DNA from: a virus
Lineage: Duplodnaviria; Caudoviricetes
Strand: one strand, 5' to 3'
Virus record (IMG/VR): IMGVR_UViG_3300046010_010196
Location: 1-42,183 of that record
Length of the DNA: 42,183 nt
Part shown: piece after piece, positions 1-42,183 of the stretch
How positions within the stretch are numbered: position 1 is the stretch's first letter
Layout of the letters: the number at the start of each line of letters is the position of its first letter
Program-made: the position numbers and the translations under genes
Notes under the pieces: model-generated
Database searches by the model: none
Seen by the model: the letters and a program-made list of their open reading frames with translations, nothing else
What the model was told of the DNA's origin: nothing

Positions 1-28
1 TGTAGCGAGGCAGTGCGGTCAACTCGCG

Positions 29-58
29 AGGGCCTGAGTTTCGACTCGGCCCTTTTTT
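29..58 (+). terminator. Putative intrinsic terminator
   Basis: AGGGCC-T-GAGT-TTCG-ACTC-GGCCCT stem with a UUCG loop, followed by a T run. Confidence 0.7.
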
Positions 59-74
59 CGTTTAAGGAGTGAGC

Positions 75-458
75 ATGGTTGCGATGAGAAACGGCTCTGC
101 TGAGCATGTCGACTTTGGGTTCATGGCCGGATGGGTCGAGACCAACAAGAAGGCGATGCCGTCTAACATCGACGGAGTGATGGAGAGGAACGGATACTTT
201 CTGTTCATGGAGTGGAAGAGGGCTGGAGAGCAGGTTTCTCTCGGGCAAAGCATCCTGTTGTGCCAGCTCGCGAAGCTGGACAGGGCATTCGTCATACTCG
301 TGCACGGGCACAGTAACTCAAGCGGAAGGGAAGTGCTGGGAGTTTCTGCGATTCGTAAAGACGGCTCAGAAGAGTATCTTGGAGACGGCGAGAAGACACT
401 GCTTGAAGTAGTGCGTAAATTTTATAGCTATGCCGAGTCTAAGAATGCTGTGCACTGA
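75..458 (+). CDS. Hypothetical protein, PD-(D/E)xK nuclease-like
   Basis: SD AAGGAG at 64-69 before ATG 75; motif SNIDG...FLFMEWK...SLGQ resembles the D...ExK restriction-endonuclease-like core. Confidence 0.5.
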   Translation: MVAMRNGSAEHVDFGFMAGWVETNKKAMPSNIDGVMERNGYFLFMEWKRAGEQVSLGQSILLCQLAKLDRAFVILVHGHSNSSGREVLGVSAIRKDGSEEYLGDGEKTLLEVVRKFYSYAESKNAVH

Positions 459-1803
459 AATAGCAAGCCCCGCTCTGTGGGCGAGAAAAATATCCGGCGG
501 CAAGTTCAAGATACCTCGCCACGTTGCATACCTAGATGACGTTGTTGTAAAAGCAATCACCGGGCAAGGCCCGAATAGAATTGTCTGCTCGATGCCACCA
601 AGGCACGGAAAATCGTTCTATATTTCAGAGCACCTGCCGGCGTGGTATGCAGGAATGTTTCCAGACAATCACGTCGTGCTCACGAGTTACGAAGCAGACT
701 TCGCAGCGTCTTGGGGTGCCAAGTCACGCGACCTGTTAGCAAACTCTGAGGACAACTTGCTCGGTGTAAGGATTGACCCGCTAAAGAAAAGTGCGAACCA
801 CTGGAAGATTGACGGGCATAGGGGCGGGGTCTCGACTGCGGGAGCCGGCGGAGCTCTTACCGGAAAGGGAGCTCACCTGCTAATTATCGACGACCCTATT
901 AAGAATTCCGAGGAGGCCCAGAGCGAGACTCAGCGAAATAAACTATGGGACTGGTTCCGCTCCACGGCTTACACTCGTATTGAGCCCGGCGGAATCTGTT
1001 TAATTGTCCAGACCAGATGGAATCAGGACGACCTCGCAGGGCGTGTTATCTCCGAGCTGTCTTCCGTGGAGCCTTGGGAGGTTATCTCGTTTCCTGCTAT
1101 CGCAGAAGAGAATGACGTTCTCGGGCGAAGTGTCGGCGAGGCACTTTGGCCGGAACGAAGGCCGCTTGAGGAGCTGCTGAAGATAAAGTCAACAGTTGGC
1201 CCTTACTGGTGGAGCTCGTTGTATCAGCAGAGACCGACGCCGGCAGAGGGCGGGCTGTTCAAGCTTGAGTACTTCGAGACGTTCTACGAGAACCACCCCA
1301 AGATTAAAAAGTCTTGCAGGTTCTGGGACTTGGCCGCAACCAAGGGGACCTCTTCTGATTATACAGTTGGGCTTTTGCTTGGTATTTCAGAGGACGATAA
1401 TTTCTACGTCCTCGATGTAGTGCGAGGAAAATGGGAGCCATTCGAGCGGGACCGGGTAATCCGACAAGTCGCCGAGCTCGACGGATACGATGTAAAGATT
1501 AGAATGGAGAAGGAGCCCGGGGCGTCTGGGGAATCTCTGATTGACACTATGGGCAGAAAGCTGACGGGCTTCAACTTTCGCGGGATTCGCTCAAGGGACA
1601 GTAAAATGGCCCGGGTGAATTCAGTTGACGGCATTGCAAGTATGGCTGGAGTTGGCCGATTAAAAATCTGCAAGGGCCTTTGGACTCGCGAATTCATGGA
1701 TGAATTGGTTATGTTTCCCAATGGCACTCACGACGACCAAGTGGATTCTCTGTCTGGTGCCTACAGGGCTCTGACTCAAGAAAAGCAAGTATTCGTTGCA
1801 TAA
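430..1803 (+). CDS. terL: Terminase large subunit
   Basis: Walker A MPPRHGKS, Walker B LLIIDDP, coupling motif QTRW, nuclease motifs FWDLA, SDYT and HDDQVDS; start may be ATG 445. Confidence 0.95.
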   Translation: MPSLRMLCTEIASPALWARKISGGKFKIPRHVAYLDDVVVKAITGQGPNRIVCSMPPRHGKSFYISEHLPAWYAGMFPDNHVVLTSYEADFAASWGAKSRDLLANSEDNLLGVRIDPLKKSANHWKIDGHRGGVSTAGAGGALTGKGAHLLIIDDPIKNSEEAQSETQRNKLWDWFRSTAYTRIEPGGICLIVQTRWNQDDLAGRVISELSSVEPWEVISFPAIAEENDVLGRSVGEALWPERRPLEELLKIKSTVGPYWWSSLYQQRPTPAEGGLFKLEYFETFYENHPKIKKSCRFWDLAATKGTSSDYTVGLLLGISEDDNFYVLDVVRGKWEPFERDRVIRQVAELDGYDVKIRMEKEPGASGESLIDTMGRKLTGFNFRGIRSRDSKMARVNSVDGIASMAGVGRLKICKGLWTREFMDELVMFPNGTHDDQVDSLSGAYRALTQEKQVFVA

Positions 1804-1812
1804 GGCCAAAAG

Positions 1813-4800
1813 ATGCCGTCATCACAAGAAATCGCTGCAGCAATGGCTGCTGCGGACAAGAATAATCGCCTTGTAAAAGTAGAGCCCATCGCGAAAGAAA
1901 ACGTCAAGGCGTTTCCGGCGTTTGGAGAGAACTTCGGGCTCCGGATTGCAATGGCCGGGGCGATGCCGGGCGGATGGTCCAGCGACCACCGAAGCGAGAC
2001 AGACAAATTCAGCGGCTGGCACTATATCGCCATCCATGCAATTTACAAGCAAATCATTCAGGCGACGGTCGAGGTTTATGAACATCGGCTGACGGTCCCG
2101 AATATCAACAAGCCACCGCAACCCGCACCGGGTACACCTCCGGGGATGCCCCCGGGGATGCCGCCAGAGCAGCAACAGTTTCCGGGTGCAGCACCGCCTC
2201 CCGGGAATTTCACCAAGGGGATGAACGAGCAGGCCGATAACATGGTGCCGATGCCGAGTTACGACCCATTCCTGAAGAAGCTGAAGAAGCCCAACCCGAA
2301 CCAAACTCTAGGCTCTTTCAACGGCGAGCGAGCAATGCAGCTCTGCTTGACCGGCCGAGTACTTATCTGGAACGTCCGCTCAATCCTTACCGGCTCTATT
2401 ATCGAGCGGTATGTAATCCCAACCTGCCTTGCTTCACCTCGCCCTCCTTCGAAGGAGCTCCCGAGAGGCGGCTGGTATGTTCTGCCGGAAGGTGCAAGGT
2501 ATGCAGAAGAGGCCGGCTATTATATGGTCGGCTCCCTCGAAGCGGCTTTCGGAAAAACAATTCCCGCCGAAGACATTCAAATCATCAAGTTCCCTCACCC
2601 TCGATTCAAGGATGATGGGCAATCACCAGTCTCTGCGGGTGCTCTCTGGACAGATACTTCAGAGATGGTAGATAGGTCTCGGCACAACCATCTCAAGCAA
2701 GGTCCGGACCCGTCCGTCGTTATTGGTCTGGATGGTGACGTTGACGAGATGAGCATTCGCCGCGCGGAAGCGGCTTTTAATGACAGGTACGCCGGCCCAG
2801 AGAATCACGGCCGTGCGATGTTCGTCACTCCTACAAAGACCGTCCAGCCGCTGACCACGGCACCAAAGGACATGTCTTACGAGTCTGGATTCGAGCAGCT
2901 CCGAGACGCCCAGCTTGCCTTACACGGAGTCCCTCTTGCCGCGGTGGGCTTGTCCTCTCCTTCCGGCCGAGAAGGCTTGTACGCTCCTCTGCTGCAGTTT
3001 ATCGAGCTGTCTGTACAGCCACTGCTCACGCTCTTGGGCGAGGAGGATAGTGCTCTATTCAACACAGGCCGAGAGCACGACATCCAAATCGTGTACTCTG
3101 CAAAGAAGTTCAACGACGAAGACCTGCTAGAGAAGCAGATTCAAACCGATATCTCTGCCGGCGTTTTGACCAAGGGCGAGCTGAGAAAGCTCCGCGGTCG
3201 AGAGCTGTTTGGAGACGAGCGTGACGAAGAGATGTGCGGTGCTTCAGGTGGAGCTCCTCCGGGAATGCCGGGGATGCCGGGAATGCCGCCGGGTTTCCCG
3301 CCGGGTCAGGTGCCCGGTGCTCCGAACCAAGAAGAGCCACCCGCAGGCCAGCCGACCGTATCCAACCCAGAGCAGCAAGCTCCCGGCCAGATGCAGATGC
3401 CTATGGGCCGTGCTATGTCCTCGAACAAGCCGAGGCTTGCGGCACAAATCGCAAAGGCACTCGCAAAGCAACTGGAGGCCTACGGAATCCTAAAGGGAGG
3501 TCCGGGTTCCGGGAACCACGGTCACTCCGGTCGACCGGGTCAGGTTGGTGGCTCTGCCCCTGATGACGGTGGCGGCGGCGGAGCGGCAGGAACATCTCCC
3601 AGTTCGTCTTCACGCCCGAGGGCTGCAGCTAACCCTGCATCGGGGTCTCTAGACGAGTCCACCAGAAGGATATTGTCTCGTGCGGCTTGGAGTGCCCGCA
3701 ACGGAATCGGTGGCCAAGAAGACTTCCAGACAGCAATCCGCGACGTTATGACTCCGTCTCCTTACAGTCAAGCTCCATCGAGAGAACAGGCGGAAGCATA
3801 TTACAGGCACGAGAATGAGCTGCTGACCTCTTACAGGACTCACAGCACTGTGGGTGGGCGGAATCAGTACGCCAGAGAGCGAGCCAAAGAGACAGATAAC
3901 TTCGCAACGATATCTCACGGCGAGTCCCGCCGAATCCTGTCTGGCATGTCCGCAAACGGAGAACAAGGCTGGAAGATTGCAACTGCAATCGCTAATACCG
4001 GAGATGCAGAGCTCCTCGCAAGAGGGCTGGCTTCTTTCGGAATGGACAAGGATGCAATCGAGCAGGCCGTAAATCTAAACAATGCACTTCACGCTGGCCA
4101 AGCGAATGCAAAAGAGGTTGCTAGGTCTGCAATTGAACACGTCTCGGACGCTTCGCAAGCGGTTGGAGCCAAGAGCACACTAGAAGACCTCATTTCCGAT
4201 TTTACTACCGGCTCTGCACATAATCGCCTAAACGATATTAGCGACGTCGCTGACCCGTTCGCGGAAGCCCGAGCTCAAGCGGCCGTTGAACCGCCGGTCC
4301 GTGGCAGGGTTAATCCGTTTGACCGCGATGCAGTGACAGCAAATGCAATCGACCGTACTGAGACCGTAACAAGCGAATCTGGAATTGAGCGTAAGATTGG
4401 ACCTCGCGAAGCACCCGAGGCTATAGATGGGACTGATGTCAAAGAGACCAAGCTGATTAAAGACATCAAGGAGCGGGCCTCTAAAATCAAGGTGACCGAC
4501 GAAGAACCTATTGGTGACTTTGATGAGGACGAAGCCAGAGACAATGCCGAGCGTGATTGGGAGGGCAGTTCCGAGCAATCCTCAGCCGTTCAGGAAGAAC
4601 TCGAAAGAGGTGCTGAGAATCTTCGCCACTTCACAGCCATCCCGGACAGCTTGCCGAGCAGCGTCGGACAAATGCTTGAGGATTACTACGCAGACCTAGG
4701 AGATAGGATTGGGGACGGCGACATAAATAAAATGTCCCCGGATACTCTTGTCGAGGAGACGGAGTGGTTCTTCAGGAACAAAAAAGATGAGATAGAAAAC

Positions 4801-7320
4801 CAGCTGATAATCGCATCCAATGGAGATGGGGAGAAGCTAAAGCAGCTTCAAGAAGAGTTCTCCGACTGGAAGGACACGTCAATTCAAGAAGCTAGAGGCC
4901 AAGCAAGCAACGTCTCTGATGCAGTTTATGAGCACTACAGAGAATATGAATCTGTATACATTGACCAAGCACAGGTAGACCATGCTTCTCAGGGCGGGGA
5001 TAATATCCCTGACGAGATGACTTGGCAGAGAGGTAGCTTCAAATTCAAAACTACTTCTGGCAGTGGATACGAGATTCAAATGTCTGAGTCTACAAGGCCA
5101 TTAACTGCAAAGCAAAAACAGGAAAGCGGAAGGGACTCCATAACTGGGTACGACCTGATATTTACAGACGCAAGCGGGAGCGTTTCGATAACAGGCGAGA
5201 ACACCGAAGCGAAGAAAAAGAGCGGGCGTTCGGATGAGCTTGAAGTGTTCCGGACAGTTAGCTCGTCTGTTCTCGGTTTCATCCAAAACAAAGATGCAGA
5301 CGTCCTTACGTTTACTGCAATTGAAGAGAAGCGGCAGAAGCTCTACGACAAGCTCACGCAGACGATTGCTAGAATCGACGGCAAGTACGTTGCGGTATCT
5401 ACCGGAGGCGGGCGTAGAGCGGCTCACTACTACGTCGTGAAGCGAGAGCTCAAGCCTTACGTTGAGCAGATGATACGCGAGAAGGCAGGCAGTGCTGACC
5501 TAAAGATTGACTGGCTGGTGAAGCGGTTCCCGGGCGGGTACGTGAAGTCATCGAAGCATGGATGGGTGCAGGTCCGAGACTTCCATTTCAAAGGCGGTCC
5601 GGGTTCCGGAAACTTCGGACACGCTGGACGTCCGGGTGAAGTCGGAGGTTCCGCTCCTGACGACGGTGGCGGTGGCGGTATGGCCGGCACTTCCCCATCG
5701 GAGAAGAAAGAGAAGAAGCCTGCAGCGACAGGGAAGACAAAGAAGCCCGCCGGGAGCAAGGTTCCCAAGGCTGAGAAGGAGCCAAAAGCCAAGAAGGAAA
5801 AAGCACCGAAGGCCGAGAAGGAGAAAATCTGGCCCAAGGACTTAGAGAACCCTAGGGTTATGCAGGTTCACCCGGATGCAAAAAAAACGCACAGCCGTAC
5901 CAGTGCAATTCAAATCGACACCAAGGACATCGACAAGAAAAAAATTGACTTCTCGCCAACACACGACCTAGCAAAATGGAATAAAGAGAACGGGTACGCC
6001 CGGAAGGGCGTTGGCTCAAACATTGACCTAGTAGACTACGCCAAAGAACTAGACAAAAATTACGGAGGCCCTCCCCGTCCGCTGCTTGATGAAAAGGGCA
6101 ATATAGACGTAGAGAACGTCGAATACGCTGCACGTTCAATTGCAGATTTTGCACAAGAGGCCAAACGCAGAGACCCGAGCTGGCCTCTGTGGTACGGAGA
6201 GATAGAAGACATAACAGTCGACCTCTCCGAAGAAGAGGGCAAGTTCAACTTCTCTCCAAAGTCTAGGGAGCTTCTCCAGACCGAGTCCGGCGGAAAGATG
6301 TTTGTTAGTATTCTTGCGATGACATCGCAGGAAGGAACTCCAGACGAGAACCTGCGCTCGACGAAGAACCTCTACGACTTTTACACCGCGAACGGAAGGC
6401 TTCCAAGTCAAGCGGAAGCAGAGAAGCTTGTTGTCGGAAAAGCGGCTAAAGACGTCGCGGGCAACATGGTCAAGTACGCAAAAATCGTCGACCACTTTAA
6501 GGGCGATGTGGCCAAGGCTTTTGACTTTTTGAACGAGCCGATTCAAGCTGGCCAGCTTCAGGCGGTTATGACGAAAATCGGAGTAGAGTGTTCATCGGCT
6601 GACGCTTTCTCTAATCAATATGTCCCGAAGTCATATGTTTTTGGTCCAAAAATTGGTGCGTTCCACGCCAACCTTGGCGGCATGCCTGACTTGCTTACGC
6701 AGGACAGGTGGCTAACAAGGACAATCGGTAGAGTTACCGGTCAAATTGGGTTTACCGAAGAGCAGATTGTAAGCACATGGACAGAGGCTCTTAATTCTAA
6801 GGACGCCCCAACTGCGGAGCATGTTCGAATTGCCGGGATGAGTGCTCTAAGCATTAAGGCCGCGGTTAAGAAGTGTGCCGAAGGCGGAGAGCTAACCGAC
6901 GCTGAGTACAAAGGACTTAATCGACTAGCACAGGCTCACGTATCGAGCAGCCCTAAAAAGAAGGCAGAGAACCGGGTAATCACGCGGAACGACTTCACTA
7001 CGAAGCTCAATACCGCCATGAAGAAGATAACGACCGTCGTCGACACCCCCGGCTCTTCGATGTCTCGACACGTAAACCAGTTGGTCGCAGAGACGGCATC
7101 CAAAATTCTTACCCAGCGTGGCGAACCGATGACGGTCCGTGAAGTACAGGCTGCAATATGGATGCTTGAGAAAAAAATGTGGTACGAAGCCGGGGTCGGG
7201 AACAAGCGTGGCGGGGAGAATAGCTACAAGATGGCCCTTGAGAACCTGAGAAAGAACGGCGAACCTTCTGTCGAAGAACAGAAAAAAAGAGACCGAGAAT
7301 CAGCAAATGACGACGAATAA
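1813..7320 (+). CDS. Portal protein (N-terminal ~480 aa) fused to a ~1300 aa multidomain cargo extension
   Basis: Directly follows terL; HK97-type portal-like motifs (GQSPV, RYAGPENHGRAM, KDMSY...LR..HGVP, GVLTKGELRKLRG); then a Pro/Met linker and two GGPGSGN-tagged modules; one uninterrupted ORF. Confidence 0.85.
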   Translation: MPSSQEIAAAMAAADKNNRLVKVEPIAKENVKAFPAFGENFGLRIAMAGAMPGGWSSDHRSETDKFSGWHYIAIHAIYKQIIQATVEVYEHRLTVPNINKPPQPAPGTPPGMPPGMPPEQQQFPGAAPPPGNFTKGMNEQADNMVPMPSYDPFLKKLKKPNPNQTLGSFNGERAMQLCLTGRVLIWNVRSILTGSIIERYVIPTCLASPRPPSKELPRGGWYVLPEGARYAEEAGYYMVGSLEAAFGKTIPAEDIQIIKFPHPRFKDDGQSPVSAGALWTDTSEMVDRSRHNHLKQGPDPSVVIGLDGDVDEMSIRRAEAAFNDRYAGPENHGRAMFVTPTKTVQPLTTAPKDMSYESGFEQLRDAQLALHGVPLAAVGLSSPSGREGLYAPLLQFIELSVQPLLTLLGEEDSALFNTGREHDIQIVYSAKKFNDEDLLEKQIQTDISAGVLTKGELRKLRGRELFGDERDEEMCGASGGAPPGMPGMPGMPPGFPPGQVPGAPNQEEPPAGQPTVSNPEQQAPGQMQMPMGRAMSSNKPRLAAQIAKALAKQLEAYGILKGGPGSGNHGHSGRPGQVGGSAPDDGGGGGAAGTSPSSSSRPRAAANPASGSLDESTRRILSRAAWSARNGIGGQEDFQTAIRDVMTPSPYSQAPSREQAEAYYRHENELLTSYRTHSTVGGRNQYARERAKETDNFATISHGESRRILSGMSANGEQGWKIATAIANTGDAELLARGLASFGMDKDAIEQAVNLNNALHAGQANAKEVARSAIEHVSDASQAVGAKSTLEDLISDFTTGSAHNRLNDISDVADPFAEARAQAAVEPPVRGRVNPFDRDAVTANAIDRTETVTSESGIERKIGPREAPEAIDGTDVKETKLIKDIKERASKIKVTDEEPIGDFDEDEARDNAERDWEGSSEQSSAVQEELERGAENLRHFTAIPDSLPSSVGQMLEDYYADLGDRIGDGDINKMSPDTLVEETEWFFRNKKDEIENQLIIASNGDGEKLKQLQEEFSDWKDTSIQEARGQASNVSDAVYEHYREYESVYIDQAQVDHASQGGDNIPDEMTWQRGSFKFKTTSGSGYEIQMSESTRPLTAKQKQESGRDSITGYDLIFTDASGSVSITGENTEAKKKSGRSDELEVFRTVSSSVLGFIQNKDADVLTFTAIEEKRQKLYDKLTQTIARIDGKYVAVSTGGGRRAAHYYVVKRELKPYVEQMIREKAGSADLKIDWLVKRFPGGYVKSSKHGWVQVRDFHFKGGPGSGNFGHAGRPGEVGGSAPDDGGGGGMAGTSPSEKKEKKPAATGKTKKPAGSKVPKAEKEPKAKKEKAPKAEKEKIWPKDLENPRVMQVHPDAKKTHSRTSAIQIDTKDIDKKKIDFSPTHDLAKWNKENGYARKGVGSNIDLVDYAKELDKNYGGPPRPLLDEKGNIDVENVEYAARSIADFAQEAKRRDPSWPLWYGEIEDITVDLSEEEGKFNFSPKSRELLQTESGGKMFVSILAMTSQEGTPDENLRSTKNLYDFYTANGRLPSQAEAEKLVVGKAAKDVAGNMVKYAKIVDHFKGDVAKAFDFLNEPIQAGQLQAVMTKIGVECSSADAFSNQYVPKSYVFGPKIGAFHANLGGMPDLLTQDRWLTRTIGRVTGQIGFTEEQIVSTWTEALNSKDAPTAEHVRIAGMSALSIKAAVKKCAEGGELTDAEYKGLNRLAQAHVSSSPKKKAENRVITRNDFTTKLNTAMKKITTVVDTPGSSMSRHVNQLVAETASKILTQRGEPMTVREVQAAIWMLEKKMWYEAGVGNKRGGENSYKMALENLRKNGEPSVEEQKKRDRESANDDE
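3493..3567 (+). repeat. Peptide tag copy 1 (KGGPGSGNHGHSGRPGQVGGSAPDD)
   Basis: Read from the translation, K561 of the portal fusion. Confidence 0.95.
5590..5664 (+). repeat. Peptide tag copy 2 (KGGPGSGNFGHAGRPGEVGGSAPDD)
   Basis: Read from the translation, K1260 of the portal fusion; shares the extension GGGGGxAGTSPS with copy 1. Confidence 0.95.
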
Positions 7321-7373
7321 CCGTAGACGCAGAGAATATCTTGGATATAGTTGTGACCGGAGGGCGATAGAAA

Positions 7374-9200
7374 ATGGCTGATAAGCAACTTGAAATGGGT
7401 GAGGAGCTGGTCTTGCCGAGCATGGAGGAGGCTTTAATGGGCCTCAGCGACGTGCAGTTCGACAGCCTACTGTCGGAGCTGTTTAAGCTTTACGAGAAAG
7501 GCACGGGTCCAAAGTCTTTTGCCGGCCAGACTCCTTGGTTTGGCCACAAGAAGAAGTTTACCGGCTTCACAAAGGCCGAAGAGAAGGTCGACCAGTGCGG
7601 TGCCGGCTCTTCCGGCGGTGGCGGTTTCGAGCCCGGCAACACTTGTGCCGCAGGAGGCTCTGGGGGCTCTTCTGAAGCCGGGTCGGCTTCTGGCGGGTCA
7701 GACGCCGCACCTAAGCAAGAAAACGCGGCAGCGGGCAAGCCAGCGGCCTCTAGCGGGGCTGCAGGCGATAAGCCTAAGCCCGAGCGGTGGAACGTGGAGA
7801 AGGACATCCCGACGGCCGCTAAAGAGGGGGGGTTTACTTTTCACCCCAAGTCTGGCAAGTCTCCAACCACCGGCTTTGCCGTTTCAATCTTCCCAGAGCA
7901 CGAGCGTATTCTGGACTTGGAAAATGTCACTCAAGACGAGATGGACAAGTACCGGGAAGACACTCGGTCAGCTTGGGAGGGTGACCCGAGGGTACATCTA
8001 GGGGGGTGGCACAACGTCGGGGAGGACGGGAAGTTCTACTTGGACGCTTCGAAGATTGTGGACACCAAGGAGGAGGCTATCGCACTCGGCAAGGAGCACG
8101 GCCAGCTTGCGGGTTATGACGTGGAGCGGGGCGAGGTGTTCCAGATTAGCACTCGCGAAGAGCGGGACGAGTATCAGCGAAAGAAGACGGAGCTTGCGAC
8201 TGGCCAGATTCGACAGGAGAAGACTACTCCGACAGCGAACGGGGCAAATGCCTACAATCCTTACGTAGAAGCAGACAACGACGGAGACGGTATAACCGAT
8301 GCTTCCCGGGTTGGCATTGGAGGGCGAGATGTTGTCCCGCCACCAGAGGTTCCTAGAATGCCGAACCTCACGAAAGAGGAGCGGAGAGTCGAAGAGCGGT
8401 TTGCTCGTACGTTTGAGATGTATCCTCAAGAAATGGCGGACGCTTACACCGAGATGGTGAAGAACTCGGAGAAGCCAAACACATTCGAAACAGATGGAGC
8501 GAAGCTGATGTCCTCTGCGTGGAACGACTCGGACGATAACATACAAGCTGAGAAGCGTGGCCGATACAATGTCGCACTTCACCAGACCGCAAATGCAATT
8601 GCAAAGAGAGCTTTCACGGACTACGTCTCCAAGCTACCTCCGGGCTCAGAGATTCTTGTCACCGTAGGCGGGTGCGGTGCCGGGAAGGGCTACGCCTTAA
8701 AACAAATCCCGTCCGTTGCTGGCCTATCGAAATCTTCCGCCGCTGTGTGGGATTCCGCTGGAGACCAGAACGGAACGGAGAGTCCTTGGATTCAAGACCT
8801 AGCTGAGCTACACGGGCACAAGGTCACGTACGCATACATCCACAACGACCCGTACAGGCAGTGGGCAGACCCGGGCCGGGGTGTCGTAAAAAGGGCGAAC
8901 GACCCAGCTGATGGCCGGATGGTCGACGCCTCTGTGTTCGCTGACTCGTACGCAATCGGGGCGAAGAACTTTGCAGCGTTCAAAGAAACGCACAAGGACA
9001 ACCCAAACGTAAAGTTTGTGATTATCGACTCTACAGGGAAAAAGCCGAAGCAAGTGAACGAACTGCCGCCAGCTGCACTTCAGGTAGACCGAAAGCACCT
9101 GACGCAGTTTGCTGCTTCGACTGTTGCGAATCGGGGCGTTGCTCCGCGTGTTAAAAGAGGGGCTCTTGTTGGTGCACGAATTTGGAAGGAAAACGAATGA
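7374..9200 (+). CDS. Multidomain putative head cargo protein with a C-terminal zeta-toxin-like P-loop kinase
   Basis: SD GGAGG; Gly-rich CGAGSSGGGGFEPGNTC motif; middle domain GGFT..SGKSPTTGFAVS...LGGW...YLD; P-loop VTVGGCGAGKG (8667-8690) and downstream KRA...GRMV lid-like motif. Confidence 0.7.
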   Translation: MADKQLEMGEELVLPSMEEALMGLSDVQFDSLLSELFKLYEKGTGPKSFAGQTPWFGHKKKFTGFTKAEEKVDQCGAGSSGGGGFEPGNTCAAGGSGGSSEAGSASGGSDAAPKQENAAAGKPAASSGAAGDKPKPERWNVEKDIPTAAKEGGFTFHPKSGKSPTTGFAVSIFPEHERILDLENVTQDEMDKYREDTRSAWEGDPRVHLGGWHNVGEDGKFYLDASKIVDTKEEAIALGKEHGQLAGYDVERGEVFQISTREERDEYQRKKTELATGQIRQEKTTPTANGANAYNPYVEADNDGDGITDASRVGIGGRDVVPPPEVPRMPNLTKEERRVEERFARTFEMYPQEMADAYTEMVKNSEKPNTFETDGAKLMSSAWNDSDDNIQAEKRGRYNVALHQTANAIAKRAFTDYVSKLPPGSEILVTVGGCGAGKGYALKQIPSVAGLSKSSAAVWDSAGDQNGTESPWIQDLAELHGHKVTYAYIHNDPYRQWADPGRGVVKRANDPADGRMVDASVFADSYAIGAKNFAAFKETHKDNPNVKFVIIDSTGKKPKQVNELPPAALQVDRKHLTQFAASTVANRGVAPRVKRGALVGARIWKENE

Positions 9201-9571
9201 GCAGCGGATTTAACTTCGGCGACAATACGGAACCGATGCAGGGCGAGGGAATGCAGGGCGGAGAGATGCAGGGCGAGGCACCCTCACCAGAAGAGCTTTC
9301 GTTCGACGACGCGGAACGGCAGCACTATCGCAACCTTGCAGGGCAAGCCCGAAACAATCCGTTCTTTGTCCAGTGCGATGAAGAGATTTTCGAGCTCAAC
9401 GACGATGGCTCCGAGCGGGTCCACGGAAAGAAGGACAAGCCTGAAAACAAAGAAGCTCCAGAGGGCGAGCTTGCTGATGAGCAGGTCGCTACTGATGGGG
9501 ACTCCGAAGAAGAGCAGAGCCCGGAAGAAGACGGCGACACCTACACGGACATCGACGACGAGGACTTTTAA
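9197..9571 (+). CDS. Highly acidic small protein, candidate inhibitor/antitoxin
   Basis: ATGA overlap with the upstream stop; very Asp/Glu-rich; contains a 3x MQGxx tandem repeat (9236-9277). Confidence 0.6.
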   Translation: MSSGFNFGDNTEPMQGEGMQGGEMQGEAPSPEELSFDDAERQHYRNLAGQARNNPFFVQCDEEIFELNDDGSERVHGKKDKPENKEAPEGELADEQVATDGDSEEEQSPEEDGDTYTDIDDEDF

Positions 9572-12500
9572 TGCACTGGCTAGGATTGCTTAAGGGCGGG
9601 CCCGGTTCCGGGAACTTTGGTCATGCCGGCCGTCCGGGCGAGGTTGGTGGCTCTGCTCCTGACGGAGAGCAAGGCTCTGGTGAGTCTAGCTCGAAGGTTC
9701 GCCAATGGGCTGAGAGTAAATTCAAGGACAAGGAAAAGGCAGACAGCTTTTCCAGTTGGTTTAGAGGTTCAAAGGTCACAAGCGATAGCGGCGAACCGCT
9801 GACGGTGTACCACGTAACAACCGAGGACTTCGAAGAATTCGACCCCAAGATGGGTGCTCAGGGCGTGGTCTGGTTTACCTCAAACAAAGAGAAGATTAAC
9901 AGCAGCGAAACCGGTGCATCGCTGAGGCCGGGAAAAACTCCGCGGATAATTGAAGCTCACCTGTCAATCCAGAAGATGGCCGGCTGGGATGAGTATGAGA
10001 AGTACAGCCTTGACGAGCTTGAAAGCCAAGGTTACGACGGGGTCAAACTCGACGACGACTACATCATCTTCGAAGCTAATCAAGTGAGGCAGGTAAAGCC
10101 AGAAGCAGAAGGCTCGGGCAAGTCGAGCCCGAAGGTTCGCCAATGGGCGGAGGAGAAGTTTAAGGACAAGCAGACCGCTGAGAACTTCGTGCGGTGGTTC
10201 GGTGATTCTAAGGTGGTCGACAAGGACGGAAACCCGCTGAGGGTGTTTCACGGAACCACTGAGAATTTTGAAGAATTTGATACTTCGATTAGATTGACAG
10301 ATGGTCGCGACCGTGCCGCGTTCTTCTCGGATTCTGAGATAGTTGCTGCTTCTTACACAGAACACCAGCCTCTCGAAGAAAAGAAAAGAATGACAGAGGC
10401 GGAAAACTTGAGGGCTGAGCTTGAGTCAGAATACGACAGGCTGACCGGCGACCTTCCGCCCGAAAGAGAAAACGCTTTTATTCATGCGATTAACAACGCA
10501 GAGGGTGTTTCGGTTGATGAAGCGAACCGCCTAATCGACATGCGTGACCGTCTTGAGAAACTAGAAAGCGGGCTTGATTTAGAAGAAAGTGCGGCACTTT
10601 ATGATTCAAAAAAACCGCAGATGAAGGCGGTATACCTCTCGCTGCAGAATCCGTACATTAGCGACTCAAAGGGAGGCAGAAGTGATTGGACGGTTCCAAC
10701 GATACTCCAGAAAGTAGACCGTTCAAAGCACGACGGGATTATTTTTAGAAACATTGTGGACACTGGAGATGGAACAAACACAGTCTCGACGGTTTATGCC
10801 GTGTTCTCGCCGACCTCTATCAAGTCAGCCATCGGCAACTCAGGGACGTTCGACCCCGACAATCCGAACATCACCAAGAGCCATAAGGGGTTCCATCAAT
10901 GGATGAGTCTCGTAAAAGGATTCACCCCGGATAGTTCTAAAATCGCAAAGTCTGTCGATAGAATTGAGGCGATGACTCTGGAGTGCTTGCGGCATATCAA
11001 GGGCGGTCCGGGCTCTGGCAACTTTGGTCACGCCGGGCGTCCCGGCCAAGTCGGCGGCTCTGCCCCTGATGACTCTCCTTCTAGCAGCTCATCGGCTCCG
11101 AAGGATGTACCGAAAGCCCCGGCCGAACCCCGGGACACAGACTTGGTCACGCTCGGAAAGTACGATGACCCGGTCGACGTTACTGGCAAGCGAAGGGTAA
11201 CCCTGTTTCACTACTCCTCTGACGACAGAAGCGATTCTGGACTTCAGCGGAAGTACGCTGGAACGGCCGGTGCCGGAGAAGAGAAACGCTCATTCGAATA
11301 CGACAAAGAAGGGAAGCTGATAGAAGAGTCTGCACCGATTCACGCTTATATGTATGGTGCCAAAAGAGAATCAATGGTCCCGGGCAAGGTTCTACACCGG
11401 ATAGATACCGAGCTTAATGTAATCGACGTCACCAGCAAGGAGTATGCAGACATTCTTGCAGAGGCACAGAAAGAGGCAGAGAAGACCGGCCGGCCTATGC
11501 TTGCGATGGCTCGGGTAATTACGAGACAACGCGGCTACGACGCCCTCGCGAGCACCAGAGACGGTATCGTGCAAATCCTGAGAGACGTAAGCCCTGCTGA
11601 GCTGGAGACAGTCGGCAAGAAAGGTGCTTCCACTAAAATTGGATACACTCCGAAGCCACCAGCAGACAGTGATTACGTTGACGAATACAAGAGACGGTGG
11701 GAGACAAAGATAAGCAACCTAGCCAAAGAGAAGCCAGAGGTCGAAATATATTCGCTGAACAACGGTGCGGACGTTATGGTGAATATGGGGCTTCTCAGCA
11801 AGGAAGACAGACACGCAGTTGTTGGAAACCTAGTCGGAAGAGAGCTGACCTTAGAAAAAGTAAACGCCACTGTCGATGAGCTTATAAGCAAGATTCCAAA
11901 GTCTGCACGAGAGAAGGATGTCGAGTACATAAAAAACTACTGGAAGTACGCAATCGTAGCAGGAAAAAGCAAAGAAGAGATTCAGGCGAACATAGAAGAG
12001 CAGCAACGGAACCTGCTGAAAAATGTAAACAATCGGGTTGCTGTTCGCGTACCGCTTGAGTTTGTTGATAGCGTGATTAAGGACGGCCGTCTAAAGTCGC
12101 AATTCGAAACCGGAGAATCAAAGGGTGCACTGGACCCGCAACTCCGAAGAAACGTGGAGTACAACGGCTTTGGAGTGCCGAGAGACCATCCAGCGGACAA
12201 GAGGCCCATTTACGGGTACATGGCAGACGAGTCCGCCAGCATGCACAACACCACGCTTGAATACTACGGCGGCATCGCCTTGATTATGAAAGATGAAGTC
12301 AAGGAGCGGTCTACGGTCACCTTCGGCGACTCTTTGGACAACGGCCTGCCGGCAAGCGATATAAAATCTCCGAGCCTCACTTCGATGAGAGTTGTTGAAG
12401 GTGTTCTCGATGAGGATAGCTTTACTTACATCGAGGCACAGCTGCACGGAGGGGTTAGCATCGACGACGTGAAAGAGGTTGTGATTAACGAGTTTACGAT

Positions 12501-12759
12501 GAGAAAAATCATCAAGTCATACTCTCTTATCCCAGCAAGCGAAAATTCGAAACTGCCTTTTGGCAACTTCGACCGCGGCGGAAGGCTTCTTAGCAGTGAC
12601 TTAAAAATATCAGTCTGCTCGATTAACAAGCGTGGGGAGCCCGGAGTTGTAAGGACCTTGGAAGACTGGATTGAGTCTAGCGATTACAAGAACACACACT
12701 GGGACACCCCAGAGGGTCGAGTTTTTGCAGAGAAAGTGAGGAAGAGAAGTGGAAGATAA
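9571..12759 (+). CDS. Polyvalent protein with two ART-PolyVal-like ADP-ribosyltransferase domains and a C-terminal DUF3626-like domain
   Basis: Two WFxxSKV.D..G.PL.V(Y/F)H.T...F.EFD units ending in GYDG or HDGII and IKSAIGNSGTFDP; C-terminal LKSQFETG..RPIYGY..YG..ERSTVTFGDSL..YIEAQLHG; two GGPGSGN tags. Confidence 0.8.
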   Translation: MHWLGLLKGGPGSGNFGHAGRPGEVGGSAPDGEQGSGESSSKVRQWAESKFKDKEKADSFSSWFRGSKVTSDSGEPLTVYHVTTEDFEEFDPKMGAQGVVWFTSNKEKINSSETGASLRPGKTPRIIEAHLSIQKMAGWDEYEKYSLDELESQGYDGVKLDDDYIIFEANQVRQVKPEAEGSGKSSPKVRQWAEEKFKDKQTAENFVRWFGDSKVVDKDGNPLRVFHGTTENFEEFDTSIRLTDGRDRAAFFSDSEIVAASYTEHQPLEEKKRMTEAENLRAELESEYDRLTGDLPPERENAFIHAINNAEGVSVDEANRLIDMRDRLEKLESGLDLEESAALYDSKKPQMKAVYLSLQNPYISDSKGGRSDWTVPTILQKVDRSKHDGIIFRNIVDTGDGTNTVSTVYAVFSPTSIKSAIGNSGTFDPDNPNITKSHKGFHQWMSLVKGFTPDSSKIAKSVDRIEAMTLECLRHIKGGPGSGNFGHAGRPGQVGGSAPDDSPSSSSSAPKDVPKAPAEPRDTDLVTLGKYDDPVDVTGKRRVTLFHYSSDDRSDSGLQRKYAGTAGAGEEKRSFEYDKEGKLIEESAPIHAYMYGAKRESMVPGKVLHRIDTELNVIDVTSKEYADILAEAQKEAEKTGRPMLAMARVITRQRGYDALASTRDGIVQILRDVSPAELETVGKKGASTKIGYTPKPPADSDYVDEYKRRWETKISNLAKEKPEVEIYSLNNGADVMVNMGLLSKEDRHAVVGNLVGRELTLEKVNATVDELISKIPKSAREKDVEYIKNYWKYAIVAGKSKEEIQANIEEQQRNLLKNVNNRVAVRVPLEFVDSVIKDGRLKSQFETGESKGALDPQLRRNVEYNGFGVPRDHPADKRPIYGYMADESASMHNTTLEYYGGIALIMKDEVKERSTVTFGDSLDNGLPASDIKSPSLTSMRVVEGVLDEDSFTYIEAQLHGGVSIDDVKEVVINEFTMRKIIKSYSLIPASENSKLPFGNFDRGGRLLSSDLKISVCSINKRGEPGVVRTLEDWIESSDYKNTHWDTPEGRVFAEKVRKRSGR
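9592..9663 (+). repeat. Peptide tag copy 3 (KGGPGSGNFGHAGRPGEVGGSAPD)
   Basis: Begins at residue 8 of the 1062 aa ORF. Confidence 0.95.
10999..11073 (+). repeat. Peptide tag copy 4 (KGGPGSGNFGHAGRPGQVGGSAPDD)
   Basis: K477 of the 1062 aa ORF. Confidence 0.95.
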
Positions 12760-12979
12760 GCGCAAGCTCGGAAGGGTAATCGCCCGCCGAGGCTCGGATG
12801 CCTTGAGTGTCTCGCGAGAGGCTGGCGGAAAAAGATACGGATACATCGTCTTCGGAGACGGCTCTGTATCGGAAGAGGTCAACGTGGACTCGGTTATCTC
12901 TCGCGGGTACTGGTCTCCGGTCTCTGGCTCTGAAGCACTCAAAAGCTACATCAAGGCACTGGAAAATGGACCCGGCTAA
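12749..12979 (+). CDS. Small hypothetical protein, candidate immunity partner of the DUF3626-like domain
   Basis: GTG start with GAGG upstream, overlaps the upstream stop and fills the gap to the MuF start; protein-like composition (VDSVISRGYW). Confidence 0.55.
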   Translation: MEDKRKLGRVIARRGSDALSVSREAGGKRYGYIVFGDGSVSEEVNVDSVISRGYWSPVSGSEALKSYIKALENGPG

Positions 12980-13583
12980 CAGACGAGAGCACGAGTCCGA
13001 CATGATGCGGCTAATCGGTGCAATTGCCGAAAGGTGCGGGCAGTCGAAGACAAAGGAGGGCATGTTCGATTGCATCGAACTGTTCGACCTTGAGAGCAAG
13101 ATGTTGGACATCTCACAGGAGGCCTACGAGGCTCTCTTGGTGCAGCTAAGCATTCGGGCTATGCCAAGGATGCCGCAGGAGCTAGTGCGAACTCTGTTTA
13201 TTGAATTCGCAGACAGGGCCGCGGAGCTCGCGATAGAGGGGAAGATAAACGAGGCTTGGGTGTCGGTCGCGGCAGTGACTATGACTACAAAGCTCTGGAG
13301 TATCGGAGAGTCTCTCGCGGTAGACCACGCAAGAACTAGATTCACCCAGTACACGCCGCACACCAAAGCGTTTCAAGGGATTCCTGTCGAACTACTTCGA
13401 AGTGCAACCCGGATGAAGATTGTTTCCATATGGAAGGCCGAAGCGGATGCCTGTGAAATTTGCAAATTCCTAGAGAACAACGTGATTGAGTACATCGCCT
13501 ACGACGGCCCGCCGGCTCACCCAAACTGCAGGTGCTGGGTCGATTACTCGGTCGAGGCAGCTGGAGTGGAAGAGCCCGAATGA
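12966..13583 (+). CDS. MuF / SPP1 gp7-like minor head protein (short form)
   Basis: C-terminal W....DACEIC..L......GPPAHPNCRC signature; start placed at ATG 12966 rather than 12807. Confidence 0.8.
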   Translation: MDPANRREHESDMMRLIGAIAERCGQSKTKEGMFDCIELFDLESKMLDISQEAYEALLVQLSIRAMPRMPQELVRTLFIEFADRAAELAIEGKINEAWVSVAAVTMTTKLWSIGESLAVDHARTRFTQYTPHTKAFQGIPVELLRSATRMKIVSIWKAEADACEICKFLENNVIEYIAYDGPPAHPNCRCWVDYSVEAAGVEEPE

Positions 13584-13924
13584 GACCAGTTGGATTCAGG
13601 GTTACCAGTGCTTGGCCGATGATGCGGCTGCTTGAGTACTCTCAAGGCAATTGCCCGTGGCTTGATGAAGCGGAGATGGAAAGGCTAAAGTCCTTTTCGT
13701 TAAAGTGCCGGATACTGCAGACGAGGAAGGCGGTACAGATATCAGATACAATCATTGAGGAGCTAGACGTAGCAATCAAGCTTCTTGGTTTGATGTCCAG
13801 ACATGCCATCCAGCTAGTCGGAGAAAAACATGCTGCTACGTGCGGTGCCAATGCTAGGTCGACACGACTGAAGCTTGTTGAAATCAGAGCAAGACTTGAC
13901 TTAACGGGGAGCCCTAATGAGTAG
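13580..13924 (+). CDS. Hypothetical protein
   Basis: ATGA-coupled to the MuF stop. Confidence 0.5.
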   Translation: MRPVGFRVTSAWPMMRLLEYSQGNCPWLDEAEMERLKSFSLKCRILQTRKAVQISDTIIEELDVAIKLLGLMSRHAIQLVGEKHAATCGANARSTRLKLVEIRARLDLTGSPNE

Positions 13925-14234
13925 ACTAAAACCTAGCGGCCGATGTTTTTTTGAAGGAAAGCTTGACGCCTTGGTGTTTACTAGGAGCCTCTCTAGGAGA
14001 GAGATTCTGGACCTGAGCGAGGAGTATAAGAGGAGCCCGGTCCCTTTGGTCGCGTTTCAGGTCGACAATCTAAACAGCGTCGAGAACTACTTTTTTAAGG
14101 GCAGCTGGGTAAAGCCTAAGAAGTCTGTGACTCTGGCGGATGGGATTAAGCTCATCTCGGACCATCTCGGGCTTGGATTGACGATAAACAAGATGGTGCT
14201 CGACTGCATATCCTTCGGGAGTTTCCGGGAATAA
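13917..14234 (+). CDS. Hypothetical protein
   Basis: SD GGGGAG; overlaps the upstream stop. Confidence 0.55.
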   Translation: MSRLKPSGRCFFEGKLDALVFTRSLSRREILDLSEEYKRSPVPLVAFQVDNLNSVENYFFKGSWVKPKKSVTLADGIKLISDHLGLGLTINKMVLDCISFGSFRE

Positions 14235-14236
14235 CA

Positions 14237-14265
14237 TTGCAGCAAATTTCAGTATCTTGTAGATT
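14237..14265 (+). promoter_or_regulatory. Possible sigma70-like promoter for the protease/capsid genes
   Basis: TTGCAG-17 nt-TAGATT in an AT-rich intergenic gap. Confidence 0.3.
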
Positions 14266-14285
14266 TTCAGGCCGGAGGGCGAGCA

Positions 14286-15743
14286 GTGGCTAACAATTCA
14301 AATCTAAACGGCGTGTTTTCTAACCCAACAGTGGGAACCGTCTTTGAGGTCGACACGGCAAAGATGTCTGCTTCGGCAATCATCTCTACCCCAGCAGTAG
14401 ACCGTGTTGGGGACTCAATGGACCCGCTCGGGTGCGACCTTACACAATACCGCCTGAACCCGGTTGTGTTCTGGAACCACGCTTTTGATGGGTTTACAAA
14501 GCCTATCGGTATCTCCGAGAACAGCTCTGGAGAGCTCCAGATTTTCCCGTCTGGCGAGAACATCAAGGCGACCTGCTATTTCACGAACAAGTTTCTCGAA
14601 GCCGAGCAGATTTTCGACCTTGTAAACGAAAAAACTATTCGGGCAACCTCGATTCGGTTCGACCCAATTGGCTCTCCCTCGCGGTCCGGCGGGGTCCAGC
14701 GATTCTCTAAATGGTATCTTTTAGAGTGGAGTTGGGTGCCGATTGGTTGTAATCCTGAGGCGGTACAGCAGGTGCTTGCAAAGGGGTATCTTGCCGGCCG
14801 GCGTATTTCGAGTGGGATTACAAAGTCTCTGGAGTTGTTGCTTCCGGAGAAGAAACTGCAAATTGCTGGTTACAACTTTAAGAAAGATGCTAAAATGCGT
14901 TTCGTTAAATCGTGCGATGACAACAAAAAGTGCAATTGCGACAAAGACCCGCTCGGCGGCGAAGTGAAGATGACCAACGATAAAGAACGACCAGAAGACG
15001 CTCCACCGCCGGGAACAAAGCCGGCTCCGATGCCGCCATCTTCCGGTTATTCGTCGGCTCCTCCTGCAGCAGGCAAGACTCCACCCCCGGGCGGAAAGGT
15101 TCCTCCCCAGAGCGGAAGGGTTCCTCCCCAGAGCGGCAAGCCGGGCGAAGAGGAATATAAAGGCAACATGGACGAAGAGTCCGAGTCAGAAGACATTGCA
15201 GGGGACGGCGAGGAAGCAGAGACTCCAAAGGCTTACGGAGCACAGCTCGTCGAGGCCGCTTACAACGCACTCAACGAGGTCCGGGTAAACATCAAGGAAG
15301 GCTCTGTAGCACTTGAGCACCCAGAAATCGAAGCCTTGATTGCAACCACTCTCGAAGCTCTCGGAATGATGATGAGCGAAGTGGAAGCAGCTTACGCCAA
15401 GTCATACGTCCGGAACCCAAAATACAACTACTCTCCGCTTGCCAGCTCCGGACGTCGTCTGGATTGGCACGACAACCTCAAGTCATTTTTGGCTGGAGGC
15501 GCGAGCAATCGGTTTGCTGTTAGCGGAATTGCTGAGCGAATCCGTAGCGTTGCAAAGTCCGGCACAGTTAGCGGCCGCGAAGCCGACGTATTGAAGTCTT
15601 GTGCAACACAATTGCAAGGGTTCGTAGAATCTGCTCGTTCCAACGTGAGGCACGAGAGCAATGGTGTTGTCGGTGACAGGCTTGAGTCTATCACTAAATC
15701 TTCGGATGCCACGTTGGCCATCCTGAAGAACATGAAACGCTAA
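14286..15743 (+). CDS. HK97-family prohead protease with a C-terminal scaffold-like extension
   Basis: STPAVDRVGD, NPVVFWNH...PIG, SIRF, LLEWSWVPIGCNPEA; Pro-rich, acidic and helical C-terminal half; lies directly upstream of the capsid gene. Confidence 0.9.
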   Translation: MANNSNLNGVFSNPTVGTVFEVDTAKMSASAIISTPAVDRVGDSMDPLGCDLTQYRLNPVVFWNHAFDGFTKPIGISENSSGELQIFPSGENIKATCYFTNKFLEAEQIFDLVNEKTIRATSIRFDPIGSPSRSGGVQRFSKWYLLEWSWVPIGCNPEAVQQVLAKGYLAGRRISSGITKSLELLLPEKKLQIAGYNFKKDAKMRFVKSCDDNKKCNCDKDPLGGEVKMTNDKERPEDAPPPGTKPAPMPPSSGYSSAPPAAGKTPPPGGKVPPQSGRVPPQSGKPGEEEYKGNMDEESESEDIAGDGEEAETPKAYGAQLVEAAYNALNEVRVNIKEGSVALEHPEIEALIATTLEALGMMMSEVEAAYAKSYVRNPKYNYSPLASSGRRLDWHDNLKSFLAGGASNRFAVSGIAERIRSVAKSGTVSGREADVLKSCATQLQGFVESARSNVRHESNGVVGDRLESITKSSDATLAILKNMKR

Positions 15744-15764
15744 CCTTTTACCCAGAGGGTCAAA

Positions 15765-17045
15765 ATGTCCAGCATTGAAAACAAGTTGCAGGCTGTTGAA
15801 AAGACTCAAGCCGCCATCTTGGAACACTTGAAGAGTCTTGACACCCCTAACTACCGCGTTGTTGGCGGAGACGGTGGAACCACTGTCTCTTACATCGAAG
15901 ACGGCGGACCGAACGACGTTGTTCGAATCGACAACTTGTGGGCTCGCGGTGAGAACACCGTAAAGAACTACCGCAAGAACGCTTACCTGCCCGGCTACAA
16001 GGGCGCGAAGGAAGGCGGCTTCAAGAGCTTCGGCGACTTCTTGCTTAGCGGTCTTCGTGACTCGAAGACAGCTGACTGGCAAAACCGTCACGCTAACTGC
16101 TTCAAGGCAGTTCAAGGTATGTCGGTTGGTGCCGCTGAAGACGGCGGGTACATGGTTCAGCCAGAGTACTCCGACAAGGTTCTGGAGCGAGTTTACAACA
16201 ACAAGCTGTTCTCGATGACGGACAATTACACCGTCTCGGGCAACAACCTTGTGTTCATGCGAAACGCTGAAACCTCGCGGGCCAATGGTTCTCGCAAGGG
16301 TGGCATTCGTGGTTACTGGCTCGGTGAAGGCGCAAGCGGAACCAAGTCAGCTCCAAAGATGCGGCAAGTTCAGCTCCGCCTGAAGAAGCTCTGCATTATC
16401 GTTTACCTCACCGAAGAGCTCATCCAAGACGGCGGCTCTGCTGTCCAGAGCTATGTCGAAAAGTGTGCTGCTGAAGAATTCAATTTCATGATTGGCGACG
16501 CACTGTTTAACGGCACTGGTGTAGGCCAGCCTCTCGGCTTGCTCAACTCCGGCTCGCTGGTGACTGTCACCAAGGAATCGGGCCAAGCTGCTACGACTAT
16601 CAACGCAGCAAACATCGACAAGATGTGGGCTCGTCGATACGCTGCTGCTGACGGATACAGCTGGTTCCACAACCAAGACTGCGGTCCTCAGCTCGACAGC
16701 CTGTCTCAGTCGATTGGCACTGCAGGTATCGCACTCTACCGGCCGAACACTGGTCTGGCTGGCGTTGCTCCTCAGATGCTGAAGACTGCACCTCGCGTTG
16801 AAACGGAATTCAATGCAGCTGTCGGAACCGTGGGTGACTTGGTTCTTGCCGACTTCAGCCAGATTCTGTCGATTGCAAAGGGTGGCGTCTCGCAGATGGC
16901 TTCGACTCACGTCGAGTTCTTGACCGACCAGACCGCCTTGAAATTTACGATGCGTCTCGACGCTCGTCCTTGGGATGACACTGCAATGACCCCTTATAAG
17001 GGCAGTGCAACTCAGTCCAGCTTCGTCTGTCTCGAAACTCGCTAA
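15765..17045 (+). CDS. Major capsid protein, HK97 fold
   Basis: FKA...DGGYMVQPEY, LTEELIQD, FNGTGVGQPLGLLN, LVLADFS, F.TDQTA.KFTMRLDARP. Confidence 0.95.
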   Translation: MSSIENKLQAVEKTQAAILEHLKSLDTPNYRVVGGDGGTTVSYIEDGGPNDVVRIDNLWARGENTVKNYRKNAYLPGYKGAKEGGFKSFGDFLLSGLRDSKTADWQNRHANCFKAVQGMSVGAAEDGGYMVQPEYSDKVLERVYNNKLFSMTDNYTVSGNNLVFMRNAETSRANGSRKGGIRGYWLGEGASGTKSAPKMRQVQLRLKKLCIIVYLTEELIQDGGSAVQSYVEKCAAEEFNFMIGDALFNGTGVGQPLGLLNSGSLVTVTKESGQAATTINAANIDKMWARRYAAADGYSWFHNQDCGPQLDSLSQSIGTAGIALYRPNTGLAGVAPQMLKTAPRVETEFNAAVGTVGDLVLADFSQILSIAKGGVSQMASTHVEFLTDQTALKFTMRLDARPWDDTAMTPYKGSATQSSFVCLETR

Positions 17046-17094
17046 CTAAATCCCTGATAAGGGTTTTGATACACAATTCCAGAGAGGAAAAAGA

Positions 17095-17640
17095 ATGTTA
17101 CCCGGAAGTTTTTTTGAAGCAGGCAATGACATCCATCCGCTGGTCTGGCAGTCCGATGCGAACTCGGACGTGTCGATGGACTGGGTGTCTTTGAAGAATT
17201 ATGACCGTGCGTATGTCTACCTGATTAAGGGTGGCAGCGAAGACGTTGACGACTTGGGTGTTGAGCTCAAGCAAGCAACCGATACAGCCGGCACCGGCTC
17301 GAAGGCACTGGCAGTTTCCCGCTGCTGGTACAAGACCGGAACCATGACCGCTCAGGGTACTTGGACGGAAGTGAATGTCGGAAGCGGAACCGCTGATGAC
17401 TTCATCTCCTTCGGTGCCTCTGTGCCATCCGGTGCGACCCGGGTTGTAGCTGACGTCAACACGAATGCTTTGCACTTGCTGATTGAAGTCAAGTCTGACG
17501 ACCTCGACGTCAACGGCGGGTTCAACTCGATTAGTGCGACCATCGAAGGCGACAACGTGGACAACGCGGTTCTGGTGAGTGCCTTGGCTATCCTTACCGA
17601 TAGCTACTTCCCACGAGCCATCCCAGCCAGCCCTCTGTAG
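17095..17640 (+). CDS. Putative capsid decoration/accessory protein
   Basis: Immediately after the capsid gene; beta-rich, with WVSLKNYD and LKQATDTAGTGSKAL motifs typical of such genes. Confidence 0.6.
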   Translation: MLPGSFFEAGNDIHPLVWQSDANSDVSMDWVSLKNYDRAYVYLIKGGSEDVDDLGVELKQATDTAGTGSKALAVSRCWYKTGTMTAQGTWTEVNVGSGTADDFISFGASVPSGATRVVADVNTNALHLLIEVKSDDLDVNGGFNSISATIEGDNVDNAVLVSALAILTDSYFPRAIPASPL

Positions 17641-17662
17641 TCGACAACAGTACCACTTCACG

Positions 17663-17704
17663 CGAGGCAGGGTTGGGCGGAAACGTCTTGCCCTGTTTCG
17701 TTTT
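17663..17704 (+). terminator. Putative intrinsic terminator
   Basis: CGAGGCAGGGT-TGGGCG-GAAA-CGTCTT-GCCCTGTTTCG long stem with a GNRA loop, followed by TTTT. Confidence 0.65.
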
Positions 17705-17720
17705 ATAGAAAGGTTTTTAT

Positions 17721-18026
17721 ATGTCTGCTGGATATGTTTTCTCGGTTCGCACCGATTGGAGTGCGGGCAGTCTTCAGTATGTAAGTACAGCGAGCGGCTC
17801 GGCAGTCCTGACCGTGTCGGCAACCGCCCTCACTCTCGGTGACGGCTACAACATCGCCGCCGGGACAACGACTGGAACTCAAATCGGGACGGCCGCAGCT
17901 CAGAAGCTCGGCTTCTTTGGCAAGACTCCGCGTGTCCAGTGTGCGAAGGCCAGCTTCAATAACTGGTCAGCGACTTCAGACGTTGTTGCGGCCTTGGTTG
18001 CTTTGGGCTTGTTCGACACTGCGTAG
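17721..18026 (+). CDS. Putative head fibre/decoration protein
   Basis: GTTTGTQIGTAAAQKLGFFG.TP...LVALGL motif seen in small head accessory proteins. Confidence 0.55.
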   Translation: MSAGYVFSVRTDWSAGSLQYVSTASGSAVLTVSATALTLGDGYNIAAGTTTGTQIGTAAAQKLGFFGKTPRVQCAKASFNNWSATSDVVAALVALGLFDTA

Positions 18027-18095
18027 ATTTCGTAAAAAGCATTGTATGGGGGCCGGTGAGTGCCGGCCCTGTACAGTGTGAAGTGCGAGGTCGAC

Positions 18096-18578
18096 ATGGC
18101 AGGCTTAAAGAATCAAGTTCAAGGCGATGAAGTATCTAACGTAAGCGAGCTGGAGCCGGTTGCTCTTAGTTTGTTTTCTATGATGCTCGCCTCAAACACA
18201 AGCTACGAAACAGAAACAATCGCGGCACGGGCTTTCTCGGCCGCGAAAGTTTTTGTCGAGGAGTCTCGGCGAATTAAAGAGGGTGGTAAGGTTTGGTCTG
18301 AGCCAAAGAATCGGAAGATTCAAATTTGGATTCACGCTCACGACCCTGTGACCGACCAGCCATCTTACGGTGAAAACGGGGAGCCCATCTGGTACGAAAG
18401 CCAAGGCGACCCTTACAGCTATGCTCCGAACAAGAAGCCGGAGCACCCTGTTAATCAGGCTTTCTATCTGGCTCGGCACGAACTCGGGATGGAGATTCCA
18501 GAGCGATACAAGTCTGCTCTCAAGTCTGCCCTCTCAGAGCGAGAAGGCCGAGTCTTTGTCAGCTCCAAGGGGAACTAA
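18096..18578 (+). CDS. Hypothetical protein (head-neck region)
   Basis: GAGG SD before ATG 18096; abuts the next gene. Confidence 0.6.
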   Translation: MAGLKNQVQGDEVSNVSELEPVALSLFSMMLASNTSYETETIAARAFSAAKVFVEESRRIKEGGKVWSEPKNRKIQIWIHAHDPVTDQPSYGENGEPIWYESQGDPYSYAPNKKPEHPVNQAFYLARHELGMEIPERYKSALKSALSEREGRVFVSSKGN

Positions 18579-19241
18579 GTGGCGATTTCTACGGTTGCTG
18601 AATACAAGCAGTTGATGCAGATTACGACATCGGTCGATGATGCTTTGATTGCAGCAGCTCTCGATAACGCTACGGCGATTATTGAGCAGAACGCTACCTC
18701 CATGCTGTTTACGTCTCAGACGATTACTGAGTATTACAGCGGGTGCGGAAGAGCTTCTTTAGTGCTACGAAGTCGCCCGGTGACGTCAATCTCTAGTCTT
18801 TACTACGATGACACCGGGTACTTTGGAGCGGCTTCTGGATTCGGTGCGAGCACTCTCCTGACAAGTGGAGTGGATTACGTTCTCGACCTCACCAAGCCCG
18901 GCATTTCAATGACCGGGATGGTTCGCCGAATCAATGGAGTCTGGGGCCGCAGTAGGGTTAGAACTGGAAGTGACTTGGTTGGATACTCGGAGCCCGGCCT
19001 AGGTAACATCAAGATTACCTACACAGCCGGATACGACGGGGTTACATTTCAGGTCCCTTCAAATATAAAGCTGCTCAACAACCTGCTTGCCCGGCAGATT
19101 ATTCGGATTGCCCCTACAGCCGGCTCTCCAATCAACAGCGAGTCATTCGAGTACTACTCATACTCACTGCGAGCAGAGAGCCCCGGAGATTTCGCAACTA
19201 TCGAGAGCTTGATGGGTGCCATTAAGGAGTACGTGTTCTGA
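18579..19241 (+). CDS. Head-tail adaptor (gp6/gp15-like)
   Basis: TVAEYKQL...DDALI, LRSRPVTSISSL, NIKITYTAGY, SESFEYYSYS. Confidence 0.8.
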   Translation: MAISTVAEYKQLMQITTSVDDALIAAALDNATAIIEQNATSMLFTSQTITEYYSGCGRASLVLRSRPVTSISSLYYDDTGYFGAASGFGASTLLTSGVDYVLDLTKPGISMTGMVRRINGVWGRSRVRTGSDLVGYSEPGLGNIKITYTAGYDGVTFQVPSNIKLLNNLLARQIIRIAPTAGSPINSESFEYYSYSLRAESPGDFATIESLMGAIKEYVF

Positions 19242-19606
19242 TGGACATTACACAGCTTTCCAGAATCCCGGGCATGCTCCCGCGGGAGTGTAAGACTACT
19301 GGCTTGTACTACAAGAGAACCGGTGCTGGAGTTTACGGTGCCGGTGCGGATATCGGTGACATCGAGGTCCGCCCTCTATCGAAAGACGAGACGAAAGAGC
19401 CGGCTTCGTTTGCAATCAACAACCGAAGGAACTTTTCGGTGTGGCAGAAGCACCTCAACACGGTGGGGATTGACGGGCCGAAGATTGGCGACAAGCTCAC
19501 CATTCCAGCTAGTGCAGGCGACTCCGGGGAGGCTTGGATTGTGGACGGAATCACCACGTCTCTCATGGGAGTTCGGCATACGCTGAACTGTTCGAGGATG
19601 AGGTAG
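19241..19606 (+). CDS. Putative head closure/stopper protein
   Basis: Position after the adaptor; PKIGDKL...W.V beta-barrel-like pattern. Confidence 0.6.
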   Translation: MDITQLSRIPGMLPRECKTTGLYYKRTGAGVYGAGADIGDIEVRPLSKDETKEPASFAINNRRNFSVWQKHLNTVGIDGPKIGDKLTIPASAGDSGEAWIVDGITTSLMGVRHTLNCSRMR

Positions 19607-19608
19607 CA

Positions 19609-20049
19609 ATGGCCGACAAGTACGACTTCCTGCAAGGAAAGATGATTGTCGACGCCCTAGAAGCATTCGTGGCTAAGGGCGATTTCAAGGAGGCGTTCGA
19701 GCTTTGCAAGGACCATATTGAAGAGAACTTCTGGCAGATATTCCAGTCAGCAGTAGACTCGGAAGGCGAGCCGTGGCCAGAGCATGCCCCCTCTACAGTT
19801 GCTTCGATGGGCGAGCACGACCTGCTTGTGGATACTGGTGCCCTGCTTCAGTCGATGACTGACCAAGGAAACTACACCATTTCAGATAGATACATGGTCG
19901 CCTCTTGCGACTTGCCGTACGCTGAGTACCAGAACTTCGGCACGGGAAACATTCCTCCCCGGGAGTTTATGTATCTGCGAGATGACACGATAGACAAAAT
20001 AATGGAGACCATTTACTCTTACGTCCTTCTGAAGTACGGGGAGATGTAA
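19609..20049 (+). CDS. Virion morphogenesis / tail completion protein (Mu gpG-like)
   Basis: GEPW...APST, LVDTGALLQS, YAEYQNFGT..IPPREF. Confidence 0.8.
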   Translation: MADKYDFLQGKMIVDALEAFVAKGDFKEAFELCKDHIEENFWQIFQSAVDSEGEPWPEHAPSTVASMGEHDLLVDTGALLQSMTDQGNYTISDRYMVASCDLPYAEYQNFGTGNIPPREFMYLRDDTIDKIMETIYSYVLLKYGEM

Positions 20050-20771
20050 TGGCTGTTTCTTGGACTGACAACAAAGACGGGACCGGAGTGACCGTAACAG
20101 TCTCCGGGGTTGGAGCTTTTGACGTCACGGATGTCTACGTGCACCCATTCTCTGGCGGTTTCGGGAGAGGAGAACGCTGGACTCAGACAGACTCGATACT
20201 CGGGAACAGCTCGGTAGTTTTAGACTTTGGCAGGGGCCATTACTTCGGGTATACGGAGATGTCCGGCGTCCGCTCCCCGGTCGTATACTTCAATATCACC
20301 GAGACGGACGAGTCAACTCACTACCAGATTCTGGAAGCAGTACAAAGCCGTATAATTGCGGTAAATCTGGATGAGGTTGGAGCTAACGTCTTAATCCGTA
20401 AAATACCGACTGAACGCGGAAACGACGACTCGACCTACGCCTATCCTGTGATTATGGTATCCCCGATGGGAACCGAGCAGCTCAGGGGAGGCACCAACCG
20501 CCGAGACGACGTTGGCTACCCTGTTCTGGTTTCTATCTTAGCCAAGAACAACCAAGACTTATCAGAGACGAACCTTAATAAGTTTCTGCTCTGGCGAGAG
20601 AGGTTGTCCGCAGCTTTTAGAGGAGACCAGCAGCTACAGCTAACCGGCATTCAAGTACATAAAACCAATGTAGAGCCCGGCCCGGTTCTAAGTCCAACCG
20701 CGGTTTGGAACAATCAATTTCAGTGCTCACTCACAATTAGGTGCGAGGCTCGCCAAGCGCGAGGATTCTAA
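20049..20771 (+). CDS. Putative tail terminator protein with an N-terminal extra domain
   Basis: Position before the tail tube gene; C-terminal YPVIMVS...DDVGYPVLV alpha/beta pattern. Confidence 0.55.
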   Translation: MAVSWTDNKDGTGVTVTVSGVGAFDVTDVYVHPFSGGFGRGERWTQTDSILGNSSVVLDFGRGHYFGYTEMSGVRSPVVYFNITETDESTHYQILEAVQSRIIAVNLDEVGANVLIRKIPTERGNDDSTYAYPVIMVSPMGTEQLRGGTNRRDDVGYPVLVSILAKNNQDLSETNLNKFLLWRERLSAAFRGDQQLQLTGIQVHKTNVEPGPVLSPTAVWNNQFQCSLTIRCEARQARGF

Positions 20772-21727
20772 TGGCAGAAGTATACGGCGATGTAGCAATC
20801 AGTACGCTCGGCAAGCTCGCCATGATTTATGAGGGCACTGGCGGGGCGAACGAGGTGACAGACAATCTCGGGTACGACGGGACTGTGGCTGTCGGAGACT
20901 TCGCCTCAGCAACTCAGTTTGAGTTTTTGAGTGAAAGCATTTCAAAGCAGGAGCCGATGCAGTACAACGGAGGAATCCGTGGTACTCGCTCCAGAAACTG
21001 CGAGCGGGTCCGCAAGGCTGCAACTATCGTGCAGGGCTCGATTGAAATGACCCCTACGCCTTTGGAGCTAGACAAGCTCCTTTACTGGGTCACGGGAACC
21101 GCATCTACTCCATTCGCCCTGACGGAACTGGTTCCAACTATTGCAATCATCGTCGACCGCAGTGCACAGCGATTCATGTACCCCGGATGCAAGATTGGGC
21201 AATTCTCCATCGGCGGTCAGCAAGGCGGATTGATACGGACACAGCTGGGGATTATCGGAAAGCAGGAGTTTGTCACGGCAAGTGCCTTCCCAACTTTGAC
21301 CATTGACAACAAAGAGCCTTATGTGTTTTCCGAGGCCGTGTTTGCCTATGGTGGTGATACTTACGAAATCAACTCCTTCGAAATCACCATCGACCACGGC
21401 ATCGACACGAGCCGGCAGATGAATTCTCTCTATCGCCGGCGTCTCCCGGCCGGAGACCGTTCAGTCCAGCTACAGCTTGGGTTCCCGTACAGTGTTAATG
21501 TGTTCGAAGATTTCAATAACTTAGCAGAAGAGGGAATCGACGGTGCTACGCTCACGGTGACCAACGGGACCGTTTCGTTTACCGCGACATTCGGCAACCT
21601 GAAGGCCGACAACCAAACACCAGTGAACGGTGGCCGAGGCTCTGAGATTATGATGCCGGTGCAGTTCACGGCTTACAAGAAATCGTCCACGATGGAAGTA
21701 TCCTTCGCGAACGACAGTACCCCTTAG
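20771..21727 (+). CDS. Major tail tube protein
   Basis: FEFLSESI, GIRGTRSR, VQGSIEM, YPGCKI..FSI, FEITIDH motifs; lies upstream of the chaperone and tape measure genes. Confidence 0.8.
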   Translation: MAEVYGDVAISTLGKLAMIYEGTGGANEVTDNLGYDGTVAVGDFASATQFEFLSESISKQEPMQYNGGIRGTRSRNCERVRKAATIVQGSIEMTPTPLELDKLLYWVTGTASTPFALTELVPTIAIIVDRSAQRFMYPGCKIGQFSIGGQQGGLIRTQLGIIGKQEFVTASAFPTLTIDNKEPYVFSEAVFAYGGDTYEINSFEITIDHGIDTSRQMNSLYRRRLPAGDRSVQLQLGFPYSVNVFEDFNNLAEEGIDGATLTVTNGTVSFTATFGNLKADNQTPVNGGRGSEIMMPVQFTAYKKSSTMEVSFANDSTP

Positions 21728-21751
21728 TTTTTAGTTTTAGTGAGGTGAGAA

Positions 21752-22192
21752 GTGGCTAGTGCTTTTATTGAAGGTGTCGAAGAGGGTTATCTGGCTGGGG
21801 TCGACGGTCTGCATGAGGCCGTCGAGTTCACATTCTCCCCGTTGCTCGTGGAGGAGCGGAGCCAGTTCATCGACAAGATTGACAAGTGCAAGGACCGTGC
21901 ACAGCAAGACCGAGTTTCAGCGATGGAGCTGGAGCGTCTGATTAAGAGCTGGAGCTTCACCAAGGCGGATGGCTCTGCTGTACAGATTACAGCAAAGAAT
22001 ATCCTTCGGCTGAAGTTTCATGTATTCAACGAGCTTCAGGCGATTATTATCTTCGGCTCCCGCGGGAGCGACACGAAGCCTTCAGTGTCACTTGAAGAGA
22101 AGATTGAGACGGACCGTACTGAAATCGTCAGTGCACTTGCAGGCTCGAACCTCAACGACGAAGTCGAGGAGTCTCGAAGAAAAAACTCGTAA
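21752..22192 (+). CDS. Tail assembly chaperone (gpG-like)
   Basis: Between tube and tape measure; ends in the in-frame slippery heptamer A AAA AAC. Confidence 0.8.
   Translation: MASAFIEGVEEGYLAGVDGLHEAVEFTFSPLLVEERSQFIDKIDKCKDRAQQDRVSAMELERLIKSWSFTKADGSAVQITAKNILRLKFHVFNELQAIIIFGSRGSDTKPSVSLEEKIETDRTEIVSALAGSNLNDEVEESRRKNS
22180..22186 (+). other. Programmed -1 frameshift site (A AAA AAC)
   Basis: X XXY YYZ heptamer in the correct phase, one sense codon before the stop; the -1 frame is open to 22575. Confidence 0.85.
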
Positions 22193-22575
22193 ACGGTCTG
22201 AGTCTTCTTCTGGAGAACCCAGAACTAGCACTTAGGCCGTGTTCGGAATGCTCTCAATACGTCTACGGCGACAAGGGAGAGGGCCCTGTCTACAGGCTGG
22301 GGAAAAAGGTCAAAAGGGCCGGGCCCCCTCCGTGCTGGTCATGCCCAAAGAAGAGCCCGGACCGTGCTCACGAATTTGAGCTGTCGAAACACGGGCGTGA
22401 AATCTATAATCTTTACCGCAAGGTAAAGGCCACCTCCGGTGCGTGTCTAACTGAAGAACAAAGAAATAGCTCTGTGCTGGCTGAACGTCTTGCACTGGTA
22501 GATTCTATTGTAGAGGCGGATAAAACGCTAAAGCTTGCGAGACAAGTTTCGGCCGGAGTTAGGACAGTTGGATAA
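22186..22575 (+). CDS. Frameshift-extended tail chaperone (gpT part of gpGT)
   Basis: The -1 frame reads LVNGLSLLLENPELALRPCSEC...PPPCWSCPK...VSAGVRTVG-stop; not in the ORF track. Confidence 0.8.
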   Translation, partial: LVNGLSLLLENPELALRPCSECSQYVYGDKGEGPVYRLGKKVKRAGPPPCWSCPKKSPDRAHEFELSKHGREIYNLYRKVKATSGACLTEEQRNSSVLAERLALVDSIVEADKTLKLARQVSAGVRTVG

Positions 22576-24595
22576 GAACTTAAACTTAATCCTGAACTTG
22601 ACCGAGGGCCCGGAGACAAAGTCTACCTCGCAGAAAGTCAACGACTCTCTCGGGCAGATGCACCGGACACTCGGAGACGTCAAGAGCTCTGCATCTGAAG
22701 TCCTTAGGCTACAAACCGCACTGGTAGAGAAAGAGAAGGAGCTACAAAAACTACGGAGCGACCGGGCCGCTGCTGTAGCGTCGGGAAAAAGTACTGCTGC
22801 GATAGACGCTCGGGGAGCTGCACTTACCTCGCAGAAAAGGTTGACCGAGTCAGCACTCGGCACTGCAAAGGCTGGGTTTGACGACTCGAAGGCTCGGCTC
22901 CAGCAAAGCAGAAACATCTGGGAAAAAGAAACGGCTATATACGAGAGGGAGCAGGAGAAGAGGGCTCAAGCAGAGGCCCGTGCTTACAAGAAATCCGAGA
23001 AGGAGCGAGAGAAGTTTATAAATGCAGCCAAGCAGACGCTGACCGGGCTTATTTCTCTGGCAGAGTCCGCCGCTCTCGCTTACGCTTCCGTGATGCACGT
23101 AGACGACAAAAACGTCAAGGCTTGGTTGCAGTGGTTTGCAGCAATTAAATCTGTGGGCCAAGCAATCAGCGGAGTGTTCGGTGTCTACAAAGGCATCAAT
23201 TCGCTAATCAAGACGATTGCAGCGTCTCGGGCTCTGGACACTGCGGCAACGGCTGCAAACACAAAAGCTCAAGCACAGAACGCCACCGCGGCCGCGGCAG
23301 CGTGCGCCGCAAAGAGTTGTCCCGGTGGTGGCTGCACTCCAGCAGGGGGTGCTCCTCCAGTTGCAGGCCCCGCAGGGAAGGGCTTTTTTGCTGCTAGGGC
23401 AACTCCTTGGGCGTTGACTAAATTTGCCGGAGCGGTTGGTGCCGGATTCGCTCTCGGAGAAAGCTTTAACTATCTCCGCACGGGAGAGACCCTTACTTCA
23501 GCTTCGATGGGTGCTTGGAATGCCAGAACGGAGATGTTCAAGTCCGGGCAAAAAACCGAGGACTTGGAAGTCGCCACGCGGATGCGTCGTGACTTCAAGA
23601 GCAACCGAAGCTACAACCAAGAGTTGGACTACGGCCAGATTAACCTGAGAAGGGAAAACGAGGATAACAATCAGGGAGTCCGCGAAAGATTATCATCCCG
23701 GATGAAGCTAAACGCAGACGGCGTTGCGAGGGGCGTTTTCCGGCAGGTCGATGTATCTGGAAGAGACTTAGACAGAAGAATCGCAAACGCCGACACGGCT
23801 TACAATCAAGCCTTTAGGGCCGGAGACTCTGCGAGCAGGTCTGCAGATACTGAGACGAGAGCCAACGGGCAGAAGATGCTCATCGAGGCCGAGGACCAGC
23901 TAATAAAGAAGATGGAGCTGGAGATTGAGAAGAAGCAGAGAGCTCTGGATAAAGAGGCGAGAGCACAAGAAAAAATCTTAAAAGATGCAGAGAAGTTCCA
24001 CGAAGCCAACCTGAAATGGCTGGACAAGGCGAACCAAAAACTCGACAAGGCCAATGCTAGGTTCGACTCGATGGAGTCAGGGCTCGGAGGCATGTCCCGG
24101 TCGAAGGGCAAGAAGGCTATCGGCCTTTACGAAAGATTCCGTACTGGCGACACAGATGGGATGACCACTCGCGACTTGGACTTAATACAGCAGTCCGGGT
24201 TGATTGACCCGTCCAACGAAGACTCTATGAATCGGATGCGAGATGCTCGCGGAAGGCTGCTTCGTGATAAGTATGACTCAACGCCCGGTGACGGTGGTGT
24301 GATTGACCAGACAATCCAGAGGAGAGAGGCGGCAGTTAAGGACAAGAAGAACGCTGCCGAAGGCGTGAATTTATCATTCGACCCGCTAATCATAGAGCAG
24401 GCCATCACCGTTGACCTTAAGACAGCTCAAGAAGAGCAGATAAACGAATACATAGAAAAGCTTCGACCCGCAATAGAAGATGCACTCAAGAGAAGGGACG
24501 CATTGATTATCGACTCGTTCACAGACAAGAAAATTCAAGAGCTCATCCAAGAAGAACTGCAAAGGCTTGAAAGGGAGAGGGAGGCACAGCAATAA
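22568..24595 (+). CDS. Tape measure protein
   Basis: Long helical, Ala-rich coiled-coil protein with hydrophobic segments after the G/GT chaperones; TTG start at 22568 with GGAG/AGGA upstream (ORF track gives 22535). Confidence 0.8.
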   Translation: MDKNLNLILNLTEGPETKSTSQKVNDSLGQMHRTLGDVKSSASEVLRLQTALVEKEKELQKLRSDRAAAVASGKSTAAIDARGAALTSQKRLTESALGTAKAGFDDSKARLQQSRNIWEKETAIYEREQEKRAQAEARAYKKSEKEREKFINAAKQTLTGLISLAESAALAYASVMHVDDKNVKAWLQWFAAIKSVGQAISGVFGVYKGINSLIKTIAASRALDTAATAANTKAQAQNATAAAAACAAKSCPGGGCTPAGGAPPVAGPAGKGFFAARATPWALTKFAGAVGAGFALGESFNYLRTGETLTSASMGAWNARTEMFKSGQKTEDLEVATRMRRDFKSNRSYNQELDYGQINLRRENEDNNQGVRERLSSRMKLNADGVARGVFRQVDVSGRDLDRRIANADTAYNQAFRAGDSASRSADTETRANGQKMLIEAEDQLIKKMELEIEKKQRALDKEARAQEKILKDAEKFHEANLKWLDKANQKLDKANARFDSMESGLGGMSRSKGKKAIGLYERFRTGDTDGMTTRDLDLIQQSGLIDPSNEDSMNRMRDARGRLLRDKYDSTPGDGGVIDQTIQRREAAVKDKKNAAEGVNLSFDPLIIEQAITVDLKTAQEEQINEYIEKLRPAIEDALKRRDALIIDSFTDKKIQELIQEELQRLEREREAQQ

Positions 24596-25302
24596 TGTAT
24601 CTGAAATATGGAAGCTATACTCACGCTCTCGACGAGGCGTCCGTCGTAATCCAGAAGACTCCGCGCTTCAGCAAGTCTGGTTCAATGACCGGCTACGACG
24701 AGGTGTGGAGGATATCAGGAAAGATACACGGGACTGATGTATCTGATTTAACCACCAAGCTGACCGAGCTGGAGCGGGCGTATTCATCAACAAACCAGAA
24801 TGCGTATCTGCTCACGGATGCTCTCGGGACAACTGCTCACAGTATCATCTCTTCCGAAACGGCCAGTGGGGTAAAGGTCACGTCTTTCGGCTACCCACAG
24901 GGAGATGGGGCGGAGTATGTAAACTTCCGGACCTATGAGATTATACTGGAGGCCAAGAAGGACGCCAGCGAAAGCAACAACGGCGGAGACAAGGGAAACA
25001 CGATTTCCTTCAGCCAGCAGATTTCCATTTCGGGAACTGGTGGTCCTCAGTTCGTTGTAAGGACCCCGAGGTATGGACCGCCGATTCTGCAGCAAGTTTC
25101 CCGGGCTTCTCCTATTACGATAAGCCAATCGGGCAATGCACTCGGCTACAAGTATTACCCGAACCCGGAACCGCCTTTGTATCCGCAGTATCTGATGCCG
25201 GAAAGCCATACTGTTTCAAGGCAGAGTCCGCAAGAAGACACGAAAGAGGGAAAGCGTAACTTTCCGATTAACTGGTCCTACAATTTTATTATGGTGCGAT
25301 AA
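24595..25302 (+). CDS. Putative distal tail protein
   Basis: Follows the tape measure gene, stop-start coupled, beta-rich. Confidence 0.55.
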   Translation: MYLKYGSYTHALDEASVVIQKTPRFSKSGSMTGYDEVWRISGKIHGTDVSDLTTKLTELERAYSSTNQNAYLLTDALGTTAHSIISSETASGVKVTSFGYPQGDGAEYVNFRTYEIILEAKKDASESNNGGDKGNTISFSQQISISGTGGPQFVVRTPRYGPPILQQVSRASPITISQSGNALGYKYYPNPEPPLYPQYLMPESHTVSRQSPQEDTKEGKRNFPINWSYNFIMVR

Positions 25303-26585
25303 TGGCGACACGAGTTTGGATTGGTGCAGTGCGACCCGTTGCACAGGTGACCCAGTGGCTGTTCGGTGCGACGTGGGAAGCGGACGACATCGTAAACATA
25401 ACAATCGGGAGCAAGGCAGTTTCGGTTACTACCGGTTCCGCAACCATTACAACACTTTTAGATACGATTGTTTCCGCACTTAACGCTGCTGACGACGGGG
25501 AGTTCGCGGAGATTACTTGGTCCCGCTCTGGAAATTACCTAGTAGGAACAGCAGACGAGGCCGGGGTCCCATTTACGTGCACGGTGTCGAGCACTGAGGC
25601 CGGCGGCGGAGCAGCGGATGCTCAGAGGATTGACGGGGCGACAAGCTCCTCCGGGACTGCGACGACAGCCTGTACCGGGCCAAACTTCGCGAACGTGGCC
25701 GGGAACTGGTCTGGAGCTACGCTCCCGGTCGACACCGACACCGTAATCTTCGCTGACAGCTCCGTAGACTGCTTGTACGGGCTTGATAATAACGGGGTGA
25801 CCCCTGCTGAGGTTATTTTCGATAGCTCGTTTACGGGCAACGTAGGGCTTCCTGTGTACAACGAAAATGGGTACTACGAATACCGCGACCGCTTCCTGAA
25901 GTACTGCAACTCCGGTGACGCTGCGACTACTCTGGTTACCGTTGGGCAGGGAAGCTCTGCCGGCTCGGGGCGAATCAAGCTGAACGCCGGAACCGGCCGA
26001 TGTACTGTGACTGTGCTGAAGACGAGCTCGCCTCAAGAAGATGGCGAGATGGCCTTTGAGTTTCTCGGGACTCATGCTTCAAACGAGGTGAATGTAAGCC
26101 GGGGTAGTGTTGGCCTTGCAAACTCTGCCGGCTCTGCCGCGACGATTTCAACTCTTCGCATTGGATACATAGACTCGGTCGACAGTGACTCTGACGTCCT
26201 GTGCGGCACCGGGGCGACCCTGACGACTGTTACGCAAACCGGCGGAGAAGCGGAGACACGCTCTAACATTACCACTCTTACCCTGAACGGTGGGACTCAT
26301 ATCAGGAACGCCGGCACGACAACGACTGCGACCGTGAACGGAGGAGAGCTGATTTACAACACGACCGGGACACTTTCGACACTTGTAGTCGCAAACGGCG
26401 GCAAGGCGAACTTCTCTGGAGACCTTCGGCCGAAGACGGTTTCCAGTCTGACGGTAAACTCTGGAGCGGCCCTTCTTGAGCCTCATGGTGTGGTGACGTA
26501 TTCAGGTGGGATTGTGTTCTCTCGATGCCGGCCAGAAGACGTTGAATGGCAGGCACCAATCAATAAGACTTGGACGCCTACATAA
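25302..26585 (+). CDS. Tail-associated structural protein with a C-terminal beta-helix-like region
   Basis: Thr/Gly/Ser-rich with repeats TLTLNGG, ATVNGG, LVVANGG, LTVNSG. Confidence 0.6.
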   Translation: MATRVWIGAVRPVAQVTQWLFGATWEADDIVNITIGSKAVSVTTGSATITTLLDTIVSALNAADDGEFAEITWSRSGNYLVGTADEAGVPFTCTVSSTEAGGGAADAQRIDGATSSSGTATTACTGPNFANVAGNWSGATLPVDTDTVIFADSSVDCLYGLDNNGVTPAEVIFDSSFTGNVGLPVYNENGYYEYRDRFLKYCNSGDAATTLVTVGQGSSAGSGRIKLNAGTGRCTVTVLKTSSPQEDGEMAFEFLGTHASNEVNVSRGSVGLANSAGSAATISTLRIGYIDSVDSDSDVLCGTGATLTTVTQTGGEAETRSNITTLTLNGGTHIRNAGTTTTATVNGGELIYNTTGTLSTLVVANGGKANFSGDLRPKTVSSLTVNSGAALLEPHGVVTYSGGIVFSRCRPEDVEWQAPINKTWTPT

Positions 26586-28387
26586 TGCTCGAAGCTGTAG
26601 TAGAGTATCCCGGAATCGAATCTATAGAGTCATTCTCTTATAGCATGGGGCACGGTGTTCAGCCGGGTGTCATGAGTCTTACTATTCTTCCTCAAGACAC
26701 GAGCAAGATAAAAGACACCGGGACGCTAGAGCTCAGCTACGGCGGGAAAAAAAGAAAGATGAAGAATGTCCTGTGCGATGCAGCCAGCTTCAGCTTTAAT
26801 TCCGGCGGCGGAACCATCCAGCTGACGCTGAAGGACTACAGGTGGACTTGGGCTTACACGACCATCACCGGGGCTTACAACCTAAGAGACGCTGACGGGT
26901 CCCCGCTGGTTCTGGAAGGTGCAAAGAAGAATGATAATGATGTCCTAGGCAACTCGAAGAGAAGTCTCAAAGAGCTTTGCAAGATATGCCTAGATGCGAT
27001 GGGCGTAGAGGACAAGAAGCAGAACGTAAACGACGTCCCGGACAACATCTATCCTCCTGTAGCTTGGGACAACGAGAATGCGGCCCAAGCACTGCATCAA
27101 CTTATTGAGCAGTTCGACTTTCGACTGGCACCGAGCTGGAATGGTGGTGCTAACCTCGTGAAAGCCGGTGCGGGGAAAAAGCTTCCCGCAAATGCAATTC
27201 AGCTAATTGAGTCAGAGGGGCTTGAGCTCGACCCTCAAGAGCGGCCGGAGTTTATACGGCTGGTAACTAACCCGATTCTGTTTTCTGTAGACTTCGAGCT
27301 TGAGGCTGTCGGAGAGGATACAGACGGAATCGTCAAGCCTCTTGAGGAGTGCTCTTGGTTCACGCCAGATATGTATGACTTCGCAGACGCTCCAGAGGTA
27401 GAGAGCGATATCGAAGACCTCGTCGAATCTCCGGAGGACCTTAAGTACACAATCAACGCACTCGTCAGGAAGACATGCTTCAAGTGGTGGAGAATCAAAC
27501 TCCCCGAGCTCGGGATGAACAACTCGTCTCCTAATAAAGCCCTGAAGAAGTTCGAGAAAGACTACGGCGAGATAAAGTACGTCGAACAGTTTTTACCATT
27601 ATCTGACATCCTCCCTGATATGGAGCTTGATGTAGAGAGAAAGGCGAAAATCCCAAAAAGGGCTTTTGCTTTTGGGCGATACGAAAGAGACGGAGATTTC
27701 GGAGGCCCGTCTCTGCTTGATTCAGAGAAGATTGATTTCGATAACGTAGATTCACCCTCTCCGGGAAAAGAGGAGCAGAGGAAAGTAGTTGTTGCTTTCG
27801 GCATGAACATGGACACCGAAAGAGGGATTGTTGTGTTTGATAGGCCTGTCTATTCTCTTGGAGACGACGGCAAACCAATCTCTGCTGTTTTGTATTTAAG
27901 GGCAGGCTGCTATATCAAAGACATCAAGACCGCGGTCCCGGTAAGATTCGTGAAAGAGAAGAAGGAGAAAGCCGGGAGTGCTGCCAAGTACATGACGATA
28001 AACGTCCAAGAGGCCGACCCTTGGTACTCCGTAACAGGCGCAGACAACGAAGATGAAATAGACGAGATTATCAATCGGTACGGGGAAGAGATATCTGAGA
28101 TGTTTGAACGTCTCGAATCTGAGGTGGCTACTTATATCGGATTGGTCTTCGAGCCTATCGACGGAGCACTTCGCGAAATTAGCTGGACAATCGACGCTGG
28201 CGGTGCTACAACGACCATCGGACGGAACACTGACCGCTCCCGCCGCGGCTCTCTCGGGTACATGAGGCGAACCGCGATTTTCGAGGACAAGATTGCACGG
28301 GCAAAAATAGACAGGCAGGATGCGGTCATGCTCTGGGTTAAAACCAGAGCCGACATCGTCAGGAATAGCATCATTAAGGCTAGATAG
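26585..28387 (+). CDS. Putative tail tip/hub protein
   Basis: Position and size; N-terminal hub-like pattern (LKDYRWTW, VAWDNENAAQAL..L). Confidence 0.55.
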   Translation: MLEAVVEYPGIESIESFSYSMGHGVQPGVMSLTILPQDTSKIKDTGTLELSYGGKKRKMKNVLCDAASFSFNSGGGTIQLTLKDYRWTWAYTTITGAYNLRDADGSPLVLEGAKKNDNDVLGNSKRSLKELCKICLDAMGVEDKKQNVNDVPDNIYPPVAWDNENAAQALHQLIEQFDFRLAPSWNGGANLVKAGAGKKLPANAIQLIESEGLELDPQERPEFIRLVTNPILFSVDFELEAVGEDTDGIVKPLEECSWFTPDMYDFADAPEVESDIEDLVESPEDLKYTINALVRKTCFKWWRIKLPELGMNNSSPNKALKKFEKDYGEIKYVEQFLPLSDILPDMELDVERKAKIPKRAFAFGRYERDGDFGGPSLLDSEKIDFDNVDSPSPGKEEQRKVVVAFGMNMDTERGIVVFDRPVYSLGDDGKPISAVLYLRAGCYIKDIKTAVPVRFVKEKKEKAGSAAKYMTINVQEADPWYSVTGADNEDEIDEIINRYGEEISEMFERLESEVATYIGLVFEPIDGALREISWTIDAGGATTTIGRNTDRSRRGSLGYMRRTAIFEDKIARAKIDRQDAVMLWVKTRADIVRNSIIKAR

Positions 28388-29154
28388 TGTCTCAGAAAAA
28401 CTTAGTACGCAAAAGATTCAAATGCTCAGAGGAGGTTCCTGCCTTTTCTGTCGTTGCGGTAACTGCCGGGACAGGCGACTACCGAATGGGCTTTACCGTG
28501 GCCAAGCCAACCGGAACCGACAACGCATATGCAGGGACCGGGAAGTCTGCCGGAACCGCCGGCTTGCTGACGATGGGAGAGGACTTGATTGTCCGATACA
28601 CCGGAACCATTGCTGAGGGCGACAGATGCCGGCCGAAGCCCGGTGACTGGGTAATGGAAAAAAACAGCAACGGCGGATACGTCTGCATCGGCCTGCACGA
28701 GAAGGATTCTCTGCAGGTTGGCGTATTTCGTCAGGACATACAGAAGGGCGGGCTCCTGATGTTCAAGGCTCCTTCCGGCGGGATACCGGGGCGGGCCGGG
28801 GCGACTATGGGCAAGGCCACCTGCGACATTGTAGAGACAGACTCCGCGGGACAGCTCACGACAACTGCATCAACTTCAGTCATTTACAACTGGGCCCGAT
28901 TCCCTGCCTGCAAGAACGGCGACCGGTACGGAGTTGCCGGCTTGGTGAATTCGGTTTGGATTGTAATCGCCGAGGACTGTACTGACGACGGAAGCACTAG
29001 CCAGCCTCTCGGAATGAGTGCCGAGGGAGGAAGCCTTTCGGACCTAATTAGTTTCACTACAATCGAGCCAATGGAGGTTGGGTTGTACGCCGGGTTTATT
29101 CAGCCGACTACCCCTACAGGCGGGACCGGCGGTGGCGGTTTCGGCGGAATATAA
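28387..29154 (+). CDS. Putative tail tip structural protein
   Basis: Coupled GTG start; EEVPAFSVV N-terminus and PSGGIPGR motif; Gly-rich. Confidence 0.5.
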   Translation: MSQKNLVRKRFKCSEEVPAFSVVAVTAGTGDYRMGFTVAKPTGTDNAYAGTGKSAGTAGLLTMGEDLIVRYTGTIAEGDRCRPKPGDWVMEKNSNGGYVCIGLHEKDSLQVGVFRQDIQKGGLLMFKAPSGGIPGRAGATMGKATCDIVETDSAGQLTTTASTSVIYNWARFPACKNGDRYGVAGLVNSVWIVIAEDCTDDGSTSQPLGMSAEGGSLSDLISFTTIEPMEVGLYAGFIQPTTPTGGTGGGGFGGI

Positions 29155-29179
29155 CAAACAAGAATCGAGGAATGATAAA

Positions 29180-29605
29180 ATGCCAAAGCTTACAAAGTTC
29201 TACTGCTTCCCGGAAAACCTCGCAGAGAAGGTCCATAACCTAGGCTCGGACAGCCTCAAGGTAATTTTGAGCAACACAGCTCCGAATGTTTCAACAAACA
29301 CGGTTAAAGCCGATATCACAGAGCTCTCTACATCTGGAGGCTACACGGCCGGAGGGCAGAGCCTAACTGTTTCGACTTCTGCTCAGACATCGGGGGTCTA
29401 CTATCTAATCACCAACGACCCGGAATGGACAGGCAGCGGCGGAGGGTTCACTTTCCGCTATGCCATCGTATTCAATGACACGCCAACTTCTCCGGCAGAC
29501 CCGCTGATTGGGTACGTGGATTACGGTTACAGCGTGACCATTGCTGCAGGTCAGACCTACAAGTTTGATACAGATGTCAGCTACGGACTTCTCCAGATTT
29601 CATAG
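29180..29605 (+). CDS. Putative virion structural protein
   Basis: HNLGSDSLKV.L, ELSTSGGYTAGG, FRYAIVFNDT, PLIGYVDYG pattern typical of small phage tail proteins. Confidence 0.65.
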   Translation: MPKLTKFYCFPENLAEKVHNLGSDSLKVILSNTAPNVSTNTVKADITELSTSGGYTAGGQSLTVSTSAQTSGVYYLITNDPEWTGSGGGFTFRYAIVFNDTPTSPADPLIGYVDYGYSVTIAAGQTYKFDTDVSYGLLQIS

Positions 29606-29615
29606 GTAATGATAA

Positions 29616-30914
29616 ATGGGTCTCGGGAGGTTTGGGGTCGCTGGTTGCTGTAAGTGCTCTCCGGATACGCCGACTGTTGGCGAGACAGCCGGGCCTTGCG
29701 GTTGGTGTGGATACTACGACCCAGCAGAGTTTGCTCTGCAGTATCCGATACCAGAGGACAAGCTTTGCCAGCGACGTCTTGAAGACTCGTTCTCTACTTC
29801 CAAGGACTATCCGCGGGTTCCGTGGTGGTCCTTTCAAGAGTATTACGTCCCGGGAACTTGGCAGGAGGTGTGGGCAAGAGGAGACTACCAGCACCTGAAT
29901 GATGGGCACTACTGCTACACGGCAAAGGAGCCTTTGAGATATGCACCAATCAATCCGGCACCTTGGCGGACGCACCTAAGCGGGTTGCTGGTCGATTCGC
30001 AGTACGTCGGCCTAAGGCTGCAGAACCTGCCACCTTTCTACGGAAGCTACTCTCCGTTTACATACTCCTACCCAAAGAGGTACGAGAACGGATTGATAAT
30101 AAATTCGCCGACAGACAAGACGGATTTAATCCCTCTCAAACAGTACATGAGCCTAGAGTTCAATACACCAAAGAGGCAGTGGCCCCAGCAGGTAAACTGG
30201 TATCAGCAGGGCAATCCGTTTCCCTGTGTCTTTGAACCATGCGACCCAGTCTGGAATTTTACTGTAGCGACTCAGTGGTCAGAGTTGATTGGGCTTTCAG
30301 GCTGGGGGACTCTTGCATTTGGATGGAACCGCCCCGGCCAGCCCGGTGGCTCTCAGTCTAACTATGGACTGCATATAACATACTTTCAGGTTAGGTCAGA
30401 TGCGATTGTACCGCTGGACACCAGAAGCAATCAGGCACTGTACAGCCTGAAGGAGTATCTGCCTCAAACCCAAAAGCTGACGATGGGGTACTATGTCGGA
30501 CCATCTGGGCAGGGCTTTGGATACGAAGCGGATGGCTACAGGCAGGTGGAGATTCCGTATCAGGAAAACTTTAGCCTGAAGCTGGAGGTTCAGTTCGACG
30601 ACTACCCCGAAGACAACCGGAAGTGCTGGCTCACAGTTAAATTCTTGATGAATGATAATGTTTACTTCACCCAGCAACACCTAATCGCCAAGCCCGGCTG
30701 GAGGCAAACCGGAGCGGCTACTGATGCTCAAGCTTTCATCCAGTCATTCTGCCCCTCTAGGATATCTGCCAGAAACGAAATATCGGGGGCGAACGTAAGC
30801 TCTGGCTCGACTGCTGGATGGGCCTACGAAATACTCGCGCTTTGGTCCGCGAGACAGACTCCCCGCGAATCGTTCTGGATGGACAGCTGGCAAGCGAGGT
30901 TCGATAGGTTATGA
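29616..30914 (+). CDS. Hypothetical protein, candidate receptor-binding protein
   Basis: Cys-rich N-terminus (GCCKC, CGWC); aromatic- and Pro-rich body; end of the tail module. Confidence 0.5.
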   Translation: MGLGRFGVAGCCKCSPDTPTVGETAGPCGWCGYYDPAEFALQYPIPEDKLCQRRLEDSFSTSKDYPRVPWWSFQEYYVPGTWQEVWARGDYQHLNDGHYCYTAKEPLRYAPINPAPWRTHLSGLLVDSQYVGLRLQNLPPFYGSYSPFTYSYPKRYENGLIINSPTDKTDLIPLKQYMSLEFNTPKRQWPQQVNWYQQGNPFPCVFEPCDPVWNFTVATQWSELIGLSGWGTLAFGWNRPGQPGGSQSNYGLHITYFQVRSDAIVPLDTRSNQALYSLKEYLPQTQKLTMGYYVGPSGQGFGYEADGYRQVEIPYQENFSLKLEVQFDDYPEDNRKCWLTVKFLMNDNVYFTQQHLIAKPGWRQTGAATDAQAFIQSFCPSRISARNEISGANVSSGSTAGWAYEILALWSARQTPRESFWMDSWQARFDRL

Positions 30915-31144
30915 GTGTAGAAGCTGACTTGCAGTGCGTGTACCGTGCCCCGGGAATCGGGAAGAAGGAGAGCTGTAACTGCGGAGGGGCCGGGTATTAC
31001 GTCGGAGTCTTTCGCTGCCTGCATCCAGAGCACAAAGACTTCTGCACCCTCTCAAGGTACGACAAGTACCAGCAAGAAAGAATCTGTCAATTCTGCCCAA
31101 AAAGGACAGACGGCCCATTGACCAAAGCAGAGCCCGAGGGATAA
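30911..31144 (+). CDS. Small Cys-rich protein
   Basis: ATGA-coupled; 7 Cys in 77 aa (CVYR, CNC, FRC, FCT, CQFC). Confidence 0.6.
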   Translation: MSVEADLQCVYRAPGIGKKESCNCGGAGYYVGVFRCLHPEHKDFCTLSRYDKYQQERICQFCPKRTDGPLTKAEPEG

Positions 31145-31186
31145 TTCTCCTGCTGTTTGTTATTTCCATTCGCAAGGGAGCTACAG

Positions 31187-31501
31187 ATGAAGTGTGAGAG
31201 TGTTATGGCGAGGGCAAAAAAAGCTTCGGAGGGAAGAGGCTGGCTTAACAAGCTAACGGTCAACCAGACGAAAGAGTTTGAGATGGTGCGAGTTGCCTAT
31301 CACAAGCTAGAGCCAAGCCAGAGGCCAACTCTGGAATCACTGAGAAGCGTTTTGTCCGAAGAATTGGGATTCAAGATTGCGAGAGGTTCATTTAGCTCAT
31401 GGCTCACAGAACAACCAAGCTCCTTAAACGTGCCGTCGACAAAGAACAAGCTCAGCAACAAGAGCACTCGGACGAAAGGGAAGAGCGGCGGGAAAGGGTA
31501 A
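31187..31501 (+). CDS. Hypothetical protein, possibly DNA-binding
   Basis: SD GGGAG before ATG 31187; helical and basic. Confidence 0.5.
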   Translation: MKCESVMARAKKASEGRGWLNKLTVNQTKEFEMVRVAYHKLEPSQRPTLESLRSVLSEELGFKIARGSFSSWLTEQPSSLNVPSTKNKLSNKSTRTKGKSGGKG

Positions 31502-32472
31502 GGCGGGCCGAGGTTCAGTCTCTCCGCAAAGTGATTGAATCTCAGGAGCAGGAGCTTGACCGCTTGAACAAGTCTCTGGACTTGAGCTACCTTCTCAAGG
31601 ACAACGCGAAGGCTCACAAGCCTTTATCTGTCAGCAACTCCAAAGCAAACTCCGCGGTACCGATTTTCATTTGGTCTGACTGGCATGTCGAAGAGTATGT
31701 AGACCAGAGAAAGACTCTAGGGAAGAATGAGTTTGACTTAGAGATATGCGAGAAGCGGGTGAACACCTGCGTCCGCTCAACGGTAAAGATGATTCGTCAT
31801 ATCCGAGAATCGTCTAGGGTCGACAGTGTGTTTCTGTTTCTTGGAGGAGACTTCATCACTGGAGACATCCATCAAGAGCTGGTCGAGACGAATTGCTTGG
31901 GCCCGGCCGAGGCGACTGTGTTTGCTCGGAAGCTGATAGCCTCAGGGCTCGCGACCATTGCAGAGGAGTCTTACCTGAAGAAGATTCGAGTTGCCTGTGC
32001 TGTCGGCAACCACGGGCGAACCACAAAGAAGATGCAGTTCAAGAACGGCACCGAGAAGTCTTTCGAGACCATCATCTACGCCGAGCTTGCCGCGGAGTTC
32101 AACTCCCCTCGATTTCAGTGGGAGATAAGCAAGGGTGGAGTTGGGATGAGCTGGCTGGCCGAAGGATTCGGGGTGAGGACTGCTCACGGCCACCAGATTC
32201 GATATGCAGGCGGGATTGGAGGATTGACAATCCCTCTAACCAAGTGGATTCACCGGCAGGACCAAACGATTCAGGCCGGCTTCAATTTGATTGGCCACCA
32301 CCACCAGTACGGGTTGCCTACTGGCCGATGCTTGGGCAACGGAAGTTTAATCGGTTGGACCGAGTACGCTGCTGAGCATGGGTTCTCTTACGAACCGCCG
32401 CAGCAAGCCGGCTGTATTTACGACGTCACTAGAAATCGTGTCACAGGTGTCTTTCCAGTTTTTTGTGAGTAA
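31399..32472 (+). CDS. Calcineurin-like metallophosphoesterase
   Basis: Five motifs: SDWH, GGD.I.GDIH, GNHGR, HGH, GHHH; N-terminal coiled coil. Confidence 0.88.
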   Translation: MAHRTTKLLKRAVDKEQAQQQEHSDEREERRERVRRAEVQSLRKVIESQEQELDRLNKSLDLSYLLKDNAKAHKPLSVSNSKANSAVPIFIWSDWHVEEYVDQRKTLGKNEFDLEICEKRVNTCVRSTVKMIRHIRESSRVDSVFLFLGGDFITGDIHQELVETNCLGPAEATVFARKLIASGLATIAEESYLKKIRVACAVGNHGRTTKKMQFKNGTEKSFETIIYAELAAEFNSPRFQWEISKGGVGMSWLAEGFGVRTAHGHQIRYAGGIGGLTIPLTKWIHRQDQTIQAGFNLIGHHHQYGLPTGRCLGNGSLIGWTEYAAEHGFSYEPPQQAGCIYDVTRNRVTGVFPVFCE

Positions 32473-32483
32473 GGGACGAGAAG

Positions 32484-32825
32484 ATGACTACTCCTGAACG
32501 AGTGCTGAAGATGATTGAAGAGTGGGCACGAGAATCTCACCGGAACCGGCCTGATAAGGCTTGGACTTCTAGCGAGATACTTGAGAAGGTGCTTGCGGCT
32601 AAAGAGAAGTGTGACTGGGAGTTGTGGCGGTGCGAGACAAAGAAGATGAGCCGGACCCGGGAAACTACGGACCGACATCCAAGCGACCCGACACCAGAGC
32701 AGATTCTTGAGATGTGCAAGGAGCTCCGGGCAAAGCGGACCGCTAAACAGTCCGAGACCTCTGCATCATCCGGGGTCTCTGGAATCCGCGTGATTTCGGG
32801 GCTGGCCGGGTATGTCGTGAAATAA
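32484..32825 (+). CDS. Hypothetical protein
   Basis: ORF following the phosphoesterase; DPTPEQI...C.ELR motif. Confidence 0.55.
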   Translation: MTTPERVLKMIEEWARESHRNRPDKAWTSSEILEKVLAAKEKCDWELWRCETKKMSRTRETTDRHPSDPTPEQILEMCKELRAKRTAKQSETSASSGVSGIRVISGLAGYVVK

Positions 32826-32859
32826 TCCAGAAAGTTTCCAGATTTCTGGCAACAAAGGA

Positions 32860-32887
32860 TTGTCATTGACGTATACCTACCTATGAT
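32860..32887 (+). promoter_or_regulatory. Putative sigma70-like early promoter
   Basis: TTGTCA-16 nt-TATGAT in a 100 bp AT-rich gap; inverted repeat CCAGAAA/TTTCTGG at 32827-32849; GGAGG SD downstream. Confidence 0.5.
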
Positions 32888-32925
32888 GACTTGTGAGTGA
32901 TGTTTAACTTCTGGAGGGAATTAAG

Positions 32926-33234
32926 ATGTTTGACTTGTCTACCTTGAAGAGCTTGAATGAGACTGCGGCTGCTAAGCCGGCTTCTGTTGCGACTGTTGGC
33001 GTGAGTGCTCACTGCGGGCATCTTGCTGACGGCTCCGGAATTCAGAAGCACAGCTGTGACAGTCTCTACCCCATGACGGTCCGAGCGATTGGACGCGATG
33101 GCGAGATTTATTTGCAGGCTTTCGACGCGGTATCAGGATGGGCCGGTGCTCTCTACAGCACTGCAGGCGGATGGAGCGAGGCCCACACAAAGGCGATGGC
33201 CGATTGTGAAGTGGCATCCTGCTGGCGTCGATAG
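32926..33234 (+). CDS. Hypothetical protein
   Basis: Strong SD GGAGG; lies between a promoter-like and a terminator-like element. Confidence 0.6.
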   Translation: MFDLSTLKSLNETAAAKPASVATVGVSAHCGHLADGSGIQKHSCDSLYPMTVRAIGRDGEIYLQAFDAVSGWAGALYSTAGGWSEAHTKAMADCEVASCWRR

Positions 33235-33246
33235 TCCTGTTTTTTC

Positions 33247-33308
33247 CGGGAGAGGCTTGGACGAAGGCCACGGCGGGCCGCTTATCGTTCTGAGCCTCTC
33301 CCGTTTTT
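33247..33308 (+). terminator. Long hairpin terminator
   Basis: CGGGAGAGGCT / AGCCTCTCCCG perfect 11 bp stem, inner GGACGA/TCGTTC pairing, then TTTTT. Confidence 0.7.
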
Positions 33309-33312
33309 CATT

Positions 33313-34086
33313 GTGAGGGAAGATATGAAGCTACAGATTCTTAGCTCTAGTGAGGCTAGAGAATTCTCCGAGACGGAGAAGATTGTGGAGCAGCATTCAA
33401 AGCTGAAGGGAAGGGAGAGCCAGTGGACTCTATGGAGGGCACTTAGCCAGATACGTTCTGGCCGTCTGTACAGAGAAAAGCACTCAAGCTTCCACGCCTA
33501 TCTCCGGTCAAAGGGGATTGAGCAGTCTAAGGTCAGCCGCGGATTGAATGCCTTGTTGGTCAAGGATGCAATCGAGGAGCGGCTCTGGCTCTACAACAGA
33601 GAATCGGTTCGAATGATAATGACCGAGAACCACCTGCGAGAGCTGGTTGGGCTGGACCCAGATACACTTCCCGAGGTTGTCCGGATTGCTGGAGAGCTTG
33701 CCGGAGAGAAGCAGATAACATCGCGGCATCTGAAATCGGCTAGGACGAAGCTGTCTATTCCGAAAGCTGTTCGGCGTCTTCAGCTCAGGGTCGACGAGAA
33801 TGGGGACAACGTCCCGGGCGTTATGTCCGATTCTTACTCTGCGAGGTACGCTCTGTGCGAGCTGTCGGAGAAGCTCAAGGCCGTGGCTGAGGAGCTCAAG
33901 GCTATCGCAGCGAAACCCGGCGGGCAGTATGTACCGCTGAACGAAATTCTCTTAGGGCTGGGCAGTATCAGCCGAGCAATCGTCCTTTCTGGCTTTGGCG
34001 TAACCTGTCAAGAATGCTCTGGGGTTGGGTGCAGCTCGTGCCGCAACACTGGATTTCACCCCAAGAGAAAATTAAGGAGCGAATGA
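33313..34086 (+). CDS. Hypothetical DNA-binding protein with a C-terminal Zn finger
   Basis: RLYRE.HSSF.AY motif, TENHLREL, C-terminal CQECSGVGCSSCRNTG; start may be ATG 33325. Confidence 0.6.
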   Translation: MREDMKLQILSSSEAREFSETEKIVEQHSKLKGRESQWTLWRALSQIRSGRLYREKHSSFHAYLRSKGIEQSKVSRGLNALLVKDAIEERLWLYNRESVRMIMTENHLRELVGLDPDTLPEVVRIAGELAGEKQITSRHLKSARTKLSIPKAVRRLQLRVDENGDNVPGVMSDSYSARYALCELSEKLKAVAEELKAIAAKPGGQYVPLNEILLGLGSISRAIVLSGFGVTCQECSGVGCSSCRNTGFHPKRKLRSE

Positions 34087-35810
34087 TAATGTACCTATTC
34101 GACATGGGAGAGCAGGAGTATCAGATAAAGAAGCATGACCTAAAGTACAGGTCATACCAGCTCGAAGCTATCCGTTCTGTGTTCGAAGAGTGGAAGACTT
34201 ACAGCTCTACTCTAGTAGTCTCTGCGACCGGCACCGGGAAGTCTGTAATCTTCAGCGGGGTAATGGAGCGGTTCGAAGGGCCGGGGCGGTTTCTGGTTCT
34301 CGCACACCGGGAAGAGCTTATTCGTCAGGCGGTTCAACACGCGGCTAACGCCGGGCTGTCTGCTTCGATGGAGATGGCCGGATTCCGTGCGGGCAAAGAA
34401 GACGTCGTGGTCTCTACGATACAGACTCAGGCATCGTACTCGAACTGCCGAGAGTGCATGAACAAACCGCACTTGTCGGAGACCTGCACGAACTGCGGAG
34501 CGACCGGGAAAGTTCGACGATTCACGAACTTTAACCCAAAGGACTTCGGATTGATAATCATCGACGAGGCCCACCACGCCACAGCCGATAGTTATCGAGT
34601 TGTGCTTGAGTGGTACAAGAAGAATCCAAAGCTCAAGGTCTTGCTCGTCACGGCGACTCCAAAGAGGTCTGACGATGTAGGGCTGCACAATGTTTGCGAG
34701 TCCGTCGCATTCGAGTACGACATGGTCGAGGCTATCGCTGACGGGTATCTTGTTCCAGTTCGCCAAAAGTTTGTTGAGGTCTCCGGCCTTGACCTGAGTG
34801 CGGTAAAGACTCAGAGCGGAGATTTGAGCACTGGAGGTGTCGAGAGAGCTTTTATATCCTCTTCTGTCGACGAAGAGTACATGCTTCACCAGATTGCAAA
34901 GCCAACGGTGGTAGAGTCCGCCGGCCGGCCTACTATTCTGTTTGCTCCCGGGCAGGAGTATGCGAAGAAGATAACAGCGGCATTCAATGCGTATGAAGGG
35001 GTGACCGCGGAGTGTATCGTTGACTCTACCCCGCGCGAGGCTCGCCGTGAGATTATCAATCGCTATAAGACTGGGCAGACTCAGATACTCGTGAATTGTA
35101 TGGTATTCACCGAGGGTTTTGACGCCCCGAATACTGCCGTGGTCGCGAATTGCCGGCCGACTAAAAGCGAGTCCCTGTATCGGCAGATGATTGGGCGAGG
35201 GACTAGACCTCTTCCCGGGCTGGTCGATTCATACGAGACAGCAGAGGAGCGGAGAGAGGCTATAAGCTCAAGCAAGAAACCTCACTGTACGGTTCTGGAC
35301 TTCGTCGGGAACTCTGGCCGGCACAAGCTGGTATCTGTCGCGAATGTTTTGTGCGGTGACGAGATTGACCCGGTCGACTTGGAAGCGGCCTTGAAGTACG
35401 CTCGCAAGAAGCAGGAAGCTCTGGACATGCAGGCCGTGCTTGAAGAGCTTAAGAAGAAGCGAATGGAGCGAGAGGAGAAGCGGAAGGCTTCCGCTCGAAT
35501 TGTCGCACAGACCAAGACTTTCGCAGAGAATGCTAGGTACACAGCGACCGATGTCGATTTATTTTCTGGGGAAAAGTCATCCGGACCACTTGCCCCGGCG
35601 ATTAGGTTGGATAGTATTACAAAGGCACAGCTTATTTTCATTACCAAGAACATGGGCTGGCCTAGTGAGAGGGCTTCCCGATTGAGCAAGAAGGCTGCAG
35701 GCCGAATCATCGGGGAGTGGATTGAAGGGAAGAAGAAGCCAGCGGCTCGAAAGAAGCCTGAGGCGACTAACTTGTTTGATGACATCAACGCAAAATTGAG
35801 GGAGTTCTAA
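34083..35810 (+). CDS. SF2 (DEAH) helicase
   Basis: RSYQ Q-motif, ATGTGKS, LAHREELI, DEAHH, TATP.RSD, TEGFD.P, QMIGRGTR, LDFVGN. Confidence 0.93.
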   Translation: MIMYLFDMGEQEYQIKKHDLKYRSYQLEAIRSVFEEWKTYSSTLVVSATGTGKSVIFSGVMERFEGPGRFLVLAHREELIRQAVQHAANAGLSASMEMAGFRAGKEDVVVSTIQTQASYSNCRECMNKPHLSETCTNCGATGKVRRFTNFNPKDFGLIIIDEAHHATADSYRVVLEWYKKNPKLKVLLVTATPKRSDDVGLHNVCESVAFEYDMVEAIADGYLVPVRQKFVEVSGLDLSAVKTQSGDLSTGGVERAFISSSVDEEYMLHQIAKPTVVESAGRPTILFAPGQEYAKKITAAFNAYEGVTAECIVDSTPREARREIINRYKTGQTQILVNCMVFTEGFDAPNTAVVANCRPTKSESLYRQMIGRGTRPLPGLVDSYETAEERREAISSSKKPHCTVLDFVGNSGRHKLVSVANVLCGDEIDPVDLEAALKYARKKQEALDMQAVLEELKKKRMEREEKRKASARIVAQTKTFAENARYTATDVDLFSGEKSSGPLAPAIRLDSITKAQLIFITKNMGWPSERASRLSKKAAGRIIGEWIEGKKKPAARKKPEATNLFDDINAKLREF

Positions 35811-36193
35811 TGAACACGATGGAAGTGTCTGACGCGAGCTACAGGGATATCTGCTTGCTGGTTTTAGGGATGGCACTCGGAGGGGAGAAGCAGCTTGTCT
35901 GCAGTTCTACTGACGAATCGGACTATCCAGCCGTTCTCATGCCGCTCTTTACGTCAATCAAGTCCGGGAACACCCGGCCTTTTGTTTCTTGGTTGGGAGA
36001 GAGAGGGGTTTCTGTAGAGAACGGAAAAAGTATCAAGCAGTCTTTGGTCGAGAAAGTTGTTTCGGTCAGGAACAAGGCCTTGGTTCAGCAGATGGCGATG
36101 GAGCTGAAGCTGTTGAGCAAGACCGAGACTCCGGCCGAGTTTGTGAGTGCTATGAGTGAAATGCTAAAGAGGCTTCAAAGGGAGGTATCATGA
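35810..36193 (+). CDS. Hypothetical protein
   Basis: Stop-start coupled to the helicase. Confidence 0.6.
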   Translation: MNTMEVSDASYRDICLLVLGMALGGEKQLVCSSTDESDYPAVLMPLFTSIKSGNTRPFVSWLGERGVSVENGKSIKQSLVEKVVSVRNKALVQQMAMELKLLSKTETPAEFVSAMSEMLKRLQREVS

Positions 36194-36723
36194 GATTCAG
36201 GATTGGAGACTTGGTTGGAGTGAGGGCTGGACATAAGTACTCGTTCCGTTCTGGAGTGGTAATCGCCGACAAGGGAAACGAGTATGTACTTCGGTTCCTT
36301 GAAGACGAAATGGCCCGGGGAGTTGTCGGTGGATTCACTGGCGCAGACTTGACTCCACTGATTGATGAGTTTCGCGAGGGGGATTACTTCGAGTTCGTCA
36401 GGAGCCGGCTGAAGAAGCTTGAGACCACCAATGAAAATCTTCTGCACTGTGCAGTTGGCTGTGCGACCGAGGCAGGAGAGCTTTTGAGCACTGCAAAGAA
36501 AGTGTCGTTCTACGGCAAGCCTCTTGAGCCGGCAGTGCTAGAGAACATCATCGAAGAGCTCGGTGACATCCTCTTCTACGTTGTCGGGGCCTGCAGTACT
36601 GTCGGTGTTAGCTTGGCAAGGGTTGCTGCAGAGAACCAGAAGAAGCTGGAGAAGAGGTATCCAGCTGGATATTCTGACTCCGACGCTTTGGCTCGTGCAG
36701 ATAAAGGGGGCAGCGATGCTTAG
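36190..36723 (+). CDS. mazG: MazG-like nucleotide pyrophosphohydrolase
   Basis: GCATEAGELL..AKK, EELGDILFY, N.KKLEKRYP; N-terminal KOW/SH3-like FRIGDLV segment. Confidence 0.85.
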   Translation: MRFRIGDLVGVRAGHKYSFRSGVVIADKGNEYVLRFLEDEMARGVVGGFTGADLTPLIDEFREGDYFEFVRSRLKKLETTNENLLHCAVGCATEAGELLSTAKKVSFYGKPLEPAVLENIIEELGDILFYVVGACSTVGVSLARVAAENQKKLEKRYPAGYSDSDALARADKGGSDA

Positions 36724-37051
36724 ATTGAAGAGAGCGGCCGGAGAATCTTTAACCCTCCGTGTCCCGCCGAACAGCGGGGCTCAGTTGGTTGGCGTGAAAG
36801 TGCTTGAGGTTCAGACTCGAATCGAACCGCGGGTTACGCTTTCCGTCGATAGTGTCATCCGGGTTTACGGGAACTACCGAGAGGGGCAGATGCTAAGGAT
36901 TGTCATTCCTTCGAGAGACCGGGTCCAAGAGGTCCGAATCTCTGTGCTGGATGGACAGCTTAGCGGGTACAGTGCAATGCTCGGGATTGCGGCGAATAGT
37001 TGTGTTCATATCTTAAGGGATGAATTGGAGCTCGAAAACGATGGACAGTAG
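36716..37051 (+). CDS. csrA: CsrA/RsmA-like RNA-binding protein with an apparent tandem duplication
   Basis: MLRLKRAAGESL at the N-terminus and LGIAA...VHILRDEL at the C-terminus match the CsrA termini; 111 aa, about twice the usual length. Confidence 0.65.
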   Translation: MLRLKRAAGESLTLRVPPNSGAQLVGVKVLEVQTRIEPRVTLSVDSVIRVYGNYREGQMLRIVIPSRDRVQEVRISVLDGQLSGYSAMLGIAANSCVHILRDELELENDGQ

Positions 37052-37559
37052 GCTCCTGAGGATTGAGAGATATCCGGGATACTTGTTCGGAAGCGATGGC
37101 TCTGTTTTCTCTGAGATAAGCACGAGGTTCCTTAAACAGCAAAAAAGAAACGGATACCTGTCTGTTACGCTTTGCTGCCGAGGGGTAAAATCCCAAGTGC
37201 TTGTCCACCGTGTTATCGCAGAGGCGTTTCACGGTGCCCCTGAGAGTGTGATGCACTGTGTAAATCACAAGAATCTGAACAGGGTCGACAATAGAGCCGA
37301 TAATCTTGAATGGGTTACGCAGTCCGAGAACGTCAAGCACGCATACCGATTAGGTGCTCGAATAATAGGCGATTGTCATTCCGAAAGATGCCGCAATCTG
37401 GGCCTTTCGAAACGGAAGACAGACAGCTCTACCGAGGATAAAATATGCGAGATGTACAGAGGCGAGCGAGGCGACTTAACTCGAATCGCTAGAAGCTTTG
37501 GGTTTGATAGGTGTGTAGTAAAAAGGGTTTTAATAGAGAGAGGGTTGTACAATGTCTGA
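37041..37559 (+). CDS. HNH homing endonuclease
   Basis: YPGY...SDGSV, GYLSVTL, VHRVIAEAFHG, VNHKN.NR.DNRADNLEWVT.SEN..HA. Confidence 0.9.
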   Translation: MDSRLLRIERYPGYLFGSDGSVFSEISTRFLKQQKRNGYLSVTLCCRGVKSQVLVHRVIAEAFHGAPESVMHCVNHKNLNRVDNRADNLEWVTQSENVKHAYRLGARIIGDCHSERCRNLGLSKRKTDSSTEDKICEMYRGERGDLTRIARSFGFDRCVVKRVLIERGLYNV

Positions 37560-38226
37560 AAGTGTCAAGCAGGTGTATCGAGCGATATGTTTTGTTCAAG
37601 CTGACTTGTGCGACGTGGGTATTTCTAAGTCAAGCAGGAACTCGAGTCAGGGCTATAACTTCAGGTCAATCGACCAGATTTACAATGTTCTGTCTCCTAT
37701 TCTCGCGAAGCACGGGCTGTGCATTCTCCCGAGGATGATTTCTCGGACGTGTGACGAGGTGCCCACGAAGTCCGGCGGTTCGATGCGGTATGTAGTGGTC
37801 GAGGCTGAGTTCGACTTCGTTTCAAGCGAGGACGGAAGCACTCACACCGTGAAGACCTTTGGAGAGGCGATGGACTCTGCAGACAAGGCCACTAACAAGG
37901 CGATGTCGGCGGCTTACAAGTATGCAGCGTTTCAGGCATTTTCAATCCCGACTGAAGGGAACGACGATGCTGATTCCACTACTCCCGAGCCGGCCGCAAG
38001 AAGCCAGACAAGCTTTCAAGCAAAGCCAAAGCTTCCTTGGAGGCAGACTCTTATCCATGTAGGGCAAAAGTATAAGGGCCAGCCGCTCGACAATCTCCCA
38101 AAGGACGCTAAGATATGGTTTCTCGAAACATGGAGGACAGGCAAGGAAAATGGCTCGGCGGAAGACCGGGCCCTGCTCGCCGCGTTGAACGAGATGGAAG
38201 TCGAAATGAAAAATGGAAAAGCGTAA
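37552..38226 (+). CDS. erf: ERF-family single-strand annealing protein
   Basis: K..RN..QGYNFR.IDQI, GEAMDSADKATNKAMSAAYKYA, IPTEG.DDAD. Confidence 0.9.
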   Translation: MSESVKQVYRAICFVQADLCDVGISKSSRNSSQGYNFRSIDQIYNVLSPILAKHGLCILPRMISRTCDEVPTKSGGSMRYVVVEAEFDFVSSEDGSTHTVKTFGEAMDSADKATNKAMSAAYKYAAFQAFSIPTEGNDDADSTTPEPAARSQTSFQAKPKLPWRQTLIHVGQKYKGQPLDNLPKDAKIWFLETWRTGKENGSAEDRALLAALNEMEVEMKNGKA

Positions 38227-38644
38227 GAGCAAAAAGCCGGAGAACCTAAGCTCTCTCAAAACGAAAGCTTGGACCGAGTTTTCAAGGATGATTCGGCTAG
38301 AAGCCAGAGACCATGACACCGGCCTAGTATCTTGTGTAACCTGCGGCCATAAGGCCGAGTGGAACCGAGGTATTCAGGCCGGTCATTTTATTGACGGACG
38401 ATACAACTCTGTCATCTTCCACGAGAAGGGCGTTCACCCTCAGTGCTACGCCTGTAACGTCATCTACAACGGCAGGAAGGAAGAGTACTTCCTGTTTATG
38501 GAGCGGACCTACGGCCGAGAAGAGATAGACCGTCAGGTGAAAATGAAGTGGGAGTCCAAGCAGTTCACGAGAGAAGAGCTCGTTGAGTTGCGCAAGAAGT
38601 TCAAGGAACGGGCAGACCGTTGCATCAAGGAGTATGGCCCGTGA
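38213..38644 (+). CDS. ninG: NinG/Rap-like recombination endonuclease
   Basis: FS..IR, CVTCG, QAGHF, VHPQC..CN. Confidence 0.85.
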   Translation: MEKRKSKKPENLSSLKTKAWTEFSRMIRLEARDHDTGLVSCVTCGHKAEWNRGIQAGHFIDGRYNSVIFHEKGVHPQCYACNVIYNGRKEEYFLFMERTYGREEIDRQVKMKWESKQFTREELVELRKKFKERADRCIKEYGP

Positions 38645-38973
38645 TTGTAAAAGCTGTTTTGGATTACGCTTCCGAGCAACTGAAGATGAAGTTTCAGATT
38701 GCCCTGCTAAACAACAATATCGACATGGCACACGCTCAGGTCGACTACGCCTTTAAGCAGATTATGAGCGATGATAATACCCCGCTCGCACTTGCACTCC
38801 CCAGCGATATAGCATTTCGCTTCGAGGAGAACGGCATTTACACAATCGAAGAAGTTGTTTGCTACTCAAAGCAGGAGCTTCTAGCACTTGAGGACATCGG
38901 TCCTTGGGTGGTCTCAGAAGTGGAGAAAATGCTAAAGGGCGTGAATTTGAGTTTGCGTAAGGAAAGAAAGTGA
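38641..38973 (+). CDS. RNA polymerase alpha C-terminal domain-like protein
   Basis: EENGIYTIEEV...SKQELLALEDIG...V.EV..ML resembles the alpha-CTD helix-hairpin-helix; GTGA-coupled start. Confidence 0.65.
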   Translation: MIVKAVLDYASEQLKMKFQIALLNNNIDMAHAQVDYAFKQIMSDDNTPLALALPSDIAFRFEENGIYTIEEVVCYSKQELLALEDIGPWVVSEVEKMLKGVNLSLRKERK

Positions 38974-39004
38974 GTAAGAATCAGTGCTCGAAGGAGCCGC
39001 TGCA

Positions 39005-39661
39005 ATGGCCAGAACGCTGTTTATCATTATCATTCTTTGCTTTCAATCTATCGGGCTAGCTCAGTCAGGGCGAAACGATAAGCTTTGGTCAGACTCTTGG
39101 TCCGAGGAAAAAGAGATTCACAAGTCCGTCATAGAAATCCATTGCCGGCTGGATGCGATTACTACCTGCGGCGGGACCGGCTGTCTTCTGGAGGGCAAGT
39201 CTGCAGTAACTGCATTTCATGTAATCGACGGTGCGAAAGAGATTCGGGTCAGGTTCCATGATGGGACGTGGTCCAATGCTACGATTAAGAGTTTGGACTC
39301 AGATACAGATACAGCTTTCCTTGAGATAACCGGCGATATCCCAGAGTCTTGCGTACGCTCAAAGCTTTCGCCATGCCCGCCTGAATGCGGAGACGATGTC
39401 GAGGTCTGCGGTTTATCTGGAGGAAAAGGGCTTAGGCATTTCAATGTAAAGGTGCTAGGCTCTGACAGTAAGAAGCTTGTTCTCTCTGGGTATGTCGCAC
39501 AGGGTGATTCGGGCGGTCCGATTTTCAATATGAATGGTGAAGTGGTTGGAGTAGTTAGCGGGGGCTCGATATGGGTACGCGGAAAGACGGTCGACGGAGC
39601 AGTAAACGGAGCAAAGGTAACGACGCCGATAGTGGGGCCCCTGCTGTCCGTGCTTCGTTAG
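39005..39661 (+). CDS. Exported trypsin-like (S1) serine protease
   Basis: Signal-peptide-like N-terminus; TAFHV, D.A.L and GDSGGP catalytic triad motifs. Confidence 0.9.
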   Translation: MARTLFIIIILCFQSIGLAQSGRNDKLWSDSWSEEKEIHKSVIEIHCRLDAITTCGGTGCLLEGKSAVTAFHVIDGAKEIRVRFHDGTWSNATIKSLDSDTDTAFLEITGDIPESCVRSKLSPCPPECGDDVEVCGLSGGKGLRHFNVKVLGSDSKKLVLSGYVAQGDSGGPIFNMNGEVVGVVSGGSIWVRGKTVDGAVNGAKVTTPIVGPLLSVLR

Positions 39662-39807
39662 TCTTGCCAGAGCAGTACGACGAAGGTTATTCTTCTTTCT
39701 TGGCCGGCGATTGTCCGTGCCCCTACCCGATAGGCTCGGGCAGTGCTAGGTATTCTTGGCATCTCGGAAACATCCAAGCCAAGCTGGACCATAAAGAGGT
39801 GAGTTAG
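39571..39807 (+). CDS. Small Rmf-like protein (true start probably near 39664)
   Basis: YDEGY..FLAG..CPY......SWHLG resembles the ribosome modulation factor GY..G....CPY....W..G pattern; fills the gap between two genes. Confidence 0.45.
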   Translation: MGTRKDGRRSSKRSKGNDADSGAPAVRASLVLPEQYDEGYSSFLAGDCPCPYPIGSGSARYSWHLGNIQAKLDHKEVS

Positions 39808-40479
39808 ATGAAGTGGTTTACTGGGATTATCATTGCCCTTTTCTGTACCGTCTTGAATGCTCAGATTGACGTCAAGGCTCCAGAGCAGTCTCCCCTGAGT
39901 TCTCTGGTTTACATTACCCTGAGCGATGGCGGTTTCGATACCGTCGACCTTGAAATCTGGGCTGGAGAGCAGGAGGTCAAGTTCGAGGAAATCGTTTCTG
40001 CCTCTCCCGGCTCGAAGACTTACGTATTCACCGGACCTGCTGGAAGCTACACTGTTCGGGCTTTTGGCTGGTCGGCTGGAAAGAAGCCTGAGAAGTACCG
40101 AGGTAAGATTATCATTGGCGGAGACTCCCCGCCGACACCTCCGGGACCTCCCGCCCCTGATGTTTTAGAGGGCCTTGCTGGTATCTCCCGGGCTCAGGCC
40201 TTGAAGGTTTTCAGCGTGGCACGAGGCGAAGAGGCGGCTAAAATCGCCGAGGTTTACTTGGGTGCAGCGGCACGGGCTGCGGCACTTCCGGGCTTTACCG
40301 CCAAGGACATGACAAACGCAGTGCGAGAAGGGCTTGCCGATTTCGGGGAGTCTGAGAAGAAGAGCTGGGGCCAGTGGGCCGAAGCCATCGCTGCTGAGTT
40401 GAACAAACTCCCGCCAGACCGCGAGAAGTACATCGAAGCTTATCAGCAGATTGCCAAAGGCCTAGAGGGGGTCAAGTAA
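39808..40479 (+). CDS. Exported hypothetical protein (beta domain, Pro linker, helical domain)
   Basis: Signal peptide MKWFTGIIIALFCTVLNA; FTGPAGSYTV; PPTPPGPPAP linker. Confidence 0.7.
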   Translation: MKWFTGIIIALFCTVLNAQIDVKAPEQSPLSSLVYITLSDGGFDTVDLEIWAGEQEVKFEEIVSASPGSKTYVFTGPAGSYTVRAFGWSAGKKPEKYRGKIIIGGDSPPTPPGPPAPDVLEGLAGISRAQALKVFSVARGEEAAKIAEVYLGAAARAAALPGFTAKDMTNAVREGLADFGESEKKSWGQWAEAIAAELNKLPPDREKYIEAYQQIAKGLEGVK

Positions 40480-41393
40480 TGTTCGAACCACTTTTTGGCT
40501 ATGTACCTCCTTCCGAGTTAGGCCCCGAAGCACGGGAAGTATACGAGGAAGTCTTTGCCGGAATGCAAACATTCGCAACCGCGGCACCTCTTCTTGGTGA
40601 CACGGGAAAAGGCAAGGTGGCTTTGCTCTACAAGGCTCAAGAGAGAATCGCCCCTGTGTCCAAGGTCCGGCAGCTAATCGGAGACTGTGTTGGCCACGGC
40701 TATGCCCGAGGTGACGACATCCTTTCAAGTGTCGAGATTATCATTAAGGGTGAGTCCGAGAGCTGGCAGGGGTACAGCTCTAGCGAGTGGTTGTACGGCA
40801 CAAGCCGAGTGCTTGTTGGCAAGGGCCGCATTCGTTCGGATGGCTCCATCGGTGCTTGGGCAGCTGCTGCAATCACTGAATATGGAACACTGCTTCGAAA
40901 GAAGTATGACGAAGTGGACCTGTCTTCTTACGATGGCTCGCGGGCGAAGGAGTGGGGCTCTGTTTCAGGATTTCCAAAACAGCTGGTCGAGCTCGGCAAG
41001 CAACACGTAGTTCGCGGCACTGCTCTAGTGCGGTCCTACGAGGAAGCTCGGGACATGCTCGCGAACGGCTATCCAATCCCGGTGTGCTCTAATCAAGGAT
41101 TCTCGGACAAGAGAGACGAAGAAGGGTTTGCCCGGCCAAAGGGAATCTGGCCTCACTGCATGCTTTTCTTGGCAGTGGATGATTCTTATAAACGTCCCGG
41201 ATTGCTGTGTTGCAATCGGAGTTGGGGCGACAACTGGAATAGCGGGCCAACCAGACACGAGCAACCCGGCGGTACGTTCTGGGTTGATGCTGAAGTCTGC
41301 GACAAGATGCTACGCCAAGAGGACAGCTACGCCTTGAGTGATAAAGATGGGTACAAGGTTCGAGTCAACGACCTAGACAACCGTCCTTGGTAG
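40479..41393 (+). CDS. Papain-like (C1) cysteine protease
   Basis: Q.IGDCVGHG (oxyanion Gln, catalytic Cys), WPHCM (His), NRSWG.NW (Asn). Confidence 0.85.
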   Translation: MFEPLFGYVPPSELGPEAREVYEEVFAGMQTFATAAPLLGDTGKGKVALLYKAQERIAPVSKVRQLIGDCVGHGYARGDDILSSVEIIIKGESESWQGYSSSEWLYGTSRVLVGKGRIRSDGSIGAWAAAAITEYGTLLRKKYDEVDLSSYDGSRAKEWGSVSGFPKQLVELGKQHVVRGTALVRSYEEARDMLANGYPIPVCSNQGFSDKRDEEGFARPKGIWPHCMLFLAVDDSYKRPGLLCCNRSWGDNWNSGPTRHEQPGGTFWVDAEVCDKMLRQEDSYALSDKDGYKVRVNDLDNRPW

Positions 41394-41403
41394 GGGATTT
41401 GAG

Positions 41404-41748
41404 ATGATGAAAGCCCTAGTACTTCTGCTGATGTATGCTGCGGGTGCTGATTTCGTGGAGTACGATAAGTGGCATTCGTCTGAGAAGAAAGACGGCCGGC
41501 ACTATGTCTTGGTCTCTGCTGAGTGGTGCCCACCCTGCAAGAAGCTGAAGGAGCGACTTAGGGGTGACGAGTATTCAGGGGAGAAGATTATCATTCTCGA
41601 TGTAGATAAGCACCCCGAGCTATCCAAGAAAGTTCTTCGGGGTCGAGGAATCCCGACGATGATTGAGTACAACCTCTCGGGCGGTGAATGGAAGCCGGCT
41701 CGCTACTGGGACGGAGCTGACTTGAACAAATTTCTGCGAGGAGAATAA
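41404..41748 (+). CDS. Exported thioredoxin-like protein
   Basis: Signal-like N-terminus; SAEWCPPCK; LDVDKHPEL; GIPT cis-Pro motif. Confidence 0.88.
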   Translation: MMKALVLLLMYAAGADFVEYDKWHSSEKKDGRHYVLVSAEWCPPCKKLKERLRGDEYSGEKIIILDVDKHPELSKKVLRGRGIPTMIEYNLSGGEWKPARYWDGADLNKFLRGE

Positions 41749-41811
41749 GGGCCCGCCGGTTACAAGCTGGAAGACCGTAAACTGGTCGCCCGCCGGCGGG
41801 TCTGTTTTTTT
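41749..41811 (+). terminator. Long hairpin terminator-like element
   Basis: GGGCCCGCCGGT / GCCGGCGGGTCT stem enclosing an inner GACC/GGTC hairpin, followed by T7. Confidence 0.6.
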
Positions 41812-42183
41812 ATGCGATACATCCTACCGATTATCATTCTCATTCTGTCTCACTCGGCTTGCTATTCACAAGAAGTGCCACAGCTCCCCAGCTTCCGAGA
41901 GATACTCGAAAGACTGGACAAGAGCGACGAATTCAACTTCCGTGCACTGGATGTAATCCGGGAAGAGCTCTCTAAGGCGAGGTACGACCGAGAGCGGTTC
42001 AATACCCAACTGAGCGAGCTCCGAAGCCTTGTTTCAGGGCTGGCGGAGCTACCCGAGAGGGTTCTTGAGGCTGTCGGGCCAGTTGAAAGCTTCCGGAAAG
42101 AGCTGGAGGCACGCACAAGGCCCTTAGCTTCGATTCTGGAGAGCTTATCCGCAAGATTCGACTCGCAGGCCGCTGAAGCAGAG
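41812..42183 (+). CDS. Exported coiled-coil protein, truncated at the window edge
   Basis: Own translation: MRYILPIIILILSHSACYSQEVPQLPSFREILERL...; open to the end of the window; not in the ORF track. Confidence 0.7.
   Translation, partial: MRYILPIIILILSHSACYSQEVPQLPSFREILERLDKSDEFNFRALDVIREELSKARYDRERFNTQLSELRSLVSGLAELPERVLEAVGPVESFRKELEARTRPLASILESLSARFDSQAAEAE

Follow-up and report, generated by a model that had tools for sequence, protein, structure and literature searches.

Apart from T4 and a few giant phages, little is understood of the way in which internal proteins are chosen, loaded and ejected by small tailed phages. The window analysed here, a stretch of 42,183 nucleotides from a lake phage that makes up the Caudoviricetes record IMGVR_UViG_3300046010_010196 of IMG/VR, raises this problem through a single gene. 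The open reading frame at 1813-7320 (+) runs without an internal stop through a portal and a 1,350-aa extension beyond it. What is this extension, and does it stay on the portal? We propose, as a reasonably probable reading, that the product is a portal-cargo polyprotein whose modules would be loaded into the prohead, cut loose and ejected with the DNA. The features discussed are collected in Table 1.

Table 1. Features of the portal gene and its neighbours (a slash marks a predicted cut)
Feature	Position	Strand	Basis
Terminase large subunit	430..1803	+	profile searches
Portal-cargo polyprotein, 1835 aa, 200 kDa	1813..7320	+	ORF translation
HK97-type portal core, about aa 40-480	1930..3252	+	PF04860 match aa 151-462
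NFTK/G motif (K135), N-terminal insertion loop; possible nick site in portal core	2206..2220	+	inferred
Pro/Gly/Met-rich linker, then helix with IAK/A (K548) and ILK/G (K561), likely protease sites	3253..3495	+	sequence
Module 1, aa 562-1260, 76 kDa, net charge -29	3496..5592	+	sequence
Tag copy 1, GGPGSGNHGHSGRPGQVGGSAPD (aa 562-584)	3496..3564	+	pN/pS 0.06 vs L001
Part 1a of module 1, about aa 610-830			
Part 1b of module 1, acidic helical bundle, about aa 860-1060			
Domain 1c (aa 1065-1240), alpha/beta; DUF6934-like, weakly GNAT-like fold	5005..5532	+	
Spacer with YVK/S (K1245) and HFK/G (K1260), likely protease sites	5533..5592	+	sequence
Tag copy 2 (aa 1261-1283)	5593..5661	+	sequence
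Module 2 domain (aa 1400-1820), predicted HhH-glycosylase-superfamily fold	6010..7272	+	structure model
608-aa stand-alone cargo candidate: second tag type (CG..GGF..GNTC, aa 75), P-loop-like GGCGAGK motif	7374..9200	+	
1062-aa stand-alone cargo candidate: 8-aa leader ending in K, tag, ART-PolyVal domains, second K/tag (aa 478), DUF3626	9571..12759	+	
Short MuF-like head morphogenesis protein	12807..13583	+	phrog_4728, E 2e-4
HK97-like prohead protease (H65, S122, E147 motifs), C-terminal scaffold part rich in x-K/S sites	14286..15743	+	phrog_80, E 2e-8
HK97-type major capsid protein, likely delta-domain junction CFK114/AVQG	15765..17045	+	profile and motif

The portal core and its reading frame

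The first-pass annotation had taken the N-terminal region for a portal, an identification upheld by several matches. PF04860 aligns with aa 151-462 (E 4e-22, 79.1 bits against a curated cut-off of 39.1), phrog_12 with aa 157-527 and the HK97-family portal 6te8 by PDB sequence (E 9e-4), and the gene is placed between those of the terminase large subunit and the MuF, protease and capsid proteins. The TIGR01537 portal_HK97 equivalog cut-off was missed (33.8 bits versus 112), and the core found no match among 50,697 GenBank phage records. By its profile matches, the protein is thus only a divergent member of the wider HK97-type family, not a TIGR01537 equivalog. The HK97 portal is not known to have a cargo extension. 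Within the core, K135 of the NFTK/G motif is invariant in 19/19 aligned portals and marks a possible nick site.

Behind the core, the same annotation had described a PPGMPGMPGMPPG linker, a cluster of IAKA, LAKQ and ILKG, and two C-terminal cargo modules; we find linker, cluster and module boundaries where it had put them. The repeated tag, the module folds and the three-part build of module 1 (1a, 1b, 1c) are additional to that description. The frame had also been called continuous, with no stop missing, and read support across 3240-3500 had been proposed as a check. Assembled contigs from four other runs, rather than raw reads, served for this comparison: X6 record 18 (2006-3595; 4 differences) and X7 record 24 (1847-5102; 1 difference) bridge the junction without gaps, and X6 records 20 and 21 cover 4341-5718 and 5696-7600. 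All indels listed measure 12 nt or 3 nt, or come as close +1/-1 pairs. In addition, pN/pS is below 1 in 11/11 regions tested against the relative L001 (0.04-0.46).

An assembly or sequencing artefact, or a stop codon lost in this genome alone, could in principle have produced so long a frame: the same portal family includes short members of 469-518 aa, and continuity is pieced together from overlapping assembled contigs, none of which covers the entire gene. We consider this reading very improbable indeed, and a frameshift or missing stop was rejected on the bridging contigs, the long relatives and pN/pS. Contigs from other runs cross both junctions in frame, and purifying selection extends along the entire gene. 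Moreover, when relatives were compared for variable C-terminal extensions, a length-restricted search gave 19 long portals including this protein, the 18 others being 1,213-2,266 aa long; seven of these (79-94% core identity) have the same two-module layout and 11 carry other cargo. A Schlesneria prophage also has a related long portal. The cargo of related portals is an ADP-ribosyltransferase, a GNAT or an Acb1-like (2H) domain instead, or is absent.

A repeated tag and the residue before it

Both modules open with one tag, GGPGSGNxGHxGRPGxVGGSAPD, at aa 562 and aa 1261, immediately after a lysine. The tag also occurs twice in the neighbouring 1062-aa cargo gene, and lysine precedes it in 4/4 copies of the window. 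Over the long portals and two window genes, K/[GSAT] lies 1-5 residues upstream of the tag in 59 of 61 instances, a count over related rows, one of them a duplicate of the query; the tag of the 608-aa gene has no adjacent K/[GSAT]. Synonymous sites have diverged between the tag copies, which places the conservation at the protein level. A DNA-level recombination box found no support as its cause, since the copies have 50-53 of 66 nt in common and agree at only 6-10 of the 17-18 synonymous-capable codons. The tag bears a resemblance to a DUF5681/AT-hook-like motif; that identity was rejected, with no match at the tags in five records, and 0/7 tag peptides matched Pfam at E<=10.

The position before the tag proved informative. 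Among IMG/VR loci, 189 unique tags in 105 viral locus groups are preceded by K (69), D (48), L (43) or another residue (29), and this P1 residue is phage-specific (K, D or L). Groups with at least two tags are uniform at the preceding residue in 26 of 35 cases, compared with a mean of 6.3 (maximum 15) in 10,000 shuffles, and pair concordance is 202/225 at P1 versus 0.11-0.25 at P2-P8. In a comparison of 33 chosen proteins, PF04586 was matched by 4/4 other K-type head-protease candidates, and DUF2213 strongly by 10/10 of the D type and weakly by 5/6 of the L/M/A type. The capsid-protein junction, read by eye, is K/A in 5/5 K-type, D/[SGA] in 10/10 D-type and L or A in 5/5 L-type sequences, and K/A[VI]QG recurs in 6/6 relatives. 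The DUF2213 proteins are putative head proteases, and all junctions are predicted ones. Because the P1 residue varies together with the family of the head protease and with the apparent capsid junction, it likely marks a cut by the maturation protease; the K, D and L types represent only a few lineages, so the covariation does not amount to many independent events.

Motif and covariation favour a predicted cut between Lys and a small residue where the modules join. K561 and K1260 are each at least 90% conserved; the spacer in front of module 2 has a pN/pS of 0.04 against L001, but of 0.76 against the relative L193. Hydrophobic-K/[GSA] sites account for 11/35 lysines of the delta domain and protease tail versus 42/432 in control genes (p=7e-4, which is optimistic because the class was picked after viewing the sequences; plain K/[GSA] gives p=0.09). 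The mature capsid protein has 3/14 such sites too, and the cargo has 1/35 in module 1 and 4/64 in module 2. The window protease matches the PF04586 proteins L026 and L033 by phmmer; it has no Pfam match of its own, and TIGR01543 reaches only E 0.078. We are fairly confident that K561 and K1260 would prove to be prohead-protease cut sites. The locus thereby yields exact predictions, namely cuts at these two lysines and products of about 45-61, 76 and 63 kDa, and the cleavage rules of little-studied head proteases may be legible from genomes.

Predicted folds and exchange of the modules

In module 1, structure comparison of part 1b matched only generic helical bundles. Domain 1c, only weakly GNAT-like in fold, is probably an acetyltransferase-like modifier: PF22028 matches it below cut-off (E 1.4e-4), its Atlas score is 0.90, and in a model longer than the domain VIA finds Mom, EctA and a GNAT at no more than Z 6.1-6.3. 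Foldseek returned nothing significant (E>0.01), with the RlmJ methyltransferase above the GNATs. With 1c as query, sequence searches of proteins about 91-324 aa long were negative, and a viral scan gave only four close loci.

Module 2 (aa 1261-1835, 63 kDa) is predicted with a pLDDT of 93.8 to adopt a two-domain helical fold. The best VIA match is the 8-oxoG glycosylase 3n0u (rmsd 3.8, 198 aligned), at a Z of 11.8; for helical proteins, the tool advises caution below about 13. The best 25 rows, comprising 22 DNA glycosylases, two queuine-salvage enzymes and one phage PUGT, form one structural group, and the first unrelated row has Z 5.2. GPK1613 and D1631 are invariant (conservation 1.00, 149 aligned sequences), while Q1779 and W1783 are nearly so. 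In hhalign, D1631 falls on the Nth Asp with the K out of register (probability 0.3%); the alignments to Nth and MutY are not significant, and glycosylases gave no significant Foldseek-PDB, PDB-sequence or profile match. The most likely role of module 2 is that of a Lys/Asp HhH glycosylase/AP-lyase, which would act on DNA early in infection. It could mend bases of the phage genome that are damaged or bear a host mark, or cut modified bases out of host or rival DNA.

Alternatively, module 2 could use its HhH fold to modify bases as a transferase, like PUGT, or to hydrolyse nucleosides, like Qng1; this concerns cargo function only and fits with release and ejection. For the queuine-salvage DUF2419, Z reaches 10.2 over 240 aligned residues (rmsd 4.2), and its Foldseek probabilities are the highest, 0.5-0.6, though not significant; the PUGT of phage PaMx11 scores Z 7.5. 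We regard this assignment as unlikely, given that the top VIA row is the 8-oxoG glycosylase, even though rows 2-8 lie within 1 Z of one another, and that the invariant G-x-K...D, with its 18-residue spacing, resembles the GRK...D of Schlesneria Nth with 19.

The putative glycosylase has a wide family. DUF7178 (PF23802) has no match in the window, matches 3/30 module 2 homologs below cut-off, and makes up 20% within the clusters to which module 2 has an Atlas score of 0.96; on these matches, module 2 is related to DUF7178, not a member. Its homologs fall into 1137 clusters and, among those listed, are mostly giant proteins, one being a podovirus protein of 3,200 aa whose gene follows those for tail tube and lysozyme. 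ART-PolyVal or LPD23 stands alongside the homolog in 2/30 scanned proteins; BFVD matches are further evidence of domains shared among polyvalent proteins. A large unannotated family of glycosylase-fold candidate virion cargo is thus indicated. A search of the openly accessible literature found neither the tag nor this cargo with a glycosylase fold in print; a search for DUF7178 found no publication.

By sequence identity, modules have been exchanged between genes and lineages. Portal modules of the relatives P0010 and P0014 show 62% identity to the ART module encoded by the 1062-aa gene, and parts 1b and 1c turn up together in P0013, a protein with 52% identity in the portal core. The 608-aa gene has no Pfam match. 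As in other polyvalent proteins, at least two unrelated effector-type domains, of predicted activity, share one polypeptide in a virion-gene context, and these domains are common to, and shuffled among, such proteins. Because one relative has an Acb1-like domain there, portal tails may be a place to seek new anti-defence proteins.

Proposed pathway and known systems

A portal is a dodecameric ring whose C-termini point to the capsid interior. Carried by the ring, each module would enter the prohead in as many as 12 copies. Cleavage behind K561 and K1260 by the head protease of the phage would likely free the modules, which would then probably leave with the DNA for the host. As a likely protease site precedes each module and the C-termini point inward, the cargo copies would lie loose inside the head. 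The first-pass annotation had placed the cargo at the DNA exit vertex; the modules are indeed on the portal, but lasting residence at the vertex is improbable in view of these sites. That the freed modules are ejected with the genome appears probable. Twelve copies of the cargo amount to 1.67 MDa and about 2,000 nm3, by our estimate some 1-2% of a head that holds a genome of this size. Since the portal-fused modules are already tethered yet retain the tag, the latter probably serves to sort or eject them after cleavage, not to load them.

A broader proposal is offered tentatively: GGPGSGNxGHxGRPG may be a portable ejection tag of unrelated phage head systems, each with the P1 of its own protease in front, by which any domain fused to the portal behind cut site and tag would be loaded at a fixed 12 copies, freed during maturation and injected, here an HhH glycosylase (family of more than 1,000 clusters) that would edit modified or damaged bases at infection. 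If so, module 2 would be a phage-side counterpart of host defence glycosylases. The locus offers a 20-residue candidate for such a tag.

The modules might be cut but not ejected, acting in the prohead or virion, for instance on packaged DNA, or departing or being degraded like scaffold peptides after late action in the producing cell. Propeptides freed by protease usually exit the head (PMC10052503), and module 1, with its net charge of -29, is scaffold-like in acidity. However, the modules have few internal K sites (1/35, 4/64), unlike scaffold parts, a strongly conserved tag is kept on the cargo side of each predicted cut, and the cargo of relatives (ART, Acb1-like 2H, GNAT) needs host substrates; we therefore hold such a fate to be improbable. 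Persistence of the modules on the portal, with lysine and tag as a relic of cassette fusion and the cargo acting under the vertex or before assembly, seems to us quite improbable. Engineered C-terminal fusions of the T4 portal (gp20-GFP, gp20-Hoc) do build into particles (PMC9026906), and stand-alone cargo genes open with leader, K and tag, from which a fusion would inherit lysine and tag. Yet this leaves unexplained the conservation of K561 and K1260 and a pre-tag residue that follows protease type, and a tethered enzyme would be out of reach of host targets.

Loading, release and ejection of portal-borne cargo can be set beside several known systems, as described in the accessible parts of the cited papers. 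Portal-fused effectors are, as a broad idea, already published (Iyer et al. 2017, PMC5512222): this work and its sequel (Iyer et al. 2022, PMC9503650) report PBECR, 2H, InPase, Nudix and ART effectors as portal or MuF fusions or as products of head-module genes, with packaging and injection predicted. ART-PolyVal is shared, in the neighbouring gene and on related portals. Release is there attributed to embedded peptidase domains, with neither an inter-module tag nor a head-protease site mentioned; in the main text of 2017, the word "glycosylase" has 0 occurrences. MuF polymorphic toxins offer another head protein whose C-terminal cargo varies and whose gene adjoins that of the portal (Jamet et al. 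2017, PMC5576092; "cleav" 0 times in the main text). Here the carrier is the portal, at 12 copies instead of 1-2, and MuF is short.

In T4, the internal proteins and Alt have a capsid-targeting sequence cut by gp21 (PMC9026906), and in SPN3US gp245 is processed and the portal itself is a protease substrate (PMC10052503). As proposed here, a head protease strips a propeptide and frees proteins for ejection; there an N-terminal leader is removed by a cut after Glu, whereas here the cargo is C-terminal on the portal, the modules stand in series, the predicted cut follows Lys and the tag stays on the cargo. A T4-type capsid-targeting sequence was rejected as the identity of the tag, which in the portal sits within the chain and follows the predicted cut; a CTS-like role is conceivable for the short leaders on stand-alone cargo. 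HK97, whose gp5 delta domain is cut at K103/S104 by the gp4 protease (PMC10275583), resembles this phage in its portal, protease and capsid families, gene order and Lys/small-residue junction. With HhH-GPD glycosylases (T. maritima OGG 3n0u, EndoIII/NTHL1, AGOG), module 2 shares a predicted fold, a candidate Lys/Asp pair and a Trp that is conserved; it differs in its 7-12% identity, an extra helical insertion (about model residues 245-342) and in being phage-encoded and portal-borne. Dag1 and Dag2, host-encoded defence glycosylases (bioRxiv 10.1101/2025.10.29.685425), are divergent HhH enzymes employed in phage-host conflict; module 2 is encoded instead by the phage.

Identity and conservation of the portal-cargo gene

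The gene lies in the order terminase, portal, 608-aa ORF, 129-aa ORF, 1062-aa ORF (ART-PolyVal and DUF3626), short MuF, prohead protease and HK97-type capsid protein, in a 42-kb record of 50% estimated completeness, whose source samples are mostly lake and freshwater metagenomes. The first-pass annotation had read its 1835-aa product as a portal encoded by a continuous ORF, and our analyses confirmed this. PF04860 exceeds its cut-off at aa 151–462, with further matches to phrog_12 and a solved HK97-family portal structure. The translation is free of stops, and the gene is covered by contigs (assembled contigs, not reads) from 4 runs not marked as possible sources, in which the listed indels keep the frame. 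Single records bridge 2006–3595, 1847–5102 and 4341–5718 without gaps, the first two across 3240–3500, and the longest reach is shorter than the whole gene.

A search restricted to proteins of 1009–3212 aa found 19 portals of 1213–2266 aa: the query itself, 7 that match it in both modules and 11 whose cargo differs, so that the C-terminal extensions are variable. In all 11 portal-gene regions tested, pN/pS is 0.04–0.46 against the related locus L001, and L193, which is more distant, gives 0.20–0.76, with near-saturated synonymous sites. The portal-cargo fusion is real and conserved, and the earlier interpretation is supported with refinement. A Lys at K135 is invariant in 19/19 portals, and K↓[GSA] (↓, predicted protease cut) is seen at this loop in short portals too; a nick in the portal core at this position is possible. 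Eight loci at 36–39% identity were found in genomes of Schlesneria (Planctomycetota), a moderate hint that the host group may be Planctomycetota/Schlesneria-like. Relative to that of the window, the terminase large subunits of four loci (L195, L196, L198, L201) carry an insertion of ~120 aa near the N-terminus.

Features of the window and of other loci
Feature	Locus	Position (strand)	Content
Portal-cargo ORF	window	1813-7320 (+)	portal core, linker, modules 1 and 2
K135 site	window	2206-2220	insertion loop after first portal helix, N-terminal part of core
608-aa protein	window	7374-9200	second tag type; C-terminal P-loop-like GGCGAGK motif
1062-aa protein	window	9571-12759	8-aa leader MHWLGLLK, Lys-tag unit, ART-PolyVal domains, second (internal) tag, DUF3626
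HNH-like ORF	window	37020-37559	sequence motifs only
Peptidase cluster	window	38984-41748	trypsin-like protease, papain-like peptidase, thioredoxin-like ORF (motifs only)
Prohead protease	L069	9499-11325 (-)	PF04586; own K↓tag unit at aa 428
Podovirus protein, 3,200 aa	L245 (MW202722.1)	9109-18738	module 2 domain; annotated 'crystallin beta/gamma motif-containing'
Related portal	L218	6388-8667	C-terminal 2H phosphoesterase after Lys-Ser site; Acb1 match E 1e-5, below cut-off

Tags and candidate head-protease sites

The tag GGPGSGNxGHxGRPGxVGGSAPD opens both modules, immediately past K561 and K1260. Across the long portals and the window genes, K↓[GSAT] lies at most 5 residues upstream of 59/61 tags, these rows being related and including one duplicate. 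An IMG/VR pattern scan returned 177 stretches (80 with flanks). Once overlaps were merged, 105 groups with 189 unique tags remained; the residue before the tag is K in 69, D in 48, L in 43 and something else in 29. This P1 residue is uniform in 26 of the 35 groups with at least 2 tags, against a shuffled mean of 6.3 and maximum of 15 (10,000 shuffles). Within multi-tag groups, tag pairs agree at P1 with a concordance of 0.90, compared with 0.11–0.25 at P2–P8, so the pattern is not a simple duplication of the flanks. The tag is conserved at the protein level: its pN/pS against L001 is 0.06, and the copies are unlike one another at synonymous sites. In the flanked loci, the ORFs with a tag comprise 11 portals, 2 MuF proteins, 1 protease and 72 other proteins, many with the tag inside the first 85 residues. 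More distant portals carry a second tag type, CG..GGF..GN.C, and since the 608-aa gene has it as well, two types coexist in one genome.

Among 33 chosen proteins, the candidate proteases of K-type loci matched PF04586 (4/4), those of D-type loci matched DUF2213 strongly (10/10) and those of L/M/A-type loci matched it weakly (5/6). The window's own protease gave no Pfam match; phmmer links it to the K-type proteases, and it also matches phrog_80. Plausible capsid-protein junctions, read by eye, are K↓A in 5/5 K-type, D↓[SGA] in 10/10 D-type and L or A in 5/5 L-type loci, with K↓A[VI]QG in 6/6 relatives; the reported HK97 cut is K103/S104 (PMC10275583). In the window, hydrophobic-K↓[GSA] makes up 11/35 lysines of the delta domain and protease tail, 42/432 in 26 control genes, 1/35 in module 1, 4/64 in module 2 and 3/14 in the mature capsid protein, a class picked after looking at the sequences (plain K↓[GSA], p=0.09). 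In two loci (L003, L043) the residue preceding the tag is Asn or His and the capsid protein has LVTN↓T, a fourth type that suggests another protease specificity.

Cargo and module exchange

Module 2 (aa 1400–1820) has homologs in 1137 clusters (E≤0.001), mostly of 1000–4000 aa among the matches listed, and its BFVD structural matches are annotated as ART-PolyVal-like or large polyvalent proteins. The podovirus homolog is encoded downstream of tail-tube and lysozyme genes, a usual place for ejection proteins, and is probably one itself. In VIA-align, the module 2 model (pLDDT 93.8) best matched T. maritima 8-oxoG glycosylase (Z 11.8, rmsd 3.8, 198 aligned); the top 25 rows hold 22 DNA glycosylases, 2 queuine-salvage enzymes and phage PUGT, and Z is down to 5.2 at the first row from an unrelated fold group. 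Foldseek and sequence-profile tests of module 2 gave nothing significant. Across 149 aligned sequences, conservation is 1.00 at Y1461, S1505, K1613, G1615, F1617, N1620, T1629, D1631, W1633, R1640 and G1643, and 0.99 at Q1779, W1783 and E1786. The Lys and Asp of Nth are catalytic, and the Lys-Asp spacing is 18 in module 2 vs 19 in Schlesneria Nth. A transferase or hydrolase instead of a glycosylase, a matter separate from delivery, is unlikely. Host defence uses divergent HhH glycosylases (bioRxiv 10.1101/2025.10.29.685425). Module 2 is related to DUF7178 and is not a member. Searches of the openly accessible literature found no paper on DUF7178, on the tag or on any code by which a head protease recognizes portal cargo.

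Module 1 has three parts: 1a, acidic helical 1b and alpha/beta 1c. Part 1c is weakly GNAT-like or DUF6934-like: its DUF6934 score is below cut-off, it aligns with GNAT proteins at Z about 6, and in Foldseek, where no match was significant, a methyltransferase ranked above GNATs. Parts 1b and 1c recur without the rest of module 1 on one long portal (P0013), and the ART module of the window's stand-alone gene shares 62% identity with portal modules of two others (P0010, P0014); the modules are mobile. The same portal family also occurs cargo-free (469–518 aa; 469 in L222), with GNAT or with an Acb1-like 2H domain, and has a third tag, RDxxGRF, preceded by Lys. Portals of ~950–995 aa (L204, L205, L223–L228; six in Schlesneria genomes) carry this tag as K↓[ST]FD..KH[PK]RD..GR, and their cargo is likely GNAT (PF00583, E 8e-4 in L204); that of L223 gave no Pfam match. 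The L218 cargo is possibly a virion-borne anti-CBASS protein.

The 1062-aa counterparts in L193 and L209 lack the ART match and keep both tags and the C-terminal part. The 608-aa protein, conserved in L001, L193 and L209, gave no Pfam match; by resemblance it may be a zeta-toxin-like kinase.

Proposed delivery and known systems

Because prohead assembly starts at the portal ring, with the portal C-termini inside, each module would enter the prohead in as many as 12 copies through its fusion to the portal. The computed 12-copy cargo, 1.67 MDa or about 2,000 nm3, accounts for a minor fraction of the head. The HK97-like protease that removes delta domains would likely also cut after K548/K561 and K1245/K1260, with predicted products of a 45–61 kDa portal and modules of 76 and 63 kDa, each starting with the tag. 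Cutting would be needed for delivery because the portal remains in the particle, and the tag most likely has a post-cleavage role in retention or ejection, because tethered modules still keep it.

Our preferred reading, a portal polyprotein whose tagged modules would be freed by the protease and delivered, is probably correct. An artefactual long ORF is extremely improbable in the face of the frame-keeping contigs from 4 runs, the 18 other long portals and the low pN/pS in every region tested. Modules that are never cut appear quite unlikely: the P1 residue tracking head protease and capsid junction is strong circumstantial evidence of the predicted cut site, and not proof, because the K, D and L types represent few lineages. 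Modules that are cut and then not ejected are also unlikely, though slightly less so.

Portal- and MuF-fused effectors with predicted injection (PMC5512222, PMC9503650) and MuF toxins (PMC5576092) have been described. In a phi24B preprint, a role in ejection is proposed for a polyvalent protein; the preprint adds nothing about tags. For SPN3US, the portal is already known to be cut by a protease (PMC10052503). The T4 internal proteins and Alt provide the precedent for head proteins freed by a protease and then ejected (PMC9026906).

Follow-up and report, generated by a model that had tools for sequence, protein, structure and literature searches.

The window analysed here is the whole of the Caudoviricetes record IMGVR_UViG_3300046010_010196 (42,183 nt, positions 1 to 42,183), which carries an HK97-type phage head module. 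Within it, a peptide tag with the consensus K-GGPGSGN[FH]GH[AS]GRPG[EQ]VGGSAPD, a lysine followed by a 23-residue glycine-rich peptide, occurs in four copies, all in frame, each of which precedes a different, unrelated protein module. The genes and tags are as follows:

430..1803, + strand: terminase large subunit (context gene)
1813..7320, + strand: portal protein, 1835 aa, with an HK97-type portal core (151-462) and two tag-led modules
3493..3564, + strand: tag copy 1, GILK, K561/G562, at the end of the portal core; its Lys is the predicted P1
5590..5661, + strand: tag copy 2, FHFK/GGPGSG, K1260/G1261, separating the two portal-fused modules
7374..9200, + strand: 608-aa ORF with a sister tag, CGAGSSGGGGFEPGNTCA, at 7596-7649
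9571..12759, + strand: predicted cargo polyprotein, 1062 aa, with an ART-PolyVal (PF18760) module (9-477) and a DUF3626 module (478-1062)
9592..9663, + strand: tag copy 3, K8/G9 of the 1062-aa ORF, behind the leader MHWLGLLK
9595..11001, + strand: 469-codon module between tags 3 and 4, missing in the relative L048
10999..11070, + strand: tag copy 4, RHIK/GGPGSG, K477/G478 of the 1062-aa ORF
12807..13583, + strand: divergent MuF-like head morphogenesis protein (weak matches)
14286..15743, + strand: HK97-type head maturation protease with a scaffold-like tail and the invariant His and Ser; predicted tag cutter
15765..17045, + strand: HK97-family major capsid protein; predicted maturation junction CFK114/AVQGMSVG, Lys codon 16104-16106

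The first portal-fused module (562-1260) has a weak match to DUF6934 and the second (1261-1835) is DUF7178-like, while PF18760 and PF12294 matches both lie within the 1062-aa ORF. The leader of that ORF, MHWLGLL-K, is as originally described, with a start ATG that overlaps the TAA of the preceding frame and is preceded by GAGGA. Four further hydrophobic-Lys-small motifs are located at residues 436-460, upstream of tag copy 4.

The original prediction held that the tag is conserved as protein rather than as DNA and that selection acts on the peptide, and codon comparison of the four copies bears out both statements. The codon strings it quoted are exact and, as it stated, only three residues vary (F/H, A/S and E/Q) over 24 codons; the 25th codon, with which the originally noted span ends at 11073, varies, reading D/D/G/D across the copies. 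Any two copies agree at 54-58 of 72 bases but at 21-24 of 24 residues, and copies 2 and 3 encode the same peptide with 15 synonymous differences. Third codon positions account for 22 of the 26 variable DNA columns, with three at first and one at second positions (binomial p 1e-7). Pooled over the copies, pS is 0.654 and pN 0.042 (pN/pS 0.064), with Fisher p values of 2e-4 to 1e-11 over six copy pairs that are not independent of one another. Among 278 related tags, each of the nine glycine positions uses all four glycine codons, and a census of the GGxGSG pattern returned four sites in the 42,183-base record, namely the four tags, against zero in the control. Thus, the tag is under purifying selection as a peptide. 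The DNA-level conservation that a repeat element (CRISPR-like, att or regulatory) would display is absent, as pS is 0.65 and the longest exact DNA run between copies is 9-16 bases.

Because these runs are short and synonymous sites are near saturation, DNA homology is not the property under selection, which argues against the tag being merely a flexible linker that suits the protease and also offers a stretch of homology at which modules can be shuffled. In keeping with a linker, AlphaFold2 models the tag as unstructured, at pLDDT 62 and with no secondary structure, and one module gain or loss does map to the tags. This one case is L048, in which precisely the segment bounded by tags 3 and 4 is missing and the copy-3 leader (20/24 bases identical) is joined to the copy-4 module, lending single-case support to the proposal that the tags are cargo-swap points. 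However, Asn7, His10, Arg13 and Pro14 are retained with unrelated proteases, at 94-100% among 278 tags (a figure partly imposed by the search pattern), and the tag persists at N-termini that lack anything to link or cut. We consider the linker explanation quite improbable.

Altogether we counted 327 tags across 91 virus groups, with carriers that span at least five capsid families and variants that retain GGxGSG and differ downstream of it. Exact tags also occur in records from Lachnospiraceae and other Clostridia, where they would lie in prophages. The GGxGSG tag was not found in the stretches fetched from TLS (20 kb), FP_Brigit (33 kb) and MaInes (30.5 kb), and neither TLS nor T1 has a tag in the sequence examined; the portal of FP_Brigit (MG711465) does carry a sister tag, preceded by Asp. 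Pfam holds no tag family (one chance match, E 0.28, among 90 tags) and the PDB gave no tag match at E 10, with short glycine-rich queries being insensitive in both searches. Blastn yielded only partial matches (E 0.2-7), and tblastn against cultured phages gave no match in a search that low-complexity masking renders uninformative. We found no paper that describes the tag, in a text search that motifs given only in figures or supplements would escape.

The residue ahead of the tag is phage-specific and tracks the head-protease family. Despite differing cargo, it is equal in 624 of 832 same-virus tag pairs (75%) drawn from the 63 groups that have at least two tags, whereas shuffles gave a mean of 19.5% and a maximum of 24.8%. 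A head protease could be assigned in 49 of the 91 groups; the other 42 include three Glu groups and several Lys groups. DUF2213 proteases go with Asp before the tag (59/59; 21 groups, 10 of them outside profile building), and a divergent DUF2213 branch goes with Leu or Ala (76/80 in 14 groups, leaving four exceptions). HK97-type proteases go with Lys (47/47 in nine groups, including the record studied here), as does XkdF (3/3), and Mu-type proteases go with Leu (9/9). The phrog_760 class, a loose one, is mixed (Asn/His/Gln/Tyr/Met/Asp over 13 tags). Two viruses that share a 90%-identical candidate protease gene differ before the tag, Asn versus Asp; L030 and L058 were rejected as a paired switch of residue and protease, their candidate protease genes being 90% identical. 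PHROG phrog_595, labelled protease, matches MuF proteins (PF04233) and was left out of the protease counts. For the Glu class, to which no protease was assigned, the candidate phrog_24776 (G033) was rejected since it also occurs in a Leu/Phe record, and a ClpP-like gene was noticed in G043. Each protease class comprises one or few clades in a quick-version protease tree; class is thus confounded with lineage and the data amount to about six to eight independent contrasts rather than hundreds. Extra cut-like motifs are only 1.5-2.3 times as frequent upstream of tags as downstream.

Capsid-leader junctions, chosen after the tags were known, point the same way. The leader ends in Asp in 10/10 capsids of the Asp class and in R-x-Leu/Ala in 9/9 of the Leu/Ala class, V-T-Asn stands at the homologous column in 2/2, and three of five aligned HK97-type capsids, that of the studied record among them, have Lys at the junction while two do not. 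As expected of a head-protease substrate, the pre-tag residue therefore agrees with both protease family and capsid junction, an agreement that is itself confounded with lineage. Published termini can be set beside these junctions. Edman sequencing of the capsid protein of TLS gave an N-terminus (PMC11447400) that directly follows Asp27, in a phage that encodes DUF2213 and whose capsid aligns with the Asp class, although its authors surmised another site, with 45 residues removed (PMC11447400). Similarly, the T1 capsid model begins at residue 27 (PMC11945409), immediately behind the aligned residue Asp26. Cleavage by the system of the HK97-like phage phi12 falls after Arg or Lys (PMC8569155), and the available text of PMC9942802, PMC10457771 and PMC11445458 yielded no residue-level cut site.

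In four records with no protease detected (G036, G050, G051 and G052), 20 of 21 tags directly follow ATG or TTG, the one other follows Met-Val, and none is internal. A separate scaffold is present in G036 and G051, and the coat of G051 is of the P22 type and has no leader. This absence of protease is a weak negative, as the records are 60-90% complete and the XkdF protease of G031 likewise escaped the A1 profile. Moreover, G050-G052 came from a search for ATG plus tag, in which seven of 21 loci (four records, counting G036) had real tags and the others were chance matches, and G051 and G052 have three genes in common. Met before the tags of L234 and L045 was rejected as a start codon because it is internal. 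Methionine is removed before glycine (PMC10052503). The predicted need for a processed N-terminus is thus supported: the pre-tag residue follows the protease family, matches the capsid-leader junction and gives way to a start codon where no protease is detected.

From these sequence patterns we think it very likely that the head protease of each phage cuts directly before the tags and, nearly as firmly, that unfused tagged proteins would be packaged in the head. The role of the tag probably depends on a free N-terminus, and we lean slightly towards ejection or retention being that role. We moderately favour a model in which the protease-freed tag would act as a post-maturation handle that retains a module with the genome and leads its ejection. 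In the studied phage, the HK97-type protease would cut after the Lys ahead of each copy, such that each cargo module would begin with a free Gly-Gly-Pro-Gly-Ser-Gly end; after head maturation this end would hold the module with the packaged genome and, during ejection, would lead it, and with it the packaged enzymes, from the head into the host. Gene context leads us to infer that the tagged polyproteins may be packaged and injected. The tag at module ends suggests that the large portal fusions are precursors rather than final products.

Alternatively, the tag could be a prohead-packaging address that functions uncut and internally, the cut merely yielding modules of ejectable size. Some address is required by unfused proteins, such as the 1062-aa ORF and those that start Met-tag, and the tag is their sole common element; a short peptide serves in this way in T4 (PMC9958956), and the portal-bound MuF was detected in 41 of 51 tag-bearing records. 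A co-fold of MuF with the tag (locus L060, the sole partner tried) scored 0.01, which speaks neither for nor against binding. Yet an internal address needs no exact register to a predicted cut or Met, and nearly all tags have it. Furthermore, carriers differ in capsid, portal and scaffold families, and a PF04233 match is missing in 4 of 12 near-complete records. Tags also head portal-fused and protease-fused modules, where they are redundant as a packaging signal, which argues for a later role. We therefore regard the packaging address as unlikely.

A broader and more tentative proposal, which we hold to be somewhat doubtful, is that tailed phages of unrelated head lineages might use one common N-terminal signal to export virion cargo, a signal that is portable and is activated by a protease. 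Polyproteins would be loaded and cut by each phage's own protease after Lys, Asp, Leu/Ala, Asn/His or Glu, the same 20-residue tag would guide every module so released into the host, and protease-free phages would put the tag right behind the start codon. If so, injected effectors would be recognisable by the tag in any genome, sequence alone would reveal head-protease specificity, and the tag could be used as a delivery handle.

To our knowledge, outside T4, P1 and a few giant phages, little is settled about the way in which long-tailed phages choose the proteins inside the head and eject them. A peptide with which each freed cargo module begins would give direct access to this problem. It would also flag, by sequence, injected enzymes of host takeover and anti-defence, and would predict the specificity of head proteases not yet characterised, the Asp of DUF2213 being backed by the TLS Edman sequence. 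In T4, internal proteins carry the capsid-targeting sequence (CTS), some 10 residues at the N-terminus, and gp21 processes IPI-III and Alt, removing small N-terminal peptides (PMC9958956). Like the CTS, as described there, the tag is a short peptide that unrelated proteins of the head module have in common and that is linked to a head-protease site, and its cargo includes an ADP-ribosyltransferase-type domain. Unlike it, the tag follows the predicted P1, would stay on the cargo, is often internal (residues 562, 1261 and 478), recurs across unrelated families of protease and of capsid, and is kept where no protease is detected; T4 gp21 (S77) cuts after Glu, whereas the studied record has an HK97-type protease and Lys before its tags. 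In polyvalent proteins, ART-PolyVal and other effectors are fused to portal, MuF or maturation peptidase, and packaging and injection have been proposed (PMC5512222, PMC9503650). The tagged proteins resemble those of Iyer 2017 in joining disparate effector domains in one chain within the portal-terminase module, and in the portal fusion. The available text of these accounts proposes processing by built-in zincin metallopeptidases and names no inter-module tag or head-protease code (PMC5512222, PMC9503650). SPN3US gp245 and phiKZ-type proteases similarly cut one motif, A-x-E, in portal, capsid and ejection proteins, but there conservation is on the P side, N-terminal propeptides are removed and, in the text available, no long conserved prime-side peptide is described (PMC10052503). 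SPP1 gp7, a MuF protein, is non-essential, is targeted to the procapsid by way of the portal, bears fused cargo and helps infection to begin (PMC6316719); MuF is likewise present in most tag-bearing records, although gp7 is a folded domain of about 300 residues and the tag a short peptide.

The invariance of Gly1-Gly2 in exact register, together with the retention of GGxGSG in variants that change downstream, would also fit a freed Gly-Gly end that serves as a chemical acceptor, linking modules to a virion or host component by transpeptidation or modification, for which sortase offers an analogy. This explanation is highly improbable, as an unsystematic look noticed no ligase-like gene common to carriers and sister tags begin several residues beyond the predicted cut. 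The sister tag of the 608-aa ORF lies eight residues beyond the sole hydrophobic-Lys-small motif of that ORF (K67), and farther on the same ORF carries a P-loop-like GGCGAGKG.

The original prediction described a peptide tag, recurring in four copies, that is conserved as protein and not as DNA. All four copies are present, in frame and with exactly the codon strings quoted, and a pattern search of the entire record found no further ones.

Copies of the tag in the window
3493-3564, + strand: copy 1, in frame in the 1835-aa ORF
5590-5661, + strand: copy 2, in frame in the 1835-aa ORF
9592-9663, + strand: copy 3, in frame in the 1062-aa ORF
10999-11070, + strand: copy 4, in frame in the 1062-aa ORF

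Over the 24 codons of the four copies, third positions account for 22 of 26 variable columns, and codon comparison revealed a synonymous excess (pooled pS 0.654, pN 0.042, ratio 0.064), with copies 2 and 3 encoding an identical peptide despite 15 silent differences. Conservation acts on the peptide, as predicted, and the DNA sequence is not conserved. A hydrophobic residue followed by Lys precedes all four tags, and also occurs at the predicted capsid junction (CFK114/AVQGMSVG) and before a different, sister tag in the 608-aa ORF. The window corresponds to the head-tail gene module of a tailed phage, whose record is 50% complete.

Genes of the window's head module
Terminase
1813-7320, + strand: HK97-type portal with a long extension (1835-aa ORF)
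7374-9200, + strand: 608-aa ORF carrying a sister tag
9571-12759, + strand: 1062-aa ORF, ART-PolyVal plus DUF3626
Divergent MuF-like protein
HK97-type protease, His and Ser invariant
HK97-family major capsid protein

Each tag opens one module, comprising portal residues 562-1260 and 1261-1835 and residues 9-477 and 478-1062 of the 1062-aa polyprotein.

A degenerate tag pattern matched at least 171 stretches in IMG/VR together with 24 in contigs of bacterial or archaeal genomes; most of the latter are Clostridia, and bins labelled Sulfuricaulis, Terriglobus and Dehalococcoidia are among the rest. After merging same-contig loci and near-identical viruses, the matches listed comprise 327 tags in 91 groups; 278 canonical tags yield the profile GGPGSGNFGHxGRPGxVGGS, in which the search pattern itself partly constrains positions 1-10 and all Gly codons are used. 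No match to the tag was found in Pfam or the PDB, and structure prediction gave no fold. Every third residue from position 6 to 20 is Gly (6, 9, 12, 15, 18), a spacing that would suit a polyproline-II or collagen-like strand. The GRP core is reminiscent of AT-hooks. DNA as a universal tag partner is our guess.

The residue before Gly1, the predicted P1 of the head protease, is determined by the phage. Among the matches listed, it is shared by 624 of 832 within-group tag pairs (75%; 63 groups with at least two tags), compared to a mean of 19.5% and a maximum of 24.8% in 2000 shuffles; merging L/A/F and N/H/Q/Y/M post hoc raises this to 805 pairs. Family searches of 49 records detected DUF2213 strongly in 14 and weakly in 11 and Peptidase_S78 in 5, and an HK97-type protease profile matched 8 records. 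Local profiles assigned a protease in 49 of 91 groups, the remaining 42 being mostly fragments. Asp precedes 59/59 tags with DUF2213 (21 groups, 10 outside the profile training set), Leu or Ala 76/80 with divergent DUF2213 (14 groups, 9 outside training, 4 of these already seen in family searches), Lys 47/47 with HK97-type proteases (9 groups) and 3/3 with XkdF, and Leu 9/9 with Mu-type proteases, while the 13 tags of the phrog_760 class have mixed preceding residues. These classes track protease clades in a quick tree and thus offer few independent contrasts. Glu precedes 14/14 tags, mostly as I/L/F-x-E, in three groups (L225, L051, L223) to which no protease was assigned.

Capsid-leader junctions, chosen after the tags had been seen, agree with the residue before the tags: leaders end in Asp in 10/10 cases, R-x-Leu/Ala in 9/9, V-T-Asn in 2/2 (same column) and, for HK97-type capsids, Lys in 3/5. 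Published work supplies independent anchors. In the portion of the TLS study available to us, the Edman N-terminus of the capsid protein is ASDMGIW and the authors surmised a different site, with 45 residues removed (PMC11447400). ASDMGIW directly follows Asp27 in the capsid gene (L284:5088-5190); TLS encodes DUF2213 and its PF09950 capsid aligns with the Asp class at the junction, which suggests that DUF2213 proteases cut after Asp. The accessible text on T1 has the capsid model beginning at residue 27 (PMC11945409), directly after aligned Asp26 as counted from the alignment, and an extract on the HK97-like phi12 system places Arg128 and Lys87 before cuts (PMC8569155).

A natural experiment is offered by records whose tags directly follow a start codon. 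One from an unbiased scan (G036), with a separate scaffold, has ATG or TTG directly before 8 of 9 tags and Met-Val before the ninth. Three more were retrieved by searching for ATG plus the tag: G050 (3/3; a non-tag stretch, present twice, accounts for two more pattern matches), G051 (4/4) and G052 (5/5, three common to G051). Ribosome-binding-like sequence lies 5' of most such tags. The PF14265 scaffold gene of G051 is separated from MuF by nothing but small ORFs, and its P22-type coat is matched from residue 1. Family and profile searches detected no protease family in these four records, a weak negative. Met before Gly is removed by methionine aminopeptidase, according to the section we could consult (PMC10052503), so start-codon and protease routes would converge on one free Gly end. 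Two start-codon tags of G050 head an Alt-like ADP-ribosyltransferase and a weak GNAT match, respectively; in this 186-kb virus, at least five ADP-ribosyltransferase-like genes cluster next to a minor head protein (L271, 812-8181, - strand).

Polyproteins would enter the prohead by portal or protease fusion, or by a leader or tag; the head protease would then cut by its own specificity, leaving a free GGPGSG end on every module, and the tag could thereafter keep the module attached to the packaged DNA and guide it through the tail. We consider this chain, from entry through cutting to retention and exit, somewhat probable. That the tag is instead a packaging address seems unlikely to us: modules fused to portal or protease have no need of an address but retain the tag in exact register (it also lies in the tails of some proteases themselves), which leads us to assign it a role mainly after cutting. 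A role as chemical acceptor is very improbable. MuF, detected in 41/51 records and 8/12 near-complete ones, is a candidate reader. The proposed pathway resembles the T4 capsid-targeting sequence and gp21 in its way of working; unlike that sequence, the window tag is kept, internal and common to several protease families. Its cargo is of the known polyvalent, portal-fused type. We regard the tag as a real finding; literature searches found no published description, which supplementary data could contain, and the new elements are the agreement with protease and capsid, the class of tags at start codons and the module swap.

This swap is seen in L048, a relative whose terminase is 91% and portal 69% identical, and supports, in one case at a contig end, the proposal that copies could act as swap points. 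In L048 the shared leader and tag lead straight into the module that in the window comes after tag 4. Its leader DNA is closer to copy 3 (20/24 bases versus 10/24) and its downstream DNA to copy 4 (70 versus 42 matches in 117 columns), and the 469-codon ART module was gained or lost at the tags. That the tag is nothing but a plain linker and recombination patch is improbable in our estimation.

A second tag type, CGAG..GGGF[EQ]PGNTCA, occurs in the 608-aa ORF (7572-7649, + strand) and in 11 IMG/VR stretches (8 distinct contexts), mostly a few residues after Lys-Ala/Ser; its two Cys could form a disulfide. Further interchangeable tags at like positions are GHxFxGNQ, NPxHDxxGRF, HPRDENGQF and WxTxNGxH (loci L288 of G052, L227, L229 and L285, the FP_Brigit portal), and G052 fuses GGxGSG to GHxFxGNQ. 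The 608-aa ORF also has a P-loop-like GGCGAGKG followed by DSAGDQ (8660-8700, + strand), without a Pfam match, and this part resembles zeta-toxin-type kinases. Between the cargo genes lies a short, strongly acidic ORF (9200-9571, + strand; 46% identity in L048), possibly encoding a chaperone or scaffold-like protein. Language-model features place the second portal-fused module (5593-7320, + strand) close to viral DUF7178 clusters, with a score of 0.93-0.94. The ART module has an internal duplication, SSKVRQWAE.KFKDK..A..F..WF..SKV....G.PL.V.H (9680-9800 and 10120-10290, + strand), that forms a pair of ART-PolyVal-like units; an insertion interrupts the second unit. By eye, ORFs of a late cluster (39808-41748, + strand) look papain-like and thioredoxin-like.
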